Assembly: GCF_000009705.1 (NCBI RefSeq)
Contig: NC_003240.1
Span: 154,615 to 186,614 of the forward strand
Length of the DNA stretch: 32,000 nt
Source: Nostoc sp. PCC 7120 = FACHB-418
GTDB taxonomy: Bacteria; Cyanobacteriota; Cyanobacteriia; Cyanobacteriales; Nostocaceae
Direction of reading: 5' to 3'
Under the pieces are notes generated by a model that made no database searches, had not been told where the DNA came from, and saw nothing but the letters and a program-made list of their open reading frames with translations. The position numbers were made by a program, and so were the translations under genes. Positions 1 through 32,000 of the stretch are shown one piece after another (the stretch's first letter is position 1; each line of letters begins with the position of its first letter).

Positions 1-28
1 ACCTATAAACGCCGCCGTCGCTGAACAC

Positions 29-1051
29 ATGAAAAAAGACATTGCGATGGCCCAAATAGCTACCCAGTTTATCGGTAAATCAGCTGCACCCCTCGGTACA
101 CCTTCAAGCACACGAAATTACGAGCAAGCATGGGGAGAGCGCGCCAACACAGGAAATTACTCAAAAGAAGACATCATTATGGTGTCCGGATCTGGCCCGT
201 GGCGCGGAGTAACAAGCGAGGAAATTGCCCAAACATTTGAAAATCACTATAAACCCTTACTTAATAAGGCAATAGCAGCGAAAAGCTCTTTTATAGTTGG
301 AAACGCACAAGGAACTGACCAATTAGTTCACAATTATCTTCAAGAAAAAGGGTACAGAGTAGAACAAACTTCCCAAGGATACGCAGTATTTAATCCTGTA
401 GAAAACACCAAAGTTAGTAGCGATATTATTTCTACTAATACACAAGTATCAGATAACTCATTAATTTCTAAAAACAAGAGCATTTTTTCATCACAACAAA
501 GCCAAGAACCAAATATTGACCAAGCACTCGCATCATCTGCTCAACCCAATATGCAGCACGTTGGAGCAATGGATAGCATTATCGAGCGGATGAAAGCTAA
601 TACAGTGCAAAATCTCCAAGACTGGTATATGGCAGCTGAAAAACTCGGTAAATCAGACACATATCTCAATAGAATTCAAGAGATAACTAATTTATACATT
701 CAAGAAAATATTAGTCTTGAGAATGCTTTTAAGGCAATGGAACAAGACATTAAAGAATTAGAAAAAGTTAATGAGATGACCAGTTTTGCTCAACGTGTAG
801 TTAAGACAATTGGACAAGAGGATATTAATGGCATTATGTCAGTCCAAACAGAAAAATATCAGATTGCTACTCAAACTCAAACCCAAACTTATTTAGTTAA
901 AGATAAAAAGGATAATATCTTGTTATATGTCAAACAAGGAAAAACTCAAGTAAGTAACATTAGTGATGAAACATTACAAGATTTTCAATTTATGAGCGAT
1001 CGCATCAATAATGCACTCAAAGATGTCAAAAAAGATTTAGTAGAAAGGTAA
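29..1051 (+). CDS. hypothetical protein; N-terminal Rossmann-like (possibly SLOG/DUF2493-type) domain, Q/S/T-rich C-terminal half
   Basis: 340-aa ATG-initiated ORF. Motifs DIIMVSGSGPWRG and FIVGNAQGTDQLVHNYLQEKGY recall the G-x-A-x-G-x-D signature of SLOG-fold proteins (recognised by eye only). Confidence 0.6.
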   Translation: MKKDIAMAQIATQFIGKSAAPLGTPSSTRNYEQAWGERANTGNYSKEDIIMVSGSGPWRGVTSEEIAQTFENHYKPLLNKAIAAKSSFIVGNAQGTDQLVHNYLQEKGYRVEQTSQGYAVFNPVENTKVSSDIISTNTQVSDNSLISKNKSIFSSQQSQEPNIDQALASSAQPNMQHVGAMDSIIERMKANTVQNLQDWYMAAEKLGKSDTYLNRIQEITNLYIQENISLENAFKAMEQDIKELEKVNEMTSFAQRVVKTIGQEDINGIMSVQTEKYQIATQTQTQTYLVKDKKDNILLYVKQGKTQVSNISDETLQDFQFMSDRINNALKDVKKDLVER

Positions 1052-1058
1052 TTTTACT

Positions 1059-1829
1059 ATGAAAGAACTAGTTGAGTTTCCAGTAGAAGGTTTAACTCCA
1101 GCAATGCAAGCTTGTCTCCTCAGAGAATTAATCGCACAGCTTAATATACCTGATGAGAAATTTGAAGAATATGCAAAAAATCCTCCAACTGCTGAGGAAC
1201 GACAAGAGGCTGTGTTAAAGTTAAATTCAGAAATGAATAGAATCAGTGAAATAGCACAAGAAGAAGTAAAGTTAAGTTCCACAGAAATTGAACCTATCAA
1301 TTTTGTTAATCCAGTTAGTCCAGAGTCATCTTTACAACCCGAAGTAAGCCAGTTTAAAGACAATACAATTGAGCCAGATGTTCTAAAAAATTTTACAGAT
1401 AAAAATGACGACAATAATGGCAACCTAGTAGAAGAATGTCAACACGATAAAGTGCAATCTATTATCGCTAATTTACAAATTCAACAATTTGTTATTCCTG
1501 TAATCTTAGACCGCTTAAATATATTTGGAAAACCAGACAAAGAGACAGAAAGTATCATTTATCAAAGTGAGGCATATACTGCAAGTCTAAAATTAGAAGA
1601 AGATTCACAAACTCTTAGCCTTGATAGAAATTCGCCTGATTCAGAAGCAAGCCAAGAAGCACTCCTAGCATCTCGTAATCAGAGCTCAGAGAATTACTCT
1701 ATCATCATCAATAACCTTACCCATAATGAATTTGAACGTTTTAAGGCTCTGTTCGATGAGCAACAAGCACGCTGCGAACAGAACCAACAAGAATTCAAAA
1801 GCCAGGATGCTGTTAAAGAGATAGATTAA
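1059..1829 (+). CDS. hypothetical acidic protein
   Basis: 256-aa ORF with a 7-nt gap after the preceding gene (operon-like). E/D/Q-rich, no recognisable motif. Confidence 0.55.
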   Translation: MKELVEFPVEGLTPAMQACLLRELIAQLNIPDEKFEEYAKNPPTAEERQEAVLKLNSEMNRISEIAQEEVKLSSTEIEPINFVNPVSPESSLQPEVSQFKDNTIEPDVLKNFTDKNDDNNGNLVEECQHDKVQSIIANLQIQQFVIPVILDRLNIFGKPDKETESIIYQSEAYTASLKLEEDSQTLSLDRNSPDSEASQEALLASRNQSSENYSIIINNLTHNEFERFKALFDEQQARCEQNQQEFKSQDAVKEID

Positions 1830-2075
1830 TTAAATCAACCCAAAGCACACACCATACGAAAAAGCTATAAACCCCAAAATTAGCTTGTTATTAAAGCTCA
1901 AGGGAGTTTTGGGGCAAATAACAACCGCAGCAGAAAAATAGTAAAAAGACGCAGTAAAGTCAAACAAACTCGTCGGGTTAATAGGTAATCTACCTAACCC
2001 GACCAAACATAGCATTACTATTAAAGACCAAACAACAATATTTTCTATCCATCCTAAAATTTTATTGACATTCAT
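1830..2075 (-). CDS. small hydrophobic protein (2-3 TM segments)
   Basis: 81-aa ORF with hydrophobic stretches IVVWSLIVMLCLVGLG, FYYFSAAVVICP and LILGFIAFSYGVCFGLI. No homolog recognised. Confidence 0.4.
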   Translation of the reverse strand: MNVNKILGWIENIVVWSLIVMLCLVGLGRLPINPTSLFDFTASFYYFSAAVVICPKTPLSFNNKLILGFIAFSYGVCFGLI

Positions 2076-2331
2076 AAAAAATCGTTTATTACTCCCTAAA
2101 TTTGATAAATACTATTAAAACTAAAACCGTTCAATAAAATTGCCTAGTAAATAGATTGCTTAATGAAAACTACATAAACCATCCAATCACTTTGTAAATT
2201 TTTTAAATTTAAAAATAAAGTTTTTAAATAAGCTGATTAATTTATAGTAACTGTAAAGATTAAGAAACAGTAAAAAGTAAGTGGTATAAGTATTATTATC
2301 AGGGACAATACTAAACCAAACAGTATGTAAT

Positions 2332-3120
2332 ATGAAACCTATTAATGTTGTCATCATTGAAAATGAGAACATATCTAGGGTTGGCGCGGCAGCAATATTA
2401 TCTGAAACTGGTAAAATCCAGGTATGTGGCCTTGCTAAAACCGGAAAGGAAGGAATAGAAACTGTTGACCAACAAAAGCCAGATATCGTGGTGATAAATA
2501 TTGATTTACCTGATATCAATGGCACTGATGTCATAAGTTTAATTAAATGCAAACACACGTCAATTAAAATAGTGGTTATGACTGCAAATAGCAGCAGAGA
2601 TACCATTAACGCAGCAATTAGTAATGGCGCAGACTGCTACTACTGTAAAAATAATGCCAGAGAAGAAGTAGGAGAAAGATTCATTGAAGCAGTAATGGCT
2701 GCATACAATAATGAATCATGGATTGACCCAACTATTAATCGCATTTTGATTGATAATCTTAGGTCAAATGACACAGCCGATAGAGATTCACTAGATTTGT
2801 TAAGTGATTTCTCTAATAAAGAAATTACAGTTCTCAAATTAGCGGCTGGTGGCATGAAAAATAATGAAATTGCTAATGTCATGTATGTTTCCGAAGGTAC
2901 AGTCAGGTCATATTTACATAATTCATTTATCAAGTTAGGAGTCAAAGATAGATTAAACGCTATCCGGGAAGCTATCCGTCTGGGAATCCTCAGCTTTGCA
3001 GACATGAAAATCGAAGAAGAAGTTACTCAAGAAAGCCATACAAGAGTCAAAACCAACCAAAATAGTCAAAAGGATACAGCTAAAACGAGTAATAAGGGAT
3101 ACAAAGGCTGGGTTGCCTAG
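2332..3120 (+). CDS. NarL/FixJ(LuxR)-family response regulator with atypical receiver domain
   Basis: N-terminal REC-like domain (VVIIENEN, VVINIDLPDING, VVMTA, YYCKN). C-terminal LuxR-type HTH (EITVLKLAAGGMKNNEIANVMYVSEGTVRSYLHNSFIKLGVKDRLNAI). Confidence 0.9.
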   Translation: MKPINVVIIENENISRVGAAAILSETGKIQVCGLAKTGKEGIETVDQQKPDIVVINIDLPDINGTDVISLIKCKHTSIKIVVMTANSSRDTINAAISNGADCYYCKNNAREEVGERFIEAVMAAYNNESWIDPTINRILIDNLRSNDTADRDSLDLLSDFSNKEITVLKLAAGGMKNNEIANVMYVSEGTVRSYLHNSFIKLGVKDRLNAIREAIRLGILSFADMKIEEEVTQESHTRVKTNQNSQKDTAKTSNKGYKGWVA

Positions 3121-3124
3121 AGAG

Positions 3125-3745
3125 TTAATCAACTGCAATTATGCAGCCACCTGAATACTTCTTCTGCTGACGGCAAGTTTTAATGATGGCAGCGTTTCTA
3201 ACATAAATACTACGTGCTACCTTACCTTCATTAGATTTGGCCCAATCCAGAAGCTTTTTATCTTCGGGTTGTAAAATAGCATTTCCAGAAGCCGCCTGCT
3301 GAAAAGTTACACTTCCAGCAATAGTTTTGTATGTAAAAACACCAATTGTAGCTCCCAAAGCCAGTACAAAACCCAACACTCCCGCTACTTGTGCCAATCG
3401 CCAATTACTTACACCCAAGAGAGGCAATGCCCCACCAGCTTGCTTAGTCATCTTAATTAAATCCTTAGCGGCTTGGGCGATCGCATTTTTTTGTTGCTGT
3501 ATTGCCACCTTAGAAGCACTATTTAACTTATCGTCCACCATGTCAGCCCAACCCACCACAAGCGAGTCAAGCCTACCAGGTAGTTGCTGCAACGCAAATT
3601 GGGTTGTACCTAGTTCCGCGTATAGGTTAAACAAGGGATCGTCAGGTCGAACACCCAATTTAAGTATCCAATCAGTGACCTCTGCTTTCTTTTCTTCAGA
3701 ATATTCTGCAATAACTTTTTCAACAACTTTTGCAATATTGGTCAT
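3125..3745 (-). CDS. hypothetical membrane protein
   Basis: 206-aa ORF with a central TM segment (VAGVLGFVLALGATIGVFTY). Lies at the end of the same-strand run with the two ParA-like genes. Confidence 0.65.
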   Translation of the reverse strand: MTNIAKVVEKVIAEYSEEKKAEVTDWILKLGVRPDDPLFNLYAELGTTQFALQQLPGRLDSLVVGWADMVDDKLNSASKVAIQQQKNAIAQAAKDLIKMTKQAGGALPLLGVSNWRLAQVAGVLGFVLALGATIGVFTYKTIAGSVTFQQAASGNAILQPEDKKLLDWAKSNEGKVARSIYVRNAAIIKTCRQQKKYSGGCIIAVD

Positions 3746-3800
3746 AGGTTATTTAAGCAGTTAATTTAAAACCTCACTGTCAATTTGGTAAAGCTCATAC

Positions 3801-4616
3801 TTACCATTCTTCAGATGCAATATCTTCATTTACATCAAAATTGGAATTATTTTGTTTATGTGTGCCTATAGAAGCTAGTTCTGTACAGTTCTTACTCAAT
3901 CCTAAATAATTAGTAGCTATCTCATTAGTCACAATGGAGTTATGAAAATTCTCCATCCAGTTAAATACTATCGAACGCTGAATAGTATTAAGAGGGGAGT
4001 CAGTTTCAATAAGTTGAGCATAGGGTAAACCAGTATCCTCAAGCAACTGATATAAGTCATTATATAAACCACCTAAAACTAATTCCGAACCGTTTAATTT
4101 TTTAATATCAGCTTGAAATTGACTACCTTCATAGTATCGAAATTGCTTGCCAAAGTAATAGTTTTTGATAACAACATAGTCAACTTGACTACTAAAATGG
4201 TTGTATAAATCCTGAAGATAATCTTCAACACAGTCTTTACGATGTGATATCGGGTGCAAGAAAGTAACACGATATCCGAGATGGTTAAGATTTTCTATCA
4301 GTGAAACATCTTTATCAAAAAACTTGAACTCTTGATGGTTTTGACCTGGCATATCCGTCAAAACTACATCAATATTTGGAAACATTTCTAAGTCCAGTAA
4401 TAATCTATCCGAATCGCCCCTAGACAATCCCAAATGGTTTATTTCAAAACCTTTTGATTTATACATCGATAGCTTGTTACGATAACCGTGGTAGAAAACA
4501 CGCGCATTGCATTTACTTTTCAAGTACAATTCCAGTAAGAGCCTAGAAACTGTGGACTTACCCACACGAGCATCACCCGATGTAATTACAAAACGCTTTC
4601 CAAACATAAAAGCCAA
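3801..4616 (-). CDS. ParA/MinD-like P-loop protein, divergent paralog (Walker A SGDARVGKST)
   Basis: Shares P-loop, LTDMPGQ and VDYVVIKNYYFG blocks with the upstream paralog. The listed start is TTG at 4616; an ATG lies at 4607. Confidence 0.75.
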   Translation of the reverse strand: MAFMFGKRFVITSGDARVGKSTVSRLLLELYLKSKCNARVFYHGYRNKLSMYKSKGFEINHLGLSRGDSDRLLLDLEMFPNIDVVLTDMPGQNHQEFKFFDKDVSLIENLNHLGYRVTFLHPISHRKDCVEDYLQDLYNHFSSQVDYVVIKNYYFGKQFRYYEGSQFQADIKKLNGSELVLGGLYNDLYQLLEDTGLPYAQLIETDSPLNTIQRSIVFNWMENFHNSIVTNEIATNYLGLSKNCTELASIGTHKQNNSNFDVNEDIASEEW

Positions 4617-4629
4617 GCAACCTATTCAA

Positions 4630-5538
4630 TTAAGCAGCTATATCTTCAGATGGTAAATTTGCATCTTGGTTTTTAGCTTTTTCTTTTTCTTCGTTTTCTC
4701 TAAGCTCTTTAGACTTTTCCACAACTGCTGGGTAGTAACAGTCATCTGGTTGTATATCAAAACCCAATAAATTAAATGCTGGCTTAATTTGCGTTTCAAA
4801 CTCACCAAGCCAAGATTTAATTCTTGACTTAATTACAATATTTGTTTCTTTATGAGTCTGACCTTCATTAAAGGTTAAAGCATGACGGTCAAGAAAGTCA
4901 TAAGATTTGTAGAATAAATCTGGCATTACAAGTTCTATCAGACCTTCTGCAAGCATATTCTGACGTAGAGAAGAGTCATTATATCGCTCAAACTTTTCTT
5001 CTTCACCATGAAATAGATTTTTGACTACAATATAATCTACTTGGTCTTTACAAAGTTCACGAAGTTTTTCTAAAACATTTATAGAGTCAAGAACTCTACT
5101 AATCACTGAAACCATTGTCACTCGACAATTAATTTCAGTTTTCAGAACTTCAAAAAATGCAAGCTCTTTGACATAACTTTCAAAGAAACCTCCAGATTGT
5201 GCAGGTAAGTCTAATAATGTGATAGGACAATCACTCTCATCTAGATTAATTAATAAATCATCAGCACCACCTCTATGAAAAATATCAATATAACGTATTA
5301 TAGGGCGGTAATCTTTTTGAAAATATCTTTCTATCTGAGGATTTCTCAAGTCAGCTTCATAAGCAACACAGGGTAAATTTTTATTAATGTAAAGTTGAAA
5401 TATTGCTCGTGCAAAGGTACTTTTACCCACGCCACCTTTATCACCTGTTATAATTATCAGTCGCTTTTGAGGCTTATCATTAGTATTGGAGGAAGTACTG
5501 TTTGACATGGCTGGTTGTTCTTTATTTTTTCTGGACAT
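4630..5538 (-). CDS. ParA/MinD-family ATPase (deviant Walker A GDKGGVGKST)
   Basis: Motifs KGGVGKST, LLDLPAQ and VDYIVVKNLFHG are typical of the ParA/MinD/CobQ-type fold. Confidence 0.85.
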   Translation of the reverse strand: MSRKNKEQPAMSNSTSSNTNDKPQKRLIIITGDKGGVGKSTFARAIFQLYINKNLPCVAYEADLRNPQIERYFQKDYRPIIRYIDIFHRGGADDLLINLDESDCPITLLDLPAQSGGFFESYVKELAFFEVLKTEINCRVTMVSVISRVLDSINVLEKLRELCKDQVDYIVVKNLFHGEEEKFERYNDSSLRQNMLAEGLIELVMPDLFYKSYDFLDRHALTFNEGQTHKETNIVIKSRIKSWLGEFETQIKPAFNLLGFDIQPDDCYYPAVVEKSKELRENEEKEKAKNQDANLPSEDIAA

Positions 5539-5846
5539 AATATTATTTACAAAGTAACTAAACTTTGTTGTGTTAGGTTAATGTCAATCTAAATTTTTAA
5601 GTTGTAAACAAAAATCAATAAGTTAATGAAATAAAAAAATCAGCAACTATATTGCTCAATAAAATTTTCCTAATTTATTTTGAATAAACTACTTTGAGTA
5701 TGCAACCTCTCGCTCAAAAAGCCAAGCAACAAAATTCCACATTAAAACAACATTTGTTGATATGTAAATTAGTCATAAATTTTATGTCGTTTAAAGTAAC
5801 TTGACTTTCAAAAAGGGCATTATGATATTTTGATCGGAAATAATCT

Positions 5847-6806
5847 ATGAGTGAAGTACGAGCTGATTATGATGGTGCTTGGAAGGAAGGTGTAGAACAA
5901 TATTTTGAAGCGTTTCTTGCATTTTTCTTTCCAGAGATTCAAGCAGAAATTGATTGGGAACGAGGCTATGATTTTCTCGATCAAGAATTGCAACAATTGA
6001 TAAGAGAATCTGAAATTGGTAAACAATTTGTCGATAAACTAATCAAAGTTTGGCTAAAAGATGGAAAGGAAACTTGGTTGCTGATTCACCTGGAAATCCA
6101 AAGTCAAGTAGATACGAACTTCCCTAAACGGATGTTTTCTTACCACTACAGAATCTTTGACCGTTATAACCAAGAAGTTGTTAGCTTGGCAATTCTGGGG
6201 GATAATCAAGCAAACTGGCGACCGCAAGAATATAGTTATGGTCGTTGGGGATGTCACTTGAGTCTTCAGTTTCCCATTGTAAAACTACTGGACTATGAAT
6301 CTCGTTGGTCAGAATTAGAACAAAGTGATAGTCCTTTTGCTGTACTGGTGATGGCGCACCTGCGGACACAAGCGACAACTCAAGATTTAGCAGGCCGATT
6401 GCAGTGGAAGTTGAGCTTAATTAAACGAATGTATGAGTTAGGCTATAGTAGAGACAAAATCCAGCAAATCTTCCGGTTGCTAGATAGATTAATGACTCTA
6501 CCGCCAGAGTTAGACTTAAATTTCAAAGCAGAATTAGAGCGTTTTGAGGCTGAACAAGAAATGACATACATGACAAGTATAGAACGCATAGGTATAGCAG
6601 AAGCTACCCAGAAATATATTGCTCAAATCCTAACAATTCGATTTAAAGATATTCCTACTGAATTAGTAGAAAAATTAAATAAATTATATGACATTGAGTT
6701 ATTGAATCAATTGTTAGAAAAAGCAGTAACTACAGGTTCAATATCTGAGTTTGAGCAACAATTAAGTCAGGAAGATACAAACACAGATAATAAAACCAGC
6801 AGATAA
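5847..6806 (+). CDS. Rpn-family PD-(D/E)XK recombination-promoting nuclease/putative transposase with C-terminal DUF4351 module
   Basis: N-terminal YDGAWKEGVEQYFEAFLAFFFPE and VDKLIKV...LLIHLEIQSQVD...PKRMFSYHYRI match the cyanobacterial Rpn/PDDEXK pattern. C-terminal MTYMTSIERIG...ISEFEQQL is DUF4351-like. Confidence 0.85.
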   Translation: MSEVRADYDGAWKEGVEQYFEAFLAFFFPEIQAEIDWERGYDFLDQELQQLIRESEIGKQFVDKLIKVWLKDGKETWLLIHLEIQSQVDTNFPKRMFSYHYRIFDRYNQEVVSLAILGDNQANWRPQEYSYGRWGCHLSLQFPIVKLLDYESRWSELEQSDSPFAVLVMAHLRTQATTQDLAGRLQWKLSLIKRMYELGYSRDKIQQIFRLLDRLMTLPPELDLNFKAELERFEAEQEMTYMTSIERIGIAEATQKYIAQILTIRFKDIPTELVEKLNKLYDIELLNQLLEKAVTTGSISEFEQQLSQEDTNTDNKTSR

Positions 6807-6852
6807 AACGCTTCTCTAGTCGGAGTAAAGGCAAAGTCATTTAATTACTCCA

Positions 6853-7165
6853 GTTGCTAGATAGATTAATGACTCTACCGCCGGAGTTAGACTTAAATTT
6901 TAAAGCCGAATTAGAGCGTTTTTAGGCTGAACAAGAAATGACATACATGACTAGCATAGAACGCATAGGCAGAGCGCAGGCTATCCAGGAGTCGATCGCT
7001 GAAGTTCTAGAAGCTAGATTTAATCAAGTTACCCTTGAATTGATTGAGCAAGTAAATAAAATTTATGAGCTTGATAAACTCAAGCAGTTGTTGAGACGGG
7101 CTAGTATTACAGAGTCAATTTCTGAGTTTGGGCAACAATTAAGTCAAGAAAATACAGATACATAG
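6853..7165 (+). pseudogene. 5'-truncated second copy of the Rpn/DUF4351 gene 3' end, with a nonsense codon; may still express a 75-aa stand-alone DUF4351 peptide (6938..7165)
   Basis: 6853-6973 is near-identical to 6475-6595. GAG (6546-6548) corresponds to TAG (6924-6926). Downstream sequence is homologous but diverged, through to QQLSQE. Confidence 0.75.
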
Positions 7166-7233
7166 TTTTAAAGTTGCACGGAACGCTGGCCGTATAGTCA
7201 TAAATTCTAACTACCAGCTAACTTTGTTTGCTT

Positions 7234-7551
7234 TCAAATACAAATTAATTCTCCAATCAAATCCGCTGCTCGTTCTCCATATTTTTGTTGAATAGCGTCC
7301 CTGTGCGGCAAGCAATCTTCACTTAAAAAGTCGCGGATAAATAGAGAAAAATTAAATCCTCTTTTCGAGTCCACATATTCTGCTAATTCAATATTAAACA
7401 ACGATTTAAATTCATCCTCTCTTTGTTTGAGTGCTGAATATTTAGTTAAATTGTTGGCTTGGAAGATTGGTTCAACTGCTTGATTAAACAGTTTTTCCAT
7501 TAAGATATCTTTCATATTTTCTTCTATATTTTTGTACCAAATTTTACTCAC
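7234..7551 (-). CDS. hypothetical protein
   Basis: 105-aa ORF directly downstream of the rep gene on the same strand. No motif recognised. Confidence 0.5.
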   Translation of the reverse strand: MSKIWYKNIEENMKDILMEKLFNQAVEPIFQANNLTKYSALKQREDEFKSLFNIELAEYVDSKRGFNFSLFIRDFLSEDCLPHRDAIQQKYGERAADLIGELICI

Positions 7552-7637
7552 AAGTATAATAACTTCTGTAAAGCTGAATCACCTCTTTTTGTGCAGTTAA
7601 AATCCAAAATAACGAACATCTTACCGCCTGATGTCCC

Positions 7638-9833
7638 TCATCTTTCCCAAAATTTTTCGCTCTCCAACTCCAAGGAAAATGGTAAACATCCAGGATTGGC
7701 AGCCGCCCACTCGTTAGCTTCTGCAATTAAAGTTTCGTTACCCGAATCGAGGTAGAATTGCATTTTGGCACGTTGCTCTAAGCGATCGCGTTCCTGAGTG
7801 CTGAGAATATGTCTCGTGATTACGCAGTATTGGCGCACCTTAGTCCTAGCTTGGGTTAAAGCCATTAACCGTAGTTTTGTCGCTCGCTTGAGTTCCTCGA
7901 TGCGGTAGGAAACATCAGCAATCTCTTCACCAACAGATGCACTCTGCCGCCCATTGTTGGCAATTTCCTGTGGTGGTTCTGGTGCAACCGCAGCAGGTAT
8001 CGAAACTACACCCTGCCCATTATCTTCTGTGTTAGATAAGTTTTGATTATCAACTCTTGACGACGTGCCGAGGCTAGAAGGGTATATAAAATCCTGATGA
8101 AAACTGAATTCATTTGGGTGTAAAATGTCTGTATGAACTGAATTCTCTAATTGATTGCTGGTTTTATTTAAATTAATTTCAGCAGTATTAGAAGAATTTA
8201 TGAATTCAAGATTTTCCACAGGCTGGACGACAGCTGAGTCTTGCTGAGAAACATCGGGTTGTCCAACTACCCCTGCTGACTCCAGCCCTTGGGGGGCTGT
8301 AGCAGCAGGAAGTAAACAGAAAACCTTCATATAGGGAAAATGCCCGTAATTATCGATTTTATTAGGGGTTCTAACATTTTGAATTGAAAATGAGTTTTGA
8401 AAACTATTAAGTTGCCCGTTCTCTATTGATTGATAAGGGTTTGAGCTATTTTCTGCCCAAGGGTCTAAAATATAGCGTGTGGGATGCCACAAATGTAAGT
8501 GCTTTTGTAGTGTCTCTTGAGAGATAGTTTTGTTAAAGCGGCGTTTATACTCAGCACGTATAGCTTTTGCCCGTTCAGTAGCACCTGCTGGTAATCCACT
8601 ATCCCACTCTATTGCTCTTACTACTATCTGGATGCGTCGTTGGGCTTGTTGACTGCGTTCCCAGTTCTGTTGGTGGCGACGGTCAAATGGAATTACGTTA
8701 TCTTTAGGTTGATCAATGCTACTAACACCTGCTATGGCTTCTGCAAATGTGTTGGTGAATGTACCCAACAGCCGTTCGGGATAACTAACGTAGGCACTGT
8801 ACCATTTGTTACGAATCGTGCATTCTACCCAATGCCGTACTCTAGCTTCGATTTCATGTTTGTGTCGGCAATATTGCTTATAGCCAGGGGCGTTAATTGC
8901 GGTGGAGAGGCAAAATTCGACTAATTTATCGCCTCTTAAGTCTAGAAAGACGATTCCGTAGCCTGCAAAGATTTGTAGGAGGGTGTTTGTTTGTCCTTGT
9001 CCTGTCCAACCGATCGCAATTGTTTCTTCCCAGTTGGCACGCCACTGTGCAGCATCAGCAGACTCTTGCTTACGATATCTCTCCTGTGCAATTTGTTTTT
9101 TGGCCTTGTTTGCTACCCGTTTTAATTTGGTTAAATCTTGCCGACTGGCCGCACGATCGCAATAGTCAAGGAAGATAGAAACGGAATCGCTAATAGCTTG
9201 TAAGTCATCATCAAGTAAAAATGACCCACTACCCGGTTGCATGGGACAACGGATGGCTTTGTAGTTGGTTATTTGTTTGGCACTATATGGTTTAGTATTG
9301 GGAAAGATTTCTAGGTGTCCTTGGCGCAAGATAAAGCCTGCATTTCTCAAGGTAATCTCTAGAGCGCAGGCTAAGGCAAAGGTAGGCAGGTGAGATGCAA
9401 AGTTTAAAATCAAGTGATAGCCACCACTAAAGCTGGACTGGAGAATGACAATATCAACTATGCCAATGTCCTCTAGTGCCGCTTTGATGCGATTTATAGA
9501 TTCAATGTTATGGTAGTCGCCAAAGAAGTCTAAATCGATAGTGGCGTAACGGGTTGTGTTGTCAAAGCGCAGACCTACTAATTTTGACTTATCTTGGTGC
9601 AGCTTCCACAGTTGGGAGGGTTGCAGGTAATAATCGATAGTGCGCCATGCTGGTTTTGCACCTTCTACTAAAGAAGGGGCAACTATCGCCCCAAATGGAT
9701 GCCAAAAACGCTCTACGTAGCGTTTACCCACAGATTCTGAGGGTAAATGGGGTTTGATTTTCTTTTTTGAAAGCTGTGAAAGACTTAATGGGGGCTTGTT
9801 ATCAACATCTGCCCCGAAATCTTCTTGGAACAT
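7638..9833 (-). CDS. putative plasmid replication protein, Prim-Pol (archaeo-eukaryotic primase)-like N-terminal domain
   Basis: 731-aa ORF. RYATIDLDFFGDYHN ... ILQSSFSGGYHLILNF resembles the DxD and SGG-H motifs of bifunctional primase-polymerases. No Walker A seen anywhere in the protein. Confidence 0.7.
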   Translation of the reverse strand: MFQEDFGADVDNKPPLSLSQLSKKKIKPHLPSESVGKRYVERFWHPFGAIVAPSLVEGAKPAWRTIDYYLQPSQLWKLHQDKSKLVGLRFDNTTRYATIDLDFFGDYHNIESINRIKAALEDIGIVDIVILQSSFSGGYHLILNFASHLPTFALACALEITLRNAGFILRQGHLEIFPNTKPYSAKQITNYKAIRCPMQPGSGSFLLDDDLQAISDSVSIFLDYCDRAASRQDLTKLKRVANKAKKQIAQERYRKQESADAAQWRANWEETIAIGWTGQGQTNTLLQIFAGYGIVFLDLRGDKLVEFCLSTAINAPGYKQYCRHKHEIEARVRHWVECTIRNKWYSAYVSYPERLLGTFTNTFAEAIAGVSSIDQPKDNVIPFDRRHQQNWERSQQAQRRIQIVVRAIEWDSGLPAGATERAKAIRAEYKRRFNKTISQETLQKHLHLWHPTRYILDPWAENSSNPYQSIENGQLNSFQNSFSIQNVRTPNKIDNYGHFPYMKVFCLLPAATAPQGLESAGVVGQPDVSQQDSAVVQPVENLEFINSSNTAEINLNKTSNQLENSVHTDILHPNEFSFHQDFIYPSSLGTSSRVDNQNLSNTEDNGQGVVSIPAAVAPEPPQEIANNGRQSASVGEEIADVSYRIEELKRATKLRLMALTQARTKVRQYCVITRHILSTQERDRLEQRAKMQFYLDSGNETLIAEANEWAAANPGCLPFSLELESEKFWER

Positions 9834-9890
9834 GAGTGACTGTCCTGATGGTTTTCGTGCATCAGGTAGCCTCGCTGTTGGTCAAAATGT

Positions 9891-10032
9891 GTTAGCCTAA
9901 ATTTGAAATTTTTGTTTTATTAAGAAGCGGTTGGTTATCCGCTTGTTGGAGACGACTGGTAATCGTCTCATGGTTGAAAGCAAACAGAGGTTATACTTGT
10001 TTAGGCTTAGACATACGTAGGCTTAGGCTAAG
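9891..10032. repeat. iteron-like TTAGGCT(N)A repeats upstream of rep
   Basis: Copies are ttaggcttag 10001-10010, gtaggcttag 10017-10026, ttaggctaag 10023-10032 and an inverted copy gttagcctaa 9891-9900. cttaggctaag (10022-10032) is itself palindromic. Confidence 0.5.
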
Positions 10033-10387
10033 ATTTAGTCCAACACGCTTCACCAACAACAATGCGGCTACCCAACTTTTTTTTGAGAGCTATTTAAAGT
10101 AAGTTCTAACGAAGTTGTGACTAAATCTAGAAGAGACTTTTGGAATAAGAATACAAAGCTAGTAACACCTAAAAGTGTCACCAAAAACTGGCAGAGGTTA
10201 GTACAATTGGTGAAGATGAAATTACACTTCACCAACGAATTTAAAAACAAAAAACAGTCAAATATATCCATACGAGTCCAGCACCCAAAAAATGAACCCG
10301 TACTGCAATCAGTATTGAGATGCTAATCTATTAGGTAACATTAAATTGTGGGATAAATTCTCTGCTAGATTAACTGCTCACAGCTAC

Positions 10388-11572
10388 CTATGCAGCACGA
10401 ACATTACCCTTTTTTCTATTTGTAGACACTTCCATTGCTTTCATTTGGTTCTTATAATCCTCCCAAGTTTTTTCAAATACGTCAGACTCGTACATCCGCA
10501 ATAAAACCTCCTCTTTATCAGTTAAATTTGGTAGTTTTAACAACTCCGCTAAAGACACTTGAACTGGAAAAACATCCCTAAATTTTTCCATTAAGTGAAG
10601 TATTCTTTCTCTCTGTTCCGCAGATGGTTCGTCTTGCAACTCTGCATAAATCTGTCGCGGACGTAGATTCACAATTTCTAAGTTCATGTTTACTAAATTC
10701 CTCAATCCAAAGACAACAAATTCATTAGTTATACCTATAACACGCCCCACAATTTCCAACTCTGTCCGCAGTCTTTTCTTAAATTGATATACTTGACCAA
10801 CTTGGAAACGCCGAAACGGATTGCGATCGCCATTCCGCATCCAAGCGATACCATCACTTATACTACCTATCTCATCCGCTTCAATCAGGTCTATAACCTG
10901 GTCACAGATATCTTGATTGCAAACAAACTTGTACGCTGCATCAATACTTCGGTTAAATTCCGCCTCCAGTGCCACAACTGCCTTAAATTTTTGAAGTTCT
11001 CTTAATTGAGAAATAAAATCAAATACTTTCTTACCCTTGTGATAACTACCAACACTTATCCTTAGATTCTCTGAAACCTCCCGAATCACAGGTTTACCTT
11101 TTTTTAATTGAGAGTTACTCTCATCTATCGAAGTGTTCAAATTTGAATACTTCGATTCATTCAAACGACGAGCGCTTTCCCTCTGTCTTTCTTTCGCTTG
11201 GGGACGAAGTACGCTCTCCCAGTACTGCCCCTCATGAAATTTCTGGTAATGAGTCTTCCCTCCTTCCCGGTGGAGATTAAAGTCAAGCACTAGTTTCAAA
11301 TCTTCTTCAGGCGAGCCAGACTCGACAAATTCCACTTTCACAGCAGAAATTCCCAACTGGCGAGCTATCTGCAATCGGCACTTACCTGCCAAGACCACAT
11401 TTACACCAGTACGTGCAGTTACCTTCAAAGATTCCAGAATCCCTTTTTCCGAGATACTTTTTTCCAAAGCTGGACGATTCTCATTTTCACCATAGATTTC
11501 TATCAGCTTCGGATGAACAACTAACTCCGCAGGAGAAATATATACAATTGCCGGATTATGCACCTCAGACAT
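10388..11572 (-). CDS. ParB/Srx N-terminal-domain protein
   Basis: N-terminus IVYISPAELVVHP ... GILESLKV ... VVLAGKCRLQIARQLGISAVKVEFV fits the ParB-like nuclease/partition domain. Confidence 0.8.
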   Translation of the reverse strand: MSEVHNPAIVYISPAELVVHPKLIEIYGENENRPALEKSISEKGILESLKVTARTGVNVVLAGKCRLQIARQLGISAVKVEFVESGSPEEDLKLVLDFNLHREGGKTHYQKFHEGQYWESVLRPQAKERQRESARRLNESKYSNLNTSIDESNSQLKKGKPVIREVSENLRISVGSYHKGKKVFDFISQLRELQKFKAVVALEAEFNRSIDAAYKFVCNQDICDQVIDLIEADEIGSISDGIAWMRNGDRNPFRRFQVGQVYQFKKRLRTELEIVGRVIGITNEFVVFGLRNLVNMNLEIVNLRPRQIYAELQDEPSAEQRERILHLMEKFRDVFPVQVSLAELLKLPNLTDKEEVLLRMYESDVFEKTWEDYKNQMKAMEVSTNRKKGNVRAA

Positions 11573-11968
11573 TATTAATACTCCGGGTCACAAATTGTCT
11601 AAAAAGATAAGTTCAATTTTGAAAAGCCCAAGCAGAAAACCAGAATAACTCAAGCAGCAAGACTTACAGCACTTTCATCCACTAGAGAAAGTGATATTAT
11701 TAAAAATAATTAATTTTTGTAAAAAGTAAAGGATTAGCTACCAGAAAAACTATTGAAGAAAATTTTCCAGTCAGCAAACTATTATTCCCAACCCATTGAA
11801 AACTAATACGACTGAAGATATATTTAACGCACTGGTATTTGGGAAAAAAACATCTATCCAAAGAAAGATTTGTAAAACTATGTAAACTCATGATATGATT
11901 GCTCTAGTTAGTTAAATTGACAAAACGATGTCCCGCCCTGTTCTAGTAACAGGTAGGCTTGTTTTTTC

Positions 11969-12008
11969 CTCAAAGCCCTGGTGCAAACAGGGCTTTGAGC
12001 GAGTTTTT
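11969..12008 (+). terminator. intrinsic-terminator-like hairpin (12-bp perfect stem, 7-nt loop, T5 tract)
   Basis: ctcaaagccctg (11969-11980) pairs with cagggctttgag (11988-11999), followed by cgagttttt. No + strand ORF lies upstream. Confidence 0.45.
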
Positions 12009-12092
12009 AAGCAAAATGAACGCTACAAAAAAAGTATACCAGTCTTGATTCCATTTGGCAAAATTGTACAGTAAAGAGGGGTAAATTTTTAG

Positions 12093-12545
12093 ATGCCTCG
12101 TCTTCAAATATTAAATTCTATTGAAAAACAAGCACTAGAACATATAGCGGCAACCAGCAGCGATGAAGTTAGCAAAAGAGCCAAGATTCTGCTAGGACTA
12201 GACGAAGGCAAAAAATATGTAGCTTTAGCCCAAGAAATCGGTGTAACCGAAAAATCAATAGCAAAGTGGAAGAAAAGATGGACATCAAGTACCATCTTGT
12301 CAGAAACCCAAGAGTCGGCGATCGCAAAAGCTAATGAAGTATTGGGTGTCAACGTAGGCAGACCTAAGAAGTGCAAAAGTACAGAGGCAAGCAAAATTGT
12401 CGAAATCAGCGAATGGAGCAAGAACCGAAAACCTAGTCGCTCAAAGCACCACTACCATATGCAGGTAGCAGAAGAAGCCGCTAGGAGAGGTTTACCAACA
12501 CTATCGCCAAGAAGTATAGGACGCATTTTGGAAGCTCAACCTTAA
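12093..12545 (+). CDS. stand-alone HTH protein resembling the N-terminal DNA-binding half of IS630-type transposases
   Basis: RAKILLGLDEGKKYVALAQEIGVTEKSIAKWKKRW ... GRPKK ... LSPRSIGRIL. No DDE domain follows. Confidence 0.65.
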   Translation: MPRLQILNSIEKQALEHIAATSSDEVSKRAKILLGLDEGKKYVALAQEIGVTEKSIAKWKKRWTSSTILSETQESAIAKANEVLGVNVGRPKKCKSTEASKIVEISEWSKNRKPSRSKHHYHMQVAEEAARRGLPTLSPRSIGRILEAQP

Positions 12546-12630
12546 TAGAAAAAGTCATCAAGCAAGTACCATCCTAGCCCAAGGGAGTAGTTTTGCAATC
12601 CCAGTTTTTACCGAGGCTTTTCATCAAAAT

Positions 12631-13137
12631 TTAAGCAAGCATTTCCACACACTCGACCACTTGAGCAGAGGTCACTTGTTGCGCGATCAGAAAGTCAACG
12701 AGTCCATCAAGTTTTTTACGGTTGTAGACGGTAGAATAGCCTTGGATTCGGCGTTCTTTGCAGAACTGTCGCAGCTTCCGCGCACCTAAATCCAAAAGCT
12801 TCTTCCTTTCTTCCTTAACGTCTACTAGCACAAGCTGTCTAGCTTCATCCGCAACCCCAGTTTCAACAACTGGCGGAGCAGTTTCAATAATGGAAGATTC
12901 TGGTTTAGAAAATTCTTCCCAAACAGAAGCAGCACCAACACCAGTCAAATCCCCATGAGTTTCCAAAACTGGCAACTCTTCAGAAATCACCCCAACGCTA
13001 TTACTAACTTGAAGTGATACTGATTGAGCAGGGACAAATATCACATAGAAGATTGGGAAGACCATCAAAAACAACTCGATTGGAAACAAAACATCGTTAA
13101 CAGATTGCACAAAAGGCGATATTGCAAAAGCAGACAT
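12631..13137 (-). CDS. hypothetical membrane protein with SAP/Rho-N-like C-terminal helix pair
   Basis: N-terminal TM (LFPIELFLMVFPIFYVIFV). C-terminal LRQFCKERRIQGYS..KKLDGLVDFL. GGAGG lies 9 nt upstream of the ATG. Confidence 0.6.
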   Translation of the reverse strand: MSAFAISPFVQSVNDVLFPIELFLMVFPIFYVIFVPAQSVSLQVSNSVGVISEELPVLETHGDLTGVGAASVWEEFSKPESSIIETAPPVVETGVADEARQLVLVDVKEERKKLLDLGARKLRQFCKERRIQGYSTVYNRKKLDGLVDFLIAQQVTSAQVVECVEMLA

Positions 13138-13408
13138 AATGTGGTTCCTCCATGAATTACTGATGGGCGGCGTTTAGCGGCTTACCACCCAGTAGCGGGG
13201 GAAACCCCCGTACTGAGTGAAAGCTTTTACACGTATCCCAGCCAATAGCAGGAGAAAGGAGGATAAATTGCCTTTTTAAGCAATTAGATGAACTAAGTTT
13301 TCCAAAATTTGCAGATGTTGAATTCTAGAGATTATTAATTCAAAATACGGGAATTGCAAAAATGCGATTTTTCCGGCTTGTACTCGCAGCTTTTAGAAAC
13401 CTCCTTAT

Positions 13409-14674
13409 TCATCTCAACACTCCATATTTTTTACTCTTAAGGTAGTTAACGTAGCTAACCAAGTTGTAGTTATATCTGAGTTCTTGAGGAACGAAAGTTG
13501 AGTAAGGATGCAGCGATACACCATCACGACGAAAGCAATGACAGGGCGCATATATATCAAAAAAGATAGATATTTCATCACCATCAACTTCGATTTGAGC
13601 TATGCCCTTAAGTTCCTTTGCAAACTCTAAAACTTGTCCTGATGCTACATAGTCAAAGACCACTACATTTCGAGTACGGAAATACTGGATGTAAGAAAGA
13701 AGTGTTGCTTCCATACCAAGCTCAAGCAATCTGTCAGAATGTTTAAGCAAGATACCGGAATAGGAAAAAGAAAACCTACGGTTAGCGTATTCATCCCACA
13801 AGATAAGATTGCCATAAAATTTGTAAATATTCGCTTGATTGAACGATATTTCTCTATTTAAATTTTCGACAACAGCATCATCTTCAAATGGGAACAACGC
13901 CTTACGTTCATCCCATTGCTTATCTGGACAGCAACCATTTTCAAACCATCCATGTGGATGAATACCACAAACAATATTATTGGCACCATGCAGTAAATTA
14001 CACCCAGCACATACTCGCAAATAGCAAGAACTAAATTCTTCGCTATTAACTGCATTAATATAGCGTCGGTGTATATCTAAATGCTCCTCTAAAGCTTCAC
14101 AAGATAAAGGTTTATACGAGGAGAATGTTTGTCCAATTAATCTGTCTGGATCGGTTTCATCATAGATTACTGCCAAGTCGTCAATTTGGTGAGAACGTAA
14201 TTCTTCGTAAAGTACGAATTTCCGATATGGTTCTTCCTCAAATCTAGAAACAACCAAGCACTTTGAATCAGAATGTCTTGCAAAATTCATCACCGTGTAA
14301 GTGTAAATTGAAGGCAGACAATCAGATTTTTCAGAGTTCTCAGCTTTTGTTAATACAAGCGGTTTTATGTCAGCTATTTTTGCAGTTTCTCTACTCGAAT
14401 TAGTTTCCTCCGATTCTTCAACAATGCTTAAGAAAGCACCACCCAAGGAAGCAAAAATAATTCCGGTAAAGCCCAATACAATAGCACCAGTGCCAATATA
14501 GACAATTTGTTCAGAGCGTTCTTTCTCGACGATTGGGAATCCGCCCTTAGCTAAGTACAATAAGCCCAAACCAGAAAAAGTTGCTACAGTGCCTAAAGCA
14601 ATAGCAGTCAAAGACACCATTCCAAAAGCAGCATTAAGGTTTCTCAAGCCATTAAACGCAAACTTCTTCAACAT
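13409..14674 (-). CDS. hypothetical membrane protein with Cys-rich motif
   Basis: 421 aa with two N-terminal TM segments. Motif CAGCNLLHGANNIVCGIHPHGWFENGCCPD. Confidence 0.7.
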   Translation of the reverse strand: MLKKFAFNGLRNLNAAFGMVSLTAIALGTVATFSGLGLLYLAKGGFPIVEKERSEQIVYIGTGAIVLGFTGIIFASLGGAFLSIVEESEETNSSRETAKIADIKPLVLTKAENSEKSDCLPSIYTYTVMNFARHSDSKCLVVSRFEEEPYRKFVLYEELRSHQIDDLAVIYDETDPDRLIGQTFSSYKPLSCEALEEHLDIHRRYINAVNSEEFSSCYLRVCAGCNLLHGANNIVCGIHPHGWFENGCCPDKQWDERKALFPFEDDAVVENLNREISFNQANIYKFYGNLILWDEYANRRFSFSYSGILLKHSDRLLELGMEATLLSYIQYFRTRNVVVFDYVASGQVLEFAKELKGIAQIEVDGDEISIFFDIYAPCHCFRRDGVSLHPYSTFVPQELRYNYNLVSYVNYLKSKKYGVLR

Positions 14675-14945
14675 AATTTATCCCTCCAAAATGCAGGTCA
14701 CAAGATTTTTAATTACTCTTGCCCCGGCACAAATTGGGATTTGCTGAGAACTACACTACTAACCTACCCCTTACTCTATTAACAATTCCACAACTATTTA
14801 ATAGATATGTACTCGTTAATTTTCAGTCTCAGTAGTAGTTTCATTCCCAATGGTGATAGCAAGAGTCGAACTTGCTTTGTTGCTGAAAACAACAATCTAA
14901 CCGAACTGGAATATCACCAAATAATAATATTTAGAAATAGCATAT

Positions 14946-15425
14946 CTACTTTCCAAAAGTCCAAGTATTAGTTTCGTTTAATTCCAATTCTTCAAAACAG
15001 TTAACAAAACCCGTAAAATGAAAACATCTTAGCGGCAGCCGAGATATTAATAGTAAAGAAAAATTTTCTAGTTGAGCCAACTGTTGTAATCTCAATAAAT
15101 CGTCGCTAAAACTATCGCTAACAAAGTGCAATCTATCAAAATTATCAATCACAAGTAGTCTATTGAATCCTTCAGATAATTCGGTTACTATATTTTGCCA
15201 ATCCTGCTGGTAGTACAAATCAAAACTCATAGGAATAACATCAAATAAATGAGCCACACTAAAAGGATATTCAAGATTGAGATAAACAGATTCTAAAGTA
15301 ATATCTTTAAGTAAACAGTTTTTAACAGTAAAAGTCTTACCAATATCCTGTTTACCCCATAAATTAACATTCTTGCCTGCATTTAGTTCACCAATCAACC
15401 AAGTATATTCTTTATAACGTAACAT
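14946..15425 (-). CDS. small P-loop NTPase
   Basis: Walker A GKQDIGKT and Walker B-like LLVIDNFD in a 159-aa ORF. Confidence 0.6.
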   Translation of the reverse strand: MLRYKEYTWLIGELNAGKNVNLWGKQDIGKTFTVKNCLLKDITLESVYLNLEYPFSVAHLFDVIPMSFDLYYQQDWQNIVTELSEGFNRLLVIDNFDRLHFVSDSFSDDLLRLQQLAQLENFSLLLISRLPLRCFHFTGFVNCFEELELNETNTWTFGK

Positions 15426-15446
15426 TACTATTATCCTTTAGATAAA

Positions 15447-15923
15447 CTACAATTGTTTTGAGATTAAATGTGTGATTTTTTGATTGTGTCTTTCTAAACT
15501 ACTTCTGGAGAATTGGTTAGATACAATAAAGTTCTCTAATAAAAAATCAGGTGATTGTGAAAGTCTTAACAGCACACCATCATCACCACTACTGCGATGA
15601 TAGTAATGTACAACAGGTGATTGGATAACTGTCAGGTTATCGTTACGAATTGCTCGTCCTGTAACTAGCCCATCCATAATAAATTTAGCGGCAGCAGCTA
15701 CATTATCACTATCTCGTGCAAAATTTTTGAGATACCAATGAAACTCAATCCACACTGTACTATCTAAACAAAATTCACAGTCTCTAACAAATTCACCAAT
15801 TAAGTTTGTCCAGTACTTCTTAAGTTCAGCACTAGCTTGCCAACTCGACCGTGCCTGGTTAATAATTTCGTTCATACAAGGGGGTAAAGGCATGGTTAGT
15901 TCAAATATCATCTTCACCGCCAC
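15447..15923 (-). CDS. rusA: RusA-family Holliday-junction resolvase
   Basis: LTMPLPPCMNE aligns to ITLPWPPSNNR of E. coli RusA. ARDSDNVAAAAKFIMDGLVTGRAIRNDN aligns to [26 protein letters not shown]. Confidence 0.7.
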   Translation of the reverse strand: MAVKMIFELTMPLPPCMNEIINQARSSWQASAELKKYWTNLIGEFVRDCEFCLDSTVWIEFHWYLKNFARDSDNVAAAAKFIMDGLVTGRAIRNDNLTVIQSPVVHYYHRSSGDDGVLLRLSQSPDFLLENFIVSNQFSRSSLERHNQKITHLISKQL

Positions 15924-18090
15924 CTTTAAAGTTATTTAAAAATTCTTCGACAACGTTTCTAAATTTCTTGTATGACCTACCATCTTGACGGGATAAATTG
16001 AATACTGCTTTGACAATTTCATCAAGTTGATAGCCTTTTTGATGCAAATTCATAATTGAGTTTCTTGCTTCTTCGTCAAGTTGCACCTTAAAACTAAAGC
16101 TGCCCTCAAAATCAGTCTTAGATTGCTTAGTTTTAGTAGCAGTAGTGGCTTTAAATTTACCATTATCATTACTACTACTCTCGTCATACAGACTAGCGAC
16201 AAATTCATCAAAATCTAACCCAGATTTCCATGCTGTATAAGGATCGTTCTGGTTTTTTGCTTCCAAGAGTAATTGCTGGAAGTATTCAGGGTCTTCATCG
16301 TCAGCAACATATAAAGCTTGGAGTCGTAAAACTTCAGTCGTCTTGTACAAGAAATCACCGTATCCCAGCAAATAAACCGCACGCTTGTCTTTATCGTCCC
16401 CAAGGATGATACAACTGTCTTCAGGGCGAGTTGTAACAAAGGCTGTCTTCGCTGGAAAGTTTGAACGAATCAACGGGTCTATCACGTTTTTGTCAGGTCG
16501 CTGGGTATATAACAATACATGAATCCCCGCACCACCAGCTTTTGCAAGCAACTTCATCAGCGCAGTCTCAATGCGATCGCAGTAGTTATCATCAGAAAGT
16601 AGGTCAAAACACTCGTCAATCAGACAAATCACTCGTGGCATGATGCAATCAGGTGCGAACCGTGAGTTGTACTGTGCGATCGTTTCAATACTGCTGTGGC
16701 GCTCAAATTCCTGGTAACGCAATTCCATTTCTTCGACCAAGTAATCGAGTAAGTTAGCGGTAGACTCTGCATCACGCGCAACTGGGGCAACAAGATGGGG
16801 AAGTCCATCAAATTTACCAAAGGTCACGCGCTTAACATCTGAAAGTGCCAATCGAACAACAGAAGGGGGATATCGTCGCACCAAATACAAGATTGCGGCT
16901 TTCTCAAACTGCGACTTTCCACCCCGCGTCCGCCCACCACCAAGGATATGAGTCACGTTATCGCTATAAAGGGGAATTTCAACATAAGTGCCATCAACAT
17001 CAACACCACCGGGGATAGACACCGAATAAATGTCAGGTTCGCCGTCAAAACTAAAGTAATCACGAAAATAAGCAAATTGTCTGTCTAACCTGGGTATGTC
17101 AAATACAACTCCCCCAGGCACTACACTCACCATTGGCGCAACTTTCAAGCCTAATTCTTCACCAAGCTGCTGTACTAAGTCATTACCGATGTCTTCTACT
17201 TTTTTATAACTAACACCTCGTTCTAGTTTTACCCTAATACGGTTAAAAGTAGGGCCATTTTTGGCATCAACATACTTAGCATTAATATTAAAATCTTCTA
17301 AAGTATCAACTAATAGTTTTCCTGCTTGTCCCATAGTTAAAATATTTGAGCTAACAATCCCATTATTAGCAATTTCACTATTTAAATATTTAGTTTCTTT
17401 TAAAATAATTGAGCCATCACCTGTCACTTTTAAATCTAGTGGTTTACCTGTGGCACGCGCAACAAGCACTGCCGTTCGACAGCAATAGTTTTTAATAAAT
17501 TTATCTTTAGATTGATTGGCTAAATCAGTAAAATAACTAATTGGTTTATTATTTAATAATAAATTATAAAGGTTCTCTTGAACTAATTCATACCCAATCT
17601 GCTTAAGATAAATATTTTTTATAGACTCAATATATTCAAATAAAGATTCAATTGGCGAACTACTAACTATCTCAATCATTTTTTGATACACGTTATTTTG
17701 CTCCCACTGTGATGGCATTCGATGGAGATGGATATATTCAAGTGCATAACGTACAAACTCGTACTGATTTAAAGTACAGTGTTCTGCACATATTGATAAT
17801 ATTTCATTATCGTTCGTACCTGCAATTACTGATTCGTATATTACCTGAAATAAAAATTCTAAGTTAAATTCAACAACTGGACGTGATAATTTTGCTCTAA
17901 AGTCAATCTGCTTTAAAACAGTTTCAGCATAAAAAACCATTGCGTCCGGTAAAGCTTCCTGTACATTCTCTATAATCTCTTCATTGCTCAAACCATCTTG
18001 TTTGGCCTGTACAATTGCAGTCCAAAGCTGTTGTTTTTGAAATTCAGTATTGTTGTTATTAATATACATTTCTAACATTACTTTTCTCAA
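15901..18090 (-). CDS. FtsK/SpoIIIE-family DNA translocase (no N-terminal TM segments evident)
   Basis: FtsK-alpha-like NAKYVDAKNGPTFNRIRVKLERGVSYKKV. Walker A GGGRTRGGKS (about 16910-16945). Walker B VICLIDECFDLL. Also GIHVLLYTQRPDKNVIDPLIRSNFPAKTAF. Confidence 0.92.
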   Translation of the reverse strand: MRKVMLEMYINNNNTEFQKQQLWTAIVQAKQDGLSNEEIIENVQEALPDAMVFYAETVLKQIDFRAKLSRPVVEFNLEFLFQVIYESVIAGTNDNEILSICAEHCTLNQYEFVRYALEYIHLHRMPSQWEQNNVYQKMIEIVSSSPIESLFEYIESIKNIYLKQIGYELVQENLYNLLLNNKPISYFTDLANQSKDKFIKNYCCRTAVLVARATGKPLDLKVTGDGSIILKETKYLNSEIANNGIVSSNILTMGQAGKLLVDTLEDFNINAKYVDAKNGPTFNRIRVKLERGVSYKKVEDIGNDLVQQLGEELGLKVAPMVSVVPGGVVFDIPRLDRQFAYFRDYFSFDGEPDIYSVSIPGGVDVDGTYVEIPLYSDNVTHILGGGRTRGGKSQFEKAAILYLVRRYPPSVVRLALSDVKRVTFGKFDGLPHLVAPVARDAESTANLLDYLVEEMELRYQEFERHSSIETIAQYNSRFAPDCIMPRVICLIDECFDLLSDDNYCDRIETALMKLLAKAGGAGIHVLLYTQRPDKNVIDPLIRSNFPAKTAFVTTRPEDSCIILGDDKDKRAVYLLGYGDFLYKTTEVLRLQALYVADDEDPEYFQQLLLEAKNQNDPYTAWKSGLDFDEFVASLYDESSSNDNGKFKATTATKTKQSKTDFEGSFSFKVQLDEEARNSIMNLHQKGYQLDEIVKAVFNLSRQDGRSYKKFRNVVEEFLNNFKGGGEDDI

Positions 18091-18755
18091 TTATTAGAAT
18101 GATAAAATTGAGTTAAGGACTAAAAAATTCACTATGAAAAATTGGAATAAGTGGAATGCAGAAGAAGAAAAACTTCTTGCTAGATTAGTTACAAAATGCT
18201 CAAATATTGATGAAATACATCAGGAATATTTTCCATATAGAAGTAGACAATCAGTAAAAGGAAAACTGAGGTTACTAGGATTAACACTTGAACCACAATG
18301 GACTGTCGAGGAAGAAGAAATATTACATGAACTTTACTCTGAGCTATCACCAAAGATGATACAATCTCAGTTCATGCCTCATAGAACTCTTCCCGCAATT
18401 CACGCTAAAGCACAAAGGCTTAACCTAAAACAACGCCATAGATGGACAAAAGATGAAATACGATACCTCAAAGATAACTATTTAACTGAAACTTATGAGG
18501 TCATAGGAAAAAAATTAGGTAGAGACGAAGCAGGGGTAAGAGCGAAAGCTCAAGCAATGAAATTAAGAAAACTTGAGTCGTACACAGTTAATCATAATTA
18601 TTTTAGCACTCCAAATTTAGAAAATTGCTATTGGGCAGGATTTTTAGCAGCTGATGGATGCATAAATTATTCAAGTCATGGTTATATTCTAGAAGTTGGA
18701 CTACAGGAACAAGATTTAGAGCATTTAAAAACATTAAAGGATTTACTTGAATGCG

Positions 18756-18764
18756 ATCATCAAA
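18756..18764. repeat. target-site duplication (left copy)
   Basis: atcatcaaa immediately outside the left IR. Confidence 0.9.
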
Positions 18765-18782
18765 GGGAGCATCTCACTTTTT
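18765..18782. repeat. IS terminal inverted repeat (left)
   Basis: gggagcatctcacttttt. Confidence 0.9.
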
Positions 18783-18790
18783 AAAGTGGC

Positions 18791-19857
18791 TCAAACAAAC
18801 AATAATCCATTGAGGTAAGCACAGCGATGAGCCAGAACTTGAGGCACATTTTCTCGTTTCCATTGCGCCCCAGAAATCTTTGTTCGACGGTCAATCTGTT
18901 TAACGGCAGATTCAACAGACCCAGAACCAATGGAACAAATTTCTTCAGCTTGATGATATTCGTAGTTGATGATGCGATGACGATGCTTATCGAGATAACG
19001 ACAAAAGTTTTGTACTTGTTTACCCTGACAACCAGTAAATAAGGCTTTAGCTTCTTCGACTTGACCTTTCCATAGTAAGGCTTGTGCCTGTTTCAAGCGT
19101 TTTTGTGAACCCCCAATTTTGTGAAGGTTTTCTATCAAATGAAACCAATCAAGTACTTCTCGACGTTGTACATCAGGTGCTAATTGGTCAATAATATTCC
19201 AAATGCCGTCATGCCCATCACCAATACAAGTGACTGTACTAGCCAGTAGTTGGTCATTCACCCAATCAATCACAACCTGATTATCTTGAAAGGACGTTCC
19301 AACAGTTTTGAGATGATGTAAGCTAATCGCTTTATAGCCAAGCCACGCACATACTTCTCCTGATTGAGTCCGAATGCGGATATTTCCACCATCAACACTT
19401 AATTCTTCAACTGTATGTTCTTGTGTTGGTAATTCAAATTTCTGACGATGTACCAATCTCTGTTGACTGCTGCGGGAGATATATACACCCGTAAAATACT
19501 CGATATCTGATGCCGCATCTTCATAGCTGACATTCGCGCTCACCCGTAAACAACAAGTTTCTAGATATGGACTCAGTTGGCTACTTGGCTCGACTTCTAG
19601 CTCAATAGCTTGCTTGCTCGTTATTGGTAACTCTCCCAGGATACTTTTGAGTCGTCGTTGGTATCCTGCGGTGGTTCCTGTAACTGCTTCGACAAAAAAA
19701 CCCCTACTTCTGGCATTACATGCTTCTGCATTTGATTCCGCACTGCTTGTTCAATTCCTGCAAGGCTCGTTAGCCTTTCTGGTGACGTGTCTTCGTACAA
19801 TATTTTAGCTATCGCTTTGACATGTTCTTGAAGAGCTTGCTTTTGTTCTGGAGTCAT
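18791..19857 (-). CDS. IS transposase in two overlapping frames (orfA 19621..19857; orfB frame open from at least 19738 to 18791), probably joined by a -1 frameshift
   Basis: DDE-like blocks LSVDGGNIRIR, TCIGDGHDGIWN and LDWFHLIENL. Slippery T TTT TTG lies in the orfA zero frame at 19693-19699 (minus strand). Confidence 0.8.
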
Positions 19858-19912
19858 CGTTAAGTAAATACACTCATCTTACTTATCCTGACTGATTTTT
19901 AACCTCTTTGCA

Positions 19913-19930
19913 AAAAAGTGAGATGCTCCC
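19913..19930. repeat. IS terminal inverted repeat (right)
   Basis: aaaaagtgagatgctccc is the exact reverse complement of 18765-18782. Confidence 0.9.
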
Positions 19931-19939
19931 ATCATCAAA
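19931..19939. repeat. target-site duplication (right copy)
   Basis: atcatcaaa immediately outside the right IR. Confidence 0.9.
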
Positions 19940-20426
19940 TAGCCGAAATGCATAACTCTAATCAAAAACATCAATATCCATTTGGGAAAACCTACACTAA
20001 TGGTAAAGCCTTTAGATTGAGAATAAATAGTAAACAAATATGTGATGATTTAATTGGCAGATTTAATATTACACCAAATAAATCTTTGACTCTTGAACCT
20101 CCTGTTCTAGATAATGAGCAATTGATAAAAGCATTCATTATCGGATTAATAGATGGGGATGGTGGCGTAAACTTATTCAAAGTCAAAGGAAAAGTTAATA
20201 GCATAGAAATAGACCTCACAGGAACAATAGAAGTACTCAATTGGGTAAAAAACTGGTTTGATATTTGGGTTCCTAATAATCACTACAAATGTGCTAAACC
20301 CAAACAAAGCATGAATTCAAAAGCTTATCGATATCATGTAGCAGGAAAACGAGGAATAGAATTATGGAAAATACTATCTCAAGTTAATGTACCTAAGTTA
20401 AAACGTAAATGGCACAAACCTTTACC

Positions 20427-21263
20427 CTATTTTTGACTTCCATAAACTACCAACATTTTTTGATAATAATTACGTAACTCTTCTAAAGATTTTGGGTTTT
20501 GATTGTACGAGTTGCAAATAAGACTGGCCCATACCCTACCTACTTTGCATACAGCAGTATCAAACCTTCCTGCTTCAATGTCACTTAAAGCATTATTACG
20601 ACGAATATATTCAATTGCCATCTTGTCCTGAGAAGCTGGACTAAAATCTTTTAAGTTTAACTTTGGTTGAAGGTCATACCAACTTATATCCAACATTTGA
20701 TAAGCACCAGCCGCAGTCGAACAAACATTTTTACTATTAATAGGAGCGCACTGTTTCTTTAACGGGTGTGTAGAAAAATCATTAAAAGTTCCGTTAAATA
20801 CTAACTTGCGATAACTTTCTGGCTCACTGGTTCCTGTTTCTGCCCAACGAATTGTTGCTAAAAAAGCACTCAAACGTGGTGAATAAAGATGTGGTAAGTA
20901 ATCTCTTGCACTAACTCTTCTTTTTAAACTATTTGACGACAATGAATAAACACCAGTACCTTGAGAAATTGAGAAATAAATGCCTAAAGTAATTAAGGAA
21001 GCAGTTGACAAATGAATGGGTTGAAACCGGGATATAAATTGACGACGAGGACTGAAAATCAATCCTACTAAACCACCAACAATAAACCCAAATTTCCAAC
21101 TATCAACTGCCTTACCGAAACTACGCACTTGACAGACAGTATCCGCACCCTTTGATACCAATCCACATGGCAGTGAAGCTACTCCATAGGAAAATGCAAC
21201 AGAGCAGGCTGCACCAACTACACCTGATATAAAAATCGGTACAATTTGCATTGCTCTTGCCAA
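20427..21263 (-). CDS. membrane-anchored lambda-R-like lytic transglycosylase (GH104 lysozyme-like)
   Basis: AFLATIRWAETGT, FNDFSTHPLKK and STAAGAYQMLDISWYDLQPKLNLKDFSPASQDKMAIEYI...VWASL align closely by eye with phage lambda R. The N-terminal ~110 aa is hydrophobic. An ATG lies at 21251. Confidence 0.9.
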   Translation of the reverse strand: MARAMQIVPIFISGVVGAACSVAFSYGVASLPCGLVSKGADTVCQVRSFGKAVDSWKFGFIVGGLVGLIFSPRRQFISRFQPIHLSTASLITLGIYFSISQGTGVYSLSSNSLKRRVSARDYLPHLYSPRLSAFLATIRWAETGTSEPESYRKLVFNGTFNDFSTHPLKKQCAPINSKNVCSTAAGAYQMLDISWYDLQPKLNLKDFSPASQDKMAIEYIRRNNALSDIEAGRFDTAVCKVGRVWASLICNSYNQNPKSLEELRNYYQKMLVVYGSQK

Positions 21264-21277
21264 TAGCTAAATAACTT

Positions 21278-21976
21278 TCAACGGTTTGCTAAATATTCGT
21301 GTAAATAAGGACGAGGGTTCTGCGCTACACCATTAATCTGAACTTCAAAATGTAAATGTGGCCCTGTCGAAAACCCCGTACTACCTACTGCTGCAATCAT
21401 CTGCCCACGGACAACTTGTTGTCCCTGCTGTACATACAGCTGACTGGCATGACCATAGAGAGTAGATAAACTTCCCTGATGCTGAATAATAACTGCTTTG
21501 CCATAACCATCCTTGTCACCCGCAAAAACCACTCGGCCAGCATCAACTGCATAAATTGGAGTACCCTTGGCTGCGCCAAAATCAATTCCTCTGTGAAACT
21601 TGCGATCGCCTGTAATGGGGTGTGTCCGCCAACCAAATTCACTAGTTACAGGAGTACCAGCCGCAGTTGGAAAGGCAATTCGACCGTTATTTAAAACCTT
21701 ATTACTAACAACAGTTCTAGGTAGTATTAGATTCTGGAGAGATTTAACTAACAATTGAGATTCAATCCATCCAGAAACCTGGGGAATGACCATAGCTGCA
21801 ATTACAACTGAGGTGGCGATCGCATATCTCCAACTTTCACTGGAATTAGTATCGGCTGTCTCATCCAAACTAGTTACAGTCGAATTACTAACCTCCTTTT
21901 TACCGTCAGTTTCAAGGATTATTCGCATTGCCTCAACGCCTTTTTGCATTAGCAGGAGAAACCTGCCAACAACCAA
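21278..21976 (-). CDS. M23-family metallopeptidase (peptidoglycan endopeptidase)
   Basis: HRGIDFGAAKGTPIYAVDAGRVVF and GSTGFSTGPHLHFEV. The likely true start is the ATG at 21928, 4 nt after the upstream stop (21933-21935). Confidence 0.9.
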   Translation of the reverse strand: MVVGRFLLLMQKGVEAMRIILETDGKKEVSNSTVTSLDETADTNSSESWRYAIATSVVIAAMVIPQVSGWIESQLLVKSLQNLILPRTVVSNKVLNNGRIAFPTAAGTPVTSEFGWRTHPITGDRKFHRGIDFGAAKGTPIYAVDAGRVVFAGDKDGYGKAVIIQHQGSLSTLYGHASQLYVQQGQQVVRGQMIAAVGSTGFSTGPHLHFEVQINGVAQNPRPYLHEYLANR

Positions 21977-22274
21977 TCTTTGCAGTACTCAATACTTCCT
22001 CAAAATCATTCTGAGCTACACGGCAATCGGGAGAATTTAGGCCATCTCCGGATGTTGCAGATTCCTTAACTTTAGGGGAATAGTGCGTAGAGACAGGATT
22101 AGAAGATATATTCACGCTAGGTGCAGCAGTAGAAACAGCAGTCGGCGATAAAAATTGCAGCTTTTGTACCAATGCCACAGCATTACGCCAGTTATAAAAC
22201 TGCAAATATCCTGGTTGCAAAATATCTGCAATCCATACCAACAGTACGAACCAAAAAATTGCCTTTACCCACAT
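21933..22274 (-). CDS. hypothetical membrane-anchored protein
   Basis: 113 aa with N-terminal TM AIFWFVLLVWIADIL. The start overlaps the upstream stop as TAATG (22272-22276). Confidence 0.55.
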   Translation of the reverse strand: MWVKAIFWFVLLVWIADILQPGYLQFYNWRNAVALVQKLQFLSPTAVSTAAPSVNISSNPVSTHYSPKVKESATSGDGLNSPDCRVAQNDFEEVLSTAKIGCWQVSPANAKRR

Positions 22275-22762
22275 TATTCCAATTGTTTAACCACAGGCAG
22301 GGCAAAAGAAGGAACTTCTTTGGGTACAACTTCAATCTTCTTCCCAGATGCATATCCTGGCCCGGTATAACTGCCATTAAGGAGAAAATTCAAGAGCATT
22401 ATTAACAACCACACTCCCACAGCAGCGACACCCACAGGAGATTTAATTACATCAGATAAAAAATATACTGGATACCAGCCAAATCTCCAGGGATTCTGCG
22501 GGTGTAGCCGATGTGCTTTCCAAGTCTCAATATAGGGAATTTCTATCTGAGGAACTCTCGGCTTATAGGCAGTAGGCGCATTAATATACCTAACTTCTAC
22601 GGGTTGAGTATCATAAGTGGTCATAGGAGAAACGCTAGGTTGGTGATTTACCATTCCTCCTTGCTGTACCTGCTGCAACATATTTTGCAACCGATTGGCA
22701 GGCACAATTGCTCCACCTTCAGAATAATCAACATCAAAATTACGGCGTTGATTTCTACTCAT
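22274..22762 (-). CDS. hypothetical membrane protein
   Basis: 162 aa with TM VGVAAVGVWLLIMLLNFLL near the C-terminus. In-operon position. Confidence 0.6.
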   Translation of the reverse strand: MSRNQRRNFDVDYSEGGAIVPANRLQNMLQQVQQGGMVNHQPSVSPMTTYDTQPVEVRYINAPTAYKPRVPQIEIPYIETWKAHRLHPQNPWRFGWYPVYFLSDVIKSPVGVAAVGVWLLIMLLNFLLNGSYTGPGYASGKKIEVVPKEVPSFALPVVKQLE

Positions 22763-22788
22763 AATATGACCTCAAATTAATTAACTAA

Positions 22789-23355
22789 CTAGCTGGCGGG
22801 TTTATTATTTATTTGGGAGTTAGTATCTTCCCAGAAATCTTCCTCTTGAAGTTGGGCGTAAAACTCTTCTGGAGATAACATTCCAGTTTGGTTTTGTACT
22901 CCATCTTCAACAACCTGATTACCATCTACTCGCCCTAATCCAGAAACAGCAGAACGAGGAGAAAATTGAACGACATTTTTAGCAGAAAACTCGTTATTAA
23001 ATCTCATCCCATGAGGCGCAACTGGGGGGATTAAAGAAGGCTGAATATCAGTATTAGAAACACCAACATTAAGTTGTTGATTGCCAGAATTTCCCAAGTT
23101 ATCAGAAACTTCATCTGTTTCTTCAACTGCATTGTTATAGTCAGAAATTCCCCAACCCAAAAAACAAGCAAATCCAGCCATAAATATAACTGCACTCATC
23201 CAATGCACTCCTGAATTGGGAGATGGCATCATTTCAACCGTTGTGCGAGTTGAACCTTCCAGGGTAGTACGAATAGGGGTACGTTTGACTGCCGCTACAA
23301 CATTGAGCGAACACAAAGCTATGCAAATTATCGCAGCAGCAAACTTAACATACAT
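22789..23355 (-). CDS. hypothetical secreted/membrane protein
   Basis: Signal-like N-terminus MYVKFAAAIICIALCSLNVVAAV and a second TM AVIFMAGFACFLGWGI. GGGGAG lies upstream of the ATG. Confidence 0.65.
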   Translation of the reverse strand: MYVKFAAAIICIALCSLNVVAAVKRTPIRTTLEGSTRTTVEMMPSPNSGVHWMSAVIFMAGFACFLGWGISDYNNAVEETDEVSDNLGNSGNQQLNVGVSNTDIQPSLIPPVAPHGMRFNNEFSAKNVVQFSPRSAVSGLGRVDGNQVVEDGVQNQTGMLSPEEFYAQLQEEDFWEDTNSQINNKPAS

Positions 23356-23359
23356 GACA

Positions 23360-24202
23360 TCACTCCCCTGATTTATTAACAGGTTTTCTATTAGAAATTG
23401 GCTGGGGTAATTGCTTCTTCATTTGTTGGAGATATATTCGCCTTTCCTCCTCCTTCTGGCGTATTTTCTCGCGGATGTCTGCCACCTGTGCCATCTGCTC
23501 TACTGGATCTAAATACCCCCGCGCCCGTAATAACTGCGCCTGTGCAAGAGAGTATGGTTCTTGAGCATTCCTAATCTGAATTAGCATTTGATTGAGATCG
23601 ACTGATGGTTGAGATTCCAAATTCTGGGCGTAATCAATCGCCTCTAATTTACCCAAGATCAAAACAGCAGCAGCCCCGGTTGGTAACTTCTCCTCAACTT
23701 TCGTACCATCGGTTTTGCGGTATCCCCAATAAAAAGTATTATTTCCAGAAGCCGCTTCTAGTAAAACATCCAGCGAGTTGAATTTAACTATCTCCAGTGC
23801 CGGCATATAGTGAAGGCGGTAAAACCCAGATTTCTCATTAGCCTGCATTCTGGATATTTCACCCCGCAGTTGCTGTCCCCACAATGCCGCCGCTAACTGT
23901 CGCCAGCCTGTAAGAGTAGGGGCACCTTCTACTGAGGAGTAACTGGACAGATGGTCTATATTGTAGTCAGTACGGGAAAGTTTTTCTAAGTACACTTCTC
24001 GAATTTGGGCAACTTGCGCCTTTACTTGCTGTACCTCCGATATCTGATTACCTGGAATTTGTTGCTTCCATCCCACCATTAATGCAACCGCCCCAATAAC
24101 AGACAGCGCACTAACAGTCGAACAAACCGTCCACAAAGTGACATTTACCTTTTGTCTTCTTCGACTTGGTTGTTTATTTCGGACAGGTGTAGGAGTAAAC
24201 AT
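23360..24202 (-). CDS. hypothetical membrane-anchored protein
   Basis: 280 aa with a basic N-terminus and then TM LWTVCSTVSALSVIGAVALMVGW. GAGGGG lies upstream of the ATG. Confidence 0.7.
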   Translation of the reverse strand: MFTPTPVRNKQPSRRRQKVNVTLWTVCSTVSALSVIGAVALMVGWKQQIPGNQISEVQQVKAQVAQIREVYLEKLSRTDYNIDHLSSYSSVEGAPTLTGWRQLAAALWGQQLRGEISRMQANEKSGFYRLHYMPALEIVKFNSLDVLLEAASGNNTFYWGYRKTDGTKVEEKLPTGAAAVLILGKLEAIDYAQNLESQPSVDLNQMLIQIRNAQEPYSLAQAQLLRARGYLDPVEQMAQVADIREKIRQKEEERRIYLQQMKKQLPQPISNRKPVNKSGE

Positions 24203-24212
24203 AATTTACCCC

Positions 24213-24431
24213 TCACGTATTATCAACAACCAACTGCAACTGAGGGCGCTTGTTTAACTCGCGTGCGATCGCAATTCCCGCACCACCCACAACTATCCCA
24301 GTAAGTAGCAGCAGAGGATGCAAGGCAAGCGTGGCCCCCACTCCCAATAGCTGTCCTACTATCCCAGAAACACCCAAGTTCATTAACAAACCACCCGCAG
24401 TGTTAACCAAAAAGTCAAATGCTGCACTCAT
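24213..24431 (-). CDS. small Gly-rich two-TM membrane protein
   Basis: 72 aa: LLMNLGVSGIVGQLLGVGATLALHPLLLLTGIVVGGAGIAIA. Confidence 0.55.
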   Translation of the reverse strand: MSAAFDFLVNTAGGLLMNLGVSGIVGQLLGVGATLALHPLLLLTGIVVGGAGIAIARELNKRPQLQLVVDNT

Positions 24432-24491
24432 ACCTGCTCCCTGGCAATAATGCGACTAAAATCAGTAATTGCCTTGATTTTGAAAAGTTGA

Positions 24492-24752
24492 TTAGGTTTT
24501 TTGTTCGTCCCTAGTAAACCAAATTATTACTAGTGACAAAATTAAACCAACTAATTCACCTATACCCACACCAATCAAAATTGGCTGAATACTCGGAATT
24601 TCCTGCCTCTCTTGTGTTGGGGGAACCGCTACCCATGTCCCAACCACAGTACCAGCTACTACCGAAAGTAAATTTATACCAACTGCTTGGGTAGATGTTT
24701 TTCTCAAATTAAGTAAACTCTCATCCCGTATTCGATAGCAGATGGGTAACAT
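24492..24752 (-). CDS. small two-TM membrane protein
   Basis: 86 aa: LLSVVAGTVVGTWVAV and ILIGVGIGELVGLILSLVIIWF. Confidence 0.55.
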   Translation of the reverse strand: MLPICYRIRDESLLNLRKTSTQAVGINLLSVVAGTVVGTWVAVPPTQERQEIPSIQPILIGVGIGELVGLILSLVIIWFTRDEQKT

Positions 24753-24760
24753 CTGAGCTA

Positions 24761-25390
24761 CTATTTCTTCTGAGATTGCCCGGTTTTCGGCTGCGAGGAC
24801 TTCAACTGTCTCGGCTGCGGTGTCGATGTACCGACCAACAGAGGATGAGTCTCTTCCCCCCAGTTCACCTTGCCGAAAAAATCGTTATCAATACGCGAAT
24901 TGATTCGCTCTTGCGCCTGGTTGTAACCAGCCGCAACGGAAGTATTACCTTCAGCCAGCGAACTACTGCCATGAAAAACAAATTCTTCTAGAGCAAGTGT
25001 GGAAGATTCAAGCACTACTTTATGGCGTAATTCTCCTAACTGAATTCCCCTGTCTGCATCCCGATAAAGTATTCCTACAAAACTATCGGAGGAAGCTTGT
25101 TCTGGATCTACGCCAAATCGCTGTTTAATATACTCGCGCTTGTCGAACTTATGTTCGCCTACTTCTGATTTGCGATCGCGCATTGCAATCAAGTGCTGGG
25201 CAGCTTCTTCCAAGGACATACCTTCACGAGAAGCTATCTCTTTAAGTTGAACTAATTGCTGTTCGATTGTTTCGTCAAGCGTATCATTTGGCTGCAAAGC
25301 TAAATCTAACAACCGACAGCAGGTACGTACTACATCAAGCGACACCTGCAAAGTCTCTGCCACTTTGTTGATATGCTTCATTGCGCTCAA
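24761..25390 (-). CDS. hypothetical soluble protein
   Basis: 209-aa ORF. An ATG at 25381 is preceded by GGAG. No motif recognised. Confidence 0.6.
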   Translation of the reverse strand: MSAMKHINKVAETLQVSLDVVRTCCRLLDLALQPNDTLDETIEQQLVQLKEIASREGMSLEEAAQHLIAMRDRKSEVGEHKFDKREYIKQRFGVDPEQASSDSFVGILYRDADRGIQLGELRHKVVLESSTLALEEFVFHGSSSLAEGNTSVAAGYNQAQERINSRIDNDFFGKVNWGEETHPLLVGTSTPQPRQLKSSQPKTGQSQKK

Positions 25391-25748
25391 TTCTCCTAAT
25401 TACTGATTGCACAATTGGGTTATTTTTTTCTTCATCAGATATATGCTTGGTCAAAAAGTTATAAAGGGTTAAGCCATTGACTTTTTGTAAATAAGCATCT
25501 AAGCCACCAGCAGGAATTACTTGCTGTAAATATTCCTTATACGTCAACCGCCGAATTTTGGTAGCAACGTAGAAAACATCAGCAATCTCAACTGTTGCTG
25601 CATCAAAATATCCTCCCCGCTTTCGCGGTTTTACTATACCCGCATAGGGATACCACTTTTGTAAAGCAGAGATTGAAATTCCGTATCTTTCGGCAAGTGT
25701 TTTTTGGGTGTAGATAACGTTTTCACATATCATCAAACTCAATTCCAA
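25335..25748 (-). CDS. HTH DNA-binding protein (MerR/excisionase-like), first gene of the envelope operon
   Basis: YTQKTLAERYGISISALQKWY. The likely ATG start is at 25733; the listed start is TTG. Confidence 0.6.
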   Translation of the reverse strand: MELSLMICENVIYTQKTLAERYGISISALQKWYPYAGIVKPRKRGGYFDAATVEIADVFYVATKIRRLTYKEYLQQVIPAGGLDAYLQKVNGLTLYNFLTKHISDEEKNNPIVQSVIRRIERNEAYQQSGRDFAGVA

Positions 25749-25790
25749 GTGAAAGACAACATCAATGAGAAGCGAATTAAACTAGCGCAT

Positions 25791-25843
25791 TACTAAACTG
25801 TTTATAAATTAGAAAATAATTTACCAAATATGCCAGTTTAGTA
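25791..25843. promoter_or_regulatory. nested inverted repeats upstream of the envelope operon (candidate operator or transfer-origin structure)
   Basis: tactaaactg (25791-25800) pairs with cagtttagta (25834-25843). The inner pair is taaatta (25805-25811) with taattta (25817-25823). Confidence 0.35.
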
Positions 25844-26124
25844 CAGGTATAGCTCAACTCAAATACATCTATAGTTCAACCTATCTCCAAATAAACTGCA
25901 CACTAGCCAAGTTACATACTGCCTGTTGATAATGCAAGCACGTTTGTATATATGAGTAAAAACAATAAAAAAAATACTCTTTTAATAAAAAATTACTCTA
26001 ACAGAAATATATAACGAAATATGGGACTTAATAGCCTGTGAGAAGTTCATCGAACTTTTACCCATTTATCTTGCAGTATCATGTTATGAAAATACTTGCC
26101 TTCACAATCTAATAACTGCAAAGC

Positions 26125-26712
26125 TTACTCTTGTTGAGAAATAGCCTGCTGCTGTTTCTTTACCGCGCGAGCTATCAGAGGGGCTTTTTTCTCTAATCCT
26201 TGTAGAGTCAAATCACCATCCAAATAAAGTTGATACCATTGTTGACGCTGGCGCAAGACTCTTTCGTCATCCCGTAACCGCAACCGTTCCAAAGTAAATT
26301 CTGCCCTTTGAAGTTGTTGCGGAGGAACTTTATCTGTTAATACTAATTGTAGGGAAGGAAGTAAAATTTCAAATTAATCTTCTCCCAAATCAAAAGGATC
26401 AAGCACCTGGTCGTCAAGTGTACCTTTACTACTATTAATCCAAGCAGAAGCAAAGCGTAAATTGCTCCATTCGTAAGCTAAATTGCGATAATTTTCACGG
26501 CTGCGATAATGATCTACTGTACCAACTGGTTCATACATAACGCTATAGCCACAAAGATTATTAAATCCATCGGCTAAAGAACTTTTGAAAGGCGACCAAT
26601 AATCTCTGGTTCCTTTTTTGGGATCAGGATTTTTTTCCAACCAAGCATTTCCCGGTTGTCGCACTTTTTCATCAAAATTACGCGGTTCTGGAGGAGGATT
26701 AAATGGCATCAT
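26125..26712 (-). pseudogene. PtuB-like (TIGR02646-type) HNH-family gene interrupted by an in-frame TAA
   Basis: CGYSVMYE..TVDHYRS..LAYEWSNLRFASAWINSSKG, then TAA at 26374-26376, then 82 further sense codons in the same frame (FEILLPSLQLVLTDKVPPQQLQRAEFTLERLRLRDD...). An ATG at 26712 lies 5 nt after the ATPase stop. Confidence 0.6.
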
Positions 26713-26717
26713 CTGTG

Positions 26718-27908
26718 TTATACCTCTGATAACCCAAAATTTCTTTTCTCCGTTGTAACTATCCAACGGGGCCAAAATGGGTCATGTCCTGGTAAAACTC
26801 TTTGAAGTTCCTGATGGATTTGTGTTGGTCTTCTCAAGTGTTCTGGAAACGCATTCATATCATCATTACGCATCCAAGCCTCTGCTGCTTCAATTGCGAT
26901 TTCTGCTTCTTTGGAACGGGCTTGTTTGAGACCAAAAATTTCTGAGGTTAACCATCCAACTGTATCCCCTTGTTTTGACCAAGGTACTTCATCAAGGCTA
27001 ACTTCTCTATCTTGTAATTTAAATAAAAATAGTTGATCTTCTTGCTCATTAAAATTTGGCTCTAAGGAAGCAAGAACAAGTGGAGAATGAGTAGTTACTA
27101 AAGCCTGTATCTTCATCCTGGGTTGTAATTCTTTCACTACAGCTAAAATAGCTGGTAGAATCACTCTCTGCCAACGAGGATGTAAATGAGATTCAATTTC
27201 ATCAATTAGTAAAACTATCTGATTTACTGGCTTTTGTTGCCGTAATTCAGCAGCTTTTTTATGTTCGTACCAAGTCCACACTAGTAAATAAGCTAGTCCC
27301 AGAATACGCTTCATTCCGGCTGATGTTTGAGTGACAGGAACATTCCCATAAGGTAGGTTAACTGTAGGAATATCGCGCACATCTTCAATGGAAACTCGCG
27401 TTGGCTCTCCCACTTCTATCCATTCTGAAGGGTGAGGTGCAAGTTTTTTAATAACATTAGAAAATAGTTGAAATGGATATTTATTTGGTTGATTTTGCCA
27501 TGTTACCCAATCTTGAATTAAACCATTACAAAGAACTTTGTTTTTTGATTTTAATCCATTCCAGAGTGTATTTGGATTAAAATTATAAGCAATATCGCGT
27601 TGGCGAGCTGGGTCAAAAACAGAAAAACTACCATCAACCCGTACATAAATAACGACCTCTTTTAATAAAGGAGGCATTTGTAAACTACGCCATTTTTGTT
27701 CAGAAAAATCAAAGTAACTCTGATATTCTCTTATATCTTTTTTATTGCTAACTATTCCTGTAATTTGCGGATTTTCACCTCTAACTTGCTGTGGGTATGC
27801 TGGTTGTTCTACCCAATTTGTAGTCATCACCCACCAAGCGATATCTAGTAACAACCGCATAACGGCATTTGGTTGTAAATAATCTAACACTCCATCTACT
27901 GAAACCAA
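26718..27908 (-). CDS. ABC-type (AAA_15/AAA_21-like) ATPase, PtuA-like, with degenerate Walker A; possibly a pseudogene
   Basis: Signature-like TSAGMKRILGLAYLL, Walker B/D-loop VLLIDEIESHLHP and H-loop LVTTHSPLV. LQPNAVMRLLLDIAWW sits where G-x-N-G-x-GKS-x-LL-x-A is expected. The only start is TTG. Confidence 0.7.
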   Translation of the reverse strand: MVSVDGVLDYLQPNAVMRLLLDIAWWVMTTNWVEQPAYPQQVRGENPQITGIVSNKKDIREYQSYFDFSEQKWRSLQMPPLLKEVVIYVRVDGSFSVFDPARQRDIAYNFNPNTLWNGLKSKNKVLCNGLIQDWVTWQNQPNKYPFQLFSNVIKKLAPHPSEWIEVGEPTRVSIEDVRDIPTVNLPYGNVPVTQTSAGMKRILGLAYLLVWTWYEHKKAAELRQQKPVNQIVLLIDEIESHLHPRWQRVILPAILAVVKELQPRMKIQALVTTHSPLVLASLEPNFNEQEDQLFLFKLQDREVSLDEVPWSKQGDTVGWLTSEIFGLKQARSKEAEIAIEAAEAWMRNDDMNAFPEHLRRPTQIHQELQRVLPGHDPFWPRWIVTTEKRNFGLSEV

Positions 27909-28036
27909 CCGTAAGGTTTTAGGAGCGTAAAGTTTTGTCAGTTCAAGTTCTGCTAAATTGCGATCGCAAAAATAATTTAACTGTAGATTTGGGTACAGCT
28001 TTTAAATAACCCAACCCATACAGCCCGACGAATTAC

Positions 28037-28297
28037 CTAACTGTCAGAATCAAGGCTAGCTTCCAATTCTTCTATAGAAATATCTTTATATCGTGCATAT
28101 TCTGCGAGTTGCTGATTAATAGTTTCAAAATTTGCTTCTATCCTTGCGGCAATGATTTGGGCAGCAAACGCAGCAGGGGAACGACCCCGAAGCTTTGCCC
28201 AAAGCTTTAACTTCCGAAAGTCATAGGGGGATAGGGTAATTGAAAAACGAACGTTTTCCTCTGCCATGTCTAATACTTCTTCTAGCTGTGTCTTCAT
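28037..28297 (-). CDS. ribbon-helix-helix (CopG/Arc/MetJ-type) DNA-binding protein
   Basis: ENVRFSITLSPYDFRKLKLWAKLRGRSPAAFAAQIIAARIE has the typical RHH beta-strand plus two helices. Confidence 0.8.
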   Translation of the reverse strand: MKTQLEEVLDMAEENVRFSITLSPYDFRKLKLWAKLRGRSPAAFAAQIIAARIEANFETINQQLAEYARYKDISIEELEASLDSDS

Positions 28298-28381
28298 TAA
28301 TGTACATCCTCTTTATTATCTCTGGCGATGGTCTAGTGATGCTTTAAAGAATCTATTCTGTCATTTTAGCGTTAAAGTTGC

Positions 28382-28411
28382 TTGACAGACTCTCTAGAGA
28401 GTCTCTAGAGT
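28382..28411 (+). promoter_or_regulatory. candidate promoter (TTGACA, 18 nt, TAGAGT) overlapped by a palindromic operator
   Basis: TTGACA at 28382-28387. An 18-bp perfect palindrome agactctctagagagtct lies at 28387-28404. The palindromic octamer CTCTAGAG occurs at 28392-28399 and 28403-28410, 11 bp apart. Confidence 0.5.
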
Positions 28412-28537
28412 TATATTTATCTGAATCAAATTTACGTACAAACGAAAAAAATCTTGAAAGACAAGGAAAAATTCAATTTCAGCTTTGAGCCAAAAAGTTA
28501 AATATCAAGAATCTTTGGCCTATATGGAATCTCTGCC

Positions 28538-29125
28538 ATGAACCACTACAGCACCCTCAAAATCCTCCCAACTCAAGGTTTAGAACCCAGACTATTCTTA
28601 CGTTACTGCTTCGGTATAGCCGAACTTAGTCCCCCAGAACTTCTCGAAGAAGAAACCGACTCGCAATACCGCAAAAAATGTATCACTGTACTATGTGCAG
28701 TCTTAGGGGTACAAAGACCAACAGTTCGTAAGTGGGGGAGCGATCTCAACTTTGACGGAATACCCAATTACTGCAAAGTTTCACTTGCTTACATTCACGC
28801 CGCCGAAATCGTACCAAACCAGCTAAATAGCATCTTGACAGGAGAATACAATGCACCGGAAGTAGATGCTCAAACCTTTCTAGAAAAAATACTCCTTGAA
28901 GGGTTAACTGAAAAACAAATACTGCAAACTGTTTCTCACGCCAATTTTCGCGCAACTTGTGTCAAAACCCTCACGCAAGTATTACATATTGGCACAAAGT
29001 CAGTCCAAGATTGGGGTCAGGATATGTCGTTTCACAGAATGCCCAAAATTCACAAGTACACCTTGGGTTATGCCTTGGCTGCTATCTCCAAATCATCAAA
29101 AGCTTGGGACAAACAAGCAGCTTGA
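28538..29125 (+). CDS. hypothetical protein made of two tandem HTH-like repeats
   Basis: YRKKCITVLCAVLGVQRPTVRKWGSDLNFDGIPNYCKVSLAYIHAA aligns with FRATCVKTLTQVLHIGTKSVQDWGQDMSFHRMPKIHKYTLGYALAA. Confidence 0.7.
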   Translation: MNHYSTLKILPTQGLEPRLFLRYCFGIAELSPPELLEEETDSQYRKKCITVLCAVLGVQRPTVRKWGSDLNFDGIPNYCKVSLAYIHAAEIVPNQLNSILTGEYNAPEVDAQTFLEKILLEGLTEKQILQTVSHANFRATCVKTLTQVLHIGTKSVQDWGQDMSFHRMPKIHKYTLGYALAAISKSSKAWDKQAA

Positions 29126-29197
29126 ATTATTTGCAGTGAATTAAATAGGTAAGTGGTCTTTTAAGACCAACGAAATTAATGCAAAGAGAATTCTATC

Positions 29198-30307
29198 ATG
29201 CCAGGAACTATCGCATCAATCCCTTACTCCCAACAGCATCAATTAGATCCAAATCCAACCGCACATATCGAAACCAGCAGTCTGGAATATTTGCACGCCG
29301 CTTTCCTACTCTACGAATACAAAACCACCTATAGCAAGAAAGAATACCGAACCTTGCTCGATACATACGGTTGGGATAAAGGAAGCTCTGAGGAAAAACG
29401 AGCGCTCAAAATAGCCGAAAACTTCCAAGAATTTTTAACTTGTCCTCAACACCTAGCCGCAATTCCAGTAACAATACTTCTCAGGCTGTGTTTTCCTCAA
29501 TACAAGCTAATTATCAGTCAGCTACAGGATTATCCTATTGGGGGATTGACCTGCAAACTGGTACTGGAGTTAATCGAAGAGAGGAAAGCCCTCCTTAAAA
29601 CCCAAAAGCAGGAACAACAAAAGCAGATATCAATCTGGCGCAGAACTCCAAAAGGCGATCGCTACTGTCAATTCCCTCCTCAGTTGGAAGAAGACCACCA
29701 AACAGGGGTACTTACACAGGAATTGATTGACGGATATGGGCTACTCCCTCAGCAAATTCTTCGTGAAGCGATCGCAGATTATCACGCCAAAATCAAATCC
29801 CAAGAAAAAGAGCAGCCCCAGGAAGAGACTGCTGAATCTGAAGTGGTTGAGTCGAGTATGCTTCCACAATTAGAAACATCCCCAACAGAGAGCGAAAAAG
29901 CTATAGAAGTTAACTCCAGGCTAAAACAAAACGAACAAACCAGCACCAGTAACGCTACAGAAGAGCCGCCAGTTGGAGAAGAAGTGTTAATGCTGGCAGA
30001 AAAACTCAAATCAGCCACCAGTTATTATCAAATTAGAAGTGCTATATACAGGCATCTGGCTGTTAAAGATGAAGCTTGGAAGCAGCTTTCCCCAGAAGAA
30101 CAGTTAAGAATTGAAAGATTGTTGCCCCAGGAAGTATTAGCTCTAACAACAGCCAGAGAAGCAGGTTTAATTATTGACTACTATGAGTTAGAAACTGGCT
30201 GGTTTCAAGTATTTATTGCAGGTGAAGATAAGCCTGTAAGCATTAGTAAATCAAATGTAATTAATTGGATACAGGAACAAGAAAGACTCAACTGCGTAAC
30301 TACATAA
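29198..30307 (+). CDS. hypothetical protein
   Basis: 369-aa ATG ORF downstream of the previous gene. Contains two HIP1 sites. No motif recognised. Confidence 0.65.
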   Translation: MPGTIASIPYSQQHQLDPNPTAHIETSSLEYLHAAFLLYEYKTTYSKKEYRTLLDTYGWDKGSSEEKRALKIAENFQEFLTCPQHLAAIPVTILLRLCFPQYKLIISQLQDYPIGGLTCKLVLELIEERKALLKTQKQEQQKQISIWRRTPKGDRYCQFPPQLEEDHQTGVLTQELIDGYGLLPQQILREAIADYHAKIKSQEKEQPQEETAESEVVESSMLPQLETSPTESEKAIEVNSRLKQNEQTSTSNATEEPPVGEEVLMLAEKLKSATSYYQIRSAIYRHLAVKDEAWKQLSPEEQLRIERLLPQEVLALTTAREAGLIIDYYELETGWFQVFIAGEDKPVSISKSNVINWIQEQERLNCVTT

Positions 30308-30360
30308 ATCACCACAATCAACTAACGCCTCAGCTTTCAAATTAATCTAAAAAAGCATAA

Positions 30361-30693
30361 ATGGAATTGTCAGGAAAAATACCCTCAATTCCTTGCTGCA
30401 ACCTGATTGAGCTATCTCGTCCGCTTGGAAATGAGAAACATCAAGCTCGTTATTACTTAGGTTCGTGCGCGAACCTCAAGAAAAGATTTCAGCAGCATCT
30501 ACAAGGGTCTGGAGCAGCATTTACTCGTGCTGCGATAAAACGCGGCATTGAATTCAAAATTGTCCATGTGTGGAAAACTTCAAGTAAACAAGAAGCCCGT
30601 CAGCTTGAAATTCAACTCAAACGATATAAAAACCATGCACAACTATTAAGGAGAGTGCAAAATGCCAAAACGAATTCGACAAAAACTAGGTAG
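30361..30693 (+). CDS. small GIY-YIG-domain nuclease
   Basis: ARYYLGSCANLKKRFQQHLQGSGAAFTR ... KQEARQLEIQLKRYK fits the GIY-YIG (URI) pattern. Confidence 0.75.
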   Translation: MELSGKIPSIPCCNLIELSRPLGNEKHQARYYLGSCANLKKRFQQHLQGSGAAFTRAAIKRGIEFKIVHVWKTSSKQEARQLEIQLKRYKNHAQLLRRVQNAKTNSTKTR

Positions 30694-30967
30694 ATACAAT
30701 TTGAAACATAAGTTACGTGGGAAAGTTTTGCTATCAAAGGTTACAAGCTTTAGTTGCTATCAACAAAACCATCAAGAAAAAACCTGTACAACTGCAAGGA
30801 AATTCATTCGCAATAACAATATTCAACCGCCATGCGTTATCACGGTACTCAAGATATCGGGTAGTGAGGAAAAATTTTTCTTGTCAAACAATGGACTGTT
30901 TAGTTATAAATATGCAATTGAAAATCACAAATTATTTTCACCAGAAATAGCGTCAATTGCTAGTTAA
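30662..30967 (+). CDS. questionable small basic ORF
   Basis: 101-aa ORF overlapping the GIY-YIG 3' end by 32 nt. No motif, and a competing ORF exists in another frame. Confidence 0.25.
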   Translation: MPKRIRQKLGRYNLKHKLRGKVLLSKVTSFSCYQQNHQEKTCTTARKFIRNNNIQPPCVITVLKISGSEEKFFLSNNGLFSYKYAIENHKLFSPEIASIAS

Positions 30968-31154
30968 AATTGACTAGAATCTGAATCTATTACAGCCTGT
31001 CAAATATGGCAGGCGAAAAATCAATAAGGCTTACTCAACCAAGTTCATGAATATAGATGACAGTATTATTAAATTTTTATTTTATATAAAATTTTTAATT
31101 GATGATTACCAGGATTTTATTAATTTTTGCAGTTAAGCTAATTCAACTAGCTCT

Positions 31155-31745
31155 TCAACGAGAAGAAATTCTTTTTCGCGCTCCAGTAACATTAATACGC
31201 ATATTGATAACTTCCTTGCTAACGCGATAATATTCAACAGCCTCATCTATTGTCATTCCAGTTTTAACGATATAAAGCGCCGCTTCTTCTGAAATTAAAA
31301 GTGCCGGACCTAACCAGTTTGCCTCATTTTCATATTCTTGGTTAAAATTCCGACACCCGTATTCGTTCAAAAATTTATCTGGTTTATGTTGAAGAATACC
31401 ATGACTTAACTCGTGAGAAACATTGGAAGCCTGACGTAGAAGGCCATGAGCATCATTGTGAACAATTAGTCTTCGCGTACCATCAAACACTGTTACCGCA
31501 GAAAAACTTTTTGTGTCTTTTTTTGTTAAGTAGCCAACTTCTTCAGGAAATTCATTTTGAAATTCAGATAGTGGAACAATGGGAATTGCTAAATGTTCAG
31601 CAAGCTGCCAAGGGCATAAAGGCTCGCTTGATTTTATACCAAGCTCCTCTCTAAACTCCTTGGCATAAGCACTTGCCTCCTTCTTAAAGCCACGACGGAA
31701 TTTCACCTTATCTGGCATAAGCTTTTGCCTCCTTGCTAAAACCAC
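31155..31745 (-). CDS. ImmA/IrrE-family zinc metallopeptidase
   Basis: HELSHGILQH (HExxH) in a ~195-aa protein directly downstream of an XRE-like gene. Confidence 0.85.
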   Translation of the reverse strand: MVLARRQKLMPDKVKFRRGFKKEASAYAKEFREELGIKSSEPLCPWQLAEHLAIPIVPLSEFQNEFPEEVGYLTKKDTKSFSAVTVFDGTRRLIVHNDAHGLLRQASNVSHELSHGILQHKPDKFLNEYGCRNFNQEYENEANWLGPALLISEEAALYIVKTGMTIDEAVEYYRVSKEVINMRINVTGARKRISSR

Positions 31746-31759
31746 AGTGTAATATCATC

Positions 31760-32000
31760 CTATTTATCCTTGCGAAGTTTCTCGTAAGCAGCTTTGATAA
31801 TGGCTTCCATTGCAGATGCAGCTTCCGGTGTTAAATGGGGGTCTGCACGCAAATACCCCGTAACTTGAGCGAGTGGTTCGGATTCGATTAGAGTATCCTG
31901 TTCGCGCTTGATAAAGGAGTCCGCTTTCAGCCCAGACCATGCTAACAAAGTCGCCATACTGTCTACATCTGGTCGTCTACCTTGCGCGATCCGAGTCAAG
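31760..32000 (-). CDS. XRE-family HTH regulator, C-terminal part (5' end lies beyond the window)
   Basis: The frame is open to the window edge. ...TRIAQGRRPDVDSMATLLAWSGLKADSFI is typical of the end of an HTH_3 domain. Classic pairing with ImmA/IrrE. Confidence 0.6.
   Translation of the reverse strand, partial: LTRIAQGRRPDVDSMATLLAWSGLKADSFIKREQDTLIESEPLAQVTGYLRADPHLTPEAASAMEAIIKAAYEKLRKDK

What the first reader, a model, noticed from the sequence alone, without database searches (positions are those of the whole stretch)
12631..25748. Candidate undescribed DNA-transfer or spreading apparatus: FtsK-like motor, small membrane proteins and two cell-wall hydrolases, with no VirB4, VirD4 or relaxase in view
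Seen: about 13 kb of almost exclusively minus-strand genes encode an HTH protein, one soluble protein and six proteins with one or two TM segments that I cannot place in any family. The block also encodes an M23 endopeptidase, a membrane-anchored lambda-R-like lytic transglycosylase, an FtsK/SpoIIIE motor, RusA, a mini P-loop protein and two more membrane proteins. The only interruption is a homing-endonuclease/IS insertion. I see no VirB4-like ATPase, VirD4-type coupling protein, relaxase, pilin or phage structural gene in the 32 kb.

Established: actinomycete plasmids transfer double-stranded DNA with a single FtsK-like TraB. They spread through the mycelium using small hydrophobic Spd proteins. 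Cell-wall hydrolases are standard parts of envelope-spanning transfer machines.

Inference: HIP1 density places this element in a cyanobacterium, probably filamentous. The module could therefore be an analogous double-stranded-DNA transfer or intra-filament spreading system. This is a hypothesis, not a demonstrated function.
Basis: inference. Interest (0 to 1): 0.75.

Follow-up and report, generated by a model that had tools for sequence, protein, structure and literature searches.

The report
FtsK-driven mobile-element module in filamentous cyanobacteria
A tightly conserved block of genes (a DNA-pumping motor, about ten small membrane proteins and two cell-wall cutters) forms the backbone of mobile DNA elements found only in filamentous cyanobacteria, and most likely moves DNA from cell to cell by a route so far known only from Streptomyces.

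Summary
The block encodes a weak HTH protein, one soluble protein and membrane proteins with no family match. It also encodes an M23 peptidase, a lambda-R-type lysozyme, a TM-less FtsK motor, RusA and a mini P-loop protein. A homing endonuclease gene, itself split by an IS, interrupts it.

The window comes from a 215-300 kb Nostocales plasmid family. All 13 complete relatives carry a VirB4-like ATPase; the Tolypothrix relative also has a MOBP relaxase and a VirD4-type coupling protein, 25-60 kb from the module.

However, the same gene order recurs at 43-59% motor identity in chromosomes of Rivularia, Calothrix and relatives. There it forms a compact island with a tyrosine integrase beside tRNA-Phe and a 44-nt att duplication. 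No T4SS gene lies within 10 kb. This architecture resembles actinomycete AICEs. All 15 ORFs are under purifying selection.

The conserved unit runs to 30307 and includes a Cro-like gene and an Alr2735-family gene. A conserved switch-like hairpin lies upstream of the last gene.

The best reading is an FtsK-driven dsDNA transfer or spreading module. It is inferred, not shown (confidence about 0.45).

The parts
25335..25748 (-). A: first gene of the operon, a small soluble HTH protein
   Evidence: Weak HTH_3 hit, E 0.005. Conserved at 40-73% identity in divergent elements. dN/dS 0.15.
24761..25390 (-). B: soluble protein of unknown fold
   Evidence: No family match. Only a weak BTB-like PDB profile hit, E 0.006. 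Conserved at 39-65% identity.
24492..24752 (-). C: small protein with 2 TM segments
   Evidence: TM scan. dN/dS 0.03. Detected in 12 of 30 divergent loci.
24213..24431 (-). D: small protein with 2 TM segments
   Evidence: TM scan. Detected in 25 of 30 divergent loci. dN/dS 0.02.
23360..24202 (-). E: bitopic membrane protein and the best-conserved unknown. Public annotations call it 'terminase large subunit', which is not supported.
   Evidence: One TM segment. No Pfam, PHROG, NCBIfam or PDB support for a terminase. Only 33 relatives among 1.84 billion representatives. Distant homologues again sit beside an FtsK or HerA-type ATPase. The structure model had low confidence, pLDDT 50.
22789..23355 (-). 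F: membrane protein with a signal peptide or TM segment plus one further TM
22274..22762 (-). G: membrane protein anchored by a C-terminal TM segment
   Evidence: Conserved at 43-77% identity.
21933..22274 (-). H: small protein with an N-terminal TM segment
21278..21976 (-). I: membrane-anchored M23 peptidoglycan endopeptidase
   Evidence: Peptidase_M23, E 4.8e-36. One TM anchor. An NlpC/P60 hydrolase takes this position in several divergent elements, for example L008 and L011.
20427..21263 (-). J: membrane-anchored lambda-R-type lysozyme / lytic transglycosylase
   Evidence: PDB 1AM7/3D3D at 2.7e-16. phrog_90 at 9e-35. An unrelated 238-241 aa protein takes this position in some elements.
18134..20436 (+). 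Secondary insertion: a LAGLIDADG/Myb-like homing endonuclease gene, itself split by an ISKra4-family IS (about 18765-19930, minus strand)
   Evidence: The J-K gap lengths across 47 relatives show the insertion is secondary.
15901..18090 (-). K: soluble FtsK alpha-beta motor. It carries a family-specific N-terminal domain of about 250 aa and a conserved helical C-terminal tail of about 55 aa.
   Evidence: Pfam. PDB FtsK at 2.7e-35, with the Walker A region and the TQRP motif aligned. GKS (Walker A), DE (Walker B) and QRP are invariant in the family. No TM segment.
15447..15923 (-). L: RusA-like Holliday-junction resolvase
   Evidence: phrog_1682 at 1.4e-17. Weak RusA hits in NCBIfam and PDB. 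Detected in 12 of 30 divergent loci.
14946..15425 (-). M: mini P-loop protein, specific to the window's lineage and not part of the core
   Evidence: AAA_22 at 5e-5. Detected in 47 of 50 close loci but only 2 of 30 divergent loci.
13409..14674 (-). N: protein with 2 TM segments and a conserved Cys-rich domain (C-x2-C ... C ... C-P-D)
   Evidence: No PDB or family match.
13165..13219 (-). Conserved structured element upstream of O: a G5/C5 hairpin plus two alternative helices that share the sequence CTGGGTG
   Evidence: No Rfam family.
12631..13137 (-). O: protein with an N-terminal TM segment. By eye its C-terminal tail looks like a SAP/HeH DNA-binding motif; this was not tested.
   Evidence: TM scan. 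Conserved at 28-34% identity in divergent elements. No family match.
28037..28297 (-). Z: small protein co-conserved with a and b.
28538..29125 (+). a: putative Cro/CI-like regulator, transcribed divergently from the operon
   Evidence: 39-76% identical in the L008 and L009 islands. The L008 homologue has a weak P22_Cro hit.
29198..30307 (+). b: Alr2735-family protein (PF27301/PF27288) of unknown function
   Evidence: The model (pLDDT 78) shows two helical domains and has no significant fold match in the PDB or BFVD.
26374..27908 (-). Cargo inserted between the operon and Z/a/b: a Septu defence pair, PtuA and PtuB
   Evidence: PADLOC: PtuA 2e-165, PtuB 1.6e-44. Present in 17 of 50 close loci.

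Best explanation
The block is the conserved backbone of a family of mobile elements in filamentous cyanobacteria, mostly Nostocales. In this window the element sits on a large plasmid.

**Proposed mechanism (inferred)**
1. About ten small inner-membrane proteins (C-H, N, O) form a platform in the cytoplasmic membrane.
2. Two membrane-anchored hydrolases, an M23 or NlpC/P60 endopeptidase and a lambda-R-type or other muramidase, open the peptidoglycan locally.
3. The soluble FtsK-type hexameric motor K docks on the platform through its own N-terminal domain. It pumps double-stranded element DNA into a neighbouring cell.
4. RusA clears branched DNA ahead of the pump.

Within a filament, adjacent cells are separated only by two cytoplasmic membranes and a septal peptidoglycan disc (established cell biology). 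No outer-membrane component would therefore be needed, and none is encoded. On plasmids that also have a T4SS, the module would serve spread inside the filament after conjugative entry. This would parallel Streptomyces TraB/Spd.

**Shown here**
- Gene identities and membrane topology.
- Co-conservation and synteny across divergent elements.
- Purifying selection on all ORFs.
- Integration at tRNA-Phe.
- Absence of T4SS genes near the chromosomal copies.

**Inferred**
- DNA as the substrate.
- Direction of transport.
- A septal site of action.
- Double-strandedness of the transferred DNA.
For: - **Operon structure.** Thirteen genes from A to M are packed with gaps of 0-26 nt on one strand in the uninterrupted Tolypothrix relative.
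- **Synteny.** The same order is kept in 30 loci where the motor is only 43-59% identical. Remote variants with E at about 30% identity keep an FtsK or HerA-type ATPase next to E, F and G.
- **Hydrolase swapping.** The enzyme type changes while the position is kept: M23 versus NlpC/P60, and lambda-R lysozyme versus an unrelated 241-aa protein. Wall cutting therefore appears integral to the function.
- **Motor.** Walker A, Walker B and the QRP motif are invariant.
- **Selection.** dN/dS is 0.02-0.37 for all 15 ORFs.
- **Mobility.**
  - An integrase sits next to tRNA-Phe in L008, L066 and L073.
  - A 44-nt tRNA half-site occurs without a tRNA in L070 and L062.
  - Calothrix parasitica has three chromosomal copies.
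- **No T4SS nearby.** No VirB4-like, VirB10 or T4CP homologue lies within 10 kb of any of the 80 loci.
- **Independence from the T4SS.** The VirB4-like gene is on 127 cyanobacterial plasmids, including those of unicellular hosts. The module is on only 13.
- **Other functions not supported.** No virion gene or complete defence system was found.
- **Literature.** No paper describing the module was found.
Against: - All 13 complete plasmids with the module also have a VirB4-like gene. A full relaxase, T4CP and VirB10 set was checked only in the Tolypothrix relative. Mobility of this replicon is already explained.
- The motor scores as FtsK, not as TraB. It has no membrane anchor.
- No FtsK-gamma-like or TraB-like DNA-recognition domain could be recognised by sequence.
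- No clt-like repeat cluster exists above chance.
- The left ends of the chromosomal islands were not reached. Their full gene content is therefore unknown. A T4SS elsewhere in those chromosomes was not excluded.
- The most remote variants lack the hydrolases.
- Integrase, a Cro-like regulator, RusA, lysozyme and small TM proteins also fit a prophage-like element.
- There is no experimental evidence of any kind.
Confidence: 0.45

Rival explanations
1. The block is a cryptic tailless or enveloped virus-like element, or a vesicle-forming element. K would package DNA, the small TM proteins would be holins or virion-membrane proteins, the two hydrolases would be endolysins or entry enzymes, and RusA would resolve branches before packaging.
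For: - Integrase at a tRNA, a Cro-like regulator, a DNA methylase, RusA, a lambda-R lysozyme and an M23 enzyme are typical prophage genes.
- Both hydrolases have N-terminal anchors, like SAR endolysins.
- PRD1/PM2-type viruses use FtsK-HerA-superfamily packaging ATPases and many small membrane proteins. This point rests on my own knowledge.
Against: - No capsid, portal, terminase or tail family was hit by Pfam or PHROGs for any ORF.
- K has the cellular alpha+beta FtsK architecture and is 670-730 aa, unlike the short viral packaging ATPases.
- The two proteins modelled are helical, not jelly-roll.
- The module is stably kept on large plasmids that have partition genes.
Confidence: 0.15
2. The block is a maintenance or segregation device. 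A plasmid- or element-encoded FtsK with RusA would clear or resolve element DNA trapped at the closing septum of dividing filament cells.
For: - K is closest to chromosomal FtsK.
- RusA sits next to it.
- On plasmids the module lies beside ParA-like and ParB-like genes.
Against: - This does not explain eight to ten dedicated membrane proteins and two wall hydrolases in the same operon.
- It does not explain the presence of the module in small integrated islands, which segregate with the chromosome.
- K lacks the membrane domain that places FtsK at the septum.
Confidence: 0.12
3. The block is an accessory part of the cyanobacterial (MPF_C) type IV conjugation system of the same plasmid. It could be a wall-opening or mating-junction module, or a second coupling ATPase.
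For: - All 13 module-bearing plasmids have the VirB4-like gene.
- VirB1-like hydrolases and FtsK-like TcpA coupling proteins are known parts of T4SSs (PMC4027160).
Against: - The module lies about 50 kb from the T4SS cluster.
- 114 of 127 VirB4-bearing plasmids lack it.
- Chromosomal copies have no T4SS gene within 10 kb.
- MPF_C-specific genes were described as forming compact loci with VirB4.
Confidence: 0.1
4. The block is an anti-phage or other conflict system that uses an FtsK-like ATPase.
For: - K matches the FtsK-like part of SspH (4e-31) and mad8 (4e-13), and A weakly matches mad1.
- Defence cargo (Septu) is adjacent.
Against: - The matches are at the level of the generic ATPase or HTH domain only.
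- None of the other six module proteins scanned (L, M, N, O, B, E) matches any PADLOC model.
- The set of hydrolases and membrane proteins is unlike known systems.
Confidence: 0.04

Closest known systems
[quoted passage not shown]
   Same: - A single FtsK-like motor with several small hydrophobic proteins.
- No VirB4 or relaxase near the chromosomal copies (within 10 kb).
- Compact integrative elements with a tyrosine integrase at the 3' end of a tRNA gene.
- A multicellular, filamentous host.
   Different: - There is no sequence membership: the TraB HMM scores 20 bits against a cut-off of 800.
- The motor has no membrane association domain.
- No clt repeats were found.
- Two dedicated wall hydrolases and RusA are present.
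- The host is a diderm cyanobacterium.
- No recognisable RepSA/RepAM, Pif or Kor genes were found.
Cellular FtsK/SpoIIIE DNA translocases
   Same: The alpha and beta motor domains give the best sequence match. SpoIIIE likewise pumps dsDNA across a septum made of two membranes.
   Different: - There is no N-terminal multi-TM domain.
- No gamma domain was detectable.
- It is encoded only on mobile elements.
- It is about 27-30% identical to bacterial FtsK.
FtsK-like coupling proteins of Gram-positive T4SSs (TcpA of pCW3, ConQ of ICEBs1), which work with wall hydrolases such as TcpG and CwlT
   Same: An FtsK-family ATPase together with membrane proteins and dedicated, membrane-anchored peptidoglycan hydrolases.
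   Different: Those systems always include a VirB4 ATPase and a relaxase and move single-stranded DNA. None of these is present in the module.
Thermus thermophilus transjugation (TdtA on ICETh1) and the archaeal Ced DNA-import system
   Same: Cell-to-cell DNA movement driven by an FtsK/HerA-superfamily ATPase without a classical T4SS. Ced also pairs the ATPase with small TM proteins. These points come from PMC5365140, listed, and from my own knowledge.
   Different: No homology of the accessory proteins was shown. Those systems have no dedicated hydrolases. The hosts and envelope types differ.

Membership tests
Streptomyces plasmid TraB (NCBIfam NF041214) | Scores above the family HMM cut-off | tested here: not met
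   20.1 bits against a cut-off of 800, E 1.9e-4.
Streptomyces plasmid TraB (NCBIfam NF041214) | FtsK-type P-loop translocase domain with intact catalytic motifs | tested here: met
   PF01580 at 2.7e-21. GKS, DE and QRP are invariant in the family.
Streptomyces plasmid TraB (NCBIfam NF041214) | C-terminal winged-helix domain that reads 8-bp repeats in a clt locus | tested here: inconclusive
   A conserved helical tail of about 55 aa exists. It has no detectable similarity to known domains. No repeat cluster was found above chance.
AICE-type integrative element | Tyrosine integrase and integration into the 3' end of a tRNA gene, with an att duplication | tested here: met
   Met in the relatives L008, L066 and L073, where the integrase sits beside tRNA-Phe. 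A 44-nt half-site is present in L070 and L062. No integrase is present in this window.
AICE-type integrative element | Recognisable replication initiator (RepSA/RepAM type) | tested here: not met
   No Rep family was hit. The co-conserved Alr2735-family protein b has no fold match.
Type IV secretion / conjugation system | VirB4-family ATPase in the locus | tested here: not met
   None in the window. None within 10 kb of the motor in 80 loci. A VirB4-like gene is present elsewhere on all 13 complete plasmids.
Type IV secretion / conjugation system | Relaxase and VirD4-type coupling protein in the locus | tested here: not met
   Absent from the window. Present 25 kb and 60 kb away on the Tolypothrix relative.
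Cellular FtsK/SpoIIIE | N-terminal membrane domain plus alpha, beta and gamma domains | tested here: not met
   The alpha and beta domains are present. There is no TM segment. No gamma domain was detected.
Tailless membrane-containing phage (PRD1/PM2-like) | Major capsid protein and a short viral packaging ATPase | tested here: not met
   No virion family was hit. The two proteins modelled, E and b, are helical. B and the soluble domain of N were not modelled.
Known defence systems with FtsK-like proteins (Ssp, MADS) | The full set of system components | tested here: not met
   Only domain-level hits for K and A. The other module proteins scanned (L, M, N, O, B, E) match no PADLOC model.

The most novel reading that the evidence does not exclude
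The module is a TraB/Spd-like double-stranded-DNA transfer machine that arose independently from FtsK in multicellular cyanobacteria. It would pump plasmids and small integrative elements across the septal peptidoglycan from cell to cell within a filament, and possibly between filaments. This would be the first system of the kind outside Actinobacteria and the first in a diderm phylum. It would come with its own conserved cis-acting hairpin or switch.
Probability: 0.35. Interest if true: 0.85.

Novelty: new variant of a known kind. Interest (0 to 1): 0.7.

Why it matters
- **Gene transfer in cyanobacteria.** Conjugation in cyanobacteria is almost unstudied, and FtsK-driven dsDNA transfer is regarded as an actinomycete speciality. 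A second, independent case in another multicellular lineage would tie this mechanism to filamentous body plans.
- **Testable candidates.** It would offer specific genes for testing how DNA moves between cells of a cyanobacterial filament.
- **New element class.** It would define a new class of small integrative elements. These carry cargo such as Septu, IscB, Tn7-like elements and introns.
- **Tools.** It might give compact tools for spreading constructs through Anabaena/Nostoc filaments.
- **Annotation.** It corrects a widespread misannotation: protein E is labelled 'phage terminase large subunit' without support.
- **RNA/DNA element.** It flags a conserved structured RNA or DNA element that has no Rfam family.

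Tried and rejected
- **Terminase annotation of E.** No support in Pfam, PHROGs, NCBIfam or a PDB profile search. The AlphaFold model of E was too poor to use, with pLDDT 50.
- **Protein b as relaxase or Rep.** The model was good (pLDDT 78), but it had no significant fold match in the PDB or BFVD. The best was a DUF3102-like hit at E 0.04.
- **PDB profile searches for N, B, E and the C-terminal tail of K.** The only result was a marginal BTB-like hit for B.
- **clt-like repeat arrays.** The repeat finder and a k-mer cluster scan gave nothing above shuffled controls.
- **Promoter and terminator scan.** Counts equalled those of the shuffles.
- **Left att site of the L008 island.** It was not within the 10-kb flank. 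Walking with the b family reached the ends of other copies only.
- **Pseudanabaena PCC 7367 FtsK hit.** It lies in a different context, next to a P-loop NTPase, and is not the module.
- **Defence-system reading.** Only domain-level hits were found.
- **The 731-aa protein (7638-9833) as a hidden relaxase or primase.** No PDB or NCBIfam hit.
- **Literature.** No paper on this module or on Alr2735 was found in the held library.

Full report
**1. What is in the window**

- I is an M23 peptidase, E 4.8e-36.
- J is a lambda-R-type lysozyme. It matches PDB 1AM7/3D3D at 2.7e-16 and phrog_90 at 9e-35.
- K has FtsK_SpoIIIE and FtsK_alpha domains. Its best solved relative is the FtsK motor, 2.7e-35.
- L is RusA-like, phrog_1682 at 1.4e-17.
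- M has a weak AAA_22 hit, and A a weak HTH hit.
- B, C, D, E, F, G, H, N and O match no family in Pfam, PHROGs or NCBIfam.

A hydrophobicity scan gives 1-2 TM segments for C, D, E, F, G, H, I, J, N and O. It gives none for A, B, K, L and M.

The plus-strand interruption at 18134-20436 is a LAGLIDADG/Myb-like endonuclease gene split by an ISKra4-family IS.

HIP1 (GCGATCGC) occurs 13 times against 0.14 expected.

No VirB4, VirD4, relaxase or virion gene was detected among the window ORFs searched.

**2. Where the window comes from**

The module is 95-96% identical in DNA to plasmids of 215-300 kb. Their hosts are Trichormus variabilis ATCC 29413, Tolypothrix, Scytonema, Aulosira, Microchaete and Nostoc. 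K is 100% identical to a protein of an Anabaena sp. FACHB-709 plasmid.

In the Tolypothrix PCC 7712 relative, which lacks the endonuclease/IS insertion, genes A to M are separated by only 0-26 nt. They therefore look like one operon. N and O follow after gaps of about 270 nt.

**3. The plasmid has a canonical conjugation system elsewhere**

The Tolypothrix plasmid encodes the following, outside the region corresponding to this window:
- MobB and a MOBP relaxase (PF03432, 4e-21);
- a TrwB/VirD4 coupling protein (1.4e-29);
- TrbI/VirB10 (3.5e-13);
- a 942-aa P-loop ATPase in the position of VirB4.

These lie about 25 kb and 50-60 kb from the module.

A tblastn search with the VirB4-like protein finds it on 127 cyanobacterial plasmids. 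These include plasmids of the unicellular Acaryochloris, Gloeothece and Gloeobacter. The FtsK module is on only 13 plasmids, and all 13 also have the VirB4-like gene.

Plasmid mobility needs no new machine. Conversely, the module is not a standard part of the cyanobacterial T4SS. Those T4SS genes were described as forming compact loci around VirB4 (PMC4027160).

**4. The module is the backbone of a separate family of elements**

A scan of one genome per species found 106 relatives of K. The best 80 are all in filamentous, mostly heterocystous cyanobacteria. The few exceptions are by name only.

In 30 loci K is only 43-59% identical. Nevertheless the order A-B-(C)-D-E-F-G-H-[M23 and/or NlpC/P60]-[lambda-R lysozyme or an unrelated 241-aa protein]-K-(RusA)-N-O is kept.

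- a is Cro-like, on weak evidence.
- b belongs to the Alr2735 families PF27301 and PF27288.

M is specific to the window's lineage. The Septu pair at 26374-27908 is inserted cargo.

In the Rivularia PCC 7116 chromosome and in two MAGs, the module is followed by a tyrosine integrase that abuts tRNA-Phe. In C. parasitica and one MAG, a 44-nt copy of the 3' half of tRNA-Phe stands without a tRNA. This is a typical att duplication.

C. parasitica has three chromosomal copies and Rivularia PCC 7116 has two.

None of the 80 loci has a homologue of the plasmid's VirB4-like, VirB10 or T4CP proteins within 10 kb.

This layout resembles actinomycete AICEs (PMC2440964, listed): an integrase at a tRNA, regulators, an FtsK-like motor and small membrane proteins, with no T4SS nearby.

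**5. The genes are functional and linked**

Between the window and a relative with about 90% identity, dN/dS is 0.02-0.37 for all 15 ORFs. The two tiny 2-TM proteins are at 0.02-0.03.

A profile of E finds only 33 relatives among 1.84 billion representative proteins. The remote relatives, at about 30% identity, include one in a Symploca MAG. They again sit in A/B-like, small-TM, E-F-G operons that end in an FtsK or HerA-type ATPase. Those variants lack the two hydrolases. The link between membrane proteins and ATPase is therefore old, and the hydrolases belong to the Nostocales versions.

The hydrolase types are swapped between elements while their position is kept. This argues that wall cutting is part of the job.

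**6. The motor**

K has intact Walker A (GKS), Walker B (DE) and QRP motifs, invariant across the family. It also has an N-terminal domain of about 250 aa found only in this family, and a conserved helical tail of about 55 aa.

Its family scores are:

| Family | Bits |
|---|---|
| FtsK | 117 |
| EssC | 56 |
| TraB | 20 (cut-off 800) |
| TraD | 14 |

. K has no TM segment and no detectable gamma domain. It is thus an FtsK derivative of its own kind. It is not a member of the TraB family or of the T4CP families.

**7. A conserved structured element**

The N-O gap holds a sequence more conserved than the flanking proteins: ACGGGGG-loop-CCCCCGCTACTGGGTG.
- It occurs once per element, always on the operon strand just upstream of O.
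- An exact pattern finds it in 57 loci, and a covariance model adds 2 more.
- It is found nowhere else on the Tolypothrix plasmid.

Two mutually exclusive helices share the stretch CTGGGTG. Both are 92-97% paired and both show compensatory changes. One column covaries with both of its alternative partners.

The G.U pairs work only on the sense strand. The hairpin loop varies from 3 to 8 nt, which excludes a duplex operator.

The window copy folds at -34.5 kcal/mol, z -3.5. No Rfam family matches.

It may be a leader or switch for O, or the cis-acting site of the element. This is unresolved. The sequences fall into few clades, so the covariation counts overstate the number of independent events.

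**8. Interpretation**

The best-supported reading is an FtsK-driven apparatus that moves element DNA across the cytoplasmic membrane and the peptidoglycan into a neighbouring cell. It would work like TraB/Spd without being homologous to it.

In filamentous cyanobacteria, adjacent cells share the outer membrane and are separated only by the septal wall (established cell biology). This would explain why no outer-membrane component is encoded and why the family is confined to filamentous hosts. On T4SS plasmids it would add spread within the filament after entry.

This rests on anatomy and comparative genomics only; I put it at about 0.45.

The rivals are:
- a cryptic tailless virus or vesicle element (0.15);
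- a septal DNA-clearing or maintenance device (0.12);
- a T4SS accessory (0.10);
- a defence system (0.04).

**9. Novelty**

Searches of the held literature found no description of this module or of Alr2735. I rate it as a new variant of a known kind: FtsK-type DNA transfer on integrative elements, with unrelated accessory parts, in a new phylum.

Noticed in passing
window 26374-27908 (minus strand): A Septu anti-phage pair (PtuA 2e-165, PtuB 1.6e-44) is inserted between the start of the operon and the Z/a/b genes. It is present in only 17 of 50 closely related loci.
   Followed up: partly
window 13165-13219 (minus strand): A conserved hairpin or switch-like element lies upstream of gene O. 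It occurs once per element in about 59 loci, shows covariation for two alternative helices, and has no Rfam match.
   Followed up: yes
window 18134-20436; L011 7700-9442: The short gap between the lysozyme gene and the FtsK gene is an insertion hot spot. It holds a LAGLIDADG endonuclease in 7 relatives, the endonuclease plus an ISKra4 IS in this window, and a group II intron in Calothrix parasitica.
   Followed up: partly
L010 12872-18482: A Tn7-like set (TnsB-like, TniB, TniQ) is inserted between RusA and N in a metagenomic copy of the element.
   Followed up: no
L001 38644-39921: In the Tolypothrix plasmid, an IscB RNA-guided endonuclease gene lies between two ORFs that match a and b in size and position. 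I did not align them to a and b.
   Followed up: no
L003 (NZ_CP063786 167526-184894): The related plasmid encodes its own replication proteins: dnaN, dnaX, holA, ssb, a primase-polymerase and a 3'-5' exonuclease. This is unusual for a plasmid.
   Followed up: no
window 23360-24202: Protein E and its relatives are annotated in RefSeq and IMG as 'phage terminase large subunit (GpA-like)'. No HMM or structure-sequence search here supports this. E is a 280-aa bitopic membrane protein.
   Followed up: yes
L013 (Hydrococcus rivularis NIES-593 scaffold 1): A non-Nostocales genome holds the same plasmid segment at 95% identity, backbone genes included. This is either recent transfer or contamination of the culture or assembly.
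   Followed up: no
window 1-1051 and 7638-9833: The window starts inside the end of a giant gene, 2585 aa in the Tolypothrix relative. It also holds a 731-aa protein. Neither has any family or PDB match.
   Followed up: partly
window 30361-31745: A small GIY-YIG nuclease, a DUF3155 protein and an IrrE/ImmA-type M78 peptidase follow gene b. They are not conserved in the chromosomal islands.
   Followed up: no
L092 9294-11638: The a-b gene pair (Cro-like plus Alr2735-family) also occurs without the FtsK operon within 10 kb. It may therefore be an independent module.
   Followed up: no
L007 (Pseudanabaena PCC 7367 plasmid) 10921-15029: A different FtsK-like gene, 40% identical over the motor, is paired with a large P-loop NTPase. 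This may be a conflict system unrelated to the module.
   Followed up: no
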